Assembly: GCF_988242995.1 (NCBI RefSeq)
Contig: NZ_OZ547043.1
DNA: 64,000 nucleotides
Strand: one strand, 5' to 3'
The number at the start of each line of letters is the position of its first letter. Positions within the stretch are counted from its first letter, which is position 1. Below the pieces are notes generated by a model, which saw nothing but the letters and a program-made list of their open reading frames with translations, was not told the origin of the DNA and did no database searches. Shown here piece by piece: positions 1 to 64,000 of the stretch. The translations under genes were made by a program, and so were the position numbers.

Positions 1-195
1 ATCCAGTGAAGACACGAGGGGATTTTCTCCGCTTCCTTCTGCCTGGCGGCGGGCGATTTCACCGCGCATGGCGGTTACGATAAATCCGGCATTGCTTTCA
101 CCGTCCAGCTTAACGGATTCCATCCCTTGCATAACATCTAGTGGGACTCTGACAGTTGTCAGTTGTGATTTTGCGTTTTTGTTAGCCGTTGCCAT
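1..195 (-). CDS. Ribbon-helix-helix (Arc/CopG-like) putative repressor, 3'-truncated by window start
   Basis: Reverse-strand ORF starting at ATG 195-193 with AGGAG RBS; translation MATANKNAKSQLTTVRVPLDVMQGMESVKLDGESNAGFIVTAMRGEIARRQ... fits the RHH pattern (N-terminal beta-strand TVRVP then two helices). Not in the ORF track because it runs off the window. Confidence 0.5.
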   Translation of the reverse strand, partial: MATANKNAKSQLTTVRVPLDVMQGMESVKLDGESNAGFIVTAMRGEIARRQAEGSGENPLVSSLD

Positions 196-261
196 TTCTG
201 AAACTCCTAATCATCGGTGTGTTTCAGTATACACAAAAAAAGAAATACAAAAAGCCTTGAC

Positions 262-294
262 GTGTGTTTCATGCGCTCATAACATGAAACACAC
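262..294. promoter_or_regulatory. Perfect inverted repeat (gtgtgtttcatg N9 catgaaacacac) overlapping a TTGACG-N17-TAACAT-like promoter; candidate operator
   Basis: Read directly from sequence; lies between the divergent RHH gene and the rightward small-gene/primase operon. Confidence 0.45.
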
Positions 295-575
295 CGAAAG
301 GATTGTTGAAATACAAAGAGCAACGCCCCGCAGTGCTGGGAACACATACGGGGCGTCTAACCAACAACGTAAACTAGGAGCCGTTATGGTTGCTGTAAAT
401 CATATACCACACCTTGTACACACACAAACGGCCTTTGTGTGGCGTTTTCTGGCACTGAGTGCCGGAGAATCTCAAATCATCCACGTAACCGCCTGGACGG
501 AACGCGAAGCGCGTAGCCGTTGCCCGTCCGGTTGTGTTGCTGTATTCGCTGCAAAAATCCGCCAGGGAGTGAGTC

Positions 576-761
576 ATGCTTAAAACCTTCCGTGTATTTG
601 CCCGAGCTGTTAACCCAATAGGCCACACAATTGGTATCGCTCAGAATGTGAAGGCTGTTAATGTTCAGACGGCTATTGCTGCGGTGAGAAGCGAATCATC
701 AGAATATGGCTTATCACAAGTCATTATTTCAGCAGTGTATGAATTAAAAGAGGTGCATTAA
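576..761 (+). CDS. Hypothetical small protein (61 aa), first gene of primase operon
   Basis: ORF with GGGAG RBS; stop overlaps next start (TAATG). Confidence 0.4.
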   Translation: MLKTFRVFARAVNPIGHTIGIAQNVKAVNVQTAIAAVRSESSEYGLSQVIISAVYELKEVH

Positions 762-952
762 TGCAGGAAATCACATTACACGAAGCCGCTGAACGTGCGC
801 ACCAGACAGAAATTATTTGCCGCCTTCTTGAGGTATATCCGAACAAAATTACAGATGCTGATATATCCGCGCTGGCGAGCCTACTGGCGCGCCTTTCGGG
901 AAGTGTCGCTAGTTTCCTCATTGAGGAAGAAAGTAAGCTGGTGGGGGATTAA
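761..952 (+). CDS. Hypothetical small protein (63 aa)
   Basis: ORF with AAAGAGG RBS, translationally coupled to flanking genes. Confidence 0.45.
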   Translation: MQEITLHEAAERAHQTEIICRLLEVYPNKITDADISALASLLARLSGSVASFLIEEESKLVGD

Positions 953-1174
953 ATGAATACAGAACGGGAAGTCTTTTTTAAATTGTTAGCATGTGCAGAA
1001 AGTTCATTAACTTTAAATAATTCAGCAAAAGCAATATTAAATATGTGGCTTGATTGCATAAATGACAATGAAGATGCAAATATTGCTTATGGCCTGTTGT
1101 CACTTATTGATGAATCAGCAGAAAAACTCAATGACGCAATAAATAGTGCCCTGCTATCAAATAAGTCGAGTTAA
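953..1174 (+). CDS. Hypothetical small protein (73 aa)
   Basis: ORF starts immediately after previous stop; GGGGGA RBS. Confidence 0.45.
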   Translation: MNTEREVFFKLLACAESSLTLNNSAKAILNMWLDCINDNEDANIAYGLLSLIDESAEKLNDAINSALLSNKSS

Positions 1175-1191
1175 GTCGAGGAATAAATAAT

Positions 1192-1491
1192 ATGGAAATG
1201 AAAAATTCTGGCTTTATTGCCAGCGGCCCCGCTCGGCCTGAATTTATGAACGGCGATATTTACCGCGATAAATACGGCGGCACGGTAACGATTAAAGGCG
1301 TGGCAGAACGGCGCATCACTTACCGCCGTGAGGGGTATAGCTATGACTGCGTGATGCCTGTTTATCAGTTCCGGCGTGATTTTTCCCTGGTATATGCCGC
1401 ACCCCGCAGTAAGCCCATCAGCAGGGAAAAAGCGCGGGGAAACATCCAGAAAATGAAAAGCATGATTAACGCATTCAGGGGCAAAAAATGA
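1192..1491 (+). CDS. Hypothetical protein (99 aa)
   Basis: ORF with GAGGAA RBS; stop overlaps primase start (ATGA). Confidence 0.45.
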   Translation: MEMKNSGFIASGPARPEFMNGDIYRDKYGGTVTIKGVAERRITYRREGYSYDCVMPVYQFRRDFSLVYAAPRSKPISREKARGNIQKMKSMINAFRGKK

Positions 1492-3239
1492 AACTGGCAC
1501 CGAACTTAAAAAAACAGCCACGCGACAGACTGACAGAGGTAATCATCTTTGCAGGTAGTGATGCGTGGAGCCATGCGAAAGAGTGGCGGGAATGGGCGGG
1601 TAAACATATTGCCGCCGACGATGTGCCGCCTGTCGTGCTGGCTGATGAGCAACTGAAAAATATCACCGATTACCGGATCATTGATGAAGATCGTCAGTGT
1701 GTGCGTGTTTACCGCGCAGGACATATCACAGAGCACAGCATGACGCAGATTGTTACGTTACTGGCTGTGGCTGGAGTGAAGACCGTACACGAATACGCGG
1801 GGATTACTGACACCAGCCCAGTGGATTTATCCGAGCAGTTGCCGCGACTCAAAGAGGAATGCGAGCGTGGGGAAAGTCTGGTGCTTAATCTTCCGACGAA
1901 GCAAAAGGCGCAACTTTCACAGATGGCAGACAGTGAACGTGCACAACTACTTGCCGATCGCTTTGATGGTGTGTGTGTTCATGCAGAAAGTGAAATCGTC
2001 CACGTATGGCGCGGCGGGGTATGGTGTCCGGTCAGCACAATGGAGCTGAGCCGCGAAATGGTGGCGATCTATTCAGAGCACAGGGCCACGTTCAGCAAAC
2101 GTGTAATCAATAACGCCGTGGAAGCGTTAAAAGTTATTGCCGACCCCATGGGGGAGCCGTCCGGTGATTTGCTACCGTTCACTAATGGTGTGCTTAACCT
2201 GAAAACGGGGGAATTTTCTCCGCACTCGCCGGAGCACTGGAGCACCACGCACAATGGCATTGAGTACACGCCACCAGTAGCAGGGGAAAACATCCGCGAT
2301 AATGCGCCAAATTTCCATAAATGGCTTGAACATGCTGCAAGAAAAGACCCGCGCAAGATGATGCGTATATGTGCCGCGTTATACATGATTATGGCGAACC
2401 GCTACGACTGGCAGATGTTCATTGAGGCCACCGGAGACGGGGGAAGCGGTAAGAGTACATTTACCCATATTGCCACCCTGCTTGCTGGCAAACAGAACAC
2501 CGTAAGCGCGGAGATGACATCACTCGATGATGCAGGAGGGCGCGCGCAGGTTGTCGGGAGTCGTCTTATCGTCCTTGCCGATCAGCCGAAATATACGGGG
2601 GAAGGCACGGGCATCAAGAAAATCACGGGAGGCGATCCCGTTGAAATTAACCCGAAATATGAGAAGCGATTCACGACGATAATAAGGGCGGTGGTACTGG
2701 CAACCAATAACGACCCGATGATCTTTACCGAACGGGCCGGAGGTGTGTCACGCCGTCGGGTGATTTTCCGGTTCGACAACATTGTAAGGGAGGACGAAAA
2801 AGACAAGGAATTACCGGAAAAGATAGCGGCAGAAATCCCCGTAATTATCCGCCGCTTGCTGGCTAATTTTGCTGACCCTGAAAAGGCACGGGCTTTATTA
2901 CTGGAACAGCGTGACGGTGATGAAGCTCTGGCAATAAAGCAGCAAACGGATCCGGTTGTTGAGCTTTGCGCGGCGCTGGAGTTTCTGGAGGAAGCTCGTG
3001 GGCTAATGATGGGCGGTGGTGGTGACACCGTGAAGTACACGACCAGAAACAGCCTTTACCGTGTCTATATGGCCTTCATGGCATACACAGGAAAGGGGAA
3101 ATGTTTGAGCGTGAATGAGTTCGGAAAGGCTATGAGGTCAGCGGCGAAAGTTTACGGATATGAATATATTACGCGAAAAGTTAAGGGAGTCACGCAGACC
3201 AACGCAACGACTACTGATGATTGCGATGCGTTTTTATAA
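1488..3239 (+). CDS. Replication primase-helicase of satellite/PICI type (P4 alpha-like, D5-family P-loop NTPase)
   Basis: 583-aa ORF with Walker A motif GDGGSGKST in the central domain; followed directly by an iteron cluster, as in P4 alpha/crr. Confidence 0.7.
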   Translation: MKLAPNLKKQPRDRLTEVIIFAGSDAWSHAKEWREWAGKHIAADDVPPVVLADEQLKNITDYRIIDEDRQCVRVYRAGHITEHSMTQIVTLLAVAGVKTVHEYAGITDTSPVDLSEQLPRLKEECERGESLVLNLPTKQKAQLSQMADSERAQLLADRFDGVCVHAESEIVHVWRGGVWCPVSTMELSREMVAIYSEHRATFSKRVINNAVEALKVIADPMGEPSGDLLPFTNGVLNLKTGEFSPHSPEHWSTTHNGIEYTPPVAGENIRDNAPNFHKWLEHAARKDPRKMMRICAALYMIMANRYDWQMFIEATGDGGSGKSTFTHIATLLAGKQNTVSAEMTSLDDAGGRAQVVGSRLIVLADQPKYTGEGTGIKKITGGDPVEINPKYEKRFTTIIRAVVLATNNDPMIFTERAGGVSRRRVIFRFDNIVREDEKDKELPEKIAAEIPVIIRRLLANFADPEKARALLLEQRDGDEALAIKQQTDPVVELCAALEFLEEARGLMMGGGGDTVKYTTRNSLYRVYMAFMAYTGKGKCLSVNEFGKAMRSAAKVYGYEYITRKVKGVTQTNATTTDDCDAFL

Positions 3240-3249
3240 AAAATGGCAA

Positions 3250-3485
3250 TGGTTATCTACCTTGTCTACCTGACTGAAAGAAAATACTTTTATTTCAATG
3301 TATTAATGCAGGTAGATAACTATTTTTCACTGTCTACCTGTTATCTACCTTATCTACCCATTTTTGTAGACAGGTAAGGAGACGGGTAGAGATGAGGTAG
3401 ACAGCTATTTGGGGCTGTCTACCTCCCTGAAACCCGCGCCATTACTGGCCTGATAACTAATCAGGTAGACAAGGTAGACAAGGTG
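3250..3485. repeat. Iteron cluster (about 11 copies of 8-bp GGTAGACA / TGTCTACC motif in both orientations); putative replication origin
   Basis: Seen directly: cttgtctacc, caggtagataac, ctgtctacctgttatctaccttatctaccc, gtagacaggt, gaggtagacagc, ggctgtctacctcc, caggtagacaaggtagacaagg. Confidence 0.7.
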
Positions 3486-3528
3486 GTGGTGCACAAAAAA
3501 CTTTTTAAACGAGGGGGTAAAAATAAAA

Positions 3529-3786
3529 ATGCACACATCAGGAAAACTGAACAAACATATAAAGCCACATTACCGCGCCCTTGATATGGCTGAACACTGG
3601 CTAAGGGTGGCGATTAAGGCAATAGACCGCAACGCCGGGGAAGGATACGCGAAAGCACATCCCGAACTGATAAGCGCATTCATGACAACGGCGGCTGCAA
3701 ACTTTGCCACGCTGACCGAACGGGAGATTGCTGAAGCGGAGGAAGTGACAACAATCAATATTAAGTCCGGAGAGCAGGCAGCATGA
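3529..3786 (+). CDS. Hypothetical protein (85 aa)
   Basis: ORF with GGGGGT RBS; stop overlaps next start. Confidence 0.4.
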   Translation: MHTSGKLNKHIKPHYRALDMAEHWLRVAIKAIDRNAGEGYAKAHPELISAFMTTAAANFATLTEREIAEAEEVTTINIKSGEQAA

Positions 3787-4232
3787 CGGCGCAAATATCA
3801 GTTTACGGGCGGTTGGTGGACGACCCGCAGACAAAACAGACCAGCAAGGGCACCCCCATGACGCTGGCGCGTATGGCGGTATCACTGCCCTGCAGTCAGT
3901 CGGATGACGGTCTGGCGACGTTGTGGTTATCTGTCCTGGCGTTTGGCAGACAAGCCGACGCGCTGGCAAAGCATCACAAAGGCGAACTCCTGAGCGTGGC
4001 GGGTAACATGCAGATGAGCCAGTGGACTGGACAGAACGGCGAAACGCGGCAGGGCTGGCAGGTTATCGCAGACAGCGTAATCAGTGCGCGATCGGTGCGA
4101 CCGGGCGGCAAAAAAGGCCAACAGGGGCAGGCTACTGACGCACTGAACAGAGCAAAACAACAGGCAGATCAGCAAGGAAGCCAGCCACCAGAGGGAGATA
4201 ATGAGCAATGGGGAGATGATATCCCGTTTTAA
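3783..4232 (+). CDS. Divergent single-stranded DNA-binding (SSB-like, OB-fold) protein with acidic C-terminal DDIPF tip
   Basis: 149-aa ORF; OB-fold-like core, Gly/Gln-rich linker, and C-terminus ...EGDNEQWGDDIPF matching the canonical SSB partner-binding tail. Confidence 0.6.
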   Translation: MTAQISVYGRLVDDPQTKQTSKGTPMTLARMAVSLPCSQSDDGLATLWLSVLAFGRQADALAKHHKGELLSVAGNMQMSQWTGQNGETRQGWQVIADSVISARSVRPGGKKGQQGQATDALNRAKQQADQQGSQPPEGDNEQWGDDIPF

Positions 4233-4248
4233 ATATTGCCAATAAAAA

Positions 4249-4276
4249 AAGCCGGAAAAAATAAATTTTCCGGCAT
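4249..4276. terminator. Stem-loop gccggaaaa/ttttccggc after SSB-like gene; orientation ambiguous
   Basis: 9-bp inverted repeat with A-run upstream and T-run within/after the stem. Confidence 0.3.
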
Positions 4277-4448
4277 GCTACATAAATCCCGACCAAAGGG
4301 AGTGAAGATATTAACACTAATTGTCCGCACTGAAGTTGTCACCCCAAAACTTTATACAACATTGCACTCGGTTGCATGTGTTCGCATGACAAATATCGGT
4401 GATAGCATATATCCACAATTATTTTTAATGAATGCAAAGAGGATGCGT

Positions 4449-5489
4449 ATGGTTGATTTATATTCGCCTACTCAGCTTGTACAGGTAGTTAATGCTGTAG
4501 ATGTACAAAAACAACTAAATGCGTTATTTACCAGTTTGTTTTTTACTCGCTCGGTAATGTTTGAATCGCGCGATATTATTCTTGATACAATCGACGATCC
4601 AAATATCCCAATTGCAGCGTTTTGTTCTCCTATGGTGGGTAGTAAAGTTTCACGTGACGAAGGGTACGAATCAAAAACAATTCGTCCAGGCTATATGAAG
4701 CCGAAAAGCAGCATTGATCCAAATAAGTTAGCTGTGCGCCCTGCTGGTGTGTCACCTGAGCAATACAATGCTTTTGGGGCGCGTAATATTAAAGTTAAAC
4801 AGGCGATTGTAAATCAGGCTAAAGCTATTCGTGCACGTATTGAATGGCTTGCTGTTCAGGCAATCACAACGGGGAAAAATATCATTGAGGGCGATGGTAT
4901 TGAACGTTATGAGCTGGACTGGAATATAAAACCACAAAATATCATCACTCAGTCTGGCGGTACTGAGTGGTCAGGTAAGGATAAAGAAACTTTTGATCCA
5001 AATGATGATATTGAGAGCTACGCAGAATTTAGTGAGGGCGTCACTAATATCATCATTATGGGTGGTAATGTATGGAAGAAATACCGTTCATTCAGAGCGA
5101 TAAAAGAGGCTTTGGATACCCGTCGTGGTTCTAATTCCGAACTGGAAACGGCCCTTAAAGACCTTGGTGATTCGGTGAGTTTTAAAGGGTATATGGGCGA
5201 TGTTGCGATTGTTGTTTACAGCGGGCGTTATACCGACGAGGACGGAACAGAAAAACATTTCCTTGATCCTGATTTGATGGTGCTTGGCAATACGGCTCTT
5301 CAGGGGATTGTCGCCTATGGCGGTATTCAGGATCCGGAGCTAATCCGAATGGGGCTGACTAAAGCCGAACTTGCACCGAAAAACTATATTGTGCCTGGTG
5401 ATCCGGCTATTGAATATGTGCAGACACATTCAGCACCACAGCCAATACCGGCCCGCATCAATCGTTTTGTTACCGTTCGCATTGGCTAA
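4449..5489 (+). CDS. Major capsid protein, lambda gpE family (divergent paralog, about 50 percent identity to lambda E over the C-terminal half)
   Basis: Start chosen at MVDLYSPTQL with AAGAGGA RBS (the track ORF begins upstream at 4236). Shares blocks ITQSGGTEWS, LDTRRGSNSELETA, GDVAIVVYSG with lambda E. Confidence 0.8.
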   Translation: MVDLYSPTQLVQVVNAVDVQKQLNALFTSLFFTRSVMFESRDIILDTIDDPNIPIAAFCSPMVGSKVSRDEGYESKTIRPGYMKPKSSIDPNKLAVRPAGVSPEQYNAFGARNIKVKQAIVNQAKAIRARIEWLAVQAITTGKNIIEGDGIERYELDWNIKPQNIITQSGGTEWSGKDKETFDPNDDIESYAEFSEGVTNIIIMGGNVWKKYRSFRAIKEALDTRRGSNSELETALKDLGDSVSFKGYMGDVAIVVYSGRYTDEDGTEKHFLDPDLMVLGNTALQGIVAYGGIQDPELIRMGLTKAELAPKNYIVPGDPAIEYVQTHSAPQPIPARINRFVTVRIG

Positions 5490-5498
5490 GGGGGAGCA

Positions 5499-5840
5499 AT
5501 GGCTACTCATTACACTGAACTCATGGCTGGCACTGAAGCACTGGTGACTACGCTGGGGATATTTTCAGCTAATAAAGGGGTAATTCCTGCATTTACGCCA
5601 CTGATGCAGGAAGATGCAACAGGTGCACTGGTGGTATGGGATGGTTCGAGCGTAGGTAAAGCGGTTTATGTTTCCGCTGTACAAATCGACACCGCGAAAA
5701 AAACACAGGCTCAGGTCTATAAGACAGGTGTCTTAAATGTTGATGCTCTGAACTGGCCTGAGTCTGTTAAAGAACTGTCAGTAAAGGTTGCAGCGTTTGT
5801 TGGCTCAGGTATTTCTGTTCAGCCGCTGGCTCGTGTGTAA
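5499..5840 (+). CDS. Head decoration protein, lambda gpD family
   Basis: 113-aa ORF; TPLMQEDATGALVVWDGSS...AAFVGSGISVQ aligns with lambda D TPLMLDTSSRKLVAWDGTT...TAFAGTAISIV. Confidence 0.7.
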   Translation: MATHYTELMAGTEALVTTLGIFSANKGVIPAFTPLMQEDATGALVVWDGSSVGKAVYVSAVQIDTAKKTQAQVYKTGVLNVDALNWPESVKELSVKVAAFVGSGISVQPLARV

Positions 5841-5851
5841 AGGGGGATACA

Positions 5852-6235
5852 ATGCAGAATGATTACAATGACCTTAAGCCAATTGCCGAAATGATGTACC
5901 CGAATCCAGCTGTAGAGGAATTAAAAGCTATCGCTGACAAAATGTGTTTAAGCGAGCGCCTTGTTGATATGAATCAGGTGATGGAAATTACAACCCTGAG
6001 TCGTCGTACACTGCTAAACCTTGAGGCTAGTGGAGAGTTCCCGGAGCGTGTGCAGGTTACGGAAGGGCGTAAGGCCTGGTATTTAAGTGAAGTGATCGAC
6101 TGGATAAATAATATTCCTCGCGCTTCTGAATATTGCCGCGTACCTGTCCCAAAAAAGCCAGATGCGGCGCTATGCCTCAAGATTGAGCGTGTACGCCGCA
6201 ATGCACGGGATGGTCGCTATAAGCTGATTGGTTGA
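5852..6235 (+). CDS. AlpA/excisionase-like HTH regulator
   Basis: 127-aa ORF; central segment MNQVMEITTLSRRTLLNLEASGEFPERVQVTEGRKAWYLSEVIDWINN resembles AlpA-family phage regulators. Confidence 0.55.
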   Translation: MQNDYNDLKPIAEMMYPNPAVEELKAIADKMCLSERLVDMNQVMEITTLSRRTLLNLEASGEFPERVQVTEGRKAWYLSEVIDWINNIPRASEYCRVPVPKKPDAALCLKIERVRRNARDGRYKLIG

Positions 6236-6397
6236 TGAAATTAGGGCCCGCTCTGGCTGGCGGGTCCTTTCCGGTGATCCAGAACGTTACGGGGCGTCAG
6301 GCGCGCAGATTCTTGCTATTTATGACAATTTTCTGCGATTTGCCGTTTCCGTTCTTCTTCCTCGTAACTTAGTGTTTTTACTAGAAATACCCTCTAA

Positions 6398-6448
6398 AAA
6401 GAAAGGAAATGACAGGTGCTGAAAACAGGCTTTTGGGTCTCCGTCATT
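6398..6448. terminator. Stem-loop (aaaggaaatgac ... gtcatttccttt) followed by T-rich tract
   Basis: 12-bp inverted repeat read directly, after the alpA-like gene. Confidence 0.4.
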
Positions 6449-6687
6449 TCCTTTCTCATTTTTATCTAAAAGTAAGCATCGAGGCCACCCCAAATGCTTA
6501 TAGAGGTTATTGTGTCACTATGCGTACTGTTCAGGATTTAAAGTAGCAAGACATCTAGTTGCTTGCAGTTTTGGCGAATGATGTGAGGTTCTCTATAACA
6601 GATAATGTAACAAGTTACTGATATATTCTGTTATGGTTGACTTTAAATTTTGTTGCTCCTTCAATGAATTATTGAGGGGTAAAAATT

Positions 6688-6713
6688 AGGCGTGATAAGA
6701 ATCGATCACGCCT
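6688..6713 (-). terminator. Rho-independent terminator for the 438-aa gene
   Basis: aggcgtgat/atcacgcct 9-bp stem immediately 3' of the minus-strand stop, followed on that strand by AATTTTTA. Confidence 0.45.
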
Positions 6714-6718
6714 ATTGT

Positions 6719-8035
6719 TTATCTTGAAGAAATTTTAGGCAGGCTTTTTAAAAATAAATCTTTATTTCTACTTGCATCAGTTAAAAGTGTTAGGAATATT
6801 TTATCTGTAGGAGTGCATGTGCTCTTGTTTAACAGTAATTCACCAAGTTTCTGTAATCGAGAGAATTGCCCATCCTCTTGGATTCTGTGACGAAGTGTAC
6901 TATCATTTTTAATAACATCAACAAATGCAGAAACCATGTTAATATCAAAGTGTTCAAACATTTCCAATATTAAAGGTGCAGCCCCATTTGAATAAAAATT
7001 CTTCCTTCCATACTGATAGCTGAAACCACGATGGCCAACATAAGTTTTTGTAATGGCTGAAACAAATTCAACAATATTATCTTCAGGGACGAAACTCGAG
7101 AATGGTAATAATTGGGTTACGATTTTTTCCTCTTCTGACCAATTATCTAAAGACTCGGTGAGTTTATTAATGAGAGGCTCAATAATAACTTTTCGGGATG
7201 CAGGGCTAATATACATCAGTCCATCTACCAATAGTATGAATTGTTGTGCCTTCTCTATCTTATTGTTGTTTCCTGAAACTAAATACTTGTCAAATTGTTG
7301 GCCGACTTTACGTCGGTCGTCTTTTGAAAGTAATGTCCATAAAATAGGTGCGCAAAATTCAATGTTGTTTCTGAGTTCACTTGATATATTGGATGAGCAG
7401 TATGTGCCAAAAAAACGAGAGGATAATTCACTGATATAAATTGCAGGTAGATCTGAAAAGGCTTGCTTAACTGCCAGACTATTTTTATTAAATGTTGCCG
7501 AATCCATTTCTGAAAGATATGTAGTTATATCTATGATGGCTGGTGGAAACTCTTTAGAAAGAACGTATTTATTACAATCATTAATCAGGTTCACTACTTT
7601 GATTAAATCAGGGTCGCTACTTTGTGGATGTCCACCAAATAGATTCCTGGTTTCTCTAGCTTGTTGTAATAGTTTCTGACCTTCTCGATCGATAACTCCT
7701 ATTTTAAATGCTCCATCTATTAAATCAAAGTCGCTCACATAATCCTGAAAATCTTCATACGTTTTAATTTCTTTTTTTTGTTTACACTCTTTGTTGAATA
7801 GATCTAGGCTACGATGAATTATCTTTTGACGTAAATCATCAACTACAGCATTCCAGTAAGCAGTGATGGCACTTCTATAACCTTTTACAGGAAGAACTCT
7901 TATTGCTTCTGAAATATATGGGCAGTCAACTACATCATGCCTCACAGTTGAGAGCGCAGTTTGTAACAATGTAACTTCTGTAGAGTCTAGTGGAGTTGGC
8001 TGCACTAAATGAGAACTTATCTCTGTACCCTTCAT
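6719..8035 (-). CDS. 438-aa hypothetical protein with N-terminal HEPN-like Rx5H motif (R130-N-L-F-G-G-H136); candidate abortive-infection/defence protein
   Basis: Long ORF on the opposite strand in a visibly AT-rich 2-kb block with its own upstream region and terminator; no similarity to phage structural or housekeeping proteins that I recognise. Confidence 0.5.
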   Translation of the reverse strand: MKGTEISSHLVQPTPLDSTEVTLLQTALSTVRHDVVDCPYISEAIRVLPVKGYRSAITAYWNAVVDDLRQKIIHRSLDLFNKECKQKKEIKTYEDFQDYVSDFDLIDGAFKIGVIDREGQKLLQQARETRNLFGGHPQSSDPDLIKVVNLINDCNKYVLSKEFPPAIIDITTYLSEMDSATFNKNSLAVKQAFSDLPAIYISELSSRFFGTYCSSNISSELRNNIEFCAPILWTLLSKDDRRKVGQQFDKYLVSGNNNKIEKAQQFILLVDGLMYISPASRKVIIEPLINKLTESLDNWSEEEKIVTQLLPFSSFVPEDNIVEFVSAITKTYVGHRGFSYQYGRKNFYSNGAAPLILEMFEHFDINMVSAFVDVIKNDSTLRHRIQEDGQFSRLQKLGELLLNKSTCTPTDKIFLTLLTDASRNKDLFLKSLPKISSR

Positions 8036-8391
8036 TTCAGGATTTTCCTATTCTTTTCCATTTTTCTACTCTATTGAATTTGAAAAAGATATCAAGTTCG
8101 TTCTTGCCAGTTTTAAGTGGAAAATTTGATGTTACCTTATTGAGATAAGGCAGTTCTCTATAACCTATTGTTATTAATTATTTTTATTTTTTTCCAATTC
8201 AGATGTTTAGGGCTAAGAAGTTAAGTGAGAGTTCACAGCAAAACTGCTTCTAGTTCCTCACCGAGGAGCAAAAGGTTAAGACAGCGTACTTTGTATTGCA
8301 CAATGTATTGCAGAACCTTCTTTCGAAAGCTACAACAATCAATTTTATATTGAAAATTCAATCATATCCTTTCGATATTGACTCATATAAC

Positions 8392-9179
8392 CCAAGCATG
8401 AGGTGAATCCGCAGATGACCCTGCGTCGCCTGCCGGATGAAGATCCGCAGAATCTGGCGGACCCGGCTTACCGCCGCCGTCGCATCATTATGCAGAACAT
8501 GCGTGACGAAGAGCTGGCCATTGCCCAGGTCGAAGAGATGCAGGCAGTTTCTGCCGTGCTTAAGGGCAAATACACCATGACCGGTGAAGCTTTCGATCCG
8601 GTTGAGGTGGATATGGGCCGCAGTGCGGCCAACAACATCACGCAGTCCGGCGGCACGGAGTGGAGCAAGCGTGACAAGTCCACGTATGACCCGACCGACG
8701 ATATCGAAGCCTACGCGCTGAACGCCAGCGGAGTGGTGAATATCATCGTGTTTGATCCGAAAGGCTGGGTGCTGTTCCGTTCCTTCAAAGCCGTCAAGGA
8801 GAAGCTGGATACTCGTCGCGGCTCTCATTCCGAGCTGGAGACAGCGGTGAAAGACCTGGGCAAAGCGGTGTCCTACAAGGGGATGTATGGCGATGTGGCC
8901 ATCGTCGTGTATTCCGGACAGTACGTGGAAAACGGCGTCAAAAAGAACTTCCTGCCGGACAACACGATGGTGCTGGGGAACACTCAGGCACGCGGTCTGC
9001 GCACCTATGGCTGCATTCAGGATGCGGACGCACAGCGCGAAGGCATTAACGCCTCTGCCCGTTACCCGAAAAACTGGGTGACCACCGGCGATCCGGCGCG
9101 TGAGTTCACCATGATTCAGTCAGCACCGCTGATGCTGCTGGCTGATCCTGATGAGTTCGTGTCTGTACAACTGGCGTAA
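8392..9179 (+). pseudogene. E: Major capsid gene E, 5'-truncated (about the first 96 codons missing)
   Basis: Translation from ...PKHEVNPQMTLRRLPDEDPQNLADPAYRRRR... to ...DPDEFVSVQLA is near-identical to lambda gpE residues about 97-341; upstream sequence is unrelated AT-rich DNA. Confidence 0.85.
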
Positions 9180-9181
9180 TC

Positions 9182-9207
9182 ATGGCCCTTCGGGGCCATT
9201 TTCTCTC
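9182..9207 (+). terminator. Stem-loop ggcccttcggggcc + T-run between E and FI
   Basis: Read directly from sequence. Confidence 0.4.
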
Positions 9208-9220
9208 TGTGGAGGAGTTC

Positions 9221-9619
9221 ATGACGAAAGATGAGCTGATTGCCCGTCTTCAGGAGCTGGGTGAGCAACTGAACCGCGATGTCAGTTTGACGGGAACGAA
9301 AGAAGAACTGGCGCTTCGTGTGGCAGAGCTGGAAGAAGAGCTTGATGACACGGATGAAACTGCCGGTCAGGACACCCCTCTCAGCCGGGAAAATGTGCTG
9401 ACCGGGCATGAAAATGAGGTGGTATCAGCGCAGCCGGATACCGTGATTCAGGATACGGCTGAACTGGTCACGGTCGTGGCACTGGTGACGCTGCATACTG
9501 ATGCGCTTCACGCCACGCGGGATAAACCTGTGGCATTTGTGCTGCCGGGAACGGCGTTTCGTGTCTCTGCCGGTGTGGCAGCCGAAATGACAGAACGTGG
9601 CCTGGCCAGAATGCAATAA
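9221..9619 (+). CDS. FI: DNA packaging protein FI
   Basis: MTKDELIARLQELGEQLNRDVSLTGTKEELALRVAELEEELDDTDE... near-identical to lambda gpFI; GGAGGAG RBS. Confidence 0.9.
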   Translation: MTKDELIARLQELGEQLNRDVSLTGTKEELALRVAELEEELDDTDETAGQDTPLSRENVLTGHENEVVSAQPDTVIQDTAELVTVVALVTLHTDALHATRDKPVAFVLPGTAFRVSAGVAAEMTERGLARMQ

Positions 9620-9630
9620 CGGGAGGCGCT

Positions 9631-9984
9631 GTGGCTGATTTCGATAACCTGTTCGATGCTGCCATTGCCCGCGCTGATGAAACGATACGCGGGTACATGG
9701 GAACGTCAGCCACCCTGACATCCGGTGAGCAGTCCGGTGCTGTGATACGTGGTGTTTTTGATGACCCTGAAAATATCAGCTATGCCGGACAGGGCGTGCG
9801 CGTTGAAGGCTCCAGCCCGTCCCTGTTTGTCCGGACTGATGAGGTGCGGCAGCTGCGGCGTGGAGACACGCTGACCATCGGTGAGGAAAACTTCTGGATA
9901 GACCGGGTTTCGCCGGATGATGGCGGAAGCTGTCATCTCTGGCTTGGGCGTGGCGTGCCGCCTGCCGTTAACCGTCGCCGCTGA
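9631..9984 (+). CDS. FII: Head-tail joining protein FII
   Basis: 117-aa ORF matching lambda gpFII (MADFDNLFDAAIARADETIRGYMG...). Confidence 0.9.
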   Translation: MADFDNLFDAAIARADETIRGYMGTSATLTSGEQSGAVIRGVFDDPENISYAGQGVRVEGSSPSLFVRTDEVRQLRRGDTLTIGEENFWIDRVSPDDGGSCHLWLGRGVPPAVNRRR

Positions 9985-9995
9985 AGGGGGGATGT

Positions 9996-10574
9996 ATGGC
10001 CATAAAAGGTCTTGAGCAGGCCATTGAAAACCTCAGCCGTATCAGCAGAACGGCGGTGCCTGGTGCCGCCGCAATGGCCATTAACCGCGTTGCTTCATCC
10101 GCGATATCGCAGTCGGCGTCACAGGTTGCCCGTGAGACAAAGGTACGCCGGAAACTGGTAAAGGAAAGGGCCAGGCTGAAAAGGGCCACGGTCAAAAATC
10201 CGCAGGCCAGAATCAGGGTTAACCGGGGGGATTTGCCCGTAATCAGGCTGGGTAACGCGCGGGTTGTCCTTTCGCGCCGCAGGCGTCGTAAAAAGGGGCA
10301 GCGTTCATCCCTGAAAGGTGGCGGCAGCGTGCTTGTGGTGGGTAACCGTCGTATTCCCGGCGCGTTTATTCAGCAACTGAAAAATGGCCGGTGGCATGTC
10401 ATGCAGCGTGTGGCCGGGAAAAACCGTTACCCCATTGATGTGGTGAAAATCCCGATGGCGGTGCCGCTGACCACGGCGTTTAAACAAAATATTGAGCGGA
10501 TACGGCGTGAACGTCTTCCGAAAGAGCTGGGCTATGCGCTGCAGCATCAACTGAGGATGGTAATAAAGCGATGA
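9996..10574 (+). CDS. Z: Minor tail protein Z
   Basis: 192-aa ORF matching lambda gpZ. Confidence 0.9.
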   Translation: MAIKGLEQAIENLSRISRTAVPGAAAMAINRVASSAISQSASQVARETKVRRKLVKERARLKRATVKNPQARIRVNRGDLPVIRLGNARVVLSRRRRRKKGQRSSLKGGGSVLVVGNRRIPGAFIQQLKNGRWHVMQRVAGKNRYPIDVVKIPMAVPLTTAFKQNIERIRRERLPKELGYALQHQLRMVIKR

Positions 10575-10661
10575 AACATACTGAACTCCGTGCAGCCGTA
10601 CTGGATGCACTGGAGAAGCATGACACCGGGGCGACGTTTTTTGATGGTCGCCCCGCTGTTT

Positions 10662-11372
10662 GTGCACAGAAAACCCCCAGCTAGGCTGGGGGTTCCGGAA
10701 AGCTTTCAGCTTTGAGCCAGTTATTAAAACCCCTTTTGATTTGTTAAAACACCTTGCGGTCTGGCAACTGCAAGTGTCAAACAAGAAATCAAAAGGGGGT
10801 CCCAATGGGGAACGAAAAGAGCTTAGCGCACACCCGATGGAACTGTAAATATCACATAGTTTTTGCGCCAAAATACCGAAGACAGGTGTTCTACAGAGAG
10901 AAGCGTAGAGCAATAGGCAGTATTTTGAGAAAGCTGTGTGAGTGGAAAAGCGTACGGATTCTGGAAGCTGAATGCTGTGCAGATCATATCCATATGCTTG
11001 TGGAGATCCCGCCCAAAATGAGCGTATCCGGGTTTATGGGATATCTGAAAGGGAAAAGCAGTCTGATGCTTTACGAGCAGTTTGGTGATTTGAAATTCAA
11101 ATACAGGAACAGGGAGTTCTGGTGCAGAGGGTACTACGTCGATACAGTGGGTAAGAACACGGCGAAGATACAGGATTACATAAAGCACCAGCTTGAAGAG
11201 GATAAAATGGGAGAGCAGTTATCGATTCCCTATCCGGGCAGCCCGTTTACGGGCCGTAAGTAACGAAGTTGGATGCAAATGTCAGATCGTGTGCGCCTGT
11301 TAGGGCGCGGCTGGTAAGAGAGCCTTATAGGCGCATTTGAAAAACCTCCGGCTATGCCGGAGGATATTTATT
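10662..11372 (+). mobile_element. IS200 (IS200/IS605 family), about 711 bp, with terminal hairpins
   Basis: Contains the Y1 transposase gene; left-end hairpin cccccagctaggctggggg and right-end hairpin ctccggctatgccggag; boundaries inferred from interruption of lambda U. Confidence 0.8.
10805..11263 (+). CDS. tnpA: IS200 transposase TnpA (Y1/HUH)
   Basis: MGNEKSLAHTRWNCKYHIVFAPKYRRQVFY...HIHMLVEIPPK... matches IS200 TnpA (152 aa). Confidence 0.9.
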   Translation: MGNEKSLAHTRWNCKYHIVFAPKYRRQVFYREKRRAIGSILRKLCEWKSVRILEAECCADHIHMLVEIPPKMSVSGFMGYLKGKSSLMLYEQFGDLKFKYRNREFWCRGYYVDTVGKNTAKIQDYIKHQLEEDKMGEQLSIPYPGSPFTGRK

Positions 11373-11684
11373 TTGATGAGGCGGATTTTCCGGCAGTTGC
11401 CGTTTATCTCACCGGCGCTGAATACACGGGCGAAGAGCTGGACAGCGATACCTGGCAGGCGGAGCTGCATATCGAAGTTTTCCTGCCTGCTCAGGTGCCG
11501 GATTCAGAGCTGGATGCGTGGATGGAGTCCCGGATTTATCCGGTGATGAGCGATATCCCGGCACTGTCAGATTTGATCACCAGTATGGTGGCCAGCGGCT
11601 ATGACTACCGGCGCGACGATGATGCGGGCCTGTGGAGTTCAGCCGATCTGACTTATGTCATTACCTATGAAATGTGAGGACGCT

Positions 11685-12425
11685 ATGCCTGTACCAAATC
11701 CTACAATGCCGGTGAAAGGTGCCGGGACCACACTGTGGGTTTATAAGGGGAACGGTGACCCTTATGCGAACCCGCTTTCAGACGTGGACTGGTCGCGTCT
11801 GGCAAAAGTTAAAGACCTGACGCCCGGCGAACTGACCGCTGAGTCCTATGACGACAGCTATCTCGATGATGAAGATGCGGACTGGACTGCGACCGGGCAG
11901 GGGCAGAAATCAGCCGGAGATACCAGCTTCACGCTGGCGTGGATGCCCGGAGAGCAGGGGCAGCAGGCGCTGCTGGCGTGGTTTAATGAAGGTGATACCC
12001 GTGCCTATAAAATCCGCTTCCCGAACGGCACGGTCGATGTGTTCCGTGGCTGGGTCAGCAGTATCGGTAAAGCGGTGACGGCGAAGGAAGTGATCACCCG
12101 CACGGTGAAGGTCACCAATGTGGGACGCCCGTCGATGGCAGAAGATCGCAGCACGGTCACAGCGGCAACCGGCATGACCGTGACGCCTGCCAGCACCTCG
12201 GTGGTGAAAGGGCAGAGCACGACGCTGACCGTGGCATTCCAGCCGGAAGGCGCAACCGACAAGAGCTTCCGTGCGGTGTCTGCGGATAAAACAAAAGCCA
12301 CCGTGTCGGTCAGTGGTATGACCATCACCGTGAAAGGTGTTGCTGCAGGCAAGGTCAACATTCCGGTCGTATCCGGTAATGGTGAACTTGCTGCGGTTGC
12401 AGAAATCAACGTTACCGCCAGTTAA
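11685..12425 (+). CDS. V: Major tail protein V
   Basis: [22 protein letters not shown]... matches lambda gpV; C-terminal Ig-like domain present. Confidence 0.9.
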
Positions 12426-12440
12426 TCCGGAGAGTCAGCG

Positions 12441-12863
12441 ATGTTCCTGAAAACCGAATCATTTGAACATAACGGTGTGACCGTCACGCTTTCTGAACTG
12501 TCAGCCCTGCAGCGTATTGAGCATCTCGCCCTGATGAAACGACAGGCAGAACAGGCGGAGTCAGACAGCAACCGGAAGTTTACTGTGGAAGACGCCATCA
12601 GAACCGGCGCTTTTGTGGTGGCGATGTCCCTGTGGCATAACCATCCGCAGAAGACAAAGCTGCCTTCCATGAATGAAGCCGTTAAACAGATTGAGCAGGA
12701 AGTGCTTACCACCTGGCCCACGGAGGCAATTTCTCATGCTGAAAACGTGGTGTACCGGCTGTCTGGTATGTATGAGTTTGTGGTGAATAATGCCCCTGAA
12801 CAGACAGAGGACGCCGGGCCCGCAGAGCCTGTTTCTGCGGGAAAGTGTTCGACGGTGAGCTGA
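12441..12863 (+). CDS. G: Tail assembly chaperone G
   Basis: 140-aa ORF matching lambda gpG; slippery heptamer GGGAAAG at 12839-12845 near its 3' end. Confidence 0.85.
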   Translation: MFLKTESFEHNGVTVTLSELSALQRIEHLALMKRQAEQAESDSNRKFTVEDAIRTGAFVVAMSLWHNHPQKTKLPSMNEAVKQIEQEVLTTWPTEAISHAENVVYRLSGMYEFVVNNAPEQTEDAGPAEPVSAGKCSTVS

Positions 12864-13279
12864 GTTTTGCCCTGAAACTGGCGCGTGAGATGGGGCGACC
12901 CGACTGGCGTGCCATGCTTGCCGGGATGTCATCCACGGAGTATGCCGACTGGCACCGCTTTTACAGTACCCATTATTTTCATGATGTTCTGCTGGATATG
13001 CACTTTTCCGGGCTGACGTACACCGTGCTCAGCCTGTTTTTCAGCGATCCGGATATGCATCCGCTGGATTTCAGTCTGCTGAACCGGCGCGAGGCTGACG
13101 AAGAGCCTGAAGATGATGTGCTGATGCAGAAAGCGGCAGGGCTTGCCGGAGGTGTCCGCTTTGGCCCGGACGGGAATGAAGTTATCCCCGCTTCCCCGGA
13201 TGTGGCGGACATGACGGAGGATGACGTAATGCTGATGACAGTATCAGAAGGGATCGCAGGAGGAGTCCGGTATGGCTGA
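12845..13279 (+). CDS. T: Tail assembly protein T, expressed as G-T fusion by -1 programmed frameshift
   Basis: T reading frame has no own RBS/ATG and opens at the G slippery site; matches lambda gpT. Confidence 0.8.
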   Translation: MFDGELSFALKLAREMGRPDWRAMLAGMSSTEYADWHRFYSTHYFHDVLLDMHFSGLTYTVLSLFFSDPDMHPLDFSLLNRREADEEPEDDVLMQKAAGLAGGVRFGPDGNEVIPASPDVADMTEDDVMLMTVSEGIAGGVRYG

Positions 13280-15833
13280 ACCGGTAGGCGATCTGGTCGT
13301 TGATTTGAGTCTGGATGCGGCCAGATTTGACGAGCAGATGGCCAGAGTCAGGCGTCATTTTTCCGGTACGGAAAGTGATGCGAAAAAAACAGCGGCAGTC
13401 GTTGAACAGTCGCTGAGCCGACAGGCGCTGGCTGCACAGAAAGCGGGGATTTCCGTCGGGCAGTATAAAGCCGCCATGCGTATGCTGCCTGCACAGTTCA
13501 CCGACGTGGCCACGCAGCTTGCAGGCGGGCAAAGTCCGTGGCTGATCCTGCTGCAACAGGGGGGGCAGGTGAAGGACTCCTTCGGCGGGATGATCCCCAT
13601 GTTCAGGGGGCTTGCCGGTGCGATCACCCTGCCGATGGTGGGGGCCACCTCGCTGGCGGTGGCGACCGGTGCGCTGGCGTATGCCTGGTATCAGGGCAAC
13701 TCAACCCTGTCCGATTTCAACAAAACGCTGGTCCTTTCCGGCAATCAGGCGGGACTGACGGCAGATCGTATGCTGGTCCTGTCCAGAGCCGGGCAGGCGG
13801 CAGGGCTGACGTTTAACCAGACCAGCGAGTCACTCAGCGCACTGGTTAAGGCGGGGGTAAGCGGTGAGGCTCAGATTGCGTCCATCAGCCAGAGTGTGGC
13901 GCGTTTCTCCTCTGCATCCGGCGTGGAGGTGGACAAGGTCGCTGAAGCCTTCGGGAAGCTGACCACAGACCCGACGTCTGGGCTGACGGCGATGGCACGC
14001 CAGTTCCATAACGTGACGGCGGAGCAGATTGCGTATGTTGCTCAGTTGCAGCGTTCCGGCGATGAAGCCGGGGCATTGCAGGCGGCGAACGAGGCCGCAA
14101 CGAAAGGGTTTGATGACCAGACCCGCCGCCTGAAAGAGAACATGGGCACGCTGGAGACCTGGGCAGACAGGACTGCGCGGGCATTCAAATCCATGTGGGA
14201 TGCGGTGCTGGATATTGGTCGTCCTGATACCGCGCAGGAGATGCTGATTAAGGCAGAGGCTGCGTTTAAGAAAGCAGACGACATCTGGAATCTGCGCAAG
14301 GATGATTATTTTGTTAACGATGAAGCGCGGGCGCGTTACTGGGATGATCGTGAAAAGGCCCGTCTTGCGCTTGAAGCCGCCCGAAAGAAGGCTGAGCAGC
14401 AGACTCAACAGGACAAAAATGCGCAGCAGCAGAGCGATACCGAAGCGTCACGGCTGAAATATACCGAAGAGGCGCAGAAGGCTTACGAACGGCTGCAGAC
14501 GCCGCTGGAGAAATATACCGCCCGTCAGGAAGAACTGAACAAGGCACTGAAAGACGGGAAAATCCTGCAGGCGGATTACAACACGCTGATGGCGGCGGCG
14601 AAAAAGGATTATGAAGCGACGCTGAAAAAGCCGAAACAGTCCGGCGTGAAGGTGTCTGCGGGCGATCGTCAGGAAGACAGTGCTCATGCTGCCCTGCTGA
14701 CGCTTCAGGCAGAACTCCGGACGCTGGAGAAGCATGCCGGAGCAAATGAGAAAATCAGCCAGCAGCGCCGGGATTTGTGGAAGGCGGAGAGTCAGTTCGC
14801 GGTACTGGAGGAGGCGGCGCAACGTCGCCAGCTGTCTGCACAGGAGAAATCCCTGCTGGCGCATAAAGATGAGACGCTGGAGTACAAACGCCAGCTGGCT
14901 GCACTTGGCGACAAGGTTACGTATCAGGAGCGCCTGAACGCGCTGGCGCAGCAGGCGGATAAATTCGCACAGCAGCAACGGGCAAAACGGGCCGCCATTG
15001 ATGCGAAAAGCCGGGGGCTGACTGACCGGCAGGCAGAACGGGAAGCCACGGAACAGCGCCTGAAGGAACAGTATGGCGATAATCCGCTGGCGCTGAATAA
15101 CGTCATGTCAGAGCAGAAAAAGACCTGGGCGGCTGAAGACCAGCTTCGCGGGAACTGGATGGCAGGCCTGAAGTCCGGCTGGAGTGAGTGGGAAGAGAGC
15201 GCCACGGACAGTATGTCGCAGGTAAAAAGTGCAGCCACGCAGACCTTTGATGGTATTGCACAGAATATGGCGGCGATGCTGACCGGCAGTGAGCAGAACT
15301 GGCGCAGCTTCACCCGTTCCGTGCTGTCCATGATGACAGAAATTCTGCTTAAGCAGGCAATGGTGGGGATTGTCGGGAGTATCGGCAGCGCCATTGGCGG
15401 GGCTGTTGGTGGCGGCGCATCCGCGTCAGGCGGTACAGCCATTCAGGCCGCTGCGGCGAAATTCCATTTTGCAACCGGAGGATTCACAGGAACCGGCGGC
15501 AAATATGAGCCAGCGGGGATTGTTCACCGTGGTGAATTTGTCTTCACGAAGGAGGCAACCAGCCGGATTGGCGTGGGGAATCTCTACCGGCTGATGCGCG
15601 GCTATGCCACCGGTGGTTATGTCGGTACACCGGGCAGTCTGGCTGACAGCCGGTCGCAGGCGTCCGGGACGTTTGAGCAGAATAACCATGTGGTGATTAA
15701 CAACGACGGCACGAACGGGCAGATAGGTCCGGCTGCTCTGAAGGCGGTGTATGACATGGCCCGCAAGGGTGCCCGTGATGAAATTCAGACACAGATGCGT
15801 GATGGTGGCCTGTTCTCCGGAGGTGGACGATGA
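13272..15833 (+). CDS. H: Tail tape measure protein H
   Basis: 853-aa ORF, same length as lambda gpH; coiled-coil-rich. Confidence 0.9.
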   Translation: MAEPVGDLVVDLSLDAARFDEQMARVRRHFSGTESDAKKTAAVVEQSLSRQALAAQKAGISVGQYKAAMRMLPAQFTDVATQLAGGQSPWLILLQQGGQVKDSFGGMIPMFRGLAGAITLPMVGATSLAVATGALAYAWYQGNSTLSDFNKTLVLSGNQAGLTADRMLVLSRAGQAAGLTFNQTSESLSALVKAGVSGEAQIASISQSVARFSSASGVEVDKVAEAFGKLTTDPTSGLTAMARQFHNVTAEQIAYVAQLQRSGDEAGALQAANEAATKGFDDQTRRLKENMGTLETWADRTARAFKSMWDAVLDIGRPDTAQEMLIKAEAAFKKADDIWNLRKDDYFVNDEARARYWDDREKARLALEAARKKAEQQTQQDKNAQQQSDTEASRLKYTEEAQKAYERLQTPLEKYTARQEELNKALKDGKILQADYNTLMAAAKKDYEATLKKPKQSGVKVSAGDRQEDSAHAALLTLQAELRTLEKHAGANEKISQQRRDLWKAESQFAVLEEAAQRRQLSAQEKSLLAHKDETLEYKRQLAALGDKVTYQERLNALAQQADKFAQQQRAKRAAIDAKSRGLTDRQAEREATEQRLKEQYGDNPLALNNVMSEQKKTWAAEDQLRGNWMAGLKSGWSEWEESATDSMSQVKSAATQTFDGIAQNMAAMLTGSEQNWRSFTRSVLSMMTEILLKQAMVGIVGSIGSAIGGAVGGGASASGGTAIQAAAAKFHFATGGFTGTGGKYEPAGIVHRGEFVFTKEATSRIGVGNLYRLMRGYATGGYVGTPGSLADSRSQASGTFEQNNHVVINNDGTNGQIGPAALKAVYDMARKGARDEIQTQMRDGGLFSGGGR

Positions 15834-16159
15834 AAACCTTCCGCTGGAAAGTGAAACCCGGTATGGATGTGGCTTCGGCCCCTTCTGTAAGAAAGGTGCG
15901 CTTTGGTGATGGCTATTCCCAGCGAGCGCCTGCCGGGCTGAATGCCAACCTGAAAACGTACAGCGTGACGCTTTCTGTCCCCCGTGAGGAGGCCACGGTA
16001 CTGGAGTCGTTTCTGGCTGAGCACGGGGGCTGGAAGGCCTTTCTGTGGACGCCGCCTTATGGCTACCGGCAGATAAAGGTGACCTGCGCAAAATGGTCGT
16101 CGCGGGTCAGTATGTTGCGTGTTGAGTTCAGCGCAGAGTTTGAACAGGTGGTGAACTGA
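15830..16159 (+). CDS. M: Minor tail protein M
   Basis: 109-aa ORF matching lambda gpM; ATGA overlap with H. Confidence 0.9.
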   Translation: MKTFRWKVKPGMDVASAPSVRKVRFGDGYSQRAPAGLNANLKTYSVTLSVPREEATVLESFLAEHGGWKAFLWTPPYGYRQIKVTCAKWSSRVSMLRVEFSAEFEQVVN

Positions 16160-16857
16160 TGCAGGATATCCGACAGGAAACACTGAATGAATGCACCCGT
16201 GCGGAGCAGTCGGCCAGCGTGGTGCTCTGGGAAATCGACCTGACAGAGGTCGGTGGAGAACGTTATTTTTTCTGTAATGAGCAGAACGAAAAAGGTGAGC
16301 CGGTCACCTGGCAGGGGCGACAGTATCAGCCGTATCCCATTCAGGGGAGCGGTTTTGAACTGAATGGCAAAGGCACCAGTACGCGCCCCACGCTGACGGT
16401 TTCTAACCTGTACGGTATGGTCACCGGGATGGCGGAAGATCTGCAGAGTCTGGTCGGCGGAACGGTGGTCAGGCGTAAGGTTTATGCCCGTTTTCTGGAT
16501 GCGGTGAACTTCGTCAACGGAAACAGAGACGCCGATCCGGAGCAGGAGGTGATCAGCCGCTGGCGCATTGAGCAGTGCAGCGAACTGAGCGCGGTGAGTG
16601 CCTCTTTTGTACTGTCCACGCCGACGGAAACGGACGGCGCTGTTTTTCCGGGACGTATCATGCTGGCCAACACCTGCACCTGGACCTATCGCGGCGATGA
16701 GTGCGGTTATCACGGTCCGGCGGTCGCGGATGAATATGACCAGCCAACGTCCGATATCACGAAGGATAAATGCAGCAAATGCCTGAGCGGTTGTAAGTTC
16801 CGCAATAACGTCGGCAACTTTGGCGGCTTCCTTTCCATTAACAAACTTTCGCAGTAA
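16159..16857 (+). CDS. L: Minor tail protein L
   Basis: 232-aa ORF matching lambda gpL. Confidence 0.9.
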   Translation: MQDIRQETLNECTRAEQSASVVLWEIDLTEVGGERYFFCNEQNEKGEPVTWQGRQYQPYPIQGSGFELNGKGTSTRPTLTVSNLYGMVTGMAEDLQSLVGGTVVRRKVYARFLDAVNFVNGNRDADPEQEVISRWRIEQCSELSAVSASFVLSTPTETDGAVFPGRIMLANTCTWTYRGDECGYHGPAVADEYDQPTSDITKDKCSKCLSGCKFRNNVGNFGGFLSINKLSQ

Positions 16858-16861
16858 TCCC

Positions 16862-17605
16862 ATGACAGAGACAGAATCAGCGATTCTGGCGCACGCCCGG
16901 CGATGTGCGCCAGCGGAGTCGTGCGGCTTCGTGGTAAGCACGCCGGAGGGGGAAAGATATTTCCCCTGCGTGAATATCTCCGGTGAGCCGGAGGCGTATT
17001 TCCGTATGTCGCCGGAAGACTGGCTGCAGGCAGAAATGCAGGGTGAGATTGTGGCGCTGGTCCACAGCCACCCCGGTGGTCTGCCCTGGCTGAGTGAGGC
17101 CGACCGGCGGCTGCAGGTGCAGAGTGATTTGCCGTGGTGGCTGGTCTGCCGGGGGGCGATTCATAAGTTCCGCTGTGTGCCGCATCTCACCGGGCGGCGC
17201 TTTGAGCACGGGGTGACGGACTGTTACACGCTGTTCCGGGATGCTTATCATCTGGCGGGGATTGAGATGCCGGATTTTCATCGCGAGGATGACTGGTGGC
17301 GTCACGGTCAGAATCTCTATCTGGATAATCTGGAGGCCACAGGGCTGTATCAGGTGCCGTTGTCATCAGCACAACCGGGCGATGTGCTGCTGTGCTGTTT
17401 TGGTTCATCGGTGCCGAATCATGCCGCCATTTACTGTGGTGATGGCGAGCTGCTGCACCATATTCCTGAACAACTGAGCAAACGAGAGAGGTATACCGAC
17501 AAATGGCAGCGACGCACACACTCCCTCTGGCGTCACCGGGCATGGCGCGCATCTGCCTTTACGGGGATTTACAACGATTTGGTCGCCGCATCGACCTTCG
17601 TGTGA
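16862..17605 (+). CDS. K: Tail tip assembly protein K (alternative in-frame start at 17006 would give the 199-aa form)
   Basis: Matches lambda gpK (NlpC/P60-like); start ambiguity noted from sequence. Confidence 0.8.
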   Translation: MTETESAILAHARRCAPAESCGFVVSTPEGERYFPCVNISGEPEAYFRMSPEDWLQAEMQGEIVALVHSHPGGLPWLSEADRRLQVQSDLPWWLVCRGAIHKFRCVPHLTGRRFEHGVTDCYTLFRDAYHLAGIEMPDFHREDDWWRHGQNLYLDNLEATGLYQVPLSSAQPGDVLLCCFGSSVPNHAAIYCGDGELLHHIPEQLSKRERYTDKWQRRTHSLWRHRAWRASAFTGIYNDLVAASTFV

Positions 17606-18144
17606 AAACGGGGGCTGAAGCCATCCGGGCGCTGGCCACACAGCTCCCGGCGTTTCGTCAGAAACTGAGCGACGGCTGGTATCAGGTACGGATTGCCGGG
17701 CGTGATACAGGTGAAACGGAATTATCAGCCCGTCTTAATGAACCGCTGGCAAATGGTGCTGTGATCCATATCGTGCCGCGTCTGGCAGGAGCCAAAAGTG
17801 GCGGTGTGTTTCAGGCTGTGCTGGGGGCGGCTGTTATGGCGGTTGCTATATGGATGCCGGGGGTAGGAATTATGGCGAGTAATCTGCTGTTTTCTCTCGG
17901 TGCCAGTATGACGCTTGGCGGTGTTGCACAGATGCTGGCCCCTAAACCCAAAACCCCCCGCACACAGACAACGGATAACGGCAAACAGAACACCTATTTT
18001 TCTTCACTGGATAATATGGTTGCCCAGGGCAATGTTCTGCCCGTTCTGTACGGTGAAATGCGCGTGGGATCACGTGTGGTATCTCAGGAGATCAGCACAG
18101 CAGATGAAGGTGATGGTGGTCAGGTTGTGGTGATTGGTCGCTGA
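17503..18144 (+). CDS. I: Tail tip assembly protein I
   Basis: MAATHTLPLASPGMARICLYGDLQRFGRRIDLRVKTGAEAIRALATQLPAF... matches lambda gpI; overlaps K by about 100 nt. Confidence 0.85.
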   Translation: MAATHTLPLASPGMARICLYGDLQRFGRRIDLRVKTGAEAIRALATQLPAFRQKLSDGWYQVRIAGRDTGETELSARLNEPLANGAVIHIVPRLAGAKSGGVFQAVLGAAVMAVAIWMPGVGIMASNLLFSLGASMTLGGVAQMLAPKPKTPRTQTTDNGKQNTYFSSLDNMVAQGNVLPVLYGEMRVGSRVVSQEISTADEGDGGQVVVIGR

Positions 18145-18204
18145 TGAAAAACGTTTTATGTGAAACCGCCTCCGGGCGGTTTTATCGTTTATGGAGCATG
18201 ACGA

Positions 18205-21200
18205 ATGGGTAAAGGCAGCAGTAAGGGGCATACCCCGCGCGAAGCGAAGGACAACCTGAAGTCCACGCAGCTGCTGAGTGTGATCGATGCCATCAGCGAA
18301 GGGCCGGTTGAAGGTCCGGTGGATGGATTAAAAAGCGTGCTGCTGAACAGTACGCCGGTGCTGGACAGTGAGGGGAATACCAATATATCCGGCGTCACGG
18401 TGGTGTTCCGGGCCGGTGAGCAGGAGCAGACTCCGCCGGAGGGATTTGAATCCTCCGGTTCCGAGACGGTGCTGGGTACGGAAGTGAAATATGACACGCC
18501 GATCACCCGCACCATCACGTCGGCAAACATCGACCGTCTGCGCTTTACCTTCGGTGTGCAGGCACTGGTGGAAACCACCTCAAAGGGGGACAGGAATCCA
18601 TCGGAAGTCCGCCTGCTGGTTCAGATACAACGTAACGGTGGCTGGGTGACGGAAAAAGACATCACCATTAAGGGTAAAACCACCTCGCAGTATCTGGCCT
18701 CAGTGGTGGTGGATAACCTGCCGCCGCGCCCGTTTAATATCCGGATGCGCAGGATGACGCCGGACAGCACCACAGACCAGCTGCAGAACAAAACGCTCTG
18801 GTCGTCATACACCGAAATCATCGATGTGAAACAGTGCTACCCGAACACGGCACTGGTCGGCGTGCAGGTGGACTCGGAGCAGTTCGGCAGCCAGCAGGTG
18901 AGCCGTAATTATCATCTGCGCGGGCGTATTCTGCAGGTGCCGTCGAACTATAACCCGCAGACGCGGCAATACAGCGGTATCTGGGACGGGACGTTTAAAC
19001 CGGCATACAGCAACAACATGGCCTGGTGTCTGTGGGATATGCTGACCCATCCGCGCTACGGCATGGGGAAGCGTCTCGGTGCGGCGGATGTGGACAAATG
19101 GGCGCTGTATGTCATCGGCCAGAATTGCGACCAGTCGGTGCCGGATGGCTTTGGTGGCACGGAGCCGCGCATCACCTGTAATGCCTGGCTGACCACGCAG
19201 CGCAAGGCGTGGGATGTGCTCAGTGATTTCTGCTCGGCGATGCGCTGTATGCCGGTATGGAACGGGCAGACGCTGACGTTCGTGCAGGACCGGCCATCGG
19301 ATAAGGTGTGGACCTATAACCGCAGTAATGTGGTGATGCCGGATGATGGCGCGCCGTTCCGCTACAGCTTCAGCGCCCTGAAGGACCGTCATAATGCCGT
19401 TGAGGTGAACTGGATTGACCCGGATAACGGCTGGGAGACGGCGACAGAGCTTGTGGAGGACACGCAGGCCATTGCCCGTTACGGTCGTAACGTCACGAAG
19501 ATGGATGCCTTTGGCTGTACCAGCCGGGGGCAGGCACACCGCGCCGGGCTGTGGCTGATTAAAACAGAACTGCTGGAAACGCAGACCGTGGATTTCAGCG
19601 TCGGCGCAGAAGGGCTTCGCCATGTACCGGGTGATGTTATTGAAATCTGCGATGATGACTATGCGGGGATCAGCATTGGCGGGCGCGTGCTGGCGGTGAA
19701 CAGCCAGACCCGGACGCTGACGCTCGACCGTGAAATCACGCTGCCATCCTCCGGTACCACGCTGATAAGCCTGGTTGACGGGCAGGGGAGTCCGGTCAGC
19801 GTGGAGGTTCAGTCCGTCACCGACGGCGTGAAGGTGAAAGTGAGTCGGGTTCCTGACGGCGTTGCCGAATACAGCGTGTGGGGGCTGAAGCTGCCGACGC
19901 TGCGCCAGCGCCTGTTCCGCTGTGTGAGTATCCGTGAGAACGATGACGGCACGTATGCCATCACCGCCGTGCAGCATGTACCGGAAAAAGAAGCCATCGT
20001 GGATAACGGGGCGCACTTTGACGGCGACCAGAGCGGCACGGTGAATGGTGTCACGCCGCCAGCGGTGCAGCACCTGACCGCCGAAGTCACCGCAGACAGC
20101 GGGGAATATCAGGTGCTGGCGCGATGGGACACGCCGAAGGTGGTGAAGGGCGTGAGCTTCCTGCTTCGCCTTACCGTGGCAGCGGACGACGGCAGTGAGC
20201 GGCTGGTCAGCATGGCCCGGACGACGGAAACCACATACCGCTTCAGGCAACTGGCGCTGGGGAACTACAGGCTGACAGTCCGGGCGGTAAATGCGTGGGG
20301 GCAGCAGGGCGATCCGGCGTCGGTATCGTTCCGGATTGCCGCACCGGCAGCACCGTCGAGGATTGAGCTGACGCCGGGCTATTTTCAGATAACCGCCACG
20401 CCGCATCTTGCCGTTTATGACCCGACGGTACAGTTTGAGTTCTGGTTCTCGGAAAATCGGATTGCGGATATCAGGCAGGTTGAAACCAGCGCGCGTTATC
20501 TTGGCACGGCGCTGTACTGGATAGCCGCCAGTATCAATATCAAACCGGGCCATGATTATTATTTTTACGTTCGCAGTGTGAACACCGTCGGCAAATCGAC
20601 ATTCGTGGAGGCTGTCGGTCGGGTGAGCGATGATGCGGAAGGTTACCTGGATTTTTTCAAAGGCAAGATAACCGAATCCCATCTCGGCAAGGAGCTGCTG
20701 GAAAAAGTCGAGCTGACGGAGGATAACGCCAGCAGACTGGAGGAGTTTTCGAAAGAGTGGAAGGACGCCAACGATAAGTGGAATGCCATGTGGGCTGTCA
20801 AAATTGAGCAGACCAAAGACGGCAAACATTATGTCGCGGGTATTGGCCTCAGCATGGAGGACACGGAGGAAGGCAAACTGAGCCAGTTCCTGGTTGCCGC
20901 TAACCGTATCGCATTTATTGACCCGGCAAACGGGAATGAAACGCCGATGTTTGTGGCGCAGGGCAATCAGATATTCATGAACGAAGTGTTCCTGAAATAT
21001 CTGACGGCTCCCACCATTACCAGCGGCGGTAATCCTCCGGCATTTTCCCTGACACCGGACGGGCGGCTGACGGCGAAAAATGCCGATATCAGCGGTAACG
21101 TGAATGCGAACTCCGGGACGCTCAACAACGTCACGATTAACGAGAACTGCCGGGTTCTGGGAAAACTGTCCGCGAACCAGATTGAAGGCGATCTCGTTAA

Positions 21201-21600
21201 AACAGTGGGCAAAGCTTTCCCCCGTGACTCCCGGGCACCGGAGCGGTGGCCATCAGGGACCATTACCGTCAGGGTTTATGACGATCAGCCGTTTGACCGG
21301 CAAATTGTTATTCCGGCGGTGGCATTCAGTGGCGCTAAGCATGAGAGAGAGCATACTGATATTTACTCCTCATGCCGTCTGATAGTGCGGAAAAACGGTG
21401 CTGAAATTTATAACCGTACCGCGCTGGATAATACGCTGATTTACAGTGGCGTTATTGATATGCCTGCCGGTCACGGTCACATGACACTGGAGTTTTCGGT
21501 GTCAGCATGGCTGGTAAATGGCTGGTATCCCACAGCAAGTATCAGCGATTTGCTGGTTGTTGTGATGAAGAAAGCCACTGCAGGCATCACGATTAGCTGA
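18205..21600 (+). CDS. J: Central tail fibre / host specificity protein J
   Basis: 1131-aa ORF matching lambda gpJ (lambda J is 1132 aa). Confidence 0.9.
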
Positions 21601-21618
21601 ATTTTATAACCCAGATAC

Positions 21619-21644
21619 GGGCACCAGAAATGGTGCCTTTTTTA
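21619..21644 (+). terminator. Rho-independent terminator after J (ggcacc...ggtgcc + TTTTTT)
   Basis: Read directly from sequence. Confidence 0.5.
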
Positions 21645-21667
21645 TTGCAGAAAAGCGAGAGGTAATT

Positions 21668-22267
21668 ATGCGTAAATTATGTGCTGTTATTCTGTCCGCA
21701 GTAGTCTGGCTGGTTGCCGCTGGTACGCCAGCGAGCGCAGCAGAGCATCAGTCCACACTAAGCGCCGGGTATCTTCAGACCCATACTGATATGCCAGGCA
21801 GTGATGACCTGAAGGGCATTAACGTGAAATACCGTTATGAATTTACGGACATGCTGGGGCTGGTGACGTCATTCAGTTATGCCAATGCCAAAGATGAGCA
21901 AAGAACGCATTACAGCGATACCCGCTGGCATGAAGATTCAGTGCGTAACCGCTGGTTCAGCATGATGGCGGGGCCATCTGTACGCGTGAATGAATGGTTC
22001 AGTGCTTATGCGATGGCAGGTGTGGCTTACAGCCGTGTTTCGACGTTCTCCGGGGATTATCTCCGCGTAACTGACAACAAGGGGAAAACGCACGATGTGC
22101 TGACCGGAAGTGATGACGATCGCCACAGCAACACGTCTCTGGCGTGGGGAGCTGGCGTGCAGTTTAACCCGACCGAATCCGTGGCCATTGATATTGCTTA
22201 TGAAGGCTCCGGCAGTGGCGACTGGCGCACTGACGGTTTCATCGTGGGTGTCGGTTATAAGTTCTGA
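21668..22267 (+). CDS. lom: Outer membrane protein Lom (Ail/Lom family)
   Basis: 199-aa ORF with signal peptide; matches lambda Lom. Confidence 0.85.
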   Translation: MRKLCAVILSAVVWLVAAGTPASAAEHQSTLSAGYLQTHTDMPGSDDLKGINVKYRYEFTDMLGLVTSFSYANAKDEQRTHYSDTRWHEDSVRNRWFSMMAGPSVRVNEWFSAYAMAGVAYSRVSTFSGDYLRVTDNKGKTHDVLTGSDDDRHSNTSLAWGAGVQFNPTESVAIDIAYEGSGSGDWRTDGFIVGVGYKF

Positions 22268-22293
22268 TTAGCCAGGTAACACAGTGTTATGAC

Positions 22294-22321
22294 AGCCCGC
22301 CGGTTCAGGCGGGCTTTTTTG
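22294..22321 (+). terminator. Rho-independent terminator after lom (gcccgcc...ggcgggc + TTTTTT)
   Basis: Read directly from sequence. Confidence 0.55.
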
Positions 22322-22325
22322 TGGA

Positions 22326-24722
22326 GTGGATATGGCAGCAGTAAAAATCTCAGGTGTGCTGAAAGATGGTGCGGGAAAACCAATACAGAACTGCACTATT
22401 CAACTGAAGGCAAAGCGTAACAGCACCACGGTACTGGTGAACACGGTGGCTTCTGAAAATCCGGATGAAGCCGGACGTTACAGCATGGATGTTGAGTATG
22501 GCCAGTACAGCGTCACCCTGCTGGTTGAAGGTTTTCCGCCTTCACATGCCGGGACCATTACCGTCTATGAAGGCTCCAGACCAGGTACGCTGAATGATTT
22601 TCTCGGTGCCATGACGGAAGATGATGTCATGCCGGAGGCATTGCGTCGTTTTGAGGCAATGGTGGAAGAAGCGGCACACAACGCTGAAGCCACCTTTCAG
22701 AGCGCAGCGGCGGCAAAGAAATCCGAAGCTGCTGCGGCATCATCGAAGAACGCGGCGAAAAGCTCAGAAACGAATGCAGCTAACAGCGCACAGGCGGCAG
22801 CGGCCTCACAGACTGCATCGGCAAACTCCGCGACAGCAGCCCAAAAATCAGAAGCCAACGCGAAAAATAGCGAAACAGCCGCAAAGACGAGCGAAACCAA
22901 CGCGAAGTCCAGCCAGACGGCAGCGAAAACCAGCGAAACGAATGCCAAAACCAGTGAAACTGCGGCGAAAAGCAGTCAGGCTGCAGCAGCCGAAAGCGAG
23001 AGTGCTGCAGCCGGTTCTGCGACTTCAGCAGCTGGATCAGCAACTGCTGCGGCTAACAGCCAGAAAGCAGCGAAGACGAGCGAAACTAACGCAAAGTCCA
23101 GCCAGACGGCAGCGAAGACCAGCGAAACGAATGCCAAAGCCAGCGAAACTGCGGCGAAAAACAGTCAGGATGCAGCGGCCCAAAGCGAGAGTGCCGCAGC
23201 TGGTTCTGCAAGTGCGGCGGCTTCTTCTGCCACTGCATCAGCCAACAGTCAAAAAGCTGCAAAAACCAGTGAAACCAACGCAAAGGCGAGCGAGACTGCG
23301 GCGGCGAACTCGGCGCAAGCATCGGCAGCAAGCCAGACAGCAGCTAAAGCAAGTGAAGACGCAGCCAGAGAGTATGCAAGCCAGGCAGCGGAGCCGTATA
23401 AACAAGTTTTGCAGCCGTTGCCCGATGTGTGGATACCGTTTAATGATTCACTGGATATGATTACGGGCTTTTCGCCATCATATAAAAAAATTGTTATTGG
23501 TGACGATGAAATAACGATGCCTGGCGACAAGATTGTTAAGTTTAAACGTGCATCAACGGCTACATATGTCAATAAATCCGGGGAACTGAAAATTGTAGCA
23601 ATCGACGAACCACGATTTGAAAAAGATGGTTTACTGATTGAAGGCCAACGAAGCAATTCATTTGCAGATTCTAATAATCCGTCGTTATGGAATAAAGCCG
23701 CACAATTGAATATAACCAATGGCAAAGATGAATTTGGTTTTACCTATGGTCTTATTAATGTTGTAGCCGAAACAAGCACTACCGGACGCGCTACATTTAT
23801 TTCAACTGGATATCCAAGATCAATGCCAGCAAAGGCAGGGGAATCTCTTACAATATCCTTCCGAGTTAAAAAAGTTGCTGGTGATGGGGTTCTGACAGTA
23901 TATCCGAGGATTGCTTATGTAAATGATGATGGCTCTAGTAATACTCTTTCTTCGAATGCCTATATAAATGCGGAAACGGGCGAAGTTTTAGGAACTCCTG
24001 CAGGCGGAAGCTCGACGAAAGTATATACTAAAATTGAATCCAATGGATGGTTGTTTGTATCTTTGACTTATAAAACCGCAGAAGACAAAACATTTTATGG
24101 TCGAATTGAAGTTGGTGCACATAAACGAGATATACAGATTGGTGATCAGTGGATGATAACGACACCGCAATTTGAAGTTGGTAGCAGTGCTTCTTCTTTT
24201 ATTATTTCTGGATCTGCGACAACGACAAGAGCGAGTGATTTAGTTACAATCCCGATCAAAAACAATATCTACAATTTACCGCTTACTGTAATGTGCGAAA
24301 CTAATCTTAATTGGGAATGGGATTCTCCGCCAAATGCCGCACCTAGAATAATGGATTTTACGGGTCAAAAAGCGGGGCAGGCCATAATTTATGGTCTACG
24401 TGGTGGGACTGCGGTTGATACTGGATCGCCCTATGTTGATATGGGTGATGGCGCTACAAGAATTAATAAGTATGTAAAAACAACAAATCGAAAGTTTATC
24501 TCTGGCTTTAGGTGTAAAGAAAATGGAGATACTCAAGCGTTTTGTAATTCTGTTTTTTCATCGTCTGCAAGGACAGATTATATTCATGTAGCACCAACTG
24601 CAACGATAAGATTTGGTGGGCAAACCAGTACGGGTGAGCGTCATATATTCGGACACATCCGAAATTTCAGGATTTGGCATAAAGCGTTAACTGATGCACA
24701 AATGGGGGAGAGTATTAAATGA
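22326..24722 (+). CDS. stf: Side tail fibre protein, mosaic: lambda Stf-like N-terminus, Ala/Ser/Thr-rich tandem-repeat shaft, unrelated AT-rich C-terminal domain
   Basis: N-terminus MDMAAVKISGVLKDGAGKPIQNCTIQLKAKRNSTTVLVNTV... matches lambda Stf; C-terminal about 440 aa (from ...QPLPDVWIPFNDSLD) has no lambda Stf similarity and lower GC. Confidence 0.8.
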   Translation: MDMAAVKISGVLKDGAGKPIQNCTIQLKAKRNSTTVLVNTVASENPDEAGRYSMDVEYGQYSVTLLVEGFPPSHAGTITVYEGSRPGTLNDFLGAMTEDDVMPEALRRFEAMVEEAAHNAEATFQSAAAAKKSEAAAASSKNAAKSSETNAANSAQAAAASQTASANSATAAQKSEANAKNSETAAKTSETNAKSSQTAAKTSETNAKTSETAAKSSQAAAAESESAAAGSATSAAGSATAAANSQKAAKTSETNAKSSQTAAKTSETNAKASETAAKNSQDAAAQSESAAAGSASAAASSATASANSQKAAKTSETNAKASETAAANSAQASAASQTAAKASEDAAREYASQAAEPYKQVLQPLPDVWIPFNDSLDMITGFSPSYKKIVIGDDEITMPGDKIVKFKRASTATYVNKSGELKIVAIDEPRFEKDGLLIEGQRSNSFADSNNPSLWNKAAQLNITNGKDEFGFTYGLINVVAETSTTGRATFISTGYPRSMPAKAGESLTISFRVKKVAGDGVLTVYPRIAYVNDDGSSNTLSSNAYINAETGEVLGTPAGGSSTKVYTKIESNGWLFVSLTYKTAEDKTFYGRIEVGAHKRDIQIGDQWMITTPQFEVGSSASSFIISGSATTTRASDLVTIPIKNNIYNLPLTVMCETNLNWEWDSPPNAAPRIMDFTGQKAGQAIIYGLRGGTAVDTGSPYVDMGDGATRINKYVKTTNRKFISGFRCKENGDTQAFCNSVFSSSARTDYIHVAPTATIRFGGQTSTGERHIFGHIRNFRIWHKALTDAQMGESIK
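22883..23300 (+). repeat. About 189-bp tandem repeat (2 copies plus a partial third) inside stf
   Basis: Near-identical DNA blocks starting aagacgagcgaaac...; protein repeat AAKTSETNAKSSQTAAKTSETNAK... Confidence 0.7.
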
Positions 24723-25000
24723 AAGATTTAACACTAAAATTTTCTGACAGGGCCGACTTTTCGGCCTTTATGGATAGCATTGGCTATTATGATGACGAGT
24801 CGATGCAGGATGATATTCTCATTGACGTGATAGGTAACGTGTACAAAGAAACCGGAGAACTGAATGAAGATGGCGAACCGGTATGTGTTAAGGAAGACGG
24901 ATATTTTGTAAACGTGCGCATCATTAATGATGTGAAAACACCGTCAATATTCGATGAATACGTGGTTGCTGTTGAGCATCAACTTCGTGGCTGGATGTGA
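24719..25000 (+). CDS. Hypothetical acidic protein (93 aa) downstream of stf
   Basis: ATGA overlap with stf stop; no recognisable family. Confidence 0.4.
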   Translation: MKDLTLKFSDRADFSAFMDSIGYYDDESMQDDILIDVIGNVYKETGELNEDGEPVCVKEDGYFVNVRIINDVKTPSIFDEYVVAVEHQLRGWM

Positions 25001-25009
25001 GGAAGAAAA

Positions 25010-25699
25010 ATGGCTACATCGACAGTAATTCCGGGAGACATTACCACGCTAAAGGGAGATGTCAGTAAAGCTAAGGAAGATATTTCCTCAATTAACGGAA
25101 AAGTATCAACGCTTCAGACTGATATGACCAGTGCAAAGCAGGATATCAGCACCAGATACACAAAAACTGAAGTTGATAATAAGCTGAAAAACAAAGTGGA
25201 AGTGAACGATCTGGAAAGTGGTCGTTATGGCGGAGATTTTTACCCGCTGACTGGCCGTGAAGCGTTTTATTTATGGGGATTGGGCACAACTACAGCGGCG
25301 GCAAATCTTTATCTTAATCCTGACCCTGCAATTTCGTCTGTGCTGCGGTCAACATCGTCTATCCGCTATAAACATTCAGTAGAGACGATAGATTCAGAGC
25401 ACGCCGATCTCATTTTCAAGATGCGCCCTGTATGGTACAGGTCGCAATGCGAAAATGACAGGCGCGGTTGGGGATTCTATGGATTGATTGCCGAGGAAGT
25501 AGGAGAAATTGCCCCTCAGTTTGTACACTGGCGACCAGCTAACGAGAATGATGCTCCTGAAGCTATTTCCAGCAATGGCCTTGTTGCCGAAGGTGTAATG
25601 TACGAACGTCTGGTTGTTCCACTGATTCACCATATCCAGAAACTGACTGAAAGAGTTGAAGAACTTGAGTCAGAATTAAAGTTGTTATCAACTTCCTGA
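25010..25699 (+). CDS. Short tail-fibre-like protein: N-terminal coiled coil plus C-terminal intramolecular-chaperone (peptidase S74-like) domain
   Basis: 229-aa ORF; C-terminal segment SSIRYKHSVETIDSEHADLIFKMRPVWYR...GFYGLIAEEVGEIAPQFV...GLVAEGVMYERLVVPLIHHIQKLTERVEELE resembles autoproteolytic chaperone domains of phage fibres and endosialidases. Confidence 0.55.
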   Translation: MATSTVIPGDITTLKGDVSKAKEDISSINGKVSTLQTDMTSAKQDISTRYTKTEVDNKLKNKVEVNDLESGRYGGDFYPLTGREAFYLWGLGTTTAAANLYLNPDPAISSVLRSTSSIRYKHSVETIDSEHADLIFKMRPVWYRSQCENDRRGWGFYGLIAEEVGEIAPQFVHWRPANENDAPEAISSNGLVAEGVMYERLVVPLIHHIQKLTERVEELESELKLLSTS

Positions 25700-25724
25700 A
25701 GCGATATTGGATAAAGGAGGAGTA

Positions 25725-26018
25725 ATGGATATAACACCTTTCCTTCACGCGCTTTGTGCTGTGGCTGCGCAGGTACTGGTTGGTCTTTTTACCGGGAACT
25801 GGGCTTACGGGGCGATAGCCGGTTGTACGTTCTTCATTGCGCGTGAACACACCCAGGCAGAATATCGCTGGATTGAAATGTTCGGGCATGGCAAGCGAAT
25901 GAATATGCCGTGGTGGGGCGGTTTTGATCCGCGAGCGTGGGATGTGGCAAGCCTGATGGATTTTGCTGTGCCGGTGGTGGCGTGTCTGCTGGTCTGGCTG
26001 TTGGTTAATCGTGGGTGA
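25725..26018 (+). CDS. Small predicted membrane protein (97 aa, two hydrophobic segments); possible moron or exclusion protein
   Basis: Strong AAGGAGG RBS before MDITPF...; hydrophobic stretches read from translation. Confidence 0.45.
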   Translation: MDITPFLHALCAVAAQVLVGLFTGNWAYGAIAGCTFFIAREHTQAEYRWIEMFGHGKRMNMPWWGGFDPRAWDVASLMDFAVPVVACLLVWLLVNRG

Positions 26019-26689
26019 AAAAAGGTGAGCTGTATATGCAACGGAGGAAGAAACCCCGTTGCTGGAAGCCTGGAAAAAGTATCGGGTGCTGCTAAACCGT
26101 GTGGACACTTCCGTAGCACCAGATATCGAGTGGCTTATTCAACCATAATAAACAGTATGTATATCATAGGTTATTAATTGTGAGTTTTTTCGGTGTGTTA
26201 TTTGTTTGATGTTATGATTTTGCGCCCCAAAAGGTTGTTTAGATGTATTTTATCAATTGATTTTCAATATCGTTTAATAAAGAAAAATTAAGCAAGTTGG
26301 ATGTTGGTTTTTTGTTAATTGAATGGTTCTAATAATGTTTTTTTACTGTTGTTGAATGTGACTTGATAAGAAATGCAAGTAAAAATGATACTCTTTTTAT
26401 TTTAAATTCAAACGGTTGACATATATATAGCAAGAGGTTTCAGGTGCGTTGTAGTGAGTTTATGTTAATAAAAAGCATAGTAAGCGTTGAAAAATGTAAC
26501 TTTGAAATACGTTAGAATAAAAAACAATATACATATAATAATTTAATCTTAAATGAAATTTATTAAAAATTGCAAACTATAATTTTGTGTATAAAAATAT
26601 AAATGCACATCATCCTGATTATGATTGTGTATTTAATTGGTTGTTATTTGACTACTATCAACTTGTTTTAATTTTATGATAGGTGCAAG

Positions 26690-27439
26690 ATGGATTATGT
26701 TTGCTCCGTAGTTTTCATCTGTCAATCATTTGATTTAATTATAAACAGGAGAGTTATCTCGTTCAAAAAAAATTCATTGTTTATTGTAAGCGACAAAATT
26801 AGAAGAGAGTTACCAGTATGCCCCTCTAAACTAAGAATTGTTGATATAGATAAGAAAACATGTTTATCCTTTTTTATCGACGTGAATAATGAGTTGCCTG
26901 GCAAATTTACTCTTGATAAGAATGGCTATATTGCTGAAGAGGAACCTCCATTATCGCTTGTTTTTTCTCTGTTTGAAGGGATTAAAATAGCAGACTCACA
27001 CTCCCTTTGGTTAAAAGAAAGACTATGTATATCCTTACTTGCCATGTTCAAAAAACGCGAAAGTGTAAATTCATTTATACTAACAAATATAAATACATTT
27101 ACCTGTAAAATTACTGGAATAATCAGTTTTAATATTGAGCGGCAATGGCATTTAAAAGATATTGCGGAATTGATTTATACGAGTGAAAGTTTAATAAAAA
27201 AAAGATTAAGGGATGAAGGAACGTCATTTACTGAAATATTGAGAGATACTAGGATGAGGTATGCAAAAAAACTCATAACTTCAAACTCTTATTCTATCAA
27301 TGTCGTAGCCCAGAAATGTGGCTATAACAGTGCTTCATATTTCATATGTGCATTTAAAGATTATTATGGTGTCACGCCATCTCATTATTTTGAGAAAATA
27401 ATCGGCGTCACAGATGGAATAAACAAAACAATTGACTGA
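26690..27439 (+). CDS. appY: AraC-family transcriptional activator AppY
   Basis: 249-aa ORF matching E. coli AppY; AT-rich upstream region. Confidence 0.85.
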
Positions 27440-27645
27440 TAATGTTTATTACAAGTTGTCTACATGTTAATTATAATATTATACAGCGTGTTTTTTGATG
27501 TGATATTCTGGAACCATTAATTTGTAATTGGGTTGCTGTCGCCTATTTTATACACACTATAATTGATGGTTTTCTATGTGATTTAGTTAATAACCTTCTG
27601 GGTTTATTTTAAGGGGTAATTGTTACATTGAAATGGCTAGTTATT

Positions 27646-27670
27646 CCCCGGGGCGATTTTCACCTCGGGG
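27646..27670. terminator. Bidirectional stem-loop (ccccgggg...cgggg) between convergent appY and ompT
   Basis: Read directly from sequence. Confidence 0.35.
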
Positions 27671-27688
27671 AAATTTTAGTTGGCGTTC

Positions 27689-28642
27689 TTAAAATGTGTA
27701 CTTAAGACCAGCAGTAGTGATGAAGTTATAGTTTTCTATGCCTGCACCATTTTTGCTGTAGTCTGAAGTGTTATCATTGTGATCATAAAGTGAAGTATTA
27801 CCTTTTTTATTCGTAACCCGATTCCATGCGCCTTCAACATAAACTTTTGCGTTAGGTGTTACGTAATAACCTGCATTGACTGCAACAGAATAGTAATTTT
27901 GGTCTTTGACTTTACTGCGATAAGTGATTCTTTTTCCTGGGTCATAGTGCTCATCGTTATCAGATGCTTCCACCCAGCCGCTGTATTTAAATGTGCCACC
28001 TAGCTCAAAATCTTCATAACGATAACTTCCAGTCAAGCCAATGTAGGGCATTTTAAAACGTTGTTTGTAGCCGATTGCTCTTTCTCCATTCGGGAAGGAG
28101 CCGATATCATCTCTGAATCCCTCCTCAGAACTGTAGATATAGGAACCACCTCTGGCTGTAAAGCTATAACGGCTTTCCTGATATCCGGCCATGAGTCCCA
28201 GGCGGTAATTGGGTTCGTTGAGGAGCCAGCCTTTGATATTCAGATCAAATTCGTTGGCATAATTGAGTTGTGTATCAGGGTGCCTACTTTCATCTGTCCA
28301 GGTTCCGGGGTTACTGGAATCCATCCAGTCCTGATCGACCATATTGCCACCTCGGCTGCCGAGAGTAGTCCAGCCCGCAGCCCCAATAGATATCTGGGGC
28401 ATCAAATCCCAATTAATTGCACCTTTAATAATTGCAGCGTTATTGAATTTCCAGTCGAGTTGACTGACTTTTCGGCCTCCTTCTTCAGCTAGATAAACGC
28501 GCTCTTTTGTTTTTCCGCTCAGAGTTCCAAGACTAATGTCCGCATTTATGTTGTCAGGAGTAAACGATATAGTCTCGGTAGAAGCAAAAGAGCTGATCGC
28601 AATAGGGGTTGTCAGGACTATTCCCAGAAGTTTCGCCCGCAT
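27689..28642 (-). CDS. ompT: Outer membrane protease OmpT (omptin)
   Basis: 317-aa ORF matching E. coli OmpT. Confidence 0.9.
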   Translation of the reverse strand: MRAKLLGIVLTTPIAISSFASTETISFTPDNINADISLGTLSGKTKERVYLAEEGGRKVSQLDWKFNNAAIIKGAINWDLMPQISIGAAGWTTLGSRGGNMVDQDWMDSSNPGTWTDESRHPDTQLNYANEFDLNIKGWLLNEPNYRLGLMAGYQESRYSFTARGGSYIYSSEEGFRDDIGSFPNGERAIGYKQRFKMPYIGLTGSYRYEDFELGGTFKYSGWVEASDNDEHYDPGKRITYRSKVKDQNYYSVAVNAGYYVTPNAKVYVEGAWNRVTNKKGNTSLYDHNDNTSDYSKNGAGIENYNFITTAGLKYTF

Positions 28643-29064
28643 AAAAGTTCTCCATTCAATCGTTTTAATGATTGAATATGTATTTTTTATATCTAACTTA
28701 ATGAGTCAATTACATATTGCTCCACTGTTTATATTTTGTTTAGTATTGAATGATTATCACAATGCGCTATCTGTTTTTGGTTTAATTATCTGTTATTGTT
28801 TTATATTGCGGTTTTACTGTGTGGTTTTTTATGCTTTTGTGGTGTTTTTATCTATTTAAGCGCCATGCCTTTAGAGGCATATAAGCGAAAATAGCATGAG
28901 GTTTATCCTCAATTGCTATGTTTTTTAGTACAAAAAAGAGGGACAAAACTGAGACACATAAGGCCTCACAATGGCTTGCAAGGCTTTACATGTTTTGAGG
29001 TAGTGGGACGTGTGAGCGCAGAGATGGCGTGGTAAGTTGTTGACTTAAAATGTCGTTCTAGGAA

Positions 29065-29109
29065 CTTCTAAGTCGTGGGCCGCAGGTTCGAATCCTGCAG
29101 GGCGCGCCA
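29065..29109 (+). other. argU: attR: 3' 45 nt of tRNA-Arg(UCU) argU (anticodon loop to CCA end)
   Basis: cttctaagtcgtgggccgcaggttcgaatcctgcagggcgcgcca matches the 3' portion of argU; the 5' half of the tRNA is absent. Confidence 0.8.
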
Positions 29110-29154
29110 TTTCTTCTTCATTTATCCCCGTCTTATCCGTTTCCGCTTTGCCCT

Positions 29155-29916
29155 TCACCACATCACTTTTTGTCGCTGTTTGGCGAGATAATTCAACGGT
29201 GTCAGGCCGTAAAACGCCTTAAAAACAGAGATAAAGTACGACGTGCTGCTATAGCCACATAATTGCGCTACCTGAGTGATATTTTTGTTATCCATCAATA
29301 ACATCTGTACGGCGTAACGCATACGACACTCTGTGACAATCTGGCTATAGCTGGTATTTTCGTTTTTTAATTTCTTTTTGAGCAGGCTGGGGCTTAAACA
29401 TAGCGAACTGGCGACAATTCGCAGATTCCAGTAATGCTGAATATCGCTTTGAATAATGCGGCAGACGCTGTCGCGGACGCTGCTGCGTAAGATATACATC
29501 AGTAGGGCAATAAACCGCGATTGCTCAAGAAAGTTAGACAATACGGTAAAAAGCAATGCGCGCGTCAACTCCGCTTCGCAGGGTTTGCTGGGTTGCTGCT
29601 TGCTGTGGTTGGCGGCTAGCCGGAACACTTCCGGTGTACGGCTATGACAAGCGATAACCGGGGTAGCCAGCCGCGACCAGGGCTTTACGCAGGTTAAGTT
29701 CTTATTTAAAAACAACAGATAATCGTTGATGATGTTGCGGTTGATGTGGGTGATTAATACGTGATTTAACGTTGAGAGTTCAATGACGTTATTGTTGCAC
29801 GCGAAGGCGGCCAGGTAATTTTTCGGAAGGGTAAACGTGGCATGGTTATTGACGCTTACCTCTACCTCTTTTTCGGTCAGGATCACTACGCAAGGTTCAC
29901 TGCTGCTCAATTGCAT
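29155..29916 (-). CDS. envY: AraC-family regulator EnvY
   Basis: 253-aa ORF matching E. coli EnvY. Confidence 0.85.
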   Translation of the reverse strand: MQLSSSEPCVVILTEKEVEVSVNNHATFTLPKNYLAAFACNNNVIELSTLNHVLITHINRNIINDYLLFLNKNLTCVKPWSRLATPVIACHSRTPEVFRLAANHSKQQPSKPCEAELTRALLFTVLSNFLEQSRFIALLMYILRSSVRDSVCRIIQSDIQHYWNLRIVASSLCLSPSLLKKKLKNENTSYSQIVTECRMRYAVQMLLMDNKNITQVAQLCGYSSTSYFISVFKAFYGLTPLNYLAKQRQKVMW

Positions 29917-30098
29917 TTCGCACTCCTCAGATATCAGAAACTCCGCTCAAAGGATCTATGCTTCCTGCATGAGTGATCGGCCCGTTCGCCGATAACGATC
30001 TTCTTTCTTTAGCACGCTTTTTAGCAATTAATCTTGATGGAATTCTGACGAGAGCGAAAGAGGTAAGCCAGGTCGTACCCGACTTACCTGGAGGGGAT

Positions 30099-30989
30099 TT
30101 AATACTCGAGAATGCCGTGCGCAACGGGCAAATAGCGCAGAGAGAAATAGAGCGTGTCTTTACCGCAAGAGGAACGTTTCGCTAACAGCGAGGCGATCTC
30201 TGCATCCGGTTTCGGTTTCGCTGTAAAGGTTTTACCTTTGCCGGCGACAAACAGTTCATAAACAATGCCGCTGGCAGGGGCGGAACTTTGGCAATCGGCG
30301 CTGGCCTGTAGATAACGTTCACGCTGTTCAACGGTAAGTTTATTCACGCCGCTGCCATCCTGTACCCAGACATTAACGCCGGTTGTTTTAACTTGTTCCA
30401 GCAGTTGGCGATAGCCATCGGGCGACATGTTTCCGGCGAAAAAACTACTGATATAAACCGGTTTTGCTGAAACATCGCTAATCAACCGCTGCGCGTTGTT
30501 TAACCATGTCAGCAACGGTTGACGGGCGGCTTCGCTGCGCCAGTTCAGGTCGTCAATTTCCGCGCTGATGTACCAGCCATCCGGCGTTACGCCAGGCGCG
30601 GCGCTCCATAATCTGGCTTGCTGGAGATCGGCAGCCAGCAGGCGATTAAGATAGCTTTCCAGCGCCGCGGATGACTGTTTCTGGTGCATAAAAAATTCCG
30701 GATCGGCATTCAGCCCGACAATCAGCTTCAGGCCAGCCTGTTGCGCAGCTGCTGCACGCTTAAACAATAACGCGCGCTGTTCTGGCTGGGTGAATGCATC
30801 GCCGTAACGGGTCCATTGCAAAACCAGGGTATCGAAGCCTTGCAAACGTAACTGACTCATCAGCCCCTGCCACTGGGTATCGGTAACCTGACTATCACGG
30901 TTTTGTGGTTGCCAGATAATACCTTTCATCGCAAAGGAAAAAGGGCTGACCAAAAGCAGTGTCAGCAATACGAAAATGAACTTACGCAT
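30099..30989 (-). CDS. ybcH: Uncharacterised protein YbcH
   Basis: 296-aa ORF with signal peptide; synteny upstream of nfrA. Confidence 0.8.
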   Translation of the reverse strand: MRKFIFVLLTLLLVSPFSFAMKGIIWQPQNRDSQVTDTQWQGLMSQLRLQGFDTLVLQWTRYGDAFTQPEQRALLFKRAAAAQQAGLKLIVGLNADPEFFMHQKQSSAALESYLNRLLAADLQQARLWSAAPGVTPDGWYISAEIDDLNWRSEAARQPLLTWLNNAQRLISDVSAKPVYISSFFAGNMSPDGYRQLLEQVKTTGVNVWVQDGSGVNKLTVEQRERYLQASADCQSSAPASGIVYELFVAGKGKTFTAKPKPDAEIASLLAKRSSCGKDTLYFSLRYLPVAHGILEY

Positions 30990-33962
30990 TTACCAGTGCA
31001 CTCCAATGGTGAGAAACGCGTTGTTGCGCTCTCCGTTACGTTGATTAATCGCCTTAAAGGTATGTTGATATTCGATGCCGAGACTGACTTTGTGCGGCCA
31101 GGCGTCGTAGTGCGTCTCGCCGGTCCAGATATTCCAGCGGACCCCGACACCGCCAAGCTGCGCGCCCTGAGTGCCTTTATCACGATAACCGTTGTCCTGA
31201 ACGTGAGCGTAAGGCTCAATAGTCTGTCCGTTCGCCACCTTCTGATGCCAGCTTACGCGATAATCTGCCGTCCACGCCTGAATATCCTGGCGGACATATT
31301 GCGCCGCATCGAGGTACAGGTTTTGGGCAAACCAGCCTGAACCGTTCGGGTGCCATTCGTCGCTGTATTTGCCGCCATTAAAGAATGAGGCGCTGGCGCG
31401 CAGCATGGTATCGGATGCGCCATTTTGCCCGTTCAGCGGCAACTGCTGTTCGACTGCGAGGAAAAAGATCTGATCGCGCAGCGGCTTCCAGCGCAGACCG
31501 GTGCCGGACATCGGATTTTTCACCGGCATCATCACCCCGTTTTCTCCGGTATCGGCAAAGACGCGGCTATAAACTGAGAGCAGGTCGCCTTCCAGCAGCA
31601 TATTGCGTCCGATGCGGTACTCGGCTTCCAGTTGCCCGTAGCTACGATAGCTTTTCCCTGGCGCTGCGCCGCCGACATTATTGTTAGCGGTACTCATTGC
31701 GCCGGAACGCAAGCCGATGGAAGAATCGAAACTGAACGTCCAGCGGCGACCGACCTCCTCATGCAGACGGCGGAAATTGAAGCGTTGCTGATTTTGCTCT
31801 GGGGTCAGTGGGGTTATCAGCGCCTGATTATCAATGTCATCAATCACCAGCCGGGCGTAGTGCTGCGTCGCAGGCATGTCATCCAGACGCTGGTTCACGT
31901 AGGCCAGTTGTCGGATAAGTGCCGGATCGTCCGGTAGCCCTTTATGCGCCTGTTCGAGCATTTCCCGCGACTGTGCGATATCACCGCTATCCCACAAGGC
32001 GTAACCGAGCGCTGCCTGGGTGTTGCTATTATTCGGTTCCAGTTCCAGCGCGGCGCGCAAATCACTCACCGCCGCCGGGACATTATGACGTTGGCGATAA
32101 ATTGTCGCCCGCGCAACGTAAGCGTTGGCAGAAGGCGCAATATTGATTGAGCGCGTGAGATCGTTCAGTGCGAGTTCCGGCTGACCAGGAATGTAACGTT
32201 GCGCATGCAGCCACCAGTAGAGGGCATTGTTTCCCAGCCCACGTTGTTCTGCCTGCTGAAGCCAGCGATCGCGAGCCGCACCATTTCCTGCCGCCTGGGC
32301 GGTATTGGCAGCAGCAAGCAGATCCTCATTGCTCATGTCGTGAAGACTGATTTTCTGCCAGGCCGCCAGTGCGGTGGCGTAATCCTCAACCTGATACGCC
32401 TGATAGGCTACCGCACGATGTTGCCAGGCGTTCGGTTGTCGTTGTTCGGCCTGAAGCCATGCATACAACGCCACACCGGGTAGCGTGTCCCGATAACACT
32501 TTGCCAGACGGTTCCAGGCGGCGGCATCGTAGGAAGGCGACATATCGCCCAGCAAGCGAACTATTGCCGGGCAATTATCTGCAATACCCGGCAACTGACT
32601 TTGCCACTGACGTTGCTCCGCCAGCGGTAAGGGTTTCGATAAAATCGCCACCTTCGCCGGCGTTGCCAGGTAAGGATGACTTTCCAGCAGAGACGCCAGT
32701 CGCGCCATTAAAGTCTGGCTGACACGCGCATCGCCCTGGAAAGGATAGCGTTGCAGCAATAAATCGGCAGCTTCGCGTGACTGCTCGTTCTGCATCAGTT
32801 GCCAGGTCAGTTGATCCAGGCGGGTAAGATTTTCCGGTTCTTGCTGATACAGCAATCGTGCCAGACGCAGAGCTTCAGCCTTGTTATGGGTCGCTACGCT
32901 AACGGTATAACGCTCCTCAAGCATTTCATTGGCGGGGAGGGTGGCGAGCAGTTTTTGCGCTGCGTCGTACTGACCTTCTTTTAACAGCACCGGTAGCGTC
33001 GCGCCAACAACATACTGGCGGTTGTCAGCAAACTGTACCGTATAATTCGCCAACGCCTGAACGGGGTTGCCGCTGTATTTAGATAACAGATAGAGCCAAC
33101 TTTTCTCTTGTGCGTCCGTGGTAAATAGCGGCGTATTTTCAATGAGATAACGCTGGAGGCGTGCTTTTTCGTCACGATAAGCCAGCGCGGTCGCGTAAGT
33201 AATATATGACTGCGGATCGGTGAAGATCCCCTGTGATTGCAGCGCCAGGATCCGATCGTCCAGCTGCCCGGCAAGAAGCACATCAAACCACTGGCGGCGT
33301 TCTGCCGCGCTTAATGTGTTCTGCTGGCGTGCTTCATTGTATAGCGTATCTGCCTGGGACCATTGCTTCAGGTAGATTGCCCGTTGCAGCAGATCGGTTC
33401 GCAGCGTTTTTCCTTCCGGCGATGCAGCAAACGTCGCATCGTTCAGTTGCGCTCTGGCGACAGGTAATTGTGCCAGCCGCAGGGCATTCTGCCCAACTTC
33501 ACTGCGACAACGCAGGGTCGGCGCAGCATCGCACGCTTTTTGCTGGGCAAGCAGTTCTTCAACAGTCGTAACGCTTTTCACTTCAACTGGAATAGCCGCC
33601 AGACTGCGCTCAAGTCGGGCATCTCCTGGGTGACGTTTCAGTTGATCCTCAAGCAACAGCCGCGCCCGGTCATCATGACCAAAATGGCGATAGGCTTCCG
33701 CAAGGTATAAAGTTAGCGGAATATTATCCGGCACCTGCTGGTGTATATATTCAAATTCGCGGATGGCGGTTGCTTCGTCGTTATTTTTCTGTGCCTTCAG
33801 CGCCTTGTCGAGACGGGGATAAATAACAAAATGGCGATAATCGCTCAGCCCCAGCTCTTCTGCGCTGGTGCCGATATTGTCTGCGAGTGCGCTGGTACTC
33901 AATAAAGACGTCAGCAGTAAACCAGACCATCCGATGACGCGATTAAGGTTATTCTCCTTCAT
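30990..33962 (-). CDS. nfrA: Bacteriophage N4 adsorption protein A (outer membrane, TPR-rich)
   Basis: Matches E. coli NfrA from MKENNLNRVIGWSGLLL...; ends ...TIGVHW. Confidence 0.9.
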   Translation of the reverse strand: MKENNLNRVIGWSGLLLTSLLSTSALADNIGTSAEELGLSDYRHFVIYPRLDKALKAQKNNDEATAIREFEYIHQQVPDNIPLTLYLAEAYRHFGHDDRARLLLEDQLKRHPGDARLERSLAAIPVEVKSVTTVEELLAQQKACDAAPTLRCRSEVGQNALRLAQLPVARAQLNDATFAASPEGKTLRTDLLQRAIYLKQWSQADTLYNEARQQNTLSAAERRQWFDVLLAGQLDDRILALQSQGIFTDPQSYITYATALAYRDEKARLQRYLIENTPLFTTDAQEKSWLYLLSKYSGNPVQALANYTVQFADNRQYVVGATLPVLLKEGQYDAAQKLLATLPANEMLEERYTVSVATHNKAEALRLARLLYQQEPENLTRLDQLTWQLMQNEQSREAADLLLQRYPFQGDARVSQTLMARLASLLESHPYLATPAKVAILSKPLPLAEQRQWQSQLPGIADNCPAIVRLLGDMSPSYDAAAWNRLAKCYRDTLPGVALYAWLQAEQRQPNAWQHRAVAYQAYQVEDYATALAAWQKISLHDMSNEDLLAAANTAQAAGNGAARDRWLQQAEQRGLGNNALYWWLHAQRYIPGQPELALNDLTRSINIAPSANAYVARATIYRQRHNVPAAVSDLRAALELEPNNSNTQAALGYALWDSGDIAQSREMLEQAHKGLPDDPALIRQLAYVNQRLDDMPATQHYARLVIDDIDNQALITPLTPEQNQQRFNFRRLHEEVGRRWTFSFDSSIGLRSGAMSTANNNVGGAAPGKSYRSYGQLEAEYRIGRNMLLEGDLLSVYSRVFADTGENGVMMPVKNPMSGTGLRWKPLRDQIFFLAVEQQLPLNGQNGASDTMLRASASFFNGGKYSDEWHPNGSGWFAQNLYLDAAQYVRQDIQAWTADYRVSWHQKVANGQTIEPYAHVQDNGYRDKGTQGAQLGGVGVRWNIWTGETHYDAWPHKVSLGIEYQHTFKAINQRNGERNNAFLTIGVHW

Positions 33963-36186
33963 TTTCGGACTCCAGTTGCGCAACCTGTTCTGTGTTTAAA
34001 CCTGCTTTGAGTAATAGTGATTGCATCGAAACTTGTAATTCGCGTTGAATTGTCAGGACGCGATCCAACGTTTCCTGGCTGATAACGCCTTCGGTGACCA
34101 AAAACTTGCCGAGCGGCAGAGAACTACGTTCATGGCGCAATAACAACACGTTAATTGCTGAACGATTAATATGACCGAGTGTGGTCAGTATTTCGGCGAA
34201 CAGGAACTGATGCGGCACATATTGCCGCCAGATTTCACCGGCCTGCTGTTCCGTGAGCCACTGATGCTGAACCGCATTGTACAACATTGCCCGCGGATCG
34301 TGACCGCGTCGGCGCGCATACCAGTGGCGTAACCCCGTGACAATTTGTCCCCGCAGAACAATGACGTAACGCACTTTGCGTCCGACTTTACGCGTCAGGG
34401 CCGCCAGCGAAACCGGGTCAATACCATCTTCACTGCCGACAATTAACTCATCATTTTCCAGACGCAGCGGCAGTACTGCATAATGCAGCGCCACGGAGGC
34501 CGGCATTTCGGCAATCAGTGATGAAGGGATCTGCCAGGCGTCGATCGACTCCCACGCCACGCCGTTTTGCTCTGCCAGCGCCTGTGCCAGCTGTTCGGCG
34601 CTAATCAGCCCCTGCATCAGCATTGAACCGCCCAGGCGTAGACCTTCGACGCGATTACGCAGTGCTGTATCGAGTTGTTCTTCAGTGATGACCTGATTTT
34701 CCAGCAGGATTTGACCTAACGGACGCAACGAGCGGGTATCGCCAGTCACGCTGGGGAAGTCATGCGTTGTTTTATCCCACGCGACACGACGTGGATCGCC
34801 GTGTTGAAGTACCTGTTTTAACGCGCGCCAGTTGGCCATGAAGTTAATCAGGTTGCCCCAGAAAAGACGCAGGACAGATAGCAGCCCCTGCGTCAGGCCG
34901 TAGTAGCCAGTAACGAAAATCACCCGCTGCACGATGCGGTTAATCATCAAGCCAAAGTTTAGCCACAGCAGAGTCATTAACCATGCGCTGCCGCTGAAAA
35001 TAGAAAGGAAATGCCAGGCATCGGGCCACAAACTTTCATACGCCAGCAACAGCAAAAGCTGGATCATCACCAGCATCGCGAGGAAGCTGACAAAGTTACT
35101 GATTGCCCCTTTGCGGTCGCGCCAGAGAAAGTAGTTCAGCGTCAGGCTGGAGGTCCATTTGTGGGTTTTAAAGCCCTGGAAAACAATGCCGATGATCCAG
35201 CGAGATTTTTGTCGAACCGCAGTCGAAAAGGTATCGGGGAAATATTCGCGCACGCAGATCATGTTTGACGTCCGCGCGTGCTGTAAAAATTTACGCTGCT
35301 CGCGTTCTTTGGCTTCGTCCACCACCGGAAAACGGACAAAAATTTCCGTCATACCTTTTTCTTTCAGGCGGAAACCAATGTCGTAATCTTCAGTAAGACT
35401 CTGCACGTCGAAAGCAATACCGTCACCGTCAGCTAACAGTGCGGTCACGGCGCGGCGGCTGAAACAGGTGCCGACGCCTGCGCTGGGCACTTGTCCGGCG
35501 AGGGCTTCACGCACCGGAACATCTTTGCCATGCAGTTCTGAAAACTCATCAATGTAAGTCATGCTGGTGAAGTGCGTCCATTCGCGTTCGAACGGATACA
35601 CCGGGATCTGAATCAGATCTTTACGCTCGACCAGATAGTTGAACAGACGCAATTCCATCGGTGAAATTACGTCTTCGGCGTCATGCAGAATAAAACCAGC
35701 AAAAGCGAAATTGGCGCTACGCTCAAACTGGGTGATGGCGTCCAGCACGTTGTTCAGGCAGTCGGCTTTGCTGGTGGGGCCAGGACGCGCGCAGACTACC
35801 TTATGCACATTCGGGAAGCGAGCGCACACTTCGTCAACATCACGCTGAGTATCGGGGTCGTTGGGGTAGGTGCCAACAAAGATATGATAGTTTTCATAGT
35901 CGAGCGTGGTCGCCGCCAGCTCGGCCATATTGCCGATGACGCCCGTTTCATTCCACGCCGGAACCATAATCGCTAACGGTTTTTCATCTGGTTTATACAG
36001 TTCGCGGTAACTCATTCGCGGGTAGCGGCGATAAACACTCAACTTGCGTTTAATGCGGCGTACCCAGTAGACGACATCAATAAAAAAATCGTCCAGCCCG
36101 CTGATGAACATGATGACCGCTAACGTTATCGCGATTACTTTTAAGCCGTAGAGCCAGGTAGCAAAAACATCAAGAAGCCAGTCCAC
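33949..36186 (-). CDS. nfrB: Bacteriophage N4 adsorption protein B (family 2 glycosyltransferase, inner membrane)
   Basis: 745-aa ORF matching E. coli NfrB. Confidence 0.9.
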   Translation of the reverse strand: MDWLLDVFATWLYGLKVIAITLAVIMFISGLDDFFIDVVYWVRRIKRKLSVYRRYPRMSYRELYKPDEKPLAIMVPAWNETGVIGNMAELAATTLDYENYHIFVGTYPNDPDTQRDVDEVCARFPNVHKVVCARPGPTSKADCLNNVLDAITQFERSANFAFAGFILHDAEDVISPMELRLFNYLVERKDLIQIPVYPFEREWTHFTSMTYIDEFSELHGKDVPVREALAGQVPSAGVGTCFSRRAVTALLADGDGIAFDVQSLTEDYDIGFRLKEKGMTEIFVRFPVVDEAKEREQRKFLQHARTSNMICVREYFPDTFSTAVRQKSRWIIGIVFQGFKTHKWTSSLTLNYFLWRDRKGAISNFVSFLAMLVMIQLLLLLAYESLWPDAWHFLSIFSGSAWLMTLLWLNFGLMINRIVQRVIFVTGYYGLTQGLLSVLRLFWGNLINFMANWRALKQVLQHGDPRRVAWDKTTHDFPSVTGDTRSLRPLGQILLENQVITEEQLDTALRNRVEGLRLGGSMLMQGLISAEQLAQALAEQNGVAWESIDAWQIPSSLIAEMPASVALHYAVLPLRLENDELIVGSEDGIDPVSLAALTRKVGRKVRYVIVLRGQIVTGLRHWYARRRGHDPRAMLYNAVQHQWLTEQQAGEIWRQYVPHQFLFAEILTTLGHINRSAINVLLLRHERSSLPLGKFLVTEGVISQETLDRVLTIQRELQVSMQSLLLKAGLNTEQVAQLESENEGE

Positions 36187-36383
36187 ACAAAAACCTTACA
36201 TTAACGCTGGTTATGTTTAGGGTGGCGTATATTAAGGTTTTTTATGAATTGTGACAGCTTTTTACCATTAATAGGTATGACTATTGCGGCACGTTATTTT
36301 TACACTGGTTATAAAAGTTGCCGTTTGCGTAGAATGTAGACAAAAGCGTGGTGTCAAGGAGGGGAGGTTAACGCAGGGCAAGA

Positions 36384-37520
36384 TTACGAAAGCCCGCTCC
36401 CCGCAAGGACTGACGCGAGATAGTTTCTGCCCATGGCTGCTTTTCGCATCTTACGTCTTAACCCTGCCTTGAATATCTTATCATTCGTTAAAATATTAAT
36501 AGCGATGTGCCGTATCCCTGAATATAATTCTGCGGCGTTTCCTCTTCTTATTTTGCAGTCGTCTTCATTCATTACCACGTCCAGACGCCAGTGCAGCTTA
36601 TTCTCCACGTGCCAGTGGTTTCGGATTGCTGTGGCGAACTTCTCTGCGGTTAAATCAGCAGAACTGATATAATATCTGACCGTCATTTCTGGCTCTTTCT
36701 TTTGTTCTGCTATTATTGACCGAAAGGAGACTGCCACACATAATTTCTTCAGTCCTTTCCATTCAAACGTGAAATCAATAAGTTCATCAGGGACATCGCA
36801 AACAATATGAAGACGGATTTCTTCTCTGCCGTGACTCTTTTCACTAATGGCGTAACTGTCATGCTCTGGATTATTTAATTCTTTCAGTGGAAATTTTTCC
36901 TCAAAGGCTTTATTAAGCCGCCCCTGGTTTCCTTTTACAGCGAATAAATAATCACCGCCCTGTTTTTGTATCTTCTCTGCAATATCTTTCTGGCAACCCA
37001 TCGCATCAGTTGTGATGATTTTTCCTTTAATATACAGCATGTTAAGAAGTTCTGGGATAGCTGTAATCTCATTAGATTTCTCATCCGTTCTGATCTGTCC
37101 GATGACCAGACTGTGCATTGTTGAGAACGCACTAATGACATGAATCGCTCCCCTGCGGCGACTCTTGTCATAAGAATGCCGGAGTGTTTTTCCATCGATT
37201 GCAATAACGTCTTTATCATCTGAAGTATGGCAATCTCGCATCCAGTTAATAAAGCACTCGTGAAATTTTGAAGGACTGATACAGGATACAACTCTGGCGA
37301 TGGTATCGTGAACAGGAATACCATTTTCAAAATCACCATATTGTTTTAAAAAATCGAGATGTGTTTCCCCAAAATCCTCTATATCTTCCCAACCTTCTGC
37401 ACCAGAAATAACGGCACAAATAGTCAACAGTAGAATATCCGATAATTTATGTTCCACTTTCCAGGCTTGTCTGTAATCGGGGATAATAGAAATATGCTCC
37501 ATCAATTTTTTAAGTTCCAT
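36384..37520 (-). CDS. ISAs1-family transposase (H-repeat-associated protein), apparently full length
   Basis: 378-aa ORF matching E. coli H-rpt proteins (YhhI/YbfD type) associated with Rhs loci. Confidence 0.8.
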
Positions 37521-37786
37521 TTTGTTCTCCTTAATTATGTAAGGAGTATTTGATCATGTATAAGCAATAAAAACAGCTTTAGGTAATGAGGAATATCTCA
37601 ATTTTTAAACATAAAATGCGAATTATTTAGTACAAAAAAGCAGCGTTACGTGATCTTTCCCTGGTGTACTTCTGATGATCTTTCCCTGGGTTAAACAGGT
37701 GGTGAAGGGAATGAAGAATGGGATATCCGGCGTATTACGCGAGGTATAAAAATAAAAGCCGGGAGATTGTCACTCCCGGCAACATA

Positions 37787-38068
37787 TTATTTTTTTATTT
37801 CATTATATCTGATAAAAAAAGTATTTAGTGCATCATGTTCATCTTGTGAGAACAATAAAATAATTTTATCCCATGAATGTCCTGTTACTCCATAATAGTC
37901 TTCAATATAAGATTGAAGCCTTATTAATATCTCAATATTGACGATTTCTTTTGGCTCTCTCATTTGCCATCCATCCAGGAAAGCTTTTAACGCCGATATG
38001 GTATGCCTGCTTAAATATAAAGCTGGTCTTTTTTCTATCATATCAATCAGTTTAACAATATCATTCAT
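37787..38068 (-). CDS. Putative Rhs immunity protein (93 aa)
   Basis: Small AT-rich ORF starting 2 nt after the rhs stop on the same strand; position typical for cognate immunity. Confidence 0.55.
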   Translation of the reverse strand: MNDIVKLIDMIEKRPALYLSRHTISALKAFLDGWQMREPKEIVNIEILIRLQSYIEDYYGVTGHSWDKIILLFSQDEHDALNTFFIRYNEIKK

Positions 38069-38070
38069 AA

Positions 38071-41000
38071 TTAAAACCTTGATGGAGTAATGGTGTATTC
38101 GCCAGGAGAGTATATATCATTCAGCCAATCTTCATACTTTATACCAGAAGGATTCATATTATCAAAAACTGTATCACCTACTTTTATTGCTTCATGATGA
38201 CCATTAGTTGCTATATTTTTACCTATTCTATCACTCCATATATTGCCAAAGGCGCCTTGTTTATTTTTAGTTTCGAGTATGAGATGCTCACCATTTACCC
38301 CAGCTTGTTGCATTTTACTTTTTAACGCTGCGGCAAATTTATCGCATTGAAAAAGCTGTTTAAACTTATCACTTATTGTTGTTGCAAGATCCCTTGTTTT
38401 TGCGATATCGCAAATGGTTAATCCTAATGGATCAATATAACCAAGGGGATTATGAACATATGCATAATTGTTTATCCCGCCTCTCAGCCCTATCGGATCA
38501 CTCACCAGGTACATCCCGGTTTCCGGCTCGTAATACCGGAACCGGTTATAGCACAGCCCGGATTCCGCATCCTGCCACTGTCCTGCATACAGCAGGCCGG
38601 GGTCGGCTTCCGGGTCCAGCTCCCCACGCGGGTCCGGGTAGCCGGTGTCTGCGGGCAGGCTGAGTGCCAGCCCCCACAGGCTGGTCTGTCCCGGTCGCCA
38701 GACGGTTTTACCTTCACTGTTAAAGAGCATCAGCGGCCGGCCCGTCAGGTCGCTCACCGCATGATTCGTCCGCGTCACCCACTGCGGGGCCACGGACGGA
38801 TGCGCCTGCCGTACCCGGCTGCACTGCTGGCTTATCAGCTCAAAGCCGTTAAACACCAGGTGCCGCACACTGTACAGTTTATCATCGCGGTATTCCCGGA
38901 TTTCCGCAATACTGTCGCCATCCCACAGGTACGTAAAACGGATTTTCTTCCGGTCGCAGCGTTTCTCTGTTCGTCTGCCGCTGGCATCGTGGCGGTATTC
39001 CCACTGTTCACCCTGTGCGCTGCAATACCCGGTCAGCTGGTCCCGGCTGTCCCACCGGAACCGCTCTGTTTCCGGGCGGTAACCGTCACGGTGTCTGGTG
39101 CGGCTGACCATCCGGCCTGCGGCGTCATAGTCATACTGCGTGTTTCCGGCCTGTTTCAGCCGGTGGCCTCCGGCATACTGGTCAGTCTCTTCACTTATCC
39201 GGTGCCTGCCCGCAGACTGCGCCTTCAGGTAGCCGCAGCTGTCATAGCCATAAGTCTCATCGCCTTCGCCATAGCCCAGCCCGGTGCCTGAGGCTGTCAC
39301 CGCCGTGACCTGGCCGTTCCGGTCCAGCCGGTACTCCCGCCGTGTTTCCCGTCCGTAGTCTTCCCGGCTGGTGACAGCCGACACATTACCCGCGCTGTCG
39401 TAACGGTACTCCCGCACCAGTGAGGGGAGCAGCCCGCCCCATGTGGCTTCCGCCGGGAAAAATCCGGCGCGCTGGCTGACAGCCTGACCGGCTGCATTCC
39501 AGCCCTGCTCACAGGCAAAACCCCGGTTACTGTGCCGGAGCACTTCACGTCCTGCCTCATCACGGCTGAACGTCAGCGTCTCATCCCCCGGCAGGATAAC
39601 CTCCGTCAGTTCTCCGGCGGCGTTGTAGCGGTAGGTGGTTTTCAGCAGGGATTCACCGGGGTGTCTGTCGCGTTCATCTTCCGGTGGCAGGATACAGCGG
39701 ATGACGGTGTGTTCATCGGGGTGGTGGTATTCAATGGCCCGTCGGCCCTGAGTGGTGACATTCACCCGGCCGCGTTCGTCATAGCCGGTGCGCTGTGATG
39801 TGCCGTCCGGGCTGAAGATACCCGTCAGCCTGCCGGATTTGTCATACGCATACTGCGTTTTGCCTTCCGGCGTGATGACTTCTGCCAGGCGGCCTGCGGC
39901 GTCCCGGCTGTAGAGGATAGTTTCCTCCAGGCCGTTGACCCTGGCGGTACACAGGCCATCGGCGTCATAGCGGTAACGCCAGACCACGCCGCCCCAGTCA
40001 CGCTCTTCCGTCACCCGGCCGCAGTTATCCAGAACATAAAGATATGACTCACCCTGCGGATTGATGACTTCTGTCAGTTGCAGCGTGTCTTTATCGTAGC
40101 GGTACTGCCAGCGGTGGCCTTCACCGTCCGTTCGCGCCACCGGCAAATCAAACGGGCCGTACTCCATTGTCCAGACAACGCCATTGCCGTCCGTCCAGGC
40201 CAGCAGGTTGCCGTGGCGGTCGTTGCGGAATCCTTCCGCGCCGGTTCCAGTGCGCTCAAGGCCGCTCAGTTTATGGTGCTGCTGCCACTGCAACCGCACT
40301 GACTGACCGCCGGGGCCGCGCATCTTCACCGGCAGGTCGTGACCACTGTATTTGGTGTGGTGTTCGCGGCCCATCACGTCGGTGAGTGTTTCCGGCCGGT
40401 TGTGGCGGTCGTACTCTATGCCCAGACGCCGTTCATCCTGGCGGAATATCCCCGACAGCAGCCCCTGAGCGGTGTATGCCAGCCGGGTCTCTTCGCCCTG
40501 TGGCGACACCTGACTTACCGGCAGGCCGCGTTCATCACACTGCTGTGTCCACGTCTGCCCGGCAGGGTCGGTGATGTTGCTGAGCAGGCCGCGCTCATCA
40601 TAGCGGTACAGCCACTCCGCGCCGTCTGCCGCCGTGTAACGGCTTAACTGACCGAGTGCGGCGTTGTCTTCAAATTTCTCCACCCGCCCGGCAGGGGAGT
40701 GGCGGGCCAGCAGGTGATGGAATTCATCCCATTCATACGTGGTGGTACTGCCGTCCGGCGCGTCTTCCCGCAGGATATTGCCGTCAGGATCATAGTAATA
40801 ACGGTGAATGCCCTTGCCGTCCGTCACGGTGGTGCAGCCGTCCCCATAGTCCAGCGTGGCGTTGTAATAGCCCTCCGCCCCGGTGACGGTCACGCACCGG
40901 CCCTGTGTATCGTAGGTGAAACGGCTCCACGTCTGGTCGTTATCGGACCAGCGGATGATCCGGTCCGCATCGTCGTACTCATAAAACAGGTGGTAGTCCA

Positions 41001-42735
41001 GCCGCGCATCCGCTTCTGTCAGCCGCCCCCGCGCATCCTGTTCGTAGGTCGCCAGCGTCTGTATGCCGTTATCCGTGCGGTGAATGGCTTTCAGGTAGCC
41101 GCTGGCGTGGTACGTCAGTTTAAGCCGGATCCCGTCAGTGTGACTGACACCTGTGATCCGGTACTGGCTGTCGCGCTCAAACGTGATGCGGTTGCTGGCG
41201 GTGTCGCTCATCCCGCCCAGCATGTACATCCGGTCTGCGGGGCTGTGTGCCAGACGGTCATCGCTGGTATCGTCAGTCACCGGGTGGCGCAGACGCATTC
41301 CCGGAAAGGCGTCATAAAAGAAGCGGCTGCTCAGTGCATCCCTGTCGAACAGCTCCAGGTAATCATCGCGGCGGCGCAGAATGTACTGGGCGTGATACGG
41401 GTTAACCGCCGTATCACTGTCACCGTCGAAGGCAAATCTCAGCGTGGTTCCCTGGCTGATGATATCCACCCGGTTTCCCTGTTCACGCACCCAGGCGTAT
41501 TCGCTCCAGGAGTCGCTCCAGCCCACGCCCGTCAGGCCATGCAGTGGCAGTACAGAACTGTGGAAACGGGTGAAGGAGAGGGGGAGTGTCTGGCCCAGCG
41601 TAAAGTCGGTACGTTCGTCGCAGTATGCGCCGGTTACCGGATCGACAGGATCTGTTACCCATCTGATGACTTTATTGGCAATACTTTTTAACGACTTACC
41701 TGTTTTCCCCAGCAACGCGCCGAGCTTTGCCCCCAGCAGCTTCCCGCTTTTCCCCAGCAGGTTTCCCAGTTTGCCGAGTCTCGCCAGATTCTTCAGTTTT
41801 CCCAGCAGTCCCGCTGGCGGCAGAAGATAGCTGGCTATCGTTATTCCCCCCAGGATCATTCTCTGCCACGGCGGGAACTCCGGCTGGATATCCAGATAGG
41901 TGACCTGCTCACCCCCAATAAAGACGTCCGGCGAACCTTCCACGATTGCCGCACTGCACTCCAGTTTGTCCCCCTTGCGTGCAGCAGGCTGATTGTTGAT
42001 AAAGACGTTGCTGCTGCCCTGGGCTATCCTCGGCGGTTTGTTCTCCTTGTCGCAGAGCGCCGTGTCCTCACCGGCTTCCGGGAAATCCACGTCTTTTTTG
42101 ATTTCGCCACGCCCGCCCACCATGGTGGCAAACTCCATTAATACCGGACCGGCGGGAAACAGAAGCGATGCGCCGGCGCTGACGCGATCCATAATACCGG
42201 CATTGCTGTCCGTCAGGGTGATAACAGCGTTCCCCCAGGCCTTCGCCAGTGGTACTGCTTTTTCCGCTGCCGATTCAAGCAGGTCAGTGGCAATATCCCC
42301 CCATGAAGGTTCCCCCTGTGGTAGAGAGGGTATTGCTTCAGTCAGGGGAGGAGGGGGAAGGGTGACGGCGGCCCTGGCAGCGGGCTTTCCGTTAATTTTT
42401 ACATTTTTAGAACCAGTATTGATGGCCCCGTCCTTGTCACAAAAGCTGTTTATCCATGACTCAAGCTGGTTCTGTTTCTCCTCCACATAATCACTCGCCT
42501 TATAGCTGGCATACATCAGCGCAGGCACCAGAACCAGCGCATAAGGGCCGGTGGCGCAGGCGGCCATAATCAGGCAACCTTCTGCGATAGTTACTATCGC
42601 CCCCAGCACGGCCCCTGCCAGTGCCCCCAGAAAACTTTTATGCTGAATTTCATCGTCCAGTCTGGCGGCAGGTGGGCCGGACTTCTTTGCTGCCAGCATC
42701 TCTGCAATGGCTTTGTCGTTGGCTGCCCGTTTCAT
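38071..42735 (-). CDS. rhs: prePAAR/PAAR-Rhs type VI secretion effector with unassigned C-terminal toxin domain
   Basis: 1554-aa ORF; N-terminal prePAAR motif AARLDDEIQH, hydrophobic TM region, YD/Rhs repeats, terminal DPIGL...PLGYIDPLGL motif, then an AT-rich 116-aa C-terminal extension. Confidence 0.85.
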   Translation of the reverse strand: MKRAANDKAIAEMLAAKKSGPPAARLDDEIQHKSFLGALAGAVLGAIVTIAEGCLIMAACATGPYALVLVPALMYASYKASDYVEEKQNQLESWINSFCDKDGAINTGSKNVKINGKPAARAAVTLPPPPLTEAIPSLPQGEPSWGDIATDLLESAAEKAVPLAKAWGNAVITLTDSNAGIMDRVSAGASLLFPAGPVLMEFATMVGGRGEIKKDVDFPEAGEDTALCDKENKPPRIAQGSSNVFINNQPAARKGDKLECSAAIVEGSPDVFIGGEQVTYLDIQPEFPPWQRMILGGITIASYLLPPAGLLGKLKNLARLGKLGNLLGKSGKLLGAKLGALLGKTGKSLKSIANKVIRWVTDPVDPVTGAYCDERTDFTLGQTLPLSFTRFHSSVLPLHGLTGVGWSDSWSEYAWVREQGNRVDIISQGTTLRFAFDGDSDTAVNPYHAQYILRRRDDYLELFDRDALSSRFFYDAFPGMRLRHPVTDDTSDDRLAHSPADRMYMLGGMSDTASNRITFERDSQYRITGVSHTDGIRLKLTYHASGYLKAIHRTDNGIQTLATYEQDARGRLTEADARLDYHLFYEYDDADRIIRWSDNDQTWSRFTYDTQGRCVTVTGAEGYYNATLDYGDGCTTVTDGKGIHRYYYDPDGNILREDAPDGSTTTYEWDEFHHLLARHSPAGRVEKFEDNAALGQLSRYTAADGAEWLYRYDERGLLSNITDPAGQTWTQQCDERGLPVSQVSPQGEETRLAYTAQGLLSGIFRQDERRLGIEYDRHNRPETLTDVMGREHHTKYSGHDLPVKMRGPGGQSVRLQWQQHHKLSGLERTGTGAEGFRNDRHGNLLAWTDGNGVVWTMEYGPFDLPVARTDGEGHRWQYRYDKDTLQLTEVINPQGESYLYVLDNCGRVTEERDWGGVVWRYRYDADGLCTARVNGLEETILYSRDAAGRLAEVITPEGKTQYAYDKSGRLTGIFSPDGTSQRTGYDERGRVNVTTQGRRAIEYHHPDEHTVIRCILPPEDERDRHPGESLLKTTYRYNAAGELTEVILPGDETLTFSRDEAGREVLRHSNRGFACEQGWNAAGQAVSQRAGFFPAEATWGGLLPSLVREYRYDSAGNVSAVTSREDYGRETRREYRLDRNGQVTAVTASGTGLGYGEGDETYGYDSCGYLKAQSAGRHRISEETDQYAGGHRLKQAGNTQYDYDAAGRMVSRTRHRDGYRPETERFRWDSRDQLTGYCSAQGEQWEYRHDASGRRTEKRCDRKKIRFTYLWDGDSIAEIREYRDDKLYSVRHLVFNGFELISQQCSRVRQAHPSVAPQWVTRTNHAVSDLTGRPLMLFNSEGKTVWRPGQTSLWGLALSLPADTGYPDPRGELDPEADPGLLYAGQWQDAESGLCYNRFRYYEPETGMYLVSDPIGLRGGINNYAYVHNPLGYIDPLGLTICDIAKTRDLATTISDKFKQLFQCDKFAAALKSKMQQAGVNGEHLILETKNKQGAFGNIWSDRIGKNIATNGHHEAIKVGDTVFDNMNPSGIKYEDWLNDIYSPGEYTITPSRF

Positions 42736-42802
42736 CTAGCTGGCGACCATCGCCCGCTGCGACTGCATTCGCATTGCCAGCGTACCGCCTGCGGTCGCTC
42801 CC

Positions 42803-42878
42803 TGTGGCCCGCTCTGTCCTTCGCTCATTGGTTTTATCCCTGTGGCCCGCTCTGTCCTTCGCTCATTGGTTTTATCCC
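42803..42878. repeat. Perfect 38-bp tandem duplication in the eagR-rhs intergenic leader
   Basis: tgtggcccgctctgtccttcgctcattggttttatccc occurs twice back to back. Confidence 0.85.
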
Positions 42879-42886
42879 TGTGTCTG

Positions 42887-43348
42887 TCAGCGCGGCTGGT
42901 CCTGTTTGATATTCTTCTCCGGCGGTAATGGTGTGAAGCTCTTTATCACATCGAGCAGCATCGTCTTTTGACTGTTCTTAAGGGGTAAAGACGTACTGAA
43001 CGTGAAGGTCAGCAGCGTATCACCACGCCGCTGAAATACGGCTATCTGGCTAATCCGCCCCTGATTCCCTTCATCTTCCGGACCGTTCCAGGAATAATCC
43101 AGCAGCCAGGCCGGGGCCTCTGCCAGAGTGATTTCCCGGCAGGCATGTTCGGTGTAACCGTCCAGCTTGCCCTGGTACAGCGCCAGCGTTTCCTTGTACA
43201 GTTCTGGTGTCAGGGTTCCCTGTGGAACGGGTTCGCGGGTAATGACCAGGTTGATGCCACTGTTATCTGTGGACACCAGGACCTGCATTGACTGATCCTG
43301 CCATTGCGATGGCAGCTGAATATGACCTTCATTAAAAGTGAACTGCAT
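42887..43348 (-). CDS. DUF1795-family (Eag-type) effector chaperone
   Basis: 153-aa ORF between vgrG and the prePAAR-Rhs; size and position typical of Eag chaperones. Confidence 0.6.
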   Translation of the reverse strand: MQFTFNEGHIQLPSQWQDQSMQVLVSTDNSGINLVITREPVPQGTLTPELYKETLALYQGKLDGYTEHACREITLAEAPAWLLDYSWNGPEDEGNQGRISQIAVFQRRGDTLLTFTFSTSLPLKNSQKTMLLDVIKSFTPLPPEKNIKQDQPR

Positions 43349-43375
43349 AAAATACTCCCTGATAATTTGAATGAA

Positions 43376-45277
43376 TCAGTTAATGAAAACAGAACCGCCC
43401 ACGATGGTGATGCCATCCTTCGACAGCCTGATTACCGTCGATTCCCCGACCTGTAGCTGAATGCCATCCGGCGTCAGCGCAATTTTGCTTTCCTCCACGG
43501 CCAGCATAATTTGCTTAATTGCCGTATAAGCCTGTATACCGTCGCCTTCGCCACCATTGTTTACAGCGTCAACATGCACTGAACCGGCAATCGTGCCTCT
43601 GTCCTGAAAAACATCCTCAGATAAAGACCCTTTTAGTACGCCTGTGATTTTGTGGCCTTTTTCCACCGTAAGAAGGCGGTTACCTTCCTGGATCGTGACC
43701 GTCTGGTCATTTTTTACGGTTTCGCGGTGATCGTGTTTTACGGTGGTGGTACGGTCGTTGAGTACCTCGGTATCCATGTTCTTCTGGGCGTGGATGTAGA
43801 CCTGTTCTTTCCCTGTCGCATCGTCAAACTTCAGCTCGTTAAACCCGCTGCCCATATATGTTTTGGAGCGGATGGTCATCTGCGTCTTCGTTCCCGGCAG
43901 GCTGCCCGGCGAGCGGTTATCTTCGTGGTAGGTGCGCCCCATAATGATCGGCTGGTCCGGATCGCCGTTGAGGAAGTCCACAATGACCTCCTGACCCACA
44001 CGCGGTATCGCCAGATTGCCGAACCCGGCTCCTGCCCACGCCTGTGCCACACGGATCCAGCACGAACTGTCCTGGTCTGCCGGGTTATAGCGGTCCCAGT
44101 TGAATTTCACCCGCACCCGGCCATGCTCGTCGCAGAAGATTTCCTCTCCCGCAGGCCCCGTCACGACGGCGCTCTGTGGACCGTCCACTGACGGCTTTGG
44201 CTTCGGCTGTGGCCGCCACGTCCGGTCTGCCGGGATTACCACAAACTGGTTCTCCAGCGCCGTCCCCGCGCCCCGCCGTCCCGGCACCGCCTGCGGCTGT
44301 TCGCCGTGCAGTTCGCTCGCCACCACCTGCCATTCCCGGTTCAGGTTCGCCTGCGGATGCTCCGTCAGCACAATTCGCCGTCCCGGCCATATCTCCGGCG
44401 AGCGGCTCATTCCCCGCGCGGTTTCTGCGTTGTTTCGCCAGCCGTCCATCTGCCAGCGGGCAAAGTTCTGCCCGTGGGCGCTCTTGAAACGCCCGGGGTA
44501 GTCATACACTTCATACTGCGTGCGCTGGTAGTCCTGGTGCTGGCCTTCCTGTTCAAAACGTCCGGCCCAGCCGGGGCGTTTAAAGGTGTAGTCTTTGGTC
44601 ACCACGGAAGAAGGGCGGATTTGTGCGCTGTAGCGGAACTGGCTGATGCAGAGGGTGCTCACCTCGGTACGGGTGTTCGGGTTCCATGGGATTTCAAAAG
44701 ATTCGGGCAGATGGCGGACTGTGTCGCACAGCACCAGGCTCTGGTCGGTACTTTTGTAAGCATGCTCCTCATAAAAGAAGATGCCTTCCTCCGCCGCCAT
44801 CCGGCACAGGAAATCGTAATCAGTCTCACCGTACTGGACACAAAACTCACGGGAAGGATGCGGCTCGCTGAACAGCGGACTCCATTCGGTCACCCCGTTT
44901 TCCTGCAACATCGTGCCGAGGATGCTTCTGATGTCCTCGTTCTGGAAGATACGGAAGTTCTGACGCAGTCCTGCCCGCCACAGCGGCGGGCGCACCTTCA
45001 TGCTGTACAGCATCTGGTTTTTGTCGTTCTCCCCGAGTTCAAACCAGGTCACCACGCCTTTCACCCGGCGCTGTACGTCATCGCCCTGCCATACCGTCAG
45101 GTAGGCCATTTTGTCCAGCACCTGCGCAAATTCAAGGTAGAGAAACTGCTGACTGACCAGAGAAAGGTCAAGGGAAAAAAGTGAAGAGAGTGACTGGGTG
45201 AGATGAAAGGAGACCACCGCAAAAGCGTCCGGTGGCAGGCCGTCCACTTCCAGTGTGAAACGTAATCCGGTTGACAT
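43376..45277 (-). CDS. vgrG: Type VI secretion spike protein VgrG
   Basis: MSTGLRFTLEVDGLPPDAFAVVSFHLTQSLSSLFSLDLSLVS... gp27/gp5-like; the ORF could start 12 codons upstream at 45313. Confidence 0.85.
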   Translation of the reverse strand: MSTGLRFTLEVDGLPPDAFAVVSFHLTQSLSSLFSLDLSLVSQQFLYLEFAQVLDKMAYLTVWQGDDVQRRVKGVVTWFELGENDKNQMLYSMKVRPPLWRAGLRQNFRIFQNEDIRSILGTMLQENGVTEWSPLFSEPHPSREFCVQYGETDYDFLCRMAAEEGIFFYEEHAYKSTDQSLVLCDTVRHLPESFEIPWNPNTRTEVSTLCISQFRYSAQIRPSSVVTKDYTFKRPGWAGRFEQEGQHQDYQRTQYEVYDYPGRFKSAHGQNFARWQMDGWRNNAETARGMSRSPEIWPGRRIVLTEHPQANLNREWQVVASELHGEQPQAVPGRRGAGTALENQFVVIPADRTWRPQPKPKPSVDGPQSAVVTGPAGEEIFCDEHGRVRVKFNWDRYNPADQDSSCWIRVAQAWAGAGFGNLAIPRVGQEVIVDFLNGDPDQPIIMGRTYHEDNRSPGSLPGTKTQMTIRSKTYMGSGFNELKFDDATGKEQVYIHAQKNMDTEVLNDRTTTVKHDHRETVKNDQTVTIQEGNRLLTVEKGHKITGVLKGSLSEDVFQDRGTIAGSVHVDAVNNGGEGDGIQAYTAIKQIMLAVEESKIALTPDGIQLQVGESTVIRLSKDGITIVGGSVFIN

Positions 45278-46020
45278 AGCAACCTCCGTGAAAATGAATA
45301 ATAATCCGCACATATTGCATGTACAACATGTCGGGTAATGAGATAAGCGGGCCGGCTTCAGGTGTTACCGGGGAATATCAGAAAAGTGTCATGGTTATGT
45401 GAGAATTTTGTCCGGGATTTTACTTCAGAGAAACGGGGGTCTGTTGAGTCAACAAAATAATCACAAACTCAACTGACGGGTTCACGATGTTATTAAGGAC
45501 AGGCTCGTATATTACATCGAGTAACAAAAAAACACCTGATATGCAAAGTTAAACCAATATTCATAATGTCTTTTTATTCACAGTAATAAATAATTCAATA
45601 AACATCATTGAAATGAATGATGGTTTGTATAAGGAATATACGCTACCGCCCCACCCTGATAACATGATCTGCACATTGCCATCTTAACGTCGTTAGACGC
45701 TGGCTTAATAGTGAATATTTTAAATTAGGAATTTATCAAATCCACTTGATAAATAGATTGTGTGAATAATATAGAGATTAATGATGCCTGACTGCGCTTT
45801 ATATTATAGCCGATTCTTTTATAGTGATGAAAATTTAGTAATAGCATTGTGCTCTACAATTGGTAGAAACACGAATTTGATTAAATTGCATATCTAAATA
45901 TCTCGTAAATATCCGAAAATGAATAACCTTCGATTTCAGACGACCAATAAGGTCTTCCCTGTTTTATTGATAAATAATAACAGAAGGCGATACATCACTC
46001 TTTGAGTTTGAACTAACTAA

Positions 46021-47469
46021 TTAACCTTTCTCCGGTAGTTTGATCATAAACCTTGTTCCCCGCGCATCTGACGTTACCGCAACCGTGCCTTTATGCGCGA
46101 CAACAATTGATTTCACTATCGCCAGGCCAATGCCGCTACCTTCGCCTTTTCGCTGGCGGGAAGGATCAACGCGGTAGAAACGGTCAAACAATCGCGGTAA
46201 GTGTTCGGGCGCAATGGGCGTACCGGGGTTTTCGACGGAAACTTGCACCTGGTGATCGACCGTCTGGCAGCGCACAACAATTGCCTCTCCGGGTGGCGTA
46301 TAACGCAGGGCGTTCGAAAGCAGGTTGCTTAACGCCCGACGCAGCATCAGCGGATCGCCCGCAACCTGACACTCGTCACCAACAAACCGCAACTCCACGC
46401 CGCGATCTTCCGCTAACGCCTCGAAAAAATCGAACACTTTGCCGACTTCATCCGCCAGGTTGAGCATTTTCTTTTCGGGGATTAACTGGTTGTTATCGGC
46501 CTGGGCGAGAAACAACATATCGCTGACCATTTTCGCCATTCGCGTCAGCTCTTCGAGATTAGAGTAGAGCACATCTTCCAGCTCCTTCTGGCTGCGTGAC
46601 TGGCTGAGGGCGATTTCGGTTTGCGTTATGAGATTCGTAATTGGTGTACGAATTTCGTGAGCGATATCCGCTGAGAAATTGGACTGGCGAGTAAAGACAT
46701 CCTCAATACGCTCGATCATATGGTTGAACGACAGTACCAGCTGTTCCAGCTCAATCGGCACGGTCTGCGGGTCAAGGCGAACGTCGAGATCTTTCGAGGT
46801 GATATTCTGGATTTGACGGCTGACGCTGCGGATCGGCGCGTGACCTTTATGTACCGCCAATAGCACGATAAAGACGATCAGGATGCTGATGATCGATGCG
46901 GTCATAATAAGTTTATTCATCAAATCATTTATGTAATGAAGATGAAAATCGATCGAAAGCGCGATGTAGAGCGTATAAATCGGTTTGCCGTCCACCAACG
47001 GGCCAACCGGCAAGTTAATCATCCGCCAGTTGCTGTGTTCCATATGCCCGTGACCGTGGCCCGGCATCATCATTGTCGGGCCGGAAAGGAGATACACCTC
47101 GCCGCCCCGCGCGTCTTTATCGGGTATGGCATCACGTGCAAACTCGCGGATATCGGGCGCACCGGGGGAGTGATATACCGTTTTACCGTGGCTATCTGCC
47201 AGGGAGATCAACACATTGGAATAACCACTGACAATATCTTCCAGCGTCATTAAGCGTCGGGCTTGCGTTTCGTCAGGGTGATTAAGTACCCGTTCAAGTG
47301 TGGCGCTAATTTCTTTTAAATCATTAATATCCTGCTCGGCAAAATGCACTTTTACCGAGTGGATCATTATCCATGCAAAGGCGAAAAACGCCGCGATGGT
47401 GGCGAGGCTGATAAAAAAGGTCAGGCGGGTTGCCAGCGAAAACGGGCGCTGAAATGGCTTACTGACCAT
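46021..47469 (-). CDS. cusS: Copper/silver sensor histidine kinase CusS
   Basis: Matches E. coli CusS from [16 protein letters not shown]... Confidence 0.9.
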
Positions 47470-48142
47470 CCGGCACCTCAAGCATGTAACCCACGCCGCG
47501 CACGGTTTGAATCAGCTTCGGCTCAAAGTCGTTGTCGATTTTGCCACGCAGCCGCTTCACCGCCACATCAATGGCGTTAGTGTCGCTGTCGAAATTCATG
47601 TCCCACACCTGCGAGGCGATAAGCGAGCGGGGCAGCACTTCGCCCTGATGGCGAAGGAAAAACTCCAGCAGAGTAAACTCTTTACTGGTCAGAGTGATGC
47701 GCGTACCGCTGCGGGTGACTTTGCGGCTGACGAGATCGACCATCAAATCGGCAACCTGAAACTGACTTTCGATAATCACCGCCGCCCCGCGCCGCAGTAA
47801 TGTGCGCACCCGCGCCAGCAGTTCAGCAAAAGCGAATGGCTTCACCAGGTAGTCATCTGCCCCCAACTCCAGCCCCTTGACGCGATGTTCAATGGTGCCA
47901 AGCGCGGTAAGCAACAGAATCGGCATCCCTTTATTGGCGGAACGCAACATACGCACGATATCCCAGCCGTTCACGTCTGGCAGCATAATATCGAGGATTA
48001 TCAGGTCATAATCACCGGTCATCGCCAGATGGTAGCCATTCAGCCCGTTGTCGGCCAAATCGACCACAAAACCGGCTTCGGTTAACCCTTTGGTCAAGTA
48101 TTCTCCGGTTTTCTTTTCATCTTCGACAATCAACAGTTTCAT
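47459..48142 (-). CDS. cusR: Response regulator CusR
   Basis: 227-aa ORF matching CusR (OmpR family). Confidence 0.9.
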
Positions 48143-48207
48143 ATTTCCTCCGCATGTTGCCCGGGCAATTCTAGAGTAGCGGGATCAGATGGCAATCGCT
48201 TATTGGC

Positions 48208-48229
48208 AAAATGACAATTTTGTCATTTT
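48208..48229. promoter_or_regulatory. CusR box palindrome AAAATGACAATTTTGTCATTTT in cusR-cusC divergent promoter region
   Basis: Perfect palindrome read directly; matches the known CusR binding site. Confidence 0.75.
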
Positions 48230-48298
48230 CCTGTCACCGGAAAATCAGAGCCTGGCGGGTAAAGTTGGCGACATAAAATCACCAGAAATTATGTGCCT

Positions 48299-49681
48299 AT
48301 GTCTCCTTGTAAACTTCTGCCATTTTGTGTGGCCCTTGCGCTAACCGGTTGTTCACTGGCACCGGATTATCAGCGCCCGGCAATGCCCGTGCCGCAGCAG
48401 TTCTCACTCAACCAGAACGGCCTGGTTAACGCAGCAGATAACTACCAGAACGCGGGCTGGCGCACCTTTTTTGTTGATAATCAGGTGAAGACGCTGATTA
48501 GCGAGGCGCTGGTGAATAACCGGGATTTGCGCATGGCGACGCTGAAAGTGCAGGAAGCGCGGGCGCAATATCGTCTGACCGATGCCGACCGCTACCCACA
48601 GCTCAATGGCGAGGGCAGCGGCAGCTGGAGCGGCAATCTTAAAGGCGATTCAGCCACGACGCGGGAGTTCTCGACTGGCCTTAACGCCAGCTTTGATCTC
48701 GATTTTTTCGGTCGCTTAAAGAACATGAGCGAAGCCGAGCGACAAAATTATTTAGCCACTGAGGAAGCCCAGCGCGCGGTGCATATTCTGCTGGTTTCTA
48801 ATGTCGCGCAAAGCTATTTCAATCAGCAGCTGGCGTATGCGCAATTGCAAATCGCCGAAGAAACGCTGCGTAATTATCAGCAGTCATATGCGTTTGTCGA
48901 AAAACAACTGTTGACCGGTAGCAGCAATGTTCTGGCGCTGGAACAGGCTCGCGGGGTGATTGAAAGTACCCGCAGCGACATCGCTAAACGTCAGGGGGAA
49001 CTGGCGCAGGCGAATAATGCATTGCAACTGTTATTGGGAAGCTACGGCAAGCTGCCGCAAGCGCAGACAGTAAACAGCCACAGCCTGCAAAGCGTTAAAT
49101 TACCGGCGGGCTTGTCGTCGCAAATTTTATTGCAGCGCCCGGATATTATGGAAGCTGAACACGCGTTAATGGCGGCTAATGCCAATATTGGTGCTGCACG
49201 TGCAGCATTTTTCCCGTCTATCAGCCTGACCAGCGGAATATCGACCACCAGCAGCGATCTGTCGTCATTATTTAACGCCAGCAGCGGGATGTGGAATTTT
49301 ATTCCCAAAATTGAGATCCCCATTTTTAATGCCGGACGCAACCAGGCCAATCTGGATATCGCCGAAATTCGCCAGCAGCAGTCGGTGGTGAATTATGAAC
49401 AGAAAATCCAGAACGCCTTTAAAGAAGTGGCAGATGCGCTGGCATTACGTCAAAGCCTGAACGATCAAATTAGCGCCCAGCAGCGTTATCTGGTGTCGCT
49501 GCAAATTACTTTGCAACGGGCGCGGGCATTATATCAGCACGGCGCAGTAAGCTATCTGGAAGTGCTGGATGCTGAGCGTTCTTTATTTGCAACCCGACAA
49601 ACTTTACTTGACCTGAATTATGCCCGTCAGGTTAGCGAAATTTCTTTATATGCCGCCTTAGGCGGCGGTTGGCAGCAATAA
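48299..49681 (+). CDS. cusC: Outer membrane efflux channel CusC
   Basis: Matches CusC (MSPCKLLPFCVALALTGCSLAPDYQRP...), lipoprotein signal. Confidence 0.9.
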   Translation: MSPCKLLPFCVALALTGCSLAPDYQRPAMPVPQQFSLNQNGLVNAADNYQNAGWRTFFVDNQVKTLISEALVNNRDLRMATLKVQEARAQYRLTDADRYPQLNGEGSGSWSGNLKGDSATTREFSTGLNASFDLDFFGRLKNMSEAERQNYLATEEAQRAVHILLVSNVAQSYFNQQLAYAQLQIAEETLRNYQQSYAFVEKQLLTGSSNVLALEQARGVIESTRSDIAKRQGELAQANNALQLLLGSYGKLPQAQTVNSHSLQSVKLPAGLSSQILLQRPDIMEAEHALMAANANIGAARAAFFPSISLTSGISTTSSDLSSLFNASSGMWNFIPKIEIPIFNAGRNQANLDIAEIRQQQSVVNYEQKIQNAFKEVADALALRQSLNDQISAQQRYLVSLQITLQRARALYQHGAVSYLEVLDAERSLFATRQTLLDLNYARQVSEISLYAALGGGWQQ

Positions 49682-49704
49682 TTTTTAACTCCAGGAGAGA
49701 ATAA

Positions 49705-50037
49705 ATGAAAAAAGCACTGCAAGTCGCAATGTTCAGTCTGTTTACCGTTATTGGCTTTAATGCCCAGGCTAACGAACATCATCATGAAACCATGAGCGAA
49801 GCAAAACCACAGGTTATTAGCGCCACTGGCGTGGTAAAAGGTATTGATCTGGAAAGCAAAAAAATCACCATCCATCACGATCCGATTGCTGCCGTGAAAT
49901 GGCCGGAGATGACCATGCGCTTTACTATAACCCCGCAGACGAAAATGAGTGAAATTAAAACCGGCGACAAAGTGGCGTTTAATTTTGTCCAGCAGGGCAA
50001 CCTTTCTTTATTACAGGATATTAAAGTCAGCCAGTAA
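49705..50037 (+). CDS. cusF: Periplasmic copper chaperone CusF
   Basis: 110-aa ORF matching CusF. Confidence 0.9.
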   Translation: MKKALQVAMFSLFTVIGFNAQANEHHHETMSEAKPQVISATGVVKGIDLESKKITIHHDPIAAVKWPEMTMRFTITPQTKMSEIKTGDKVAFNFVQQGNLSLLQDIKVSQ

Positions 50038-50052
50038 CCCAGGTTTAATGAG

Positions 50053-51276
50053 ATGAAAAAAATCGCGCTTATTATCGGCAGCATGATCGCGGGCGGTATT
50101 ATTTCTGCGGCAGGTTTTACCTGGTTTGCAAAGGCGGAACCGCCCGCAGAAAAAACGTCGACCGCAGAACGTAAAATCTTATTCTGGTACGACCCGATGT
50201 ATCCCAATACGCGGTTCGATAAACCAGGTAAATCGCCGTTTATGGATATGGATCTGGTGCCGAAATATGCCGATGAAGAGAGTTCTGCGTCTGGTGTGCG
50301 CATTGACCCGACTCAGACGCAGAATCTGGGGGTGAAAACGGCTACCGTCACGCGCGGGCCGCTGACTTTTTCCCAGAGTTTCCCGGCGAATGTCAGTTAC
50401 AACGAGTATCAGTATGCCATTGTGCAGGCTCGCGCTGCCGGGTTTATCGACAAGGTGTATCCGCTTACCGTGGGCGATAAAGTGCAAAAGGGCACACCGC
50501 TTCTCGACCTGACCATTCCCGACTGGGTGGAAGCGCAGAGTGAGTATTTACTGCTGCGCGAAACCGGCGGTACGGCGACCCAGACTGAAGGCATTCTTGA
50601 GCGGCTGCGACTGGCGGGAATGCCGGAGGCGGATATTCGCCGCCTGATCGCTACGCAAAAAATCCAGACTCGCTTTACGCTCAAAGCGCCCATTGATGGC
50701 GTGATCACCGCGTTTGATCTGCGCGCGGGAATGAATATCGCCAAAGATAATGTGGTAGCGAAAATTCAGGGTATGGACCCGGTGTGGATCACTGCCGCGA
50801 TCCCGGAGTCCATCGCCTGGCTGGTGAAAGATGCCTCGCAGTTTACGCTCACCGTTCCGGCGCGACCTGATAAAACACTCACCATTCGCAAATGGACCCT
50901 GCTACCCGGCGTGGATGCCGCGACCCGCACGCTGCAGCTGCGTCTGGAAGTCGACAACGCCGACGAGTCGCTAAAACCGGGCATGAACGCCTGGTTGCAA
51001 CTCAATACCGCCAGCGAACCGATGCTGCTCATTCCGTCACAAGCGCTGATTGATACCGGCAGCGAACAGCGGGTGATTACCGTTGATGCCGACGGGCGCT
51101 TTGTACCGAAACGCGTTGCCGTTTTCCAGGCATCGCAAGGCGTCACCGCGTTACGCTCTGGTCTGGCGGAAGGTGAAAAGGTGGTTTCCAGCGGCCTGTT
51201 CCTGATTGATTCCGAAGCCAATATTTCTGGCGCACTGGAGCGGATTCGCTCTGAAAGTGCTACCCATGCGCATTGA
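50053..51276 (+). CDS. cusB: Membrane fusion protein CusB
   Basis: 407-aa ORF matching CusB. Confidence 0.9.
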   Translation: MKKIALIIGSMIAGGIISAAGFTWFAKAEPPAEKTSTAERKILFWYDPMYPNTRFDKPGKSPFMDMDLVPKYADEESSASGVRIDPTQTQNLGVKTATVTRGPLTFSQSFPANVSYNEYQYAIVQARAAGFIDKVYPLTVGDKVQKGTPLLDLTIPDWVEAQSEYLLLRETGGTATQTEGILERLRLAGMPEADIRRLIATQKIQTRFTLKAPIDGVITAFDLRAGMNIAKDNVVAKIQGMDPVWITAAIPESIAWLVKDASQFTLTVPARPDKTLTIRKWTLLPGVDAATRTLQLRLEVDNADESLKPGMNAWLQLNTASEPMLLIPSQALIDTGSEQRVITVDADGRFVPKRVAVFQASQGVTALRSGLAEGEKVVSSGLFLIDSEANISGALERIRSESATHAH

Positions 51277-51287
51277 GGGAATAACCA

Positions 51288-54200
51288 ATGATTGAATGGA
51301 TTATTCGTCGCTCGGTGGCGAACCGTTTTCTGGTACTGATGGGCGCGTTGTTTCTGAGTATCTGGGGCACCTGGACCATCATTAACACGCCAGTGGATGC
51401 GCTGCCGGATCTCTCCGATGTGCAGGTGATTATTAAAACCAGCTATCCCGGTCAGGCACCGCAAATCGTTGAAAATCAGGTGACTTATCCGCTAACCACC
51501 ACCATGTTGTCGGTGCCTGGCGCGAAGACTGTGCGCGGTTTCTCGCAGTTTGGCGACTCTTATGTGTATGTCATTTTCGAAGATGGCACTGATCCGTACT
51601 GGGCGCGTTCGCGGGTGCTGGAGTACCTCAACCAGGTACAGGGTAAGCTCCCTGCGGGAGTCAGCGCCGAGCTGGGGCCAGATGCCACGGGTGTTGGCTG
51701 GATCTATGAATATGCACTGGTGGATCGCAGCGGTAAGCACGATCTTGCCGATTTACGCTCATTGCAGGACTGGTTTCTCAAATATGAGCTGAAAACCATT
51801 CCTGACGTTGCGGAAGTGGCGTCGGTAGGCGGTGTGGTGAAAGAGTATCAGGTGGTTATCGATCCTCAGCGTCTGGCGCAATATGGCATCAGTCTCGCCG
51901 AAGTAAAAAGCGCGCTGGATGCTTCAAACCAGGAAGCGGGCGGTTCGTCGATCGAATTGGCGGAAGCGGAATATATGGTGCGCGCCAGCGGCTATCTGCA
52001 AACGCTCGACGACTTTAATCACATCGTTTTAAAAGCCAGTGAAAATGGCGTGCCCGTTTATCTGCGCGATGTTGCGAAGGTCCAGATTGGCCCGGAGATG
52101 CGCCGGGGCATTGCCGAACTAAACGGCGAAGGCGAAGTGGCGGGCGGGGTGGTGATCCTGCGCTCCGGCAAAAACGCCCGAGAAGTAATCGCCGCCGTGA
52201 AGGACAAACTGGAAACGCTGAAAAGCAGTCTGCCGGAAGGCGTGGAGATAGTTACAACATACGATCGCAGCCAGCTCATTGACCGCGCCATCGACAACCT
52301 CAGCGGCAAGTTGCTGGAAGAGTTTATTGTGGTGGCGGTAGTCTGTGCGCTGTTTCTCTGGCATGTGCGCTCGGCGCTGGTGGCGATTATTTCGTTGCCG
52401 CTGGGGTTGTGTATTGCTTTTATTGTCATGCACTTTCAGGGACTGAACGCCAATATTATGTCGCTGGGCGGTATTGCTATTGCCGTCGGGGCGATGGTCG
52501 ATGCCGCTATCGTCATGATCGAGAATGCGCATAAACGGCTGGAAGAGTGGCAGCACCAGCATCCTGACGCCACGCTGGATAATAAAACGCGCTGGCAGGT
52601 GATCACCGATGCATCTGTTGAAGTGGGGCCGGCGCTGTTTATCAGTCTGCTGATTATCACGTTGTCGTTTATCCCGATCTTCACCCTGGAAGGGCAGGAA
52701 GGGCGTCTGTTTGGCCCGCTGGCGTTCACCAAAACGTATGCGATGGCGGGTGCGGCGCTGCTGGCGATCGTAGTGATCCCTATCCTGATGGGCTACTGGA
52801 TCCGTGGCAAAATTCCGCCGGAAAGCAGTAACCCGCTCAATCGCTTTTTGATTCGTGTTTATCATCCGCTGTTGCTGAAAGTACTGCACTGGCCGAAAAC
52901 CACGCTGCTGGTGGCGGCGCTTTCGGTGCTGACGGTTCTCTGGCCGCTCAATAAAGTTGGCGGGGAATTTTTACCGCAGATCAATGAAGGCGACTTGTTG
53001 TATATGCCATCGACGCTGCCGGGGATTTCCGCAGCAGAGGCGGCGAGTATGCTGCAAAAAACCGACAAGCTGATTATGAGCGTACCTGAAGTGGCGCGGG
53101 TATTTGGCAAAACCGGGAAAGCGGAAACCGCCACCGATTCTGCTCCGCTGGAGATGGTAGAAACGACCATCCAGCTTAAGCCGCAGGATCAGTGGCGGCC
53201 AGGCATGACGATGGACAAAATCATTGAGGAACTGGATAACACCGTGCGTCTGCCGGGGCTGGCGAATCTGTGGGTGCCGCCAATTCGTAACCGTATCGAT
53301 ATGCTCTCAACCGGCATTAAAAGCCCCATCGGCATTAAAGTTTCCGGCACTGTGCTGGCGGATATCGACGCGATGGCGGAGCAAATTGAAGAAGTGGCGC
53401 GAACGGTGCCAGGCGTAGCTTCTGCGCTTGCCGAGCGTCTGGAAGGTGGGCGCTATATCAACGTTGAGATTAACCGTGAAAAAGCCGCGCGTTACGGTAT
53501 GACGGTGGCGGATGTGCAATTGTTTGTGACATCTGCGGTGGGCGGGGCGATGGTTGGCGAAACGGTGGAAGGGATTGCCCGTTATCCAATTAATCTGCGT
53601 TATCCGCAAAGCTGGCGCGATAGTCCGCAGGCGCTGCGCCAGTTGCCGATTCTGACGCCGATGAAGCAGCAAATCACCCTGGCAGACGTGGCTGACGTTA
53701 AAGTCTCTACCGGACCGTCGATGCTGAAAACCGAGAATGCGCGCCCGACGAGCTGGATTTATATCGATGCCCGCGATCGTGACATGGTGTCGGTGGTTCA
53801 CGATTTGCAAAAAGCGATAGCTGAAAAAGTGCAGTTAAAACCGGGCACCAGCGTGACATTCTCCGGGCAGTTCGAGCTACTGGAGCGCGCCAACCATAAG
53901 CTGAAACTCATGGTGCCGATGACGCTGATGATCATCTTCGTGCTGTTGTATCTGGCGTTCCGTCGGGTGGGCGAAGCGTTGCTGATTATCAGCAGCGTAC
54001 CGTTTGCGCTGGTGGGCGGCATCTGGTTGCTGTGGTGGATGGGCTTTCATCTTTCCGTGGCGACGGGCACCGGTTTTATTGCCCTTGCCGGGGTCGCCGC
54101 CGAATTTGGCGTGGTGATGCTGATGTATTTACGTCACGCCATAGAGGCCGAGCCGTCGTTGAATAATCCGCAAACATTCAGCGAGCAGAAGCTGGATGAG

Positions 54201-54431
54201 GCGTTATATCACGGCGCGGTCCTGCGCGTGCGCCCGAAAGCGATGACGGTGGCAGTGATTATCGCCGGTCTGCTGCCGATTCTGTGGGGAACGGGGGCTG
54301 GTTCAGAGGTGATGAGCCGGATTGCCGCACCGATGATTGGCGGCATGATCACCGCACCTTTGCTGTCGCTGTTTATTATCCCGGCGGCGTATAAGCTGAT
54401 GTGGCTGCACCGACATCGGGTACGGAAATAA
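51288..54431 (+). CDS. cusA: RND copper/silver efflux pump CusA
   Basis: 1047-aa ORF matching CusA. Confidence 0.9.
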
Positions 54432-54532
54432 AAGCAGGATACCCGGTTTAACCGTGTGGATTGTGTCTTGCGACGATGGGCACTAAATGTTAAAAGGTGC
54501 CCCTCAACAAAAAAGACACACAGGGGAAAGGC

Positions 54533-55909
54533 GTGAAAAACGCGTCAACCGTATCGGAAGATACTGCGTCGAATCAAGAGCCGACGCTTCATCGCGGATT
54601 ACATAACCGTCATATTCAACTGATTGCGCTGGGTGGCGCAATTGGTACTGGTCTGTTTCTTGGCATTGGCCCGGCGATTCAGATGGCGGGTCCGGCTGTA
54701 TTGCTGGGCTACGGCGTCGCCGGGATCATCGCTTTCCTGATTATGCGCCAGCTCGGCGAGATGGTGGTCGAAGAGCCGGTATCTGGTTCATTTGCCCACT
54801 TTGCCTATAAATACTGGGGACCGTTTGCGGGCTTCCTCTCTGGCTGGAACTACTGGGTGATGTTCGTGCTGGTGGGAATGGCAGAGCTGACCGCTGCGGG
54901 CATCTATATGCAGTACTGGTTCCCGGATGTTCCAACGTGGATTTGGGCTGCCGCCTTCTTTATTATCATCAACGCCGTTAACCTGGTGAACGTGCGCTTA
55001 TATGGCGAAACCGAGTTCTGGTTTGCGCTGATAAAAGTGCTGGCAATCATCGGTATGATCGGCTTTGGCCTGTGGCTGCTGTTTTCTGGTCACGGTGGCG
55101 AGAAAGCCAGTATCGACAACCTCTGGCGCTATGGCGGTTTCTTTGCCACCGGCTGGAATGGACTGATTTTGTCGCTGGCGGTAATTATGTTCTCTTTCGG
55201 CGGTCTGGAGTTGATTGGGATTACTGCCGCTGAAGCGCGCGATCCGGAAAAAAGCATCCCTAAAGCAGTGAATCAGGTGGTGTATCGCATCCTGCTGTTT
55301 TATATCGGTTCACTGGTGGTTTTACTGGCACTCTATCCGTGGGTGGAAGTGAAATCCAACAGTAGCCCGTTTGTGATGATTTTCCATAATCTCGACAGCA
55401 ACGTGGTAGCTTCTGCGCTGAACTTCGTCATTCTGGTGGCATCGTTATCGGTGTATAACAGCGGGGTTTATTCTAACAGTCGGATGCTGTTTGGCCTTTC
55501 TGTGCAGGGTAATGCGCCAAAGTTTTTGACTCGCGTCAGCCGTCGCGGTGTGCCGATTAACTCGCTGATGCTTTCCGGAGCGATCACTTCGCTGGTGGTG
55601 TTAATCAACTATCTGCTGCCGCAAAAAGCGTTTGGTCTGCTGATGGCGCTGGTGGTAGCAACGCTGCTGTTGAACTGGATTATGATCTGCCTGGCGCATC
55701 TGCGTTTTCGCGCGGCGATGCGACGTCAGGGACGTGAAACACAGTTTAAGGCGCTGCTCTATCCGTTCGGCAACTATCTCTGCATCGCCTTCCTCGGCAT
55801 GATTTTGCTGCTGATGTGCACGATGGATGATATGCGCTTGTCAGCGATTCTGCTGCCAGTGTGGATTGTATTCCTGTTTGTAGCGTTTAAAACGCTGCGT
55901 CGGAAATAA
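54533..55909 (+). CDS. pheP: Phenylalanine-specific permease PheP (GTG start)
   Basis: Matches PheP from (V)KNASTVSEDTASNQEPTLHRGL...; 458 aa. Confidence 0.85.
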   Translation: MKNASTVSEDTASNQEPTLHRGLHNRHIQLIALGGAIGTGLFLGIGPAIQMAGPAVLLGYGVAGIIAFLIMRQLGEMVVEEPVSGSFAHFAYKYWGPFAGFLSGWNYWVMFVLVGMAELTAAGIYMQYWFPDVPTWIWAAAFFIIINAVNLVNVRLYGETEFWFALIKVLAIIGMIGFGLWLLFSGHGGEKASIDNLWRYGGFFATGWNGLILSLAVIMFSFGGLELIGITAAEARDPEKSIPKAVNQVVYRILLFYIGSLVVLLALYPWVEVKSNSSPFVMIFHNLDSNVVASALNFVILVASLSVYNSGVYSNSRMLFGLSVQGNAPKFLTRVSRRGVPINSLMLSGAITSLVVLINYLLPQKAFGLLMALVVATLLLNWIMICLAHLRFRAAMRRQGRETQFKALLYPFGNYLCIAFLGMILLLMCTMDDMRLSAILLPVWIVFLFVAFKTLRRK

Positions 55910-55950
55910 GGCATTCACGCCGTATCCGACAAAATGATGTCAACCATCCG

Positions 55951-55988
55951 AAACCGCTCTCATCCATTCGATAAGAGCGGTTTTTTTA
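55951..55988. terminator. Bidirectional rho-independent terminator between convergent pheP and ybdG
   Basis: aaaccgctct...agagcggttt stem followed by TTTTTTT. Confidence 0.6.
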
Positions 55989-55989
55989 A

Positions 55990-57285
<1,296 letters not shown>

Positions 57286-57344
57286 TTATGCAAATCAGGA
57301 GAATCTGAGGGGAAATAGCCGGGCAGATGCCCGGCAAGAGAGAA

Positions 57345-57998
57345 TTACACTTCGGTTAAGGTGATGTTTTGCGGCAGACGAGATTTCGGCAGCGTAGCGT
57401 TAAAATCTTCAACGCTGTGATGACCCACCGGAACAACTACCAGACTGGTGTAGCCTTTCTCTTTCAGACCAAATTCTCCATCGAGGATTGCGGCGTCAAA
57501 ACCTTCGATGGGTACCGCGTCCAGACCCAGCGCCGCCACGCCGAGCAGGAAGTTGCCGACGTTGAGATAAACCTGTTTTGCCATCCACTCTGCATCATCA
57601 TGCAGATCTTTACGGTGCATATCGGCGAAGAACTTGCGACCTTTATCGTTCGCGGCTTTCGCTTCCGGCGTGGCAAAGCGGCCATCGGCATCTTCCTGGT
57701 CAACAACCAGCTTCAGCCAGGCATCGTCCATCGCGGTTTTTGCACAGAACACCACAACGTGCGAGGCATCAAGCATTTTACGCTCGTTGAACACGTAATT
57801 ACCGGCAGCGGATTTGGCAACACGCGCTTTACCTTCTTCCGTGCTGGCAACAATAAAATGCCACGGCTGGGAGTTGGTGCTGGATGGGCTGTATTGCAGG
57901 AGAGTTTTGATCTGCTCGGCCTGTTCCGGGGTTAGTTTTTTGCTGGCATCAAATGCCTTAGTGGAATGACGCTTTAAGGCGACAGAAATGATATCCAT
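57345..57998 (-). CDS. nfsB: Oxygen-insensitive NAD(P)H nitroreductase NfsB
   Basis: 217-aa ORF matching NfsB. Confidence 0.9.
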
Positions 57999-58076
57999 AA
58001 AGACTCCATGTGAAAGTAATTTTGCGTGCCAGCAGATTACAAGGATCGAGATGAAATGGTAAGCGAGAAAAATGCG

Positions 58077-58460
58077 CTATTGATTTACGGTTGAGTAAGG
58101 ACGCAGTCGTTTTTGATCGCGTTTAGCCAGACCATCAACCACCAGATTCCACGAATCGTTGATCAGATCGCGAAGTAACGCTTCGGAGATTTCCTCGCCG
58201 GGATACACCGAAATCCAGTGCTTTTTATTCATGTGATACCCTGGCTTGATGCTTGGGTATATTTGCTGATTTAGCAGGGATTTTTGTGGATCGGACTTCA
58301 GATTGATAAAGGGGACGCCGCGCAGCTCCGACGACAGCATAAAAATCTTGCCGCCAATTTTAAAAACATCGAACTCCGGGCCAAAAGGCCAGCAAAGCTC
58401 GACAAAGGGTAACTCAAGGGCCAGGCGTTTCGCCGTTTCGTGCAGTGATTGCTTATCCAT
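58077..58460 (-). CDS. ybdF: Uncharacterised protein YbdF
   Basis: Start chosen at [19 protein letters not shown]...; synteny. Confidence 0.75.
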
Positions 58461-58524
58461 AAACGTTCCTTTAGGCGAAGGAGAATAAGCAAAGTATGCC
58501 GCGAAGTTCGGCGATAATCGACGT

Positions 58525-58773
58525 TTAATCCGCCAGCGAGAACCAGCGTCGCCAGATAAAGCGCAGAACAAAATACTCAATAGCGCCCAGCACTAAAAAC
58601 CACAGACAAAACAATAAAGTGTAAAGCTGGCTAAGATCCATCAGATGGAACGTGGTCACCAGTTTTTGTGCCAGCGTCAGCCCCAATGCGGGGGCGGGAA
58701 GCAGCAGGCAAGAGAGGAAAGCCATCAGCAAAATGCCTGCTGCGGTGGTCAAGGTTTCTAAAGGGTGTTTCAT
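58525..58773 (-). CDS. ybdJ: Small membrane protein YbdJ
   Basis: 82-aa ORF, two hydrophobic segments; synteny. Confidence 0.7.
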
Positions 58774-58838
58774 AACATTGTTAAATGTAAGTTAAAACAC
58801 CATTGTCAGGGATATTCTTCTGTAAGGCAATTCCCGAC

Positions 58839-59966
<1,128 letters not shown>

Positions 59967-60409
59967 TTATGTTGGCGTTTTCTATTCAGTATAGAAGTGG
60001 GAGCGACTGGGCGAGATGCGGAAGTTCTGGAATGTTTCTTTTTTTTGGTGATGGTGAACTGATTGTGACTGAAGAAGTTTGGCTACTTCTGCAATGTGAC
60101 AAGTTATGGCAGAGCTGGCTGGTGGCGAAGAATTTTGACGATTGAGGCATGCAGAAAAAAACGGGTTCAGCTTCAGTTGATCAAATGAGGAGTGAGAAGT
60201 CCGAAACAGGACTCGCTGTATAAATAAACAGCTATTTTGCTGAGGAAGGGTAAGATAACGGCGGGTGCCTGAAGCTTTCCGGTTTCAGGTTTACTCTGAG
60301 GTCTGGAAAGATGAAGCCCCAGGAGATATTTCTATCAACCCTGGGGCTGCCACTCCAAACCCAAACAATTTGGATGGTAGTCCCTTCTTCGCATGGAGGC
60401 AATATAAAC

Positions 60410-60562
60410 ATGCTGACGAAATATGCCCTTGCGGCAGTCATAGTGCTGTGTTTGACGGTGCTGGGATTTACGCTTCTGGTCGGAGACTCGCTGTGTGAGT
60501 TTACGGTGAAGGAACGTAATATTGAGTTTAAGGCTGTTCTCGCTTACGAACCGAAGAAGTAG
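60410..60562 (+). CDS. hokE: Hok-family toxin (50 aa), copy 1
   Basis: [50 protein letters not shown]; upstream in-frame mok-like extension from 60311. Confidence 0.8.
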
Positions 60563-60912
60563 CCGTTGTGCGGGGAGTAATCCCCGCATATCCGGTTGTC
60601 AGGTCAGGGTGGTAAGGCACCTGTTTTACACTTTCGCCCGCGGTCAGCAATGGCTGCGGGCGATTTCGTTTTACGAGCAATAACGAGTGTTGCCAACAGA
60701 AGTCCGAAACAGGATTTACTGTATAAATAAACAGTTATTTTGCTAAGGAAGGGTAAGATAACAGCGGGTGCCTGAAGCTTTCCGGTTTCAGGTTAACTCT
60801 GAGGTCTGGAAAGATGAAGCCCCAGGAGATATTTCTATCAATCCTGGGGCTGCCACTCCGAACCTCAACAACTCGGATGGTAGTCCCTTCTTCGCATGGA
60901 GGCAATATAAAC

Positions 60913-61065
60913 ATGCTGACGAAATATGCCCTTGTGGCAGTCATAGTGCTGTGTTTAACGGTGCTGGGATTTACGCTTCTGGTCCGCGACTCGCTGTGTG
61001 AGTTTACGGTAAAGGAACGTAATATTGAGTTTAAGGCTGTTCTCGCTTACGAACCGAAGAAGTAG
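60913..61065 (+). CDS. hokE: Hok-family toxin (50 aa), copy 2
   Basis: [50 protein letters not shown]; upstream mok-like extension from 60814. Confidence 0.8.
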
Positions 61066-61186
61066 CCGTTGTGCGGGGAGTAATCCCCGCATATCCGGTT
61101 GTCAGGTCAGGATGGTAAGGCACCTGCTTTACACTTTCGCCCGCGGTCAGCATTGGCTGCGGGCGAATCGCTCCGGGTATTGTCAA

Positions 61187-61807
61187 TTAATCGTGTTGGT
61201 ACAGCGTTATGACTATCTTTTCTTTTATCTGCCAGTGCACAGCAAACTGCTCATCCTCTAGTCGAATGATGATCTGCTGTTTATTCCAGCTAATTATCTG
61301 ATAATCCAGAAAACCTTGAGCGGCCTGTATCTTGCTTGCCTTAAATGCGCTCTCTTTGGCGGAAAATGCCAGTGTCAGCGCCAGAGAAAAGGTTAAACCG
61401 CATTCTGCGAGTCGCTCGTGTTCTGCTAGTGTAATAATGTTGTCTGTCAATTCTCTTGCGGTTTGTACAGAGAAAATCTCTTCGATATCAATGCCAATCG
61501 GTTGACGAGATACCACGGCTAATGCCGTAGTCCCACAGTGACTAATGCTGCCGTATACCCCCGCAGGCCACACAGGTTGGCGTAGCTCGCCGATTGCGGG
61601 CACACATTTATAGCCATATTCCCGCAGCGCATAAACTGCAGCGATCCGTCCGGCTAAATGCTCTGTTTTACGTTTACGTCCAGCGTGTTGCAGTTGCGCG
61701 TAGTGTGGCAGCCAGAGTAAATCCTGCTCACAAAAACTCGCCGGATCAAACTCAACAAAATGCAGCGTATGTCCTGCAAAGGGGAGGGAGGTATGCGTAG
61801 TTTTCAT
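61187..61807 (-). CDS. entD: Enterobactin synthase phosphopantetheinyl transferase EntD
   Basis: Matches EntD from MKTTHTSLPFAGHTLHFVEFDP... Confidence 0.85.
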   Translation of the reverse strand: MKTTHTSLPFAGHTLHFVEFDPASFCEQDLLWLPHYAQLQHAGRKRKTEHLAGRIAAVYALREYGYKCVPAIGELRQPVWPAGVYGSISHCGTTALAVVSRQPIGIDIEEIFSVQTARELTDNIITLAEHERLAECGLTFSLALTLAFSAKESAFKASKIQAAQGFLDYQIISWNKQQIIIRLEDEQFAVHWQIKEKIVITLYQHD

Positions 61808-61981
61808 GTCGACCATATTAGAGAATGATGACAAACGCAAAACTGCCTGATGCGCTACGCTTATCAGGCCTACGTGGTCCTGCAATGTATTGAATTGGCA
61901 AGATTTTTGTAGGCCGGATAAGGCATTCACGCCACATCCGGCATGAATTACGCGCACTTTGTCAACAATCTGACGTTAGCA

Positions 61982-64000
61982 TCAGAAGTGAGTATTAATG
62001 CTCATATACCACGTACGTCCCGGCTCGTTATAGGTATACGCCCCGGCACCGGCGATATAGTTGGCTCCTGCCAGATCGCCCGTGGTCTGGGCATTACCCG
62101 CACGCCACAAACGTTTGTCGAACAGGTTGTCCACGCCGCCGGTCAGACTGACATTCTTCGTCACATCCCACGTCGCGCTCAGGCCTACAATGCTGTACGG
62201 GCTGATTTCTTTGGTTTCCGGTCCAACCGCTGGCTGACCTTTATAGTTGTACTTCTTCGGCTGCTGCTTGCCGTACCAGGTGAAGGTTGTTTGCATCGAC
62301 AAATCTTCCCGTGCCTGCCAGCTCAGCGTTGAGTTCAACGTATACTCCGGGATGATCGACAAACGGTCGCCCGTGGTTTTGTTTTCACTCTTCAGCATAT
62401 AAGTGATGTTATTGGTCCACATCACCGTTTCGCTAACCGGTACGTTTAACGATCCTTCCAGACCTTCAACCACCGCTTTCGGTACGTTATCCCACTGATA
62501 GAGATCGGTGCCGACTGCGTTTTGCCCTACAGCCACATAGCCCGCTTCAATCTTATTGCGATAATCGTTGCGGAACCAGGTGACGCCCGCCAGCCAGCCG
62601 TCGCGTTTGAACTCCAGGCCAATCTCCTTGTTGATACTGGTTTCCGCTTTCAGGTCATCATTACCTTGCAGATAGCAGCCGCCCGCGCTGGCATAGCAGC
62701 CCTGACCTTTACTGTAGAGAATGTAGTTTGGGTTAGTCTGGTACAGACTCGGCGCTTTATAAGCACGGGCAATGCCCATTTTCAGCGTGAAGTCATCGCC
62801 TAAACCTTGCGATATGTTTAGAGCCGGACTCCAGTTATTGCCAACAATGCTGTGATGATCGAAACGCAGCCCCGGCGTTACGATGGTGCTGTCAGTCAGC
62901 TCCATATTGTTTTCGGCAAACAGCGAGAAAATTTCTGCTTTTGAATACGGGCTACGGTCTGTCGCACTCACGCCATCAATAGCACCGCCGGTATTCGTCC
63001 CGGTGAGCGCCTGGGTGTTGGAACTTAAATCCTTCATCCGCTGCTGATTCCACTCCGTACCCAGCGTCAGCGTCTGGTTAACGAGGAAATCAATCGGCAG
63101 GTTAACTTCGCTGTGCAGCATCACGTCATCGAGATCGATATCGACGAAATCCTGTGTCGCTTTTTCGTTAAATTTCCCTTCGGTACCGCCCGCCAGACCT
63201 TCCGGAATACGCGAGTTACGGGTGTGTTCGTACTGCACCCAGTTGCTGGTGGTCACGCCGTTATCCCAGCCGCCGTTCCATGTCAGCGAGTAGTTCTGGC
63301 GATACAGACGGTTGGTTTCATCGCCATATTTCGAGCGGGTATAGGAGTCAGAGTTGGTGTTCTGGGTGTCGCCCGCATACAGGTTACCCTGGCGGCTGTA
63401 GCCCGCTTCCAGTTCGAGTGATTGCAGAGGCGCGAAGTCCCAGCGCACCACGCCATTAATATCTTTGTTAATTACCCCTTCGCGCCCGGCTGGTAACGTC
63501 GTGGCATACGTTCCGGCACGCGCGGACTGATGGCCCTGGTTGATATCCCACGCGTCAGCCTGGGTTTTGTCGAGGTTGCCATACAAGCGGAAGCTGAATT
63601 CGTCGCCCAGCGGACCGGTCAGGCTGAAGTTGGTGCGTTTAGTGGCACCTTCCTCTTTATGTTCTGGCGCATTGAAATAAGCGTCCCAGGAGCCGTGCCA
63701 CTCACCACTGCCTTTTTTGGTAATGATGTTAACCACGCCGCCCGCCGCGCCGTTGCCATAACGCGCAGCTGCCGGACCACGCAGAACTTCAATACGTTCA
63801 ATCATTTCAGGTGGCACCCAGGAAGTATCACCACGGGTATCGCGCTCGCCACGCCAGCCCTGACGCACCGAGTTACGGCTGCTTACCGGTTTGCCGTCAA
63901 TCAAAATCAGCGTGTTTTCCGGACCCATGCCGCGAATATCAATCTGGCGGTTATTACCACGCTGACCACTGGTGGAGTTGCCGGTCAGGTTAACGCCTGG
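61982..64000 (-). CDS. fepA: Ferric enterobactin outer membrane receptor FepA, N-terminal part beyond window end
   Basis: TonB-dependent receptor beta-barrel ending ...YMSINTHF; reading frame stays open to the window edge. Confidence 0.85.
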   Translation of the reverse strand, partial: PGVNLTGNSTSGQRGNNRQIDIRGMGPENTLILIDGKPVSSRNSVRQGWRGERDTRGDTSWVPPEMIERIEVLRGPAAARYGNGAAGGVVNIITKKGSGEWHGSWDAYFNAPEHKEEGATKRTNFSLTGPLGDEFSFRLYGNLDKTQADAWDINQGHQSARAGTYATTLPAGREGVINKDINGVVRWDFAPLQSLELEAGYSRQGNLYAGDTQNTNSDSYTRSKYGDETNRLYRQNYSLTWNGGWDNGVTTSNWVQYEHTRNSRIPEGLAGGTEGKFNEKATQDFVDIDLDDVMLHSEVNLPIDFLVNQTLTLGTEWNQQRMKDLSSNTQALTGTNTGGAIDGVSATDRSPYSKAEIFSLFAENNMELTDSTIVTPGLRFDHHSIVGNNWSPALNISQGLGDDFTLKMGIARAYKAPSLYQTNPNYILYSKGQGCYASAGGCYLQGNDDLKAETSINKEIGLEFKRDGWLAGVTWFRNDYRNKIEAGYVAVGQNAVGTDLYQWDNVPKAVVEGLEGSLNVPVSETVMWTNNITYMLKSENKTTGDRLSIIPEYTLNSTLSWQAREDLSMQTTFTWYGKQQPKKYNYKGQPAVGPETKEISPYSIVGLSATWDVTKNVSLTGGVDNLFDKRLWRAGNAQTTGDLAGANYIAGAGAYTYNEPGRTWYMSINTHF

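Follow-up and report, generated by a model that had tools for sequence, protein, structure and literature searches.

The argU 3' fragment beside envY as an attachment site, and appY and ompT as passengers of a DLP12-family prophage

What is a fragment of a tRNA gene doing between ompT and envY, and do the genes on its two sides belong to the same replicon? We addressed this question in a 64,000-nt stretch of DNA (contig NZ_OZ547043.1 of assembly GCF_988242995.1), which we call the window. The initial annotation had taken the fragment for the right attachment site, attR, of a mobile island, with the regulator gene appY and the protease gene ompT as cargo inside the boundary, and envY and everything beyond it outside. 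According to our analysis, the window almost certainly covers the right-hand half of a lambda-like, DLP12-family prophage inserted in argU, with the core of attR at 29065–29109 and with appY and ompT as its passengers.

This much is known. Both the MG1655 annotation and the literature record the attachment site in argU, the copy of the tRNA 3' end at attR and the descent of appY and ompT from a prophage. The present work adds tool-based confirmation for this strain, the finding that infectious phages still carry the appY–ompT–attP module, figures for the occupancy of the site and the left edge of the module, which lies at a scar in the tail-fibre-assembly gene tfa.

Results

The argU fragment

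The 45 nt at 29065–29109 (plus strand), CTTCTAAGTCGTGGGCCGCAGGTTCGAATCCTGCAGGGCGCGCCA, reproduce without mismatch the 3' end of argU, the tRNA-Arg(UCU) gene, from the start of the anticodon loop to the CCA. Identity is 45/45 to the end of K-12 argU (gene at 724–800 of the K-12 locus, match at 756–800) and also to argU of four other strains. With up to three mismatches permitted, the 45-mer matches nowhere else in the 64-kb window, and none of 100 shuffles matched. Since ARAGORN places the anticodon of argU at gene position 35 and the copy begins at position 33, its start coincides with that of the 7-nt anticodon loop. When one mismatch is permitted, identity to argU begins three bases earlier, at 29062 (GAA versus GAC in argU); this explains both the BLAST matches starting at 29062 and the length of 47 bp that the literature gives for the argU 3' copy at the DLP12 attR (PMC6379469).

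The sequence upstream of the 45 nt is unrelated to the 5' half of argU. An intact argU at this position would have contradicted the attR assignment; neither ARAGORN nor Rfam found one there, and ARAGORN reported no tRNA in the whole 64-kb window.

Comparison of the four junctions

The 45 nt and their flanks were compared with an empty site, a free phage and occupied sites. The empty site, attB, of strain CFSAN061763 is composed of the 5' part of argU, the core and tttcttcttcatttatccccg. In attP of phage Kati (PP925833) the core is preceded by ...gtcgttctaggaa and followed by ttacaattcaatcag and then by the integrase gene, so that it sits between an ompT side (...aaaatgtcgttctaggaa) and an integrase side (ttacaattcaatcag...). 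At attL, in K-12 and in strain AST215, the 5' part of argU and the core are joined to ttacaattcaatcag; at attR, in the window, K-12, AST215 and RM8082, ...gtcgttctaggaa and the core are joined to tttcttc.... All four junction types were observed directly, and together they form the set BOB', POP', BOP' and POB' that is expected for site-specific integration.

The flanks in the window agree with this assignment base by base. Over the 60 nt to the left of the core, one base differs from the attP flank of Kati and one from the attR flank of K-12, while AST215 is identical. The 60 nt to the right (29110–29169, into envY) are identical to the 3' flank of the intact argU of CFSAN061763. The copy is thus flanked by the P arm of a free phage on its left (28643–29064, the region upstream of ompT, assigned by its match to the flank of Kati attP) and by the B' side of an unoccupied attB on its right (29110–29154, the native downstream sequence of argU leading to envY), and it marks attR as had been proposed. 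Its direct-repeat partner would be the core inside the intact argU at attL, upstream of the window.

The protein encoded by the integrase gene next to the core in Kati is a tyrosine recombinase (Pfam Phage_integrase, 5e-47) and shares 99% identity with K-12 IntD.

The chromosomal side

The first chromosomal gene beyond the prophage is envY (29155–29916, minus strand; protein 99.6% identical to K-12 EnvY), which adjoins argU at empty sites and is followed in the window by ybcH, nfrA and nfrB. The empty locus of CFSAN061763 has the gene order fimZ–argU–envY–ybcH–nfrA, with neither phage nor appY and ompT, and window positions 29062–32700, which cover envY, ybcH and nfrA, align to it at 99.3% identity. 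As this homology starts at 29062/29065 and continues through envY, ybcH and nfrA, the placement of envY and its successors outside the island is confirmed. A comparison with the DLP12 limits of K-12, which the initial annotation had recommended, gave the same boundary: in the MG1655 record, the span of 'cryptic prophage DLP12' (564755..586056) opens with the first base of the attL core and stops immediately short of the attR core; it includes appY and ompT and leaves out envY.

The appY–ompT module

To the left of the core lies an AT-rich module of ∼3 kb (26038–29064) that is 98–99% identical in K-12 DLP12, Kati and PhiR68_2 (PV340576) and is missing at empty sites. It holds appY (26690–27439, plus strand), encoding a regulator with AraC-family matches in NCBIfam and 99.6% identity to K-12 AppY, and ompT (27689–28642, minus strand), encoding an omptin outer-membrane protease (NCBIfam omptin, 708 bits; 99.1% identical to K-12 OmpT). 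Homology to K-12 DLP12, Kati and PhiR68_2 begins exactly at 26038 and runs to the core (98.3–98.5%); over 26038–29111, identity to Kati is 98.4%. On its left, the module is bounded by a C-terminal fragment of tfa (26038–26148, plus strand): these first 111 nt encode just the C-terminal 36 residues of the tail-fibre-assembly protein, and the AST215 annotation has a partial tail fiber assembly protein at the corresponding place. Because the module starts with a truncated tfa, it appears to have been joined to varying tail-fibre regions by way of a recombination scar in tfa, and this scar points to mosaic exchange between phages.

GC content is 25–34% over 26000–27600, around appY, compared with 48–57% in most of the tail block and in envY–nfrA; the distal tail-fibre ORFs contain a stretch of 40%. 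A promoter and terminator scan of 25900–29300 returned 10 promoter-like sites versus 12.2 expected, that is, chance level. AppY has been described as DLP12-encoded, with appY expressed from DLP12 (PMC10057817).

The module is preceded by a tail-tip and tail-fibre block (18205–26018, plus strand), identified from the ORF list, synteny with AST215 and domain matches. On this strand, a J-like tail-tip ORF of 1131 aa (18205–21600) is followed by an ORF of the Ail/Lom-OmpX family (21668–22267, Ail/Lom family match), a tail fibre ORF with spike-fibre matches (22326–24722) and small fibre-associated ORFs up to 26018, with a Peptidase_S74 chaperone domain at 25010–25699. The position given to appY and ompT by the initial annotation, downstream of the tail and fibre genes, was therefore accurate. 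Lying between these genes and the core, absent where argU abuts envY and found near attP in phages, the two genes are inside the boundary.

Free phages carrying the module

Eight phage records have ompT adjoining the att core: Kati, PhiR68_2, Turner, 2G7b, ev243, PhiR49_1, PhiR26_1 and PhiR30_1. Two of the eight, Kati and PhiR68_2, also have appY, and the other six are ompT-only. As in the window, the cargo in these phages stands beside the same core (98.4–99.7% identity). They differ from the window in that their attP is intact, with the core between the P and P' arms, and in the tail-fibre and invertase region to the left of 26038. The gene order in Kati, whose sequence is virion-derived, is tail fibre, tfa, invertase, appY, ompT, core, integrase; the record of PhiR68_2 ends exactly at the last base preceding the core. 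PhiR68.2 has been reported as plaque-forming in published assays (recent preprint). Since the appY–ompT module is present on infectious phages, it is packaged and transmitted by them, and the description of the two genes as cargo inside the boundary is correct. Being inside an att-bounded element, present on infectious phages and deviant in base composition, appY and ompT are passenger (moron) genes.

These phages also bear on a different history, in which appY, ompT and the argU fragment would be the stranded right end of an older, decayed argU island; the tail-bearing prophage would have come later and lost its attR, and the cargo would not be part of it. Such layering might be suspected because the module begins at a recombination scar, the truncated tfa at 26038–26148, because the tail-fibre region to its left differs among the window, K-12 and Kati, and because ompT modules occur elsewhere as remnants, for example near minCDE in O157:H7. 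But the window holds no second copy of the core, even at three mismatches, and mosaic exchange among lambdoid phages accounts better for the scar in tfa. Moreover, single phage genomes of 46–50 kb (Kati and PhiR68_2) hold the module between the tail-fibre genes and attP–int, which shows that it travels with one phage. We consider the layered history very improbable.

The left end, by comparison with AST215

The 64-kb window contains neither attL nor argU: it has no tRNA and only one copy of the core. Because the window starts in a satellite inside the head region of the prophage, attL should lie some tens of kb upstream of it. The nearest of 5,426 complete E. coli genomes is that of AST215, with 99.7% identity over 26019–29700 and the best match over the prophage body (84% coverage). 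In AST215, attL (argU and intD) is located 59.6 kb upstream of attR. By analogy with AST215, we infer that the prophage of the window also has argU, attL and an integrase gene at its left end.

The argU prophage of AST215 also contains a gene for an inverse autotransporter of 1302 aa (intimin/invasin-like; 21038–24946 of the AST215 locus), located between the replication genes and the ybcN/ninE region. It is likely another passenger gene.

Occupancy of argU and variants of the right end

To put the locus in context, junctions were counted over the 5,426 complete E. coli genomes. The empty attB junction was present in 2,538 and the attL junction with the integrase-side arm in 2,883, two classes that sum to nearly all genomes; the attR junction as in the window was found in 1,618 and the whole appY–ompT–attR–envY stretch in 817. 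The argU site is thus occupied in about half of the complete genomes, with this attR in ∼30% and the full module in 15%. Some 1,265 genomes have attL without this attR junction, which indicates that the two prophage ends can be uncoupled by deletion. S21EC, for instance, retains ompT together with a methyltransferase gene and fragments of an integrase gene and of tfa, whereas the attR core and envY are gone; their deletion has locked ompT into the chromosome. RM8082 has kept ompT and attR, with a hydrolase gene in place of appY.

An alternative right-end module was also seen, composed of a methyltransferase gene, a tfa fragment, an alpha/beta hydrolase gene and ompT, without appY. In O157:H7 strain E32511, an ompT remnant with IS66 is located near minCDE and not at argU.

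tRNA-like matches at the fragment

No tRNA reached the gathering score of Rfam in the window; a sensitive scan gave a partial match only, driven by the T arm (22.3 bits versus a gathering score of 29), which extends over 29015–29098. In the Kati record, an 84-nt 'tRNA-Pro' is annotated over attP (6994–7077 of the Kati locus), where ARAGORN finds no tRNA; this annotation looks like an artefact due to the argU 3' fragment. In older K-12 annotations, the attR pseudo-tRNA is named pauD. A reading of the fragment as a functional or pseudo-tRNA, comparable to the 'tRNA-Pro' of Kati, was rejected, as ARAGORN detected nothing and the Rfam score stayed below the gathering threshold.

We give practically no credence to the remaining explanation, by which the fragment would be a decayed duplicate tRNA or a chance similarity with no recombination junction, and appY and ompT ordinary chromosomal genes: the weak Rfam match and the 'tRNA-Pro' at the same place in Kati might be cited for it, but the comparison of attB, attP, attL and attR refutes it, as do a 45/45 identity that starts exactly at the anticodon loop and is matched by none of the 100 shuffles, an upstream flank unrelated to the argU 5' half, the lack of any ARAGORN tRNA at this place in the window and in Kati, and the 2,538 genomes in which argU abuts envY with neither appY nor ompT between them.

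The prophage body

K-12 DLP12 and the prophage of the window share the att core, the P arm, the B' arm and the module of tfa fragment, appY and ompT (98.3% identity), and have the same chromosomal neighbours, envY, ybcH, nfrA and nfrB. They differ in what lies behind these ends: DLP12 contains IS3 and IS5 and no longer has its head and tail genes, whereas the prophage of the window retains most head genes and a complete tail and fibre block of lambda type, together with an embedded satellite and an IS200-type insertion.

The satellite occupies window positions 1–8380, where it interrupts the lambda E-like major capsid gene of the prophage itself. Encoded on it are a D5_N/DUF5906 primase (1488–3239), an SSB (3783–4232), an E-like capsid protein of its own (4236–5489), a D-like decoration protein (5499–5840), AlpA (5852–6235) and, on the minus strand, a 438-aa ORF without Pfam match (6719–8035). 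Beyond it, at 8403–9179, remains a C-terminal fragment of the capsid gene that matches positions 94–328 of the 329 of Pfam Phage_cap_E. The same arrangement of a satellite in the capsid gene is present in AST215. The satellite matches the 'helper-embedded PICI' of 11capE type (PMC10111431); the helper prophage of that report is at icd, whereas here it is at argU.

Relative to AST215, the window has an insertion of ∼707 bp in the tail-gene region (10664–11371), which contains an IS200-type transposase gene (Y1_Tnp, 10754–11263) and a match to the STnc490 RNA (10672–10795; Rfam, 146 bits). With its capsid gene split by the satellite and an IS200-type element in its tail region, the prophage of the window is, to judge from its gene content, probably not fully functional as it stands.

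Discussion

A prophage of the DLP12 family integrated at argU accounts for both the tRNA fragment and the position of appY and ompT. Phages with tRNA-targeting integrases, such as P22, bring along the 3' portion of their target tRNA gene, and integration thereby restores the gene. In the present case, the 45-nt argU copy in attP of the circular phage is flanked by the P arm on the ompT side and by the P' arm with the integrase gene on the other, and an IntD-type tyrosine integrase would recombine this phage core with the identical stretch of the chromosomal argU. After integration, argU at attL would be complete and functional, with phage DNA and int next to its 3' part, and at the far end attR consists of the P arm, a copy of the core and the native downstream sequence of argU running into envY. 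The crossover point would fall within the 45 nt. The prophage of the window may still be able to excise; indirect support comes from close phage relatives that have this attP and exist as virions.

Phage lambda likewise has accessory genes between its tail-fibre genes and attP, although they differ from those found here, and it integrates between gal and bio, not in a tRNA gene. Here, appY and ompT occupy the equivalent accessory slot, between the tail-fibre genes and attP in the position of the lambda b region; being in this slot, they are packaged and moved with the phage as passengers.

The 420 nt on the ompT side of the core may have a further role. Two repeated motifs, TGGGAC and AAATGTCGT, are common to this stretch and to the integrase-side arm. 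In the window, they are located at 29004–29009 and 29048–29056, respectively. Kati attP has four copies of TGGGAC on a single strand at up to 300 nt from the core, versus 0.17 expected, and two copies of AAATGTCGT. The two motifs are candidate arm-type binding sites of the integrase, as suggested by their recurrence. If they bind the integrase or accessory factors, assembly of the recombination complex could couple the expression of ompT to the state of the prophage. That the 420 nt between ompT and att do so, and the related idea that the satellite-bearing prophage still mobilises appY–ompT between strains, are speculative proposals that we regard as unlikely.

In the chromosomal part of the window, two tandem matches to the sok antitoxin RNA (60263–60418 and 60766–60921; 85 and 82 bits) and a match to the ES036 sRNA (61866–61907) were also detected, which presumably correspond to hok/sok loci.

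Follow-up and report, generated by a model that had tools for sequence, protein, structure and literature searches.

The window, i.e., the whole stretch of 64,000 nucleotides that was analyzed, carries five genes between the core genes nfrB and cusS, all on the minus strand: vgrG, a DcrB/DUF1795 family gene, a prePAAR-containing rhs gene, a small putative immunity gene, and an intact ISAs1-family transposase gene (Table 1). The preliminary description had listed the same genes in this interval; all were present at the positions given, and profile matches confirmed every domain assignment. From about 46 to 62 kb the window is colinear with the locus of strain GF60 from cusS to fepA, and positions 1 to about 27 kb hold a lambdoid prophage together with appY/ompT at the DLP12 site.

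Table 1. Features of the nfrB–cusS interval and its flanks, with positions in the window.
Feature	Position	Strand	Description
nfrB	33949..36186	-	left flanking core gene; NF008411 equivalog, 1332.8 bits
Native nfrB upstream region	36187..36328	.	matches the GF60 empty site exactly up to 36328
Island proper, ~9.7 kb	36329..46033	-	absent from the GF60 empty site and K-12
ISAs1-family (H-repeat, ISEc1-like) transposase	36384..37520	-	intact ORF, 378 aa; NF033564, E 1.7e-123
symE toxin gene remnant	37690..37746	+	final 19 codons; convergent to the immunity gene
Terminator-like hairpin and T-run	37758..37780	-	directly 3′ of the immunity gene; pattern scan
Putative immunity gene	37787..38068	-	93 aa; starts 2 nt past the rhs stop
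Toxin tip, Tox-PL-2 (PF15643) papain-fold domain	38074..38418	-	E 3.9e-22
rhs ORF	38071..42735	-	1554 aa; prePAAR_I, PAAR, DUF6531, YD repeats, Rhs-associated core, and Tox-PL-2 matches
30-codon leader ORF	42736..42828	-	ends in amber TAG (42738-42736)
Perfect 38-bp tandem duplication	42799..42882	.	2.2 copies; Tandem Repeats Finder, 100% matches
DcrB/DUF1795 family gene (EagR-type chaperone, putative)	42887..43348	-	153 aa; PF08786, E 7.9e-28
vgrG	43376..45277	-	633 aa, full length (start probable); TIGR03361, E 6.6e-188
AT-rich region 5′ of vgrG	45278..46020	.	presumed promoter/leader; 34% GC
cusS	46021..47469	-	right flanking core gene, island-linked 482-aa allele; NF007345, 985 bits

In K-12 MG1655, nfrB and cusS are adjacent and separated by 149 bp, as the preliminary description had stated, and the island is absent. 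Alignment to the empty site of strain GF60 placed the junctions between 36328 and 36329 and between about 46033 and 46034. The additional DNA described for the interval 36187-46020 (about 9.8 kb) is real, but the island proper is slightly shorter. Likewise, the low GC content noted at both ends holds, with 34.5% in 36187-36328 and 34% in 45314-46020, but the former segment is the native upstream region of nfrB and lies outside the island. Within the island the GC content is mosaic, ranging from 29% in the immunity gene and 35% in the toxin tip to 60% in the rhs core. Comparison with the GF60 empty site revealed no target-site duplication at the junctions. On the nfrB side (29062-36328) the window is 99.97% identical to GF60, whereas the cusS side shows 97.8% identity and the last codons of cusS belong to a different allele (482 aa vs. 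480 aa) with a C-terminus unlike that of the empty-site allele. Annotations of island-bearing genomes show the 482-aa form.

The VgrG match, at 625.4 bits, exceeded the cut-off of 186 and covered positions 1-512 of the 513 in the model. As an open reading frame, vgrG extends over 43376-45313; the true start is probably 45277, which gives the 633 aa seen in relatives. The protein is 97% identical to, and equal in length with, VgrG1 (ECs0607) of O157:H7 Sakai; with the VgrG encoded in the T6SS core cluster of Sakai it shares 90% identity across 538 aa. The AT-rich region upstream contains no gene, only short ORFs, and no Rfam match, and part of it recurs 5′ of other vgrG/rhs loci. Downstream of vgrG, the PF08786 match covers all 127 model positions, and the gene is located directly 5′ of a prePAAR effector with an N-terminal hydrophobic region; its product is, by domain and position, a putative Eag chaperone.

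The rhs product has the full domain series of such an effector, including the prePAAR motif AARLDDEIQH at residues 23-32 (Pfam prePAAR_I, E 1e-5), a hydrophobic region at about 33-75, the PAAR domain (PF05488, E 2.5e-10), the YD-repeat shell (TIGR01643, E 2.8e-66) and the Rhs-associated core (TIGR03696, E 4e-21). DPIGL occurs at residues 1413-1417 and DPLGL at 1435-1439, and up to the DPLGL motif the protein is 95% identical to Sakai RhsF (ECs0605).

As for the possibility, raised in the preliminary description, that vgrG or rhs might be pseudogenes, vgrG proved to be full length, whereas in rhs the 31st codon, counted from the start annotated in five relatives, is amber. The segment 42736-42828 forms the first 31 rhs codons in relatives, which have CAG where the window has TAG; an in-frame ATG follows immediately and opens 1,554 intact codons. 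A gene caller annotated the 30-aa leader ORF in the same-lineage contig L017. TAG was found in all 10 related contigs fetched, and the change from CAG is limited to the lineage of the window among 2,181 complete genomes with the same rhs 5′ end. Moreover, the exact 1554-aa Rhs occurs in many samples, on at least 17 contigs that all have the same island, which shows that neither the arrangement nor the TAG stems from an assembly error. These contigs are near-clonal and thus offer no evidence of purifying selection. The perfect 38-bp duplication covers the upstream rhs ATG together with a Shine-Dalgarno-like site, and the repeat unit is present in single copy in the five relatives and in L017. 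Only the upstream ATG, which all gene callers use in the relatives, is preceded by a good Shine-Dalgarno-like site; none was found before the ATG directly after TAG. Given the amber codon, Rhs would have to start at this second ATG, by which all recognized motifs would be kept. Bacterial ribosomes commonly reinitiate at an ATG that directly adjoins a stop codon. With the amber codon lying before this ATG and the only good Shine-Dalgarno-like site belonging to the upstream one, the synthesis of Rhs may be lowered or even abolished. In EHEC, the full-length promoter of the same island was reported to be silent under laboratory conditions (PMC7618764). The 31-codon extension is the most diverged portion of rhs.

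The C-terminal tip of Rhs matches Tox-PL-2, and it holds the signature residues Cys1464, Asn1511/His1514 (NxxH), and Asp1525-Asn1526 as listed for the family (PMC3482391). These C, NxxH, and DN residues are invariant or near-invariant in 49 homologs, and the domain is always C-terminal in its varied carriers. A PDB search yielded no solved structure related by sequence. The structural model of the tip, which was rated confident, adopts a papain-like alpha+beta fold closest to protein-glutaminase, N-terminal glutamine amidase, LapG, and SseI, with sequence identities to solved structures of 12-16%. The C39-type toxin Cpe1 belongs to a different branch of the papain fold. To our knowledge, no member of Tox-PL-2 has been characterized biochemically, and we know of no Rhs or T6SS antibacterial effector with demonstrated protein-glutamine deamidase or transglutaminase chemistry.

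The putative immunity protein has no hydrophobic segment and no match in Pfam (even at E <=10), NCBIfam or PADLOC. In the Pfam search it was not assigned to Imm73, the family reported with Tox-PL-2. It is 100% identical to the ORF following an orphan Tox-PL-2 toxin in strain JNE23-011, and the exact protein was found on 493 contigs, far more than the exact Rhs. The terminator-like hairpin behind the gene has an 8-pair stem with 7 GC pairs, followed by TTTTATTTTT (consensus match only). Beyond it, the symE remnant is identical at 18 of 19 residues to SymE of strain d1-58 (tblastn), and a partial SymE is annotated at the same place in relatives. The transposase scored 411.8 bits against a cut-off of 70 and, at 378 aa, equals intact annotated homologs in length; the Sakai copy of the element is annotated as "partial". 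No convincing pair of terminal inverted repeats was found within 36250-37800.

Comparison of the nfrB–cusS interval across 5,426 complete E. coli genomes, as suggested in the preliminary description, revealed vgrG adjoining cusS in 2,362 (~44%) and an empty site of the K-12 type in 2,326 (~43%). The island is a presence/absence polymorphism that divides complete E. coli genomes about 50/50, and orphan and broken rhs pieces are usual at the locus. The novelty implied by the preliminary description was not borne out, as the same position is occupied in the O157:H7 Sakai reference genome and the island is already named in the literature: a vgrG1/eagR/rhsF island was reported in EDL933 (PMC7216683) and is known as S-loop 44 in Sakai (PMC7618764). 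S-loop 44 (ECs0602-0607; EDL933 z0702-z0707; vgrG1-eagR-rhsF-rhsG) lies between ECs0601 (nfrB) and ECs0608 (cusS) and thus shares its site with the window. It also shares the order and orientation of ISAs1/H-repeat, toxin/immunity, Rhs, DUF1795, and VgrG. The two differ in their tips and immunity genes. The Sakai RhsF tip was predicted to be nuclease-like (PMC7618764), whereas the window has Tox-PL-2 and the 93-aa ORF, both unrelated in sequence to RhsF/RhsFI beyond the DPLGL motif. The window further lacks the orphan rhs fragment of Sakai, while the amber at annotated codon 31 and the 38-bp duplication are features of the window. The island is therefore real but ordinary, already known, and part of a standard variable locus of E. 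coli.

No T6SS core genes occur in the window, as had been noted before. We sought the core cluster in the close relative NRZ14408, whose nfrA-nfrB is 100% identical to that of the window, and found a full tssA-M/hcp/vgrG cluster at aspV. The lineage of the window's strain recurs in human gut metagenomes.

Taken together, we consider it probable that the locus is an accessory "orphan" T6SS effector island that belongs to the known vgrG1-eagR-rhsF type and occupies the site usual for it. The EagR-type chaperone would shield the N-terminal prePAAR/transmembrane region of Rhs, the PAAR domain would cap the cognate VgrG, and a T6SS encoded elsewhere, such as the aspV cluster of relatives, would fire the VgrG-Rhs spike. 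Inside the target cell the Rhs shell would free the Tox-PL-2 domain, a predicted Cys-His-Asp thiol enzyme from the papain-fold branch that includes transglutaminases and protein-glutaminases. Its target would probably be a cytoplasmic protein, on which it would have deamidase, transglutaminase, or peptidase activity. The producer would be protected by the product of the neighboring gene, a 93-aa protein predicted to be cytoplasmic, and the ISAs1 "H-repeat" would be the passenger that Rhs elements usually carry at their distal end. A similar organization is found in the orphan vgrGO1-eagR-PAAR-Rhs-CT modules of E. coli, for which vgrG and eagR were reported to be needed for delivery (Ma et al., 2017b, as summarized in PMC6730261). 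There, an orphan vgrG and eagR/DUF1795 lie 5′ of a PAAR-Rhs whose C-terminal toxin varies, as in the window, whereas the tips tested are the nucleases Rhs-CT3 and Rhs-CT5 in place of Tox-PL-2. With the Tox-PL-2 family (PF15643; Zhang et al., 2012) the window tip shares the Pfam match, the C, NxxH, and DN residues and the C-terminal place, but its neighbor differs from the reported partner Imm73.

The amber codon, and possibly the 38-bp duplication, might block the full-length effector and leave a silent or decaying reservoir that keeps immunity against kin firing this toxin and recombination stock for other rhs loci. The lineage-unique change from CAG, the ATG after the stop without a Shine-Dalgarno-like site, the prevalence of orphan and broken rhs pieces at the locus, and the excess of the exact immunity protein over the exact Rhs all fit this reading. 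We nevertheless regard it as unlikely, since the 1,554 codons are uninterrupted with every motif intact, vgrG and the chaperone gene are intact, the stop and ATG are adjacent in an arrangement where reinitiation is common, and the native start is itself only putative, the extension being the most diverged part of rhs. A role independent of T6SS, in which a promoter inside the 3′ portion of rhs would express only the tip and the immunity gene as a toxin-antitoxin-like or regulatory pair in the producer, seems highly improbable. Such a pair, RhsFint-RhsFI, was reported at the same locus in Sakai EHEC (PMC7618764), and promoter-like hexamers do occur in the AT-rich toxin/immunity segment; but such sites are no commoner there than in shuffled sequence, and the toxin and immunity gene of the window are unrelated to RhsF/RhsFI past DPLGL.

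A separate question is the direction of change at the site. The island might be ancestral, its absence from K-12-type genomes being due to a deletion or to recombination with an empty allele, a reading that we place on the unlikely side. The near-equal frequency of occupied and empty sites, the junctions without target-site duplication, and a fragment of the same rhs from E. marmotae in the protein collection are consistent with such a loss, and the diverged cusS side (97.8% vs. 99.97%) fits a swap of whole alleles through homologous recombination in the flanks. Against it stand the mosaic GC content, from 29% to 60%, the insertion sequence, and toxin cassettes that elsewhere travel with integrase-bearing units, which point to a foreign origin at some stage.

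The Tox-PL-2 cassette itself is rare, being present in only 7 of the 5,426 complete E. coli genomes, and none of the loci inspected has it joined to an intact full-length rhs. In the lineage of the window it forms, in frame, the tip of a full-length rhs, whereas the complete genomes inspected carry it as a downstream orphan or as a standalone cassette; in JNE23-011 and DETEC-S792 the toxin/immunity cassette is the most distal orphan at the nfrB–cusS locus, after a piece of rhs core. In Salmonella Typhimurium, activation of an orphan Rhs toxin by recombination was reported (Koskiniemi et al., 2014; PMC3967940), and a comparable main-by-orphan recombination deleting the intervening modules would yield the in-frame fusion of the window. 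The shared rhs core is a mosaic of "main" and "orphan" variants without a single breakpoint, and the opposite history, in which an older tip was displaced by incoming ones, fits equally well. The bolder proposal that the tip is a deamidase/transglutaminase antibacterial toxin lately promoted from a silent distal orphan to an expressed tip, with expression set by stop-ATG reinitiation and the copy-variable 38-bp repeat, appears decidedly doubtful.

The main value of these results is negative: the locus is a standard variable one, occupied in about four of ten complete genomes, and as an island calls for no special follow-up. At the allele level it is of modest interest, as Tox-PL-2 is a family without a characterized member and here forms the tip of a full-length Rhs. 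The confident structural model points to a glutamine-directed chemistry of this tip, which, together with an immunity protein from no known family, makes a convenient start for defining the action of Tox-PL-2 toxins.

All five genes that a preliminary description had listed between nfrB and cusS, as an orphan type VI secretion system (T6SS) effector island, were found in that interval on the minus strand. The Rhs protein carries a prePAAR motif (AARLDDEIQH, residues 23-32, with an additional Pfam prePAAR_I match), a strongly hydrophobic segment (residues 33-75), a PAAR domain, DUF6531 and YD repeats, and its Rhs-associated core terminates in DPIGL...DPLGL (1413-1439). The remaining 115 residues, the toxin tip, matched Tox-PL-2 (PF15643, E 3.9e-22). 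The GC content was 60% in the rhs core, 35% in the toxin tip, 29% in the immunity gene and 34% in the region upstream of vgrG, and the island is a classic Rhs mosaic in composition. The 93-aa protein, which has no hydrophobic segment, matched no Pfam or NCBIfam family, Imm73 included, and its ORF was named a putative immunity gene because of where it lies, because it starts 2 nt past the rhs stop and because it is constantly associated with the toxin.

Features of the nfrB-cusS interval (window coordinates)
Feature	Position	Strand	Match
nfrB, flanking gene	33949-36186		
ISAs1-family transposase, 378 aa	36384-37520	-	NF033564, E 1.7e-123
93-aa ORF, putative immunity	37787-38068	-	
Rhs, 1554 aa	38071-42735	-	
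DcrB/DUF1795 protein	42887-43348	-	PF08786, E 7.9e-28
VgrG	43376-45277	-	TIGR03361, 625 bits
cusS, flanking gene	46021-47469/47481		

Terminal inverted repeats were sought for the ISAs1 element and none was convincing. Promoter and terminator counts did not exceed those of shuffled sequence, the sole noteworthy item being a hairpin after the immunity gene, and an Rfam scan of 36000-46200 returned no family even at E 0.1. Adjoining the immunity gene, at 37690-37746 (+), a symE-type toxin gene is represented by its last 19 codons, a leftover of a cassette form that E. coli d1-58 has intact; near this remnant, relatives carry about 120 bp absent from the window, because one direct-repeat copy is missing here. 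Gut-metagenome contigs (L013, L015 and L016), otherwise identical to the window, differed from it only by tight clusters of 17-20 substitutions within the ISAs1 transposase and vgrG (window regions compared, 36813-37347 and 44657-44762), and three such contigs had the transposase split in two. Paralogous copies converted these genes, or the metagenome assemblies are chimeric.

Comparison with reference strains showed that the corresponding interval of E. coli O157:H7 Sakai (ECs0602-0607) holds an H-repeat/ISEc1 and an orphan rhs piece, followed by an immunity gene and rhsF and then by a DUF1795 gene and vgrG. The Sakai island is known as S-loop 44, and a recent study dealt with its immunity protein RhsFI (PMC7618764); the EDL933 equivalent, z0702-z0707, has been described as the 'vgrG1 island' with eagR and rhsF/rhsG (PMC7216683). 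The VgrG of the window shares 97% identity with ECs0607, and the window's Rhs shares 95% identity with RhsF as far as the DPLGL motif. One review (PMC6730261, citing Ma et al. 2017b) reports that delivery of such Rhs toxins in E. coli needs an orphan vgrG (vgrGO1) together with eagR, both located upstream of rhs-ct. In a set of 5,426 complete E. coli genomes, vgrG was joined to cusS as in the window in 2,362, the nfrB-cusS junction was empty in 2,326, and many of the occupied sites were extended into arrays that hold several orphan toxin/immunity modules. The preliminary identification of the genes stood; these counts mark a common accessory locus and not an unusual insertion.

To delimit the island, the window was aligned with strain GF60, in which nfrB and cusS are adjacent, as they are in K-12 MG1655. 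The alignment was unbroken to 36328 on the left and restarted at 46034 on the right, so the island extends from 36329 to about 46033; the proposed left edge had to be shifted, since the 142 bp adjoining nfrB are native sequence. No target-site duplication was found at the junctions in this comparison. CusS ends in …FMIKLPEKG (482 aa) here and in island-bearing genomes (window 46021-46045), whereas the allele of GF60 and of empty-site genomes ends in …FVITLPA (480 aa), and thus the right junction coincides with a diverged core-gene end. Identity to GF60 was 99.97% on the nfrB side (29062-36328) and 97.8% on the cusS side (46034-60663), and this pattern suggests that recombination in the flanks exchanged whole alleles, the island moving together with the cus side. 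As the best match of the island was just 96.7%, an origin outside E. coli was also considered, and was rejected because nfrA-nfrB is 100% identical to that of four complete E. coli genomes.

T6SS core genes are absent from the window, as had been stated. Its first 27 kb or so comprise a lambdoid prophage (with tail tip J, tape measure, capsid, primase and DUF262 genes) followed by appY and ompT, the K-12 counterpart of this site being that of the cryptic prophage DLP12; just 12 of the 5,426 complete genomes covered at least 80% of the first 25 kb. The stretch from 46 to 62 kb is colinear with the cusS-to-fepA stretch of GF60. NRZ14408, a complete genome that matches the window with 100% identity in nfrA-nfrB, harbors a full tssA-M/hcp/vgrG/rhs cluster at aspV, where the T6SS of Sakai is also located, and the source strain itself presumably owns a cluster of this type. 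The VgrG of the window shares 90% identity with the VgrG inside the Sakai cluster across the first 538 residues, a similarity consistent with the island using the same T6SS machine.

Analysis of the 5′ end of rhs revealed a lesion. Five relatives examined read ...GCC AGC CAG ATG AAA..., whereas the window reads ...GCC AGC TAG ATG AAA..., and the annotated start in these relatives is an ATG 31 codons upstream with a good Shine-Dalgarno-like site; counted from the annotated start, codon 31 of the window's rhs is therefore amber. This codon (42736-42738) is directly followed by the ATG opening the 1554-codon frame, and within a perfect 38-bp tandem duplication (42799-42882) both the upstream ATG and its ribosome-binding site are repeated. 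Of 2,181 complete genomes that have this 5′ end of rhs, none was more than 99% identical to the window across it. At least 17 contigs, drawn from one NCBI assembly, from several gut metagenomes and from a large number of sequencing runs, encode the exact 1554-aa protein. All ten contigs retrieved had the TAG, the 38-bp unit being single-copy in one; contig CATUEA010000015.1 (GCA_958328545.1) was identical to the window over 15.7 kb. With such recurrence in many independent assemblies of the lineage, the amber codon and the duplication are not errors. Every recognised Rhs motif lies downstream of the ATG adjoining the TAG, and continued production of Rhs would depend on reinitiation there, a plausible event. 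A search of distant homologues for the true start returned Escherichia fragments only, all called from the upstream ATG. Purifying selection on rhs was sought among related contigs, where the IS, vgrG and cusS differ in patches that resemble gene conversion; these contigs are near-clonal and therefore uninformative on this point.

Zhang et al. (2012; PMC3482391) defined Tox-PL-2 as a toxin of papain fold whose conserved residues are C, NxxH and DN and whose partner is Imm73. The signature residues in the window Rhs are Cys1464, Asn1511/His1514 and Asp1525-Asn1526. A full HMMER scan gave 424 representatives on carriers of very different lengths, with the domain nearly always at the extreme C-terminus; an alignment of 49 of these representatives showed an invariant Cys, an invariant Asp-Asn and a nearly invariant His. 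Structure prediction from the single sequence failed (pLDDT 39), whereas AlphaFold2 with the 49-homologue alignment afforded a confident model (pLDDT 97.3). In agreement with this analysis, PF15643 has been classed among the transglutaminase-like papain-fold families (PMC10318531). We infer that the toxin tip is a thiol enzyme acting on a protein substrate, perhaps at the side chains of glutamine residues. The prePAAR/transmembrane arrangement of the carrier and the lack of a hydrophobic segment in the immunity protein make a cytoplasmic target probable. To our knowledge, no member of Tox-PL-2 has been characterised. A PDB sequence search with the toxin revealed no similarity to solved structures beyond the Rhs core end; kinship with Cpe1, an E. 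coli T6SS cysteine protease of the C39/ComA type, was rejected on this basis and on that of type. PADLOC had no family for the toxin, the immunity protein or the chaperone.

The cassette formed by the Tox-PL-2 tip and the putative immunity gene was found in just 7 of the 5,426 complete genomes, three of which (JNE23-011, DETEC-S792 and d1-58) were examined. JNE23-011 and DETEC-S792 have it at the nfrB-cusS locus as the most distal orphan, behind a broken rhs core piece, and their full-length rhs bears another toxin; in d1-58 it sits at the RhsC locus. In the window it forms, in frame, the tip of the full-length rhs, without intervening modules. This arrangement fits recombination between the main gene and an orphan, an event reportedly selected experimentally in Salmonella (PMC3967940), and it equally fits an older state that newer tips later displaced elsewhere. 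The informative sites in the shared core were searched for one breakpoint that would separate main from orphan rhs sequence; they proved mosaic, so they do not decide between the two histories.

Downstream of rhs at RhsC/ybgA, d1-58 (NZ_CP187961 1430965-1455776, locus positions ~5000-19500) carries two to three tandem units of ~6.57 kb each. In each unit, 84 nt that copy the rhs core end (DPIGL...DPLGL) are accompanied by a toxin tip, an immunity gene, symE and an HTH gene, as well as by genes for a ~910-aa primase containing a CHC2 zinc finger and for a XerC-like recombinase. One of the units holds the same Tox-PL-2/immunity cassette as the window. A literature search on such integrase-bearing rhs cassette units found nothing. 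These units suggest that toxin cassettes move on integrase-bearing elements inserting at the conserved rhs end. Taken as a whole, the observation of an island is confirmed and its interpretation, with corrected borders, is supported. The island is already known, its mechanism would follow from homology to studied members, and the new details are limited to the toxin allele and the rhs 5′ lesion.

Follow-up and report, generated by a model that had tools for sequence, protein, structure and literature searches.

A Tox-PL-2 papain-fold toxin domain and its partner immunity gene at the end of an Escherichia coli Rhs effector

Rhs effectors end in a variable C-terminal (CT) domain followed by a small gene, and the locus studied here raises the question of which toxin its CT represents, what this toxin may do and which protein counters it. 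The original prediction had recognised a CT toxin with a tightly coupled immunity gene in a horizontally exchanged cassette, and had placed the toxin in no assignable family. We analysed the locus within a window of 64,000 nt, the whole stretch of DNA available.

The Rhs carrier and the limits of the cassette

The rhs gene (38071..42735, minus strand) encodes a full-length effector of 1554 aa with a class I prePAAR / PAAR / DUF6531 / YD-repeat architecture, as deduced from Pfam, NCBIfam and motif positions. Pfam models placed prePAAR_I at aa 23-69 (E=1.1e-5), PAAR_motif at aa 235-279 (E=2.6e-10) and DUF6531 at aa 362-417, and the prePAAR motif AARxxDxxxH is present in the N-terminus as AARLDDEIQH. 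The shell was matched by the NCBIfam models YD_repeat_2x (E=2.8e-66, 13 stretches) and Rhs_assc_core (aa 1378-1439). Two demarcation motifs, DPIGL (aa 1413) and DPLGL (aa 1435-1439), close the core, and the C-terminal end of the protein reads ...DPIGLRGGINNYAYVHNPLGYIDPLGL/TICDIAK...TPSRF. Directly upstream of rhs lies a gene for a 153-aa protein of the DcrB/DUF1795 family (42887..43348, minus strand; Pfam DcrB PF08786, E=7.9e-28), named 'DcrB-related protein' in RefSeq. We take it to be an Eag-type chaperone for the transmembrane region of the Rhs prePAAR, the role played by such proteins for class I prePAAR effectors. The module is led by the gene for the T6SS spike protein VgrG (645 aa; 43376..45313, minus strand), which exceeded the cutoff of NCBIfam TIGR03361 VI_Rhs_Vgr (E=6.6e-188) and whose syntenic counterpart carries the VgrG annotation in E. 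coli genomes. VgrG, the DcrB/DUF1795 chaperone and the prePAAR-PAAR-Rhs protein form a single vgrG-eag-rhs module, with these sequence features of a class I prePAAR Rhs effector: prePAAR plus PAAR, an upstream vgrG and Eag-type gene, and a YD shell with DPxGL...DPxGL and a variable CT.

Other Rhs proteins are cleaved after DPxGL. By analogy, DPLGL is the presumed autoproteolytic release site of the last 115 residues (115 by count, the 116 first reported being a trivial off-by-one). As had been noticed, the tail that follows DPIGL...DPLGL is AT-rich: the GC content falls from 0.60 in the rhs body to 0.351 in the CT and 0.291 in the immunity ORF, the entire window having a GC content of 0.509. 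At fine scale the fall starts around position 38490, with 60-nt GC values passing from 0.52 to 0.40 and 0.35. At about 38494 the window also diverges from the main rhs of other E. coli strains. In a three-way alignment over 38494-38395, identity of the window to the main rhs of these strains fell from 0.98 to 0.58, while identity to an orphan copy of the cassette, described below, was 1.00. Since the composition break coincides with the identity break, we consider this a real module boundary and not noise, and we place the left edge of the exchangeable cassette at 38419..38494 (minus strand), starting in the DPIGL region and ending at the DPLGL demarcation.

Complete E. coli genomes with this cassette have it as a silent terminal orphan: in the five genomes inspected, where the main rhs ends in a different CT, it was the last of the downstream orphans. 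Over about 1.5 kb of core sequence this orphan is near-identical to the main rhs gene, and in this respect it resembles the orphan rhs-CT/immunity modules, and their recombination into the main rhs gene, of Salmonella and E. coli rhs loci. Unlike those modules, the cassette of the studied strain is in frame with a full-length Rhs, and is therefore the primary, deliverable toxin in this strain. The original prediction was right that the cassette is compositionally foreign and exchangeable. The fusion could have arisen by activation of an orphan, or an ancestral CT could later have been displaced elsewhere; the sequence data would fit either direction. The crossover between main and orphan rhs could not be placed, as the shared core of about 1.5 kb is 0.91-1.00 identical to both.

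On the other side, the rhs-immunity operon is closed by an intrinsic terminator (37750..37780, minus strand; hairpin 37780-37758 plus T-run), one of two sites found by a terminator scan against 0.5 expected. Its layout is GCCGGGAG-7 nt-CTCCCGGC, then TTTTATTTTT, with an 8-bp stem of which 7 are GC pairs. The right edge of the cassette is occupied by the convergent remnant of a symE-family toxin gene (37642..37749, plus strand), recognised from a partial SymE annotated by RefSeq in the syntenic stretch and cut by an ISAs1 insertion; its translation, interrupted by a stop, corresponds to a C-terminal fragment. Strains d1-58 and PEC395 have a full-length symE after the same cassette. Between the cassette and nfrB lies the ISAs1-family (H-repeat) transposase gene (378 aa; 36384..37520, minus strand; NCBIfam transpos_ISAs1, E=1.7e-123). 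A scan of 36000-39000 with Rfam gave no match to an RNA family.

Family, fold and possible chemistry of the toxin domain

The 115-aa CT (38074..38418, minus strand) matched the papain-fold toxin family Tox-PL-2 of Pfam (PF15643) with E=6e-23 and 81.5 bits, over model positions 7-102 of 103. The PF15643 domain is likewise present in every close homologue, and near-identical copies are named "papain fold toxin domain-containing protein" in RefSeq. Zhang, de Souza, Anantharaman, Iyer & Aravind (2012) described a C / NxxH / DN signature for the family. It appears in the CT as FQC(1464)DKF, N1511-G-H-H1514 and D1525-N1526, and across 52 diverse Tox-PL-2 sequences none of its C, H, D and N varies. 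The predicted catalytic triad consists of Cys1464 (nt 38346-38344), His1514 (38196-38194) and Asp1525; Asn1526 and Gly1531 are also invariant in the family. The CT is therefore not unassignable, as had been proposed, but a minimal papain-fold domain, presumably a thiol enzyme, and a member of the named Tox-PL-2 family, from which nothing structural separates it. The locus is an ordinary Rhs toxin/immunity cassette of a known kind. One of the findings named as counting against the original prediction was that the CT should match a WELL-CHARACTERISED family; a family match there is, but not to one of that kind. Our literature search on Tox-PL-2 found computational mentions only and no experimental report on any member, and searches of the PDB with the CT, by sequence and by profile, gave chance-level matches only, with no solved Tox-PL-2 structure. 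Comparison of the CT and the immunity protein with NCBIfam, PADLOC and PHROGs yielded nothing useful, the one weak match being to a PHROGs endolysin (E=0.15).

At 50% identity the family comprises 642 representatives from a wide range of phyla and no fewer than five delivery systems. The 2012 survey recorded it in beta/delta-proteobacteria, cyanobacteria and firmicutes, with export by T2SS and TcdB/TcaC. The carrier described here, an enterobacterial prePAAR T6SS Rhs, differs from those; eCIS, DUF6443 and CdiA/TPS carriers were observed as well.

Structure prediction had been suggested as a check, and the AF2 model of the CT (pLDDT 97.5) has a papain fold, of the transglutaminase-like branch: a papain-like alpha+beta domain with the Cys at the N-terminus of a helix and the His and Asp on adjacent strands. 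By two methods, the nearest solved structures were all glutamine deamidases (protein-glutaminase, 2zk9; NTAQ1, 4w79; PMT and SseI), with which the CT shares both the transglutaminase-like fold and the Cys-His-Asp triad, and not C39/Cpe1 proteases; Foldseek E-values against these deamidases were 0.09 or higher. Sequence and profile searches matched no glutamine deamidase chain at E<=10. In structural alignments the Chryseobacterium protein-glutaminase, NTAQ1, PMT-C3 and SseI are 6-17% identical to the CT. They differ from it in size, with about 165-205 residues or, in one case, as a domain within a 711-residue chain, and they are neither polymorphic-toxin modules nor accompanied by immunity partners. 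Because the nearest solved folds by both methods are all glutamine deamidases, we tentatively suggest that the CT would hydrolyse a side-chain amide, by glutamine deamidation, rather than cleave a peptide bond. That Tox-PL-2 as a whole might consist of protein-glutamine deamidases (or transamidases) which inactivate an essential, conserved cytoplasmic protein of bacteria is a possibility to which we give limited credence.

The choice between deamidase and protease is a tentative one. Cpe1/Cpi1 of E. coli ATCC 11775, EvpQ, TsaP and StbD-CT are papain-superfamily Cys-His-Asp toxins borne by T6SS (PAAR/VgrG/Rhs) or CdiA carriers; their site of action is the cytoplasm, and each has a small immunity protein, encoded next to it, that neutralises it (PMC12136450); Cpe1 cuts GyrB and ParE at an LHAGGKF double-glycine site. 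The CT is like these toxins in its papain-superfamily triad, its type of carrier and its adjacent small immunity gene. It has neither sequence similarity nor a close fold relation to the C39-like ComA/LahT double-glycine peptidases, and membership of the Cpe1 group was rejected. A true cysteine endopeptidase standing outside the Cpe1 clade, which would cut a single essential cytoplasmic protein or a small number of them in a Cpe1-like way, is conceivable, if rather doubtful. The CT could also be a transglutaminase cross-linking or polyaminating its target glutamine rather than hydrolysing it, which we regard as improbable.

The immunity protein and its family

The rhs stop codon TAA (38073-38071) is followed by TT and then, at 38068, by the ATG of a 93-aa ORF (37787..38068, minus strand), so that the coupling of the two genes across 2 nt is as described before. 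From its position, its family pairing and its AF2 model we assign this ORF as the cognate immunity gene, whose product is cytoplasmic and all-alpha. The model consists of six helices (pLDDT 96.1). Promoter-like sites inside the CT were no commoner than in shuffled sequences, and we therefore claim no internal promoter for the immunity gene.

The maximum 15-aa hydropathy of the protein is only 0.91 and its N-terminus reads MNDIVKLIDMIEKRPALY; because of this low value we consider it devoid of a signal peptide or TM segment. This bears on whether the CT could act in the periplasm on the cell wall, as an NlpC/P60-type or Tae-type amidase or endopeptidase that degrades peptidoglycan. Tae immunity proteins are periplasmic. 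The partner of the CT carries neither signal peptide nor lipobox nor TM segment, no export signal was evident in the homologue sequences inspected, and the structural scores for this class were clearly lower than for the deamidases. The Tae / NlpC-P60 class, marked by an exported immunity protein, was accordingly set aside, and a peptidoglycan-degrading activity appears very improbable.

The original prediction that the immunity protein is of an unrecognised family held for current libraries: Pfam, NCBIfam, PADLOC, PHROGs and the PDB gave no match (in the PDB, sequence and profile searches stayed at chance level). Among 112 homologous clusters a Pfam domain was present in none except one toxin-remnant fusion. 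With E<=0.001 as the threshold, a Pfam-A scan of 98 family members gave zero matches, and the weak matches listed did not include Imm73; a divergent paralogue from locus L009 had no Pfam match either. The near-invariant positions of the family are I, P, Y, L, F, G, F, W, A, F and F, and conserved polar residues of catalytic type are absent. Two immunity domains occur in a 217-aa protein of locus L016 and in P0116, and three tandem immunity genes in L009. These traits recall Imm73, defined in silico by Zhang et al. (2012) as an all-alpha family with hydrophobic-only conservation, linked to Tox-PL-2, sometimes with 2-3 tandem copies per polypeptide, and distributed in cyanobacteria, bacteroidetes and beta/gamma-proteobacteria. 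The likeness, which is one of description, covers the all-alpha fold, the hydrophobic conservation, the place beside Tox-PL-2, the tandem copies and the taxonomic distribution, and the 93-aa protein most probably corresponds to Imm73.

In 11/11 independent loci, across phyla and delivery systems, a member of the immunity family lies directly downstream of Tox-PL-2. Burkholderia mayonis (62% identical) and Neisseria zalophi have such immunity proteins. Identities of toxins and of immunity proteins were not significantly correlated over 7 non-independent loci, too few to be of use (Spearman 0.09; Pearson 0.37, p=0.095). The pairing weighs against the alternative that the CT is aimed at eukaryotic hosts, or is a mere self-processing peptidase, the small ORF then not being an immunity gene. 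Tox-PL-2 proteins may target host cells according to a remark in PMC10318531, SseI, PMT, Ceg10 and SpvD are host-directed effectors, and releasing peptidases occur among the papain-fold domains of polymorphic toxins (Zhang et al. 2012). However, a dedicated small gene of one family after the toxin in every one of these loci, free-living cyanobacterial and environmental lineages included, is a hallmark of self-protection against an antibacterial toxin. Moreover, the Tox-PL-2 domain stands at the extreme C-terminus in 147/162 proteins, with therefore nothing beyond it to release. We thus hold a host-directed or self-processing role to be highly unlikely.

Proposed mode of action and significance

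The reading we favour, and find reasonably probable, is that the CT is a thiol amidohydrolase, tentatively a deamidase, which the T6SS delivers, which acts in the cytoplasm and which the immunity protein neutralises by binding. The T6SS would deliver the Rhs effector, whose shell ends at DPIGL...DPLGL, and the 115 residues would be freed at DPLGL, as in other Rhs proteins. The released CT would then act on a conserved bacterial protein in the cytoplasm of the attacked cell, possibly by deamidating a glutamine of an essential cytoplasmic protein. In the producing strain the immunity protein would inhibit the CT by 1:1 binding. We infer the cytoplasmic site of action and inhibition through binding from the nature of the immunity protein, which is small, cytoplasmic and helical, with no conserved residues of catalytic type.

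Taken by itself the locus is routine, an additional Rhs toxin/immunity cassette that bears a RefSeq label already. What it offers is a convenient E. coli entry point, fused to a complete T6SS Rhs carrier, into the sizeable Tox-PL-2 family. By its fold the family looks closer to glutamine-directed amidohydrolases than to the Cpe1-type proteases, whose structures were solved recently. If the deamidase reading is true, it would represent a new chemistry in interbacterial warfare and, to our knowledge, the first deamidase class of interbacterial toxin. T6SS-Rhs, CDI, eCIS and other carriers would deliver such deamidases, and a single, unusually conserved family of helical immunity proteins would block them. 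Given this conservation, distant bacteria might be able to cross-protect one another. As the immunity family is absent from Pfam and NCBIfam, a model of it could flag Tox-PL-2 loci and orphan immunity genes.

Organization and setting of the rhs/immunity gene pair

The rhs open reading frame (1554 aa; 38071..42735, minus strand) ends in TAA, and a 93-aa open reading frame on the same strand (37787..38068) begins 2 nt further on; a strong hairpin with a T-run (37780-37758) closes the pair. The Rhs protein ends in DPIGL (1413), RGGINNYAYVHNPLGYIDPLGL (1439) and a further 115 residues, one fewer than the 116 of the original prediction. The GC content falls from 0.60 in the rhs body to 0.351 over the tail, and the small open reading frame has a value of 0.291. 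The gene pair, the DPIGL end, the fall in GC and the terminal hairpin therefore confirm the predicted C-terminal domain (CT), its adjoining small gene and the composition shift.

In the window, which is E. coli DNA, the pair lies between nfrB, nfrA, ybcH and ompT on one flank and cusRS/cusCFBA on the other. Upstream of rhs are genes for VgrG (TIGR03361, E=6.6e-188) and a DcrB/DUF1795 protein (PF08786, E=7.9e-28), and the Rhs protein itself begins with prePAAR_I, PAAR and DUF6531 domains ahead of its YD repeats and Rhs core. Together, VgrG, the DcrB/DUF1795 protein and the prePAAR/PAAR-Rhs make up an effector module of the standard class I prePAAR T6SS Rhs type. On the downstream side, the remnant of a symE-family toxin gene (C-terminal piece with an internal stop; 37642-37749, plus strand) is convergent with the immunity gene and adjoined by an ISAs1 (H-repeat) transposase gene (36384-37520, minus strand); an intact 109-aa symE follows the same cassette in strains d1-58 and PEC395. 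In the cusB-cusA region (50053-54431), the best identity among 5426 complete E. coli genomes was 98.8%, none reaching 99%, and the lineage of the source strain seems poorly represented among complete assemblies.

Families of the toxin and of its immunity protein

The original prediction held that the toxin could not be assigned to a family. The CT matches positions 7-102 of the 103-position Pfam model Tox-PL-2 (PF15643) with E=6e-23, and the C, NxxH and DN signature of this family (Zhang et al. 2012, PMC3482391) is found at C1464, N1511..H1514 and D1525-N1526. In RefSeq the E. coli copies already carry the name 'papain fold toxin domain-containing protein', and the claim was therefore wrong. 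An exhaustive profile search gave 642 Tox-PL-2 representatives at 50% identity, of which 260 had E<=1e-10; the domain formed the extreme C-terminus in 147 of the 162 proteins examined, and C, H, D, N and one G were invariant among 52 diverse members. Full-text literature searches returned mentions of Tox-PL-2 in only two papers, each of them computational, and no PDB chain was matched by the CT sequence or the family profile.

The 93-aa protein had no match in Pfam, NCBIfam, PADLOC, PHROGs or PDB. Its homologs form 112 clusters by profile search, from Enterobacteriaceae, Burkholderia, Neisseria, Moraxella, Bacteroidetes and many cyanobacteria. Just one cluster carries a Pfam domain, in a fusion of the immunity domain with the remnant of a toxin, and none of 98 members scanned matched Pfam at E<=0.001. 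The protein lacks a signal peptide and a transmembrane segment, and the family conserves hydrophobic residues, Pro and Gly but no polar residue of catalytic type; these features fit a cytoplasmic binding inhibitor. The family resembles Imm73 of Zhang et al. (2012) in being all-alpha with mainly hydrophobic conservation, and in its Tox-PL-2 linkage, phyletic spread and occasional tandem copies. Matched by description, it is probably Imm73; 'unrecognised' holds for the Pfam and NCBIfam libraries searched, but the family was probably described in silico in 2012.

The neighbourhoods of 11 independent Tox-PL-2 loci with readable downstream DNA were read directly, and in 11/11 an immunity-family member immediately follows the toxin. 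A single immunity gene follows the T6SS PAAR-Rhs of the window, an Rhs downstream of a VgrG-like gene in Burkholderia mayonis, an orphan Rhs in Neisseria zalophi, an eCIS protein in a Bacteroidetes MAG, a HINT-Rhs and a DUF6443 protein from metagenomes, and three further Rhs proteins (L012 and L013 from metagenomes, L014 from an NCBI assembly). A metagenomic Rhs (L009) is followed by three tandem genes (7876-9218), and a metagenomic CdiA/TPS toxin (L016) by a 217-aa protein with two immunity domains (6728-7381).

Immunity copy number is thus variable, the three L009 genes being paralogous; a cyanobacterial protein (P0116) also has two immunity domains, and in a Microcoleus open reading frame (P0091) the last ~45 residues of the toxin are joined directly to an immunity domain. 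In the Bacteroidetes MAG (JACPUU010000012.1), Tox-PL-2 forms the C-terminus of a 1175-aa protein that also has a Pfam eCIS_core match, and another eCIS_core protein is encoded immediately beyond the toxin/immunity pair (coordinates 1470-4997 and 6720-10303), suggesting that extracellular contractile injection systems carry Tox-PL-2 too. In Nostoc linckia (L006/L007, 5001-5333), a probable orphan immunity gene has only a 61-62-aa open reading frame upstream and no called Tox-PL-2; its neighbours are gas-vesicle genes and a TacA-family antitoxin/GNAT acetyltransferase pair. Between E. coli and B. mayonis, the immunity proteins are 62% identical and the toxin domains 52%, and all 17 sequences of the closest subfamily (proteobacterial where named) share the invariant motif GHSWDKIILLFSxDE. 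Such conservation is unusual, since an immunity protein normally evolves more quickly than its toxin, and hints at possible cross-protection.

Mobility of the cassette

The cassette is present in only 7 of the 5426 complete E. coli genomes, with 97-99.5% identity. All five genomes inspected (L001, L011, L017, L002 and L018) have it as the final orphan module, preceded by an rhs fragment that is interrupted by stop codons; the module follows a main Rhs whose CT is different or belongs to a second rhs locus near ybgA/phrB. In the window it is in frame with a full-length Rhs. A three-way alignment (window 38494-39991; L011 7673-9168 and 10073-11660) showed that main and orphan rhs copies share a near-identical core of ~1.5 kb (0.91-1.00), ample homology for CT swapping. 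At ~38494, window identity to the main copy drops from 0.98 to 0.58 but remains 1.00 to the orphan; the drop is ~25 codons ahead of DPLGL, and GC falls there too. The cassette is mobile, and occupies the primary position in the window. Either an orphan recombined into the main gene, or the window keeps the ancestral state and a newer CT displaced the cassette elsewhere. Among public contigs, 7 encode the exact 1554-aa protein and 493 the exact immunity protein.

Near ybgA/phrB in strains d1-58 (NZ_CP187961.1, 2759-16712) and PEC395, orphan rhs-CT/immunity pairs alternate with a ~6.5-kb repeat comprising symE and an HTH gene (both minus strand) and genes for a primase-like protein of ~910 aa with a CHC2 zinc finger and for a tyrosine recombinase of the XerC type, with at least two copies and a third symE. 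The arrangement resembles integrative elements in tandem, or else an integron-like array, with one toxin/immunity cassette per unit.

Predicted fold and chemistry of the toxin

The AF2 model of the CT (52-sequence alignment) reached a pLDDT of 97.5. In it, Cys26 is the first residue of helix 26-39, and His76 and Asp87 lie on adjacent strands, a predicted papain/transglutaminase arrangement. Structural comparison with solved folds gave the highest value for protein-glutaminase, a Gln deamidase (8.5-8.7, 105/116 residues aligned), followed by human NTAQ1 (Gln deamidase, 7.3), LapG (protease, 6.7), SseI (Gln deamidase, 6.6), Ceg10 (6.5), SpvD (protease, 6.3), MepS (NlpC/P60, 5.8), Tse1 (NlpC/P60-type amidase, 5.7), factor XIII (transglutaminase, 5.3), PMT (Gln deamidase, 5.0), LahT (C39 peptidase, 4.6) and TecA (deamidase, 4.5). 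Foldseek independently put protein-glutaminase, PMT, NTAQ1 and SseI on top, with weak E-values (0.09-0.4). Tox-PL-2 was also placed in the transglutaminase cluster by Ozhelvaci and Steczkiewicz (2023). Deamidation is tentatively the most likely chemistry; peptide cleavage comes a close second and transamidation a distant third.

In the mechanism we propose, the T6SS would fire the VgrG/PAAR-Rhs spike and, by analogy with other Rhs proteins, the Rhs cage would release the 115-aa domain after DPLGL. The Cys1464-His1514-Asp1525 enzyme would then modify an essential protein, perhaps by deamidation, in the recipient cytoplasm, a site suggested by the predicted cytoplasmic location of the immunity protein. 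Stoichiometric binding of the 93-aa protein would shield sister cells.

The cassette is a real, intact toxin/immunity pair of a known kind, probably functional, whose toxin family is already named and annotated. Its interest lies in the biochemistry of the entire Tox-PL-2 family: the fold evidence suggests a chemistry that, to our knowledge, is so far undemonstrated for interbacterial toxins.

Follow-up and report, generated by a model that had tools for sequence, protein, structure and literature searches.

The window analysed here, that is, the whole stretch of 64,000 nucleotides taken from contig NZ_OZ547043.1, has an E. coli backbone (nfrAB/ompT/envY 99.4% identical, cus operon about 98%) and carries an island flanked by cusS and nfrB. 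On the minus strand of this island the gene order is vgrG, eag, rhs, a 93-aa candidate immunity ORF and then ISAs1. The vgrG-eag allele is rare, its top match in 5426 complete genomes reaching 96.2%. In relatives VgrG is a 633-aa protein by annotation, and the equivalent start would lie here at about 45277. The features of the locus, from vgrG to the immunity gene, are the following.

43376 to 45313, minus strand: vgrG (T6SS spike); longest ORF 645 aa, Pfam Phage_GPD, Phage_base_V and Gp5_trimer_C, annotated as VgrG in E. coli relatives.
42887 to 43348, minus strand: eag chaperone gene (DcrB/DUF1795 family), 153 aa, with its stop TGA at 42889-42887; Pfam DcrB, E=6.6e-28.
42875 to 42882, minus strand: 8-bp microhomology CACAGGGA, upstream occurrence, which makes up the '0.2' partial copy and overlaps the SD-like AGGGA.
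42837 to 42874, minus strand: repeat copy 1, on the eag side, made of TAAAACCA, ATG and codons 2-10 and ending in CACAGGGA (Tandem Repeats Finder and exact pattern match).
42799 to 42836, minus strand: repeat copy 2, exactly the same as copy 1, with a start codon that matches the native rhs start (Tandem Repeats Finder, pattern match and alignment with E. coli).
42834 to 42866, minus strand: decoy mini-ORF MSEGQSGPQG, from the ATG at 42866 to the stop TAA at 42836-42834 (sequence and translation).
42736 to 42828, minus strand: truncated native 5' end of rhs, from the ATG at 42828 through 30 codons, MSEGQSGPQGATAGGTLAMRMQSQRAMVAS, to the amber TAG at 42738-42736 (translation).
42738, minus strand: nonsense mutation, C>T on the coding strand, changing CAG (Gln31) into TAG (comparison with contigs L007 and L008).
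38071 to 42735, minus strand: rest of the rhs frame from Met32, 1554 aa (ORF list and Pfam).
40668 to 40762, minus strand: crossover interval, of type W, of an orphan Tox-PL-2 rhs fragment onto the main rhs (informative sites, with parents from contig L041).
37787 to 38068, minus strand: candidate cognate immunity gene, 93 aa, starting 3 bp past the rhs stop (ORF list).

The frame that opens at Met32 contains the prePAAR motif AARLDDEIQH, a putative TMD, PAAR, DUF6531, RHS repeats and a Tox-PL-2 toxin tip, and its Pfam matches are PAAR_motif, RHS_repeat (nine times), RHS and Tox-PL-2. The AARLDDEIQH motif matched Pfam PF25799 at 25.3 bits against a cut-off of 25 and aligned with the prePAAR of Tre23 and Rhs1, and the hydrophobic stretch FLGALAGAVLGAIVTIAEGCLIMAACATGPYALVLVPALMY in the Rhs N-terminus aligns to the Tre23 TMD. 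In Escherichia prePAAR Rhs proteins 53 residues precede the AARxxDxxxH motif (window 42576-42828). Judged from its sequence, the locus is by descent a member of the class I prePAAR Rhs/Eag effectors, but its frame, read from the native start, is cut by an amber at codon 31. The candidate immunity ORF is 100% identical to the ORF that follows an orphan papain-fold toxin in E. coli JNE23-011. In that strain, annotation places a SymE-family toxin fragment in the stretch that separates the orphan immunity gene from ISAs1; the corresponding part of the window is 37520-37787.

Tandem Repeats Finder reported at 42799-42882 a period of 38 with 2.2 copies, 100% matches, 0 indels and a score of 168, and this is the sole 100%-identical tandem repeat within the whole 64 kb. 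By pattern matching, the 38-mer was found exactly twice in the window, back to back and with 0 mismatches (42799-42836 and 42837-42874), the chance expectation being 0.00 matches in 100 dinucleotide-preserving shuffles. The perfect 38-bp tandem duplication reported in the preliminary description at 42803-42878, which is the same two copies in another phase, is thus borne out. Its placement in a leader just 5' of the rhs start has to be corrected, since the rhs ATG lies within the repeat unit in relatives and in single-copy alleles. On the coding strand, the layout is the eag TGA, cagaCACAGGGA, two units of TAAAACCA ATG AGC GAA GGA CAG AGC GGG CCA CAG GGA, and then GCG ACC. Each unit contains an SD-like AGGGA that overlaps the preceding 8-mer, then 8 nt of spacer, and then rhs codons 1-10, beginning with the native ATG. 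The ORF that begins at the first ATG (42866) stops at a TAA coming from the spacer of the next unit, 5 nt before the second ATG (42828); this 10-codon decoy ORF is present in the two-copy haplotype only and is missing in all single-copy alleles. Two imperfect repeats were also seen in the window. One, at 41153-41210 in the rhs body, is a 31-bp x1.9 tandem repeat of 78% identity that is also found in L007 and probably reflects repetitive coding sequence. The other, at 22869-23303, is a 189-bp x2.3 repeat of 82% identity with nested 21- and 42-bp periods, located in a prophage tail-fibre-like gene (22326-24722); the 12 kb around this gene match lambdoid tail genes of E. coli prophages at 98.7%.

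We then compared the window with single-copy versions of the same allele over 1.6-2.8 kb. Between 42398 and 43992, the duplication and the C>T change at 42738 are all that distinguishes the metagenome contig L007 from the window; the isolate L008 shows the same two differences only, over 2.8 kb, and the isolate L010 shows them plus one further SNP. All three carry the same eag-rhs allele with one unit, CAG and both 8-mers. In single-copy alleles CACAGGGA occurs twice, 38 nt apart, one occurrence overlapping the SD-like AGGGA and the other corresponding to codons 8-10. All the outgroup E. coli alleles and all the CAG alleles are single-copy, and in the E. coli-type alleles only AGGGA (5 bp) matches and the duplication is found in none. 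From these alignments we take the single-copy allele to be ancestral and both the duplication and the amber codon to be derived.

These sequences suggest a simple mechanism, in which the nascent strand would slip from the second 8-mer back to the first and recopy 38 nt, an event that would leave 8+38+38 bp of perfect periodicity. The 8-bp '0.2 copy' is accounted for by the 8-mer that single-copy alleles carry at each end of the unit. As the unit holds the SD, the spacer, the ATG and 10 codons, the downstream copy restores an unchanged start site and frame, and the upstream copy becomes the 10-codon decoy ORF. The slipped-strand origin proposed at the outset is therefore supported by the 8-bp microhomology flanking the unit in single-copy alleles. 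Another short duplication lies a few bases from the site of the 38-bp repeat in other strains. This 13-bp tandem duplication (CAGGGAGCGACCG x2, with CAGG microhomology flanks) is located at rhs codons 9-13 or so in E. coli 23AR1101 (L002, about 1655-1690), is also inferred over the same span for strains B27, HeN100 and TUM2820 (H3-H5), and frameshifts rhs, which PGAP annotates as 'frameshifted'. A BLAST query meant to count it did not tell the alleles apart, since it also joined pieces from single-copy genomes. Two slippage events, independent of each other and within about 40 bp, may point to a local hotspot.

Loci were gathered by exact-protein look-ups with the Eag protein (124 public contigs, under the name E. 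coli DcrB-related protein) and with the truncated product of 30 aa, which is called as a gene on 9 public contigs. Three haplotypes, combining the state of rhs codon 31 with the number of units, were found among these public assemblies.

CAG, one copy: L007, L008/L037, L010/L039, L013/L042 and L014/L043.
TAG, one copy: six contigs, L017-L022, which correspond to L027-L032 with longer flanks; these are short-read de Bruijn assemblies or, for one of them, of unknown method, and their copy number is given as assembled. Their sources are SRR34880697, SRR20994978, ERR10227551, ERZ27271663, ERZ27238431 and GCA_902848175.1.
TAG, two copies: the window, L009/L038, L011/L040, L012/L041, L015, L016 and L044.

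No CAG contig with two copies was seen among the 5 CAG contigs of this allele that were examined, and every two-copy contig examined also carries the amber at rhs codon 31. In the 9.9 kb upstream, TAG contigs are 0-3 SNPs away from the window, except L040 (17, in one recombined patch), whereas CAG contigs are 55-199 SNPs away. TAG thus marks one clone, inside which the copy number varies. The variation between isolates that had been anticipated is in this way confirmed by the comparison of related strains, with 1 or 2 copies within a single clone, and the duplication has so far been found in this one E. coli clone only. An exact search for the window-type leader in a genome-contig collection gave no match. 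A search for related loci in the same collection returned only L006 (JAIJJM010000894.1), a 1154-bp contig binned as a Collinsella MAG with an Rhs fragment 99% identical; its Collinsella assignment is almost certainly a binning contamination. At the other end of the locus, in ISAs1 (window 36813-37347), L040 and L044 differ at 19 clustered sites of the transposase gene and almost nowhere else, a pattern that points to gene conversion by a second ISAs1 copy or to replacement with one; in both contigs the transposase is split into 235 + 100 aa.

Comparison of loci L027-L044 indicated that the window rhs (38071-41004) is a single-crossover fusion between a main rhs and an orphan Tox-PL-2 fragment. 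The unfused progenitor is represented by L041 (TAG, two copies), in which an AHH-tipped main rhs is followed by a downstream orphan Tox-PL-2 fragment. With the main and orphan sequences of L041 as parents, the informative sites resolved every fused allele of the clone into a clean single crossover, of one of three types.

Fusion W, 40762-40668: two copies of the repeat in the window, L040 and L044; one copy in L027, L028 and L031.
Fusion P, 40345-40260: two copies in L038; one copy in L029.
Fusion P+, 40042-39952: one copy in L030.

As read from these intervals, three independent orphan-toxin crossovers have occurred within the clone. Both copy states are found in W and in P, and the chance that the W and P intervals each arose twice independently is about 0.001-0.003; at least two changes in copy number therefore postdate the fusions. 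The 1/2 copy number is homoplastic within one near-identical clone, meaning that the duplication is unstable. Since L041 is unfused, it stands for the basal TAG locus, and it has 2 copies. Given a two-copy basal form, and since the loss of a tandem copy is easier than its regain, repeated loss from two to one is the more likely direction, so that the copy-number change was most likely repeated loss of one copy. The TAG one-copy contigs had been considered as an intermediate in which the nonsense mutation came first and the duplication second; this scheme was dropped because, from the crossover mapping, they can equally, and with more likelihood, be secondary losses.

We then considered the fate of Rhs. 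The rhs ORF from the second ATG stops at a TAG that abuts the in-frame ATG at 42735 (UAGAUG), and with this amber at codon 31 the native ORF ends after 30 codons. L010/L039 encode this Tox-PL-2 Rhs at its intact length of 1585 aa (31+1554). The ATG at 42735 comes to head the longest ORF only through the TAG at codon 31, where relatives have CAG; by this alignment it corresponds to Met32 and not to the native rhs start. The preliminary description overlooked the adjacent nonsense codon. Rhs would be produced only through termination-reinitiation at Met32 or through rare amber read-through, and the restart product would miss residues 1-31, whereas its prePAAR, TMD, PAAR, Rhs cage and toxin would all be retained. 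After termination, ribosomes can initiate again at a nearby start that has an SD, and in bacteria efficient reinitiation depends on such an SD lying 5' of the restart codon (PMC5972666, section 19). As Met32 has no Shine-Dalgarno sequence, reinitiation there should be inefficient. Reinitiation at the real ATG after the stop of the decoy ORF, 5 nt away, is plausible. The amber codon is the lesion that matters; the duplication alone does not disrupt rhs because the downstream copy preserves the start site.

The rhs gene of the window is probably a pseudogene or an attenuated allele, in the course of decay. Two clone members have further lesions. In L028 a 1-bp indel near window-equivalent 40992 causes a frameshift that splits the ORF into 614 + 940 aa, and L031 has a 75-bp in-frame deletion (window-equivalent about 39340-39414) at which the BLAST segments overlap by 12 bp, suggesting another repeat-mediated event. 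These extra lesions suggest relaxed constraint. In most clone members the 1554-codon frame is intact. In Salmonella, main-orphan fusions are positively selected because the new toxin is expressed (PMC3967940), and the recurrence of orphan fusions in this clone would argue on the same grounds that rhs is still expressed here.

We consider it likely that the repeat is an unstable slipped-strand (microhomology-mediated) duplication of the rhs initiation region, near-neutral and carried by an amber-bearing clone. The mutational class is ordinary and already known. By itself, the duplication probably changes expression little and is close to neutral under selection. The preliminary description had raised the possibility of an altered ribosome-binding context or spacing for the effector, and this was not sustained: the downstream copy keeps the SD, the spacer, the ATG and the frame, and the predicted accessibility is unchanged, RNA folding giving for the start region a mean P(unpaired) of 0.59-0.66 with one or two copies. 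Because the folding is the same for one and two copies, we dropped a structural riboregulator. Neither a promoter-like site nor a minus-strand terminator-like site was found between eag and rhs, the repeat region matched no Rfam family, and the two antisense ORFs across the repeat had no Pfam match. A leader-peptide or attenuator uORF was ruled out because the mini-ORF is confined to the two-copy haplotype and is not conserved, and there is neither a terminator/antiterminator nor a folding change. A phase-variable contingency locus was rejected as well: the copy number does vary, but there is no switch in frame, promoter or RBS spacing, the unit is 38 nt long and only two states, 1 and 2 copies, exist.

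A more elaborate regulatory role, which we regard as unlikely, would make the duplication an adaptive and reversible translational dimmer, in which the passage between one and two copies tunes the ribosome flux via the 30-codon ORF into the UAG-AUG restart. What is gained or lost would be a second SD+ATG unit, whose 10-codon ORF stops 5 nt ahead of the real ATG, and the clone would alternate between the two states in the manner of a contingency locus. The duplication is indeed seen on the TAG background only, but 5 CAG contigs of this allele are too few for the association with TAG to be significant. The changes in copy number, at least two in a clone with almost no SNPs, would fit such a role; spontaneous loss of short tandem duplications is nevertheless sufficient to explain homoplasy without selection. 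The rhs frame and the immunity gene are intact in most members and the orphan fusions, of a kind selected when rhs is expressed, recur in the clone (PMC3967940), but the L028 frameshift and the L031 deletion point to relaxed constraint. Finally, ribosomes can restart after termination at close SD-preceded starts (PMC5972666, section 19), but the downstream start site is identical in sequence in both states, with the same predicted accessibility, and a 38-nt unit with two states only is not a short multi-copy repeat. It is very unlikely that the 38-bp unit works as a reversible 'start-site cassette' that changes the ribosome flux into a restart-dependent, amber-interrupted rhs. If it did, the clone would have a heritable and reversible heterogeneity in the amount of a T6SS toxin, and this would be a contingency switch made from a duplicated initiation region and not from a simple-sequence repeat.

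It is quite unlikely, in our view, that the true rhs start is everywhere the ATG at 42735 (Met32), in which case the upstream 93 nt would be an untranslated or uORF-bearing leader, the TAG would be harmless and the duplication would change the leader/RBS context. The pattern of substitutions agrees with such a start: from our own count on alignment A2, within Escherichia, codons 1-31 show about 1, 4 and 4 substitutions at codon positions 1, 2 and 3, with no third-position bias, unlike codons 32-65 (about 2, 2 and 9), where the bias is clear. A search for homologous proteins returned only Escherichia fragments, many of them frameshifted calls from error-prone assemblies, and was useless for this test of codons 1-31. 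In addition, the first 16 or so residues of the Escherichia extension are G/P-rich and look unstructured, and Salmonella Rhs1 has only 3 residues before the prePAAR motif (PMC7773334), so that Escherichia may be able to do without its extension, and Rhs missing residues 1-31 could retain full function. The frameshifting 13-bp duplication in the same stretch is tolerated by other E. coli strains, but PGAP marks these alleles as frameshifted pseudogenes.

The translation signals argue against a start at Met32. Annotation of five E. coli relatives starts rhs at the homologous ATG (MSEGPGGPQGAT...), 19-20 nt past the eag stop, and in these alleles codon 31 is CAG, followed by MKRAAND.... About 2187 of the 5426 complete E. 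coli genomes carry this rhs 5' end, the homology beginning at the second copy. The MSEG ATG is preceded in E. coli alleles by GAGGG at 7-nt spacing, which is optimal, and no GGAG, GAGG or AGGA was found at -4 to -16 of Met32. SD strength was judged by core motif and spacing, and not by the extended 16S tail; the score of -8.8 kcal/mol that the latter gave for Met32 was set aside, as UGGUC pairs with GAUCA at a non-functional spacing. All the gene callers and PGAP place the start of intact alleles at MSEG, with products of 1585-1619 aa in E. coli relatives and in single-copy versions of the same allele. The protein comparisons lead to the same side: in an exhaustive HMMER search, distant full-length relatives had 31-39 residues before the GPxAAR motif and aligned from query residue 23 or so, compared with the 19 residues that a Met32 start would leave. 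In the study of Photorhabdus Rhs1 the 30 or so residues ahead of the TMD are treated as a single prePAAR domain, and cross-links join its N-terminal part to PAAR and VgrG (PMC8636562). From these alignments, translation of codons 1-31 in intact alleles is very likely.

An assembly or sequencing artefact, which the preliminary description had kept in mind, is extremely improbable, for although the copy number of the window is read from the assembly, and some assemblies of the same clone have one copy, the identical two-copy junction is found in at least six other independent assemblies (all those listed above besides the window) that span isolates and metagenomes and different pipelines, the 76-bp repeat is shorter than an ordinary read, and Logan contigs assembled at k=31 break where a two-copy template forces a branch. 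Four more Logan contigs indeed begin exactly at ATGAGC...CACAGGGA (L023-L026 with short flank, and L033-L036 re-fetched, which are largely the same records), one of these broken contigs recurring in at least 20 runs. In a k=31 unitig simulation the branch node appeared at that break from the two-copy template only, the one-copy template passing unbroken, so that these contigs indicate two copies.

The slipped-strand duplication in an amber-bearing clone has several consequences. The apparent rhs start is a restart codon that masks the amber, and effector inventories based on the longest ORF would count this Rhs as intact. The repeat provides a well-documented natural case of a short tandem duplication formed at an 8-bp microhomology and followed by repeated copy change in one clone, and the predictable k=31 assembly break that goes with it offers cheap copy-number genotyping in very large read-derived collections. 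The three main x orphan toxin fusions extend to natural E. coli isolates an observation made in the laboratory with Salmonella. T6SS biology is unchanged, unless the product lacking residues 1-31 is functional; if it were, the 31-residue extension of the Escherichia prePAAR Rhs proteins would be dispensable.

Microhomology-mediated short tandem duplications and their reversion are a classic class of spontaneous mutation in E. coli, known from the lacI mutational-spectrum literature. The repeat described here has their exact head-to-tail copies, the direct repeat (8 bp) bounding the ancestral unit, the single-copy progenitor and the recurrent copy change, and nothing essential differs; what is unusual is that the unit happens to hold the SD, the ATG and 10 codons, so that the gene struck by the duplication keeps its reading frame instead of losing it. 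Simple-sequence-repeat contingency loci likewise show copy-number differences among very close isolates, changed more than once, but here the unit is 38 nt, present in 1 or 2 copies, and neither the frame of the functional start nor the promoter/RBS spacing is shifted.

Early nonsense codons followed by translational restart are exemplified by lacI and T4 rIIB. The locus resembles systems of restart or termination-reinitiation (PMC5972666, section 19) by its early in-frame stop directly before an in-frame AUG (UAGAUG) and by its mini-ORF, which stops 5 nt from the next AUG with an SD just upstream of that AUG. It differs in that Met32 lacks an SD-like element, so that restart should be weak. 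With the class I prePAAR Rhs/Eag systems (Salmonella Rhs1-SciW, P. protegens RhsA-EagR1 and Photorhabdus Rhs1/Tre23-EagR; PMC7773334, PMC8636562), the locus shares the vgrG-eag-rhs-immunity order, the AARxxDxxxH motif, one putative TMD region, PAAR, the Rhs cage and a toxin at the C-terminus. The residues before the prePAAR motif number 53 in Escherichia, compared with 3 in Salmonella Rhs1 and about 30 in Tre23, and in this clone the frame is broken by the amber at position 31. Lastly, the main x orphan recombination described in Salmonella (Koskiniemi et al. 2014, PMC3967940) gives the same single-crossover fusion with an orphan toxin and its immunity gene; here it is found in natural E. coli isolates and on an allele with an early amber, and it concerns the 3' end of rhs and not the duplication.

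Follow-up and report, generated by a model that had tools for sequence, protein, structure and literature searches.

Does the pair of hokE toxin-antitoxin units lying side by side between ybdK and entD reflect a young duplication whose copies have only begun to part, or an old arrangement of which the single, IS186-flanked hokE of Escherichia coli K-12 is a remnant, and do both units still hold all the parts of a hok/sok-type module? We examined the locus in a stretch of 64,000 nts (hereafter the window; position 1 is its first letter). A repeat search of the window returned a direct repeat of 300 nt with a start-to-start spacing of 503 nt, and base-by-base comparison at offset 503 defined two homologous stretches of 470 nt each, here called unit 1 (60195-60664, + strand; proximal, on the ybdK side) and unit 2 (60698-61167, + strand; distal, on the entD side). 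Their alignment is gap-free and contains 22 substitutions (95.3% identity), and between them lies a 33-nt spacer (60665-60697, + strand) that matches neither flank at this offset. A preliminary description of the window had placed a tandem hokE duplication at 60199-61163, which is confirmed; its unit size of about 502 bp was essentially right, the measured period being 503. Tandem Repeats Finder reported no repeat in the region because this period exceeds the longest one that it can detect (500).

The pair is bordered by ybdK (58839-59957, - strand) on the left and by entD (61187-61807, - strand) on the right, with fepA beyond. No IS element is present between hok copy 2 and entD, and IS186 is absent from the locus; entD follows directly, just as had been stated. 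A truncation of fepA, the ORF call of which begins at an internal Met, was considered and rejected, as the frame is open up to the edge of the window. The interval between ybdK and unit 1 (59958-60194, 237 nt) is 89-99% conserved among E. coli strains, and in some genomes the PGAP annotation includes a 42-aa hypothetical protein within it. In the entD-fepA intergenic region, Rfam matches to ES036/CssrF (40.8 bits) and, below threshold, naRNA4 (a REP-like element) were found at 61866-61907 (- strand) and 61912-61953 (+ strand). Elsewhere in the window, an STnc490 Rfam match scores 146 bits at 10672-10795 (+ strand), and Rhs and VgrG (type VI secretion) genes adjoin the cus operon within 39500-64000, according to the annotations of matching genomes.

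Both units encode a 50-aa Hok peptide, located at 60410-60562 (copy 1, + strand) and 60913-61065 (copy 2, + strand) by translation and Pfam PF01848. The two peptides are 96% identical, and the translations bear out the only two differences between them, A8V (LAAV/LVAV) and G25R (GDS/RDS), which had been read correctly before. Scores for Pfam HOK_GEF (PF01848) are 32.1 bits for copy 1 and 39.8 bits for copy 2 at a cut-off of 22, which places both peptides, as judged from their sequences, in the Hok/Gef toxin family. NCBIfam contains no HokE-specific model, and the peptides stay under the cut-offs of its HokA equivalog and Hok subfamily models. Copy 1 is identical to K-12 HokE at 50/50 residues and copy 2 at 48/50; this near-identity, together with the ybdK-entD location, assigns both genes to hokE by orthology. 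The peptide of copy 2 recurs unchanged as the distal HokE of VCSW7 and as the one HokE of N1131, a single-copy strain. The codon for Tyr46 is TAC in both copies (60545-60547 and 61048-61050), lies within a conserved GCTTACGAA context and is invariant in an alignment of eight units. In hokE mRNA, A-to-I editing by TadA is reported to recode the Tyr46 position, in a TTACGAA context, to Cys, the partner of Cys29 (bioRxiv 10.1101/2025.08.07.668861).

Upstream of each toxin start lies a hok mRNA leader (60263-60418 and 60766-60921, both + strand). With scores of 85.4 and 81.9 bits, respectively, and a gathering score of 59, the two leaders match the Rfam hok/sok model RF01794 over the full model length, and the first includes the target hairpin at 60344-60385. 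Each unit also has a mok-like upstream ORF of 83 aa in the hok frame (60311-60562 and 60814-61065, + strand), which runs on through hok in both copies; GAGG precedes its ATG at 60311 (60814 in copy 2). With an upstream ORF and an intact hok in both copies, the earlier statement that each unit has a mok-like leader and a 50-aa Hok holds. The ATG is kept in nearly all of 36 units compared, and the frame and length of the ORF vary by strain: in 7 of the 34 units that could be scored, the frame is changed or only 17-22 aa of the ORF remain. A 1-nt C insertion after ATGAAGCCCCAGGA leads to an upstream ORF of 62 aa in the +1 frame that still crosses the hok start; truncation to 17-22 aa, seen in seven units, is caused by a 1-nt deletion or a TGA in the target loop. 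Unit 1 of E. whittamii carries both indels, which compensate each other and restore the 83-aa frame. Because frame and length are not conserved across strains, it is uncertain whether the ORF from ATG 60311 is the true mok. It shares the hok frame and starts further upstream than the mok of plasmid R1.

The mRNA ends were examined by folding. MFE folds of 406-nt transcripts predict an 8-bp closing helix between the 5' and 3' ends in both copies, in which tac-like segments at 60263-60270 and 60766-60773 pair with fbi-like 3' elements at 60615-60622 (copy 1, + strand) and 61118-61125 (copy 2, + strand), respectively; the predicted pairing would match the tac/fbi-type closure expected of hok mRNAs. 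A terminator scan placed a hairpin at the end of unit 1 (60634-60663, + strand), and the T-run that follows it (TTTCGTTTT) is supplied by the inter-unit spacer, where the scan match ends. The equivalent hairpin of unit 2 (61137-61166, + strand) is convergent with entD and has no T-run (AATCGCTCC). We considered whether copy 2 is defective for want of a terminator and rejected the idea: a T-run-less hairpin is, on sequence comparison, the native state of the entD-proximal unit, because single-copy strains and E. albertii have it too. A scan of the region for sigma-70 consensus promoters returned nothing above threshold, the hok promoter included. Two 69-aa ORFs run antisense to the hok leaders (60232-60441 and 60735-60944, both - strand); at this site in many genomes they are PGAP 'hypothetical protein' CDSs, often frameshifted pseudogenes, and such calls over a hok/sok leader are probably spurious.

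The antisense RNA was placed by positional transfer from the curated MG1655 sokE (b4835), which lies on the opposite strand, 44-103 nt upstream of the hokE ATG, through a gap-free alignment of the window with K-12. The resulting 60-nt sokE genes occupy 60307-60366 (copy 1, - strand) and 60810-60869 (copy 2, - strand). Both predicted Sok RNAs fold with about 10 nt of single-stranded 5' tail ahead of a terminator hairpin that has a U-rich 3' end. The two Sok RNAs are distinguished by Sok positions +4, +5, +10, and +28. The preliminary description had advised a search of the complementary strand for sok promoters, and reading the sequence by eye yielded a candidate in both copies: TTGCCT (60402-60397), a 17-nt spacer, and TACCAT (60379-60374) in copy 1 (60374-60402, - strand), with the same sequence in copy 2 (60877-60905, - strand). 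The position of this TTGCCT-N17-TACCAT candidate fits the annotated 5' end of sokE and its sequence is invariant in the eight-unit alignment; its score is below the threshold of the consensus scanner. Both units thus appear to have a cis-encoded antisense Sok that overlaps the leader and the start of the upstream ORF. Taken together, hok, leader, upstream ORF, sokE, closing helix, and hairpin can be recognized in each module, and both are structurally complete in terms of sequence and predicted fold.

How common is such a pair? A 2-kb query across the site matched 5,415 of the 5,426 complete E. coli genomes, many of which RefSeq annotates as 'hokE (x2)'; two annotated hokE genes occur in many lineages, O157:H7 and O111 among them. 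Using blastn with a 101-nt query and at least 80% coverage, we found the unit-spacer-unit junction in 2,505 of the 5,426 genomes (46%). A megablast count of 438 genomes was discarded as an undercount, because the polymorphic 101-nt query rarely gives an exact 28-mer. An assembly artefact or a chance repeat can be ruled out, because the identical arrangement is found in thousands of complete genomes; collapse to a single copy on resequencing, proposed earlier as the observation that would overturn the duplication, does not apply here. The implied unusualness of the tandem is likewise unsupported, as about 46% of complete E. coli genomes and E. whittamii have it.

Copy number at the site ranges from one to three units in the genomes sampled. 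One intact unit is present in N1131, APEC IMT5155, M172-1, and A19, two are found in VCSW7, O157:H7, O111:H-, FORC_041, and others, and GPEC1035 has three. The tandem hokE pairs in RefSeq (VCSW7, O157:H7 TT12A, and O111:H- 11128) resemble that of the window in having two units, a 33-34-nt spacer and the same flanks, and differ from it by allelic differences only. VCSW7, a soil isolate, is the best match of the hokE region (98.1% identity over 2 kb), and both of its HokE proteins are identical to those of the window. Over the 24.5 kb of window positions 39500-64000, the best identity among the 5,426 complete E. coli genomes is 97.1%; the source of the window appears to be a rather divergent Escherichia lineage. 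In four E. coli strains (AVS0151, AVS0096, FDAARGOS_1252, and M70), two SDR-family oxidoreductase genes and an ABC transporter permease gene take the place of entD after the tandem; the right-hand neighborhood is therefore variable.

The curated MG1655 record of K-12 has a single hokE followed by IS186B, in agreement with the preliminary description. K-12 hokE/sokE (b4415/b4835) shares with the window the ybdK-entD site, the Hok of copy 1, the position of sokE, and the leader, and unit 1 is 99.0% identical to the K-12 unit over positions 1-390; where K-12 has this one unit plus IS186B, the window carries an intact pair without any IS, as the suggested comparison of the two hokE regions brings out. 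IS186B in K-12 sits inside the GGGGAGTAATCCCC hairpin, 9 nt past the hok stop. In the window, the GCGGGGAGTAATCCCCGC hairpin after the hok stop, which is the IS186 site in K-12, is uninterrupted in both copies (60570-60587, + strand, and 61073-61090), so neither is an IS186-disrupted hokE of the K-12 type. A hokE-IS186 junction was found in 1,964 genomes (36% of complete E. coli genomes), and because it is limited to this share, IS-free hokE is the majority state. O104:H4 carries IS186-family elements after both hokE units. These insertions suggest that the GCGGGGAGTAATCCCCGC hairpin is a G4-N6-C4 hot spot for IS186, an element with a known target preference.

We then considered the age of the pair. 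A degenerate HokE-specific pattern, applied to GTDB species representatives, gave two matches exactly 503 nt apart in E. whittamii; BLAST added a second tandem, likewise with a period of 503 nt, in Escherichia sp. MOD1-EC7003, while E. albertii and Escherichia sp. E1V33 proved to have one unit each. The spacer of the window has homologous counterparts in VCSW7, GPEC1035, MOD1-EC7003, and E. whittamii, and this homology points to one duplication event for the tandems of E. coli, MOD1-EC7003, and E. whittamii. The spacer also bears a weak resemblance to the left flank (TGATCA and AATGA motifs), which suggests that the duplication extended about 25-30 nt beyond the upstream edge of the conserved unit and that this extra piece has diverged since. 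A foreign origin of the spacer, or its being the scar of a mobile element, was rejected on account of both its homology across E. coli strains, MOD1-EC7003, and E. whittamii and this likeness to the left flank.

In neighbor-joining trees of 30 and 36 units, which were built without support values from 470 nt of mosaic sequence, units of the same genome are never sisters except in E. whittamii, where gene conversion is the likely cause. Instead, a single group unites the distal units of the window, VCSW7, GPEC1035, O111, O157, and others. Unit 2 shares its Sok-tail haplotype with the single unit of E. albertii, and rooting on E. albertii suggests that the distal copy keeps the ancestral Sok tail; the proximal copy is the K-12-like one. 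The single unit of N1131 is chimeric, combining a proximal-type Sok tail with a distal-type Hok, as would be expected if two units had collapsed into one by unequal crossing-over. Because co-resident units are not each other's closest relatives (E. whittamii excepted), the pair in the window is best described, on this phylogenetic evidence, as old paralogues and not as a recent duplication that is starting to diverge. The points of fact in the earlier description stand, the structural integrity of both copies and their residue differences among them. A recent strain-specific event, or an artefact, would have in its favor only the general tendency of assemblers to mishandle repeats; the 22 fixed differences between the copies speak against it, as do the 2,505 complete genomes and the second species that share the architecture with position-orthologous copies, and we regard it as refuted.

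The history that we propose is as follows. One old duplication of about 503 nt would have occurred in the Escherichia lineage, and the stretch of upstream flank carried along with it would have become the spacer. Unequal crossing-over and gene conversion since then would have produced the copy-number polymorphism, and the single, IS186-flanked hokE of K-12 would be a collapsed and disrupted, hence derived, state of the locus. Overall, we consider it very likely that the locus consists of two complete type I hok/sok-type modules of the hokE lineage, that these stem from one old duplication with a copy number polymorphic ever since, and that the K-12 state is derived.

If both modules work in the manner of the R1 hok/sok paradigm, each would give rise to a stable hok mRNA that is kept closed by the predicted pairing of its 5' end with the 3' element. 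The full-length mRNA would be inert and would become active through 3' processing. Translation of the 50-aa membrane toxin would depend on, and be coupled to, translation of the overlapping upstream ORF; the 60-nt Sok from the opposite strand would pair with the leader, block translation of the upstream ORF and hok, and trigger cleavage. These regulatory steps are deduced by analogy with R1 hok/sok and from the conservation of sequence and structure.

A different reading is that one or both hokE copies are inert relics, no longer working as toxin-antitoxin systems and kept by neutrality and gene conversion. Chromosomal hok loci have been reported not to mediate post-segregational killing, hokA, hokB, and hokC having failed to do so, and have been suggested to be inactive (bioRxiv 10.1101/2025.08.07.668861). 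The free variation of hokE copy number in the sampled genomes would agree with such decay, as would the disruption of the hokE 3' UTR by IS186 in 36% of genomes without apparent cost and the seven of 34 units, scored from other strains, in which the upstream ORF stops before hok. Against this, all recognizable elements are intact in both copies of the window, and the compensating pair of indels in unit 1 of E. whittamii restores the 83-aa frame. K-12 HokE, to which copy 1 is identical, is listed as toxic on overexpression (bioRxiv 10.1101/2025.08.07.668861). Conservation argues in the same direction: in a comparison of the window with E. whittamii, identity is about 96% for the units, 93% for ybdK, and 91% on the entD side. 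The 470-nt unit as a whole exceeds the adjacent protein-coding genes in cross-species conservation, whereas the spacer and the left flank have strongly diverged. This excess of identity over the flanks fits constraint on the whole unit, but gene conversion or inter-species transfer, instead of selection, could also account for it. On balance we think it unlikely that the copies are relics, and we continue with two complete modules as the preferred reading.

The differences between the two modules are unevenly distributed. Six of the 22 inter-copy differences fall within 33 nt (60339-60371) that cover the Sok 5' end and the Sok-target leader hairpin. Across 36 units, pairwise diversity reaches 0.19 in the 20-nt Sok-tail region (60347-60366), the values being 0.067 for the third codon positions of hok and 0.035 for the remainder of the unit. 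The tail is enriched in segregating sites relative to the rest of the unit (Fisher p=0.003); relative to hok third codon positions, the enrichment is not significant (Fisher p=0.09). The tails fall into nine discrete haplotypes, some of them common to E. coli, E. whittamii, and E. albertii, and in all 14 within-genome pairs of units the two tails differ at no fewer than 3 of the 20 positions. Predicted 12-nt tail duplexes have energies of -19.8 and -21.9 kcal/mol for cognate and -13.4 and -8.4 kcal/mol for non-cognate combinations, the latter being 6-13 kcal/mol weaker; over the full 60 nt, non-cognate duplexes are still predicted to be very stable (-108 to -117 kcal/mol).

These observations raise the idea that the copies are insulated paralogues, in which the Sok 5' tail and the target hairpin diverged after duplication, so that each Sok prefers its own hok mRNA and the locus holds two independently regulated switches. 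Three of the four Sok differences lie in the first 10 nt, the cognate 12-nt tail duplexes are predicted to be the stronger ones, and the high tail diversity, the nine haplotypes with their cross-species distribution, and the consistent difference between co-resident tails all agree with it. There is also a precedent, as the 3-nt variable region V1 lets OrzO, and not OrzP, repress zorO in the tandem zor/orz locus (PMC3919570). Several points weaken the case, among them the non-significant comparison with third codon positions and the stability of the full-length non-cognate duplexes. The tail region is free of hok coding constraint and may simply evolve fast. Shared ancestry and the orthology of copy position confound the within-genome comparison, and the units sampled are few and phylogenetically structured; since 17% of random between-genome pairs are identical, the chance of meeting no identical pair in 12 genomes is about 11%. 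We thus regard insulation as a possible explanation of the divergence, albeit on the doubtful side. The broader proposition, that the tandem is kept as an insulated pair whose 20-nt tail and target are under diversifying or balancing selection, with some haplotypes shared across species and Soks that discriminate, is about as doubtful.

Comparison with known systems places the locus among familiar ones. Plasmid R1 hok/sok resembles it in the Hok/Gef peptide, the Rfam leader, a Sok composed of a tail and a hairpin, the 5'-3' helix, and the overlapping upstream ORF; unlike R1, the locus of the window is chromosomal, and a role in post-segregational killing is not expected. Like hokE, zorO-orzO/zorP-orzP, ibs/sib, and ldr/rdl have near-identical modules within one intergenic region and inter-copy differences concentrated in the 5' pairing region of the sRNA (PMC2887945, PMC3919570); discrimination is experimental for the Orz RNAs, whereas for SokE it is predicted only. 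Type I toxin-antitoxin loci in general tend toward tandem repetition (PMC2887945). A 2025-26 survey of Hok proteins, in which Sok and Mok were not analyzed, assigned 10% of Hok genes, and 13.5% of chromosomal Escherichia hok genes, to 'islets' of 2-6 homologs formed by local duplication, an islet comprising at least two hok members of one identity cluster within less than 2 kb of each other (bioRxiv 10.1101/2025.08.07.668861). The pair in the window is such an islet, with hok starts 503 nt apart and peptides that are 96% identical. Our literature search found no paper devoted specifically to the hokE tandem between ybdK and entD, and Faridani 2006 has no hokE content. Tandem hokE is an ordinary, old, and widespread copy-number variant of a known toxin-antitoxin locus, and both the phenomenon and its annotation are already known.

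The value of the finding is mainly corrective. The single, IS186-flanked hokE of K-12 is best seen as derived and the tandem of intact modules as the more complete form, and the use of K-12 as the reference in annotation and comparative work leads to an under-counting of hok modules. Should the Sok tails confer cognate specificity, the locus would be a compact natural case of antitoxin insulation after duplication in the hok/sok family, a process shown experimentally only in other type I families, and an insulated hokE locus would offer a natural system in which to follow the evolution of cis-antisense antitoxin specificity.
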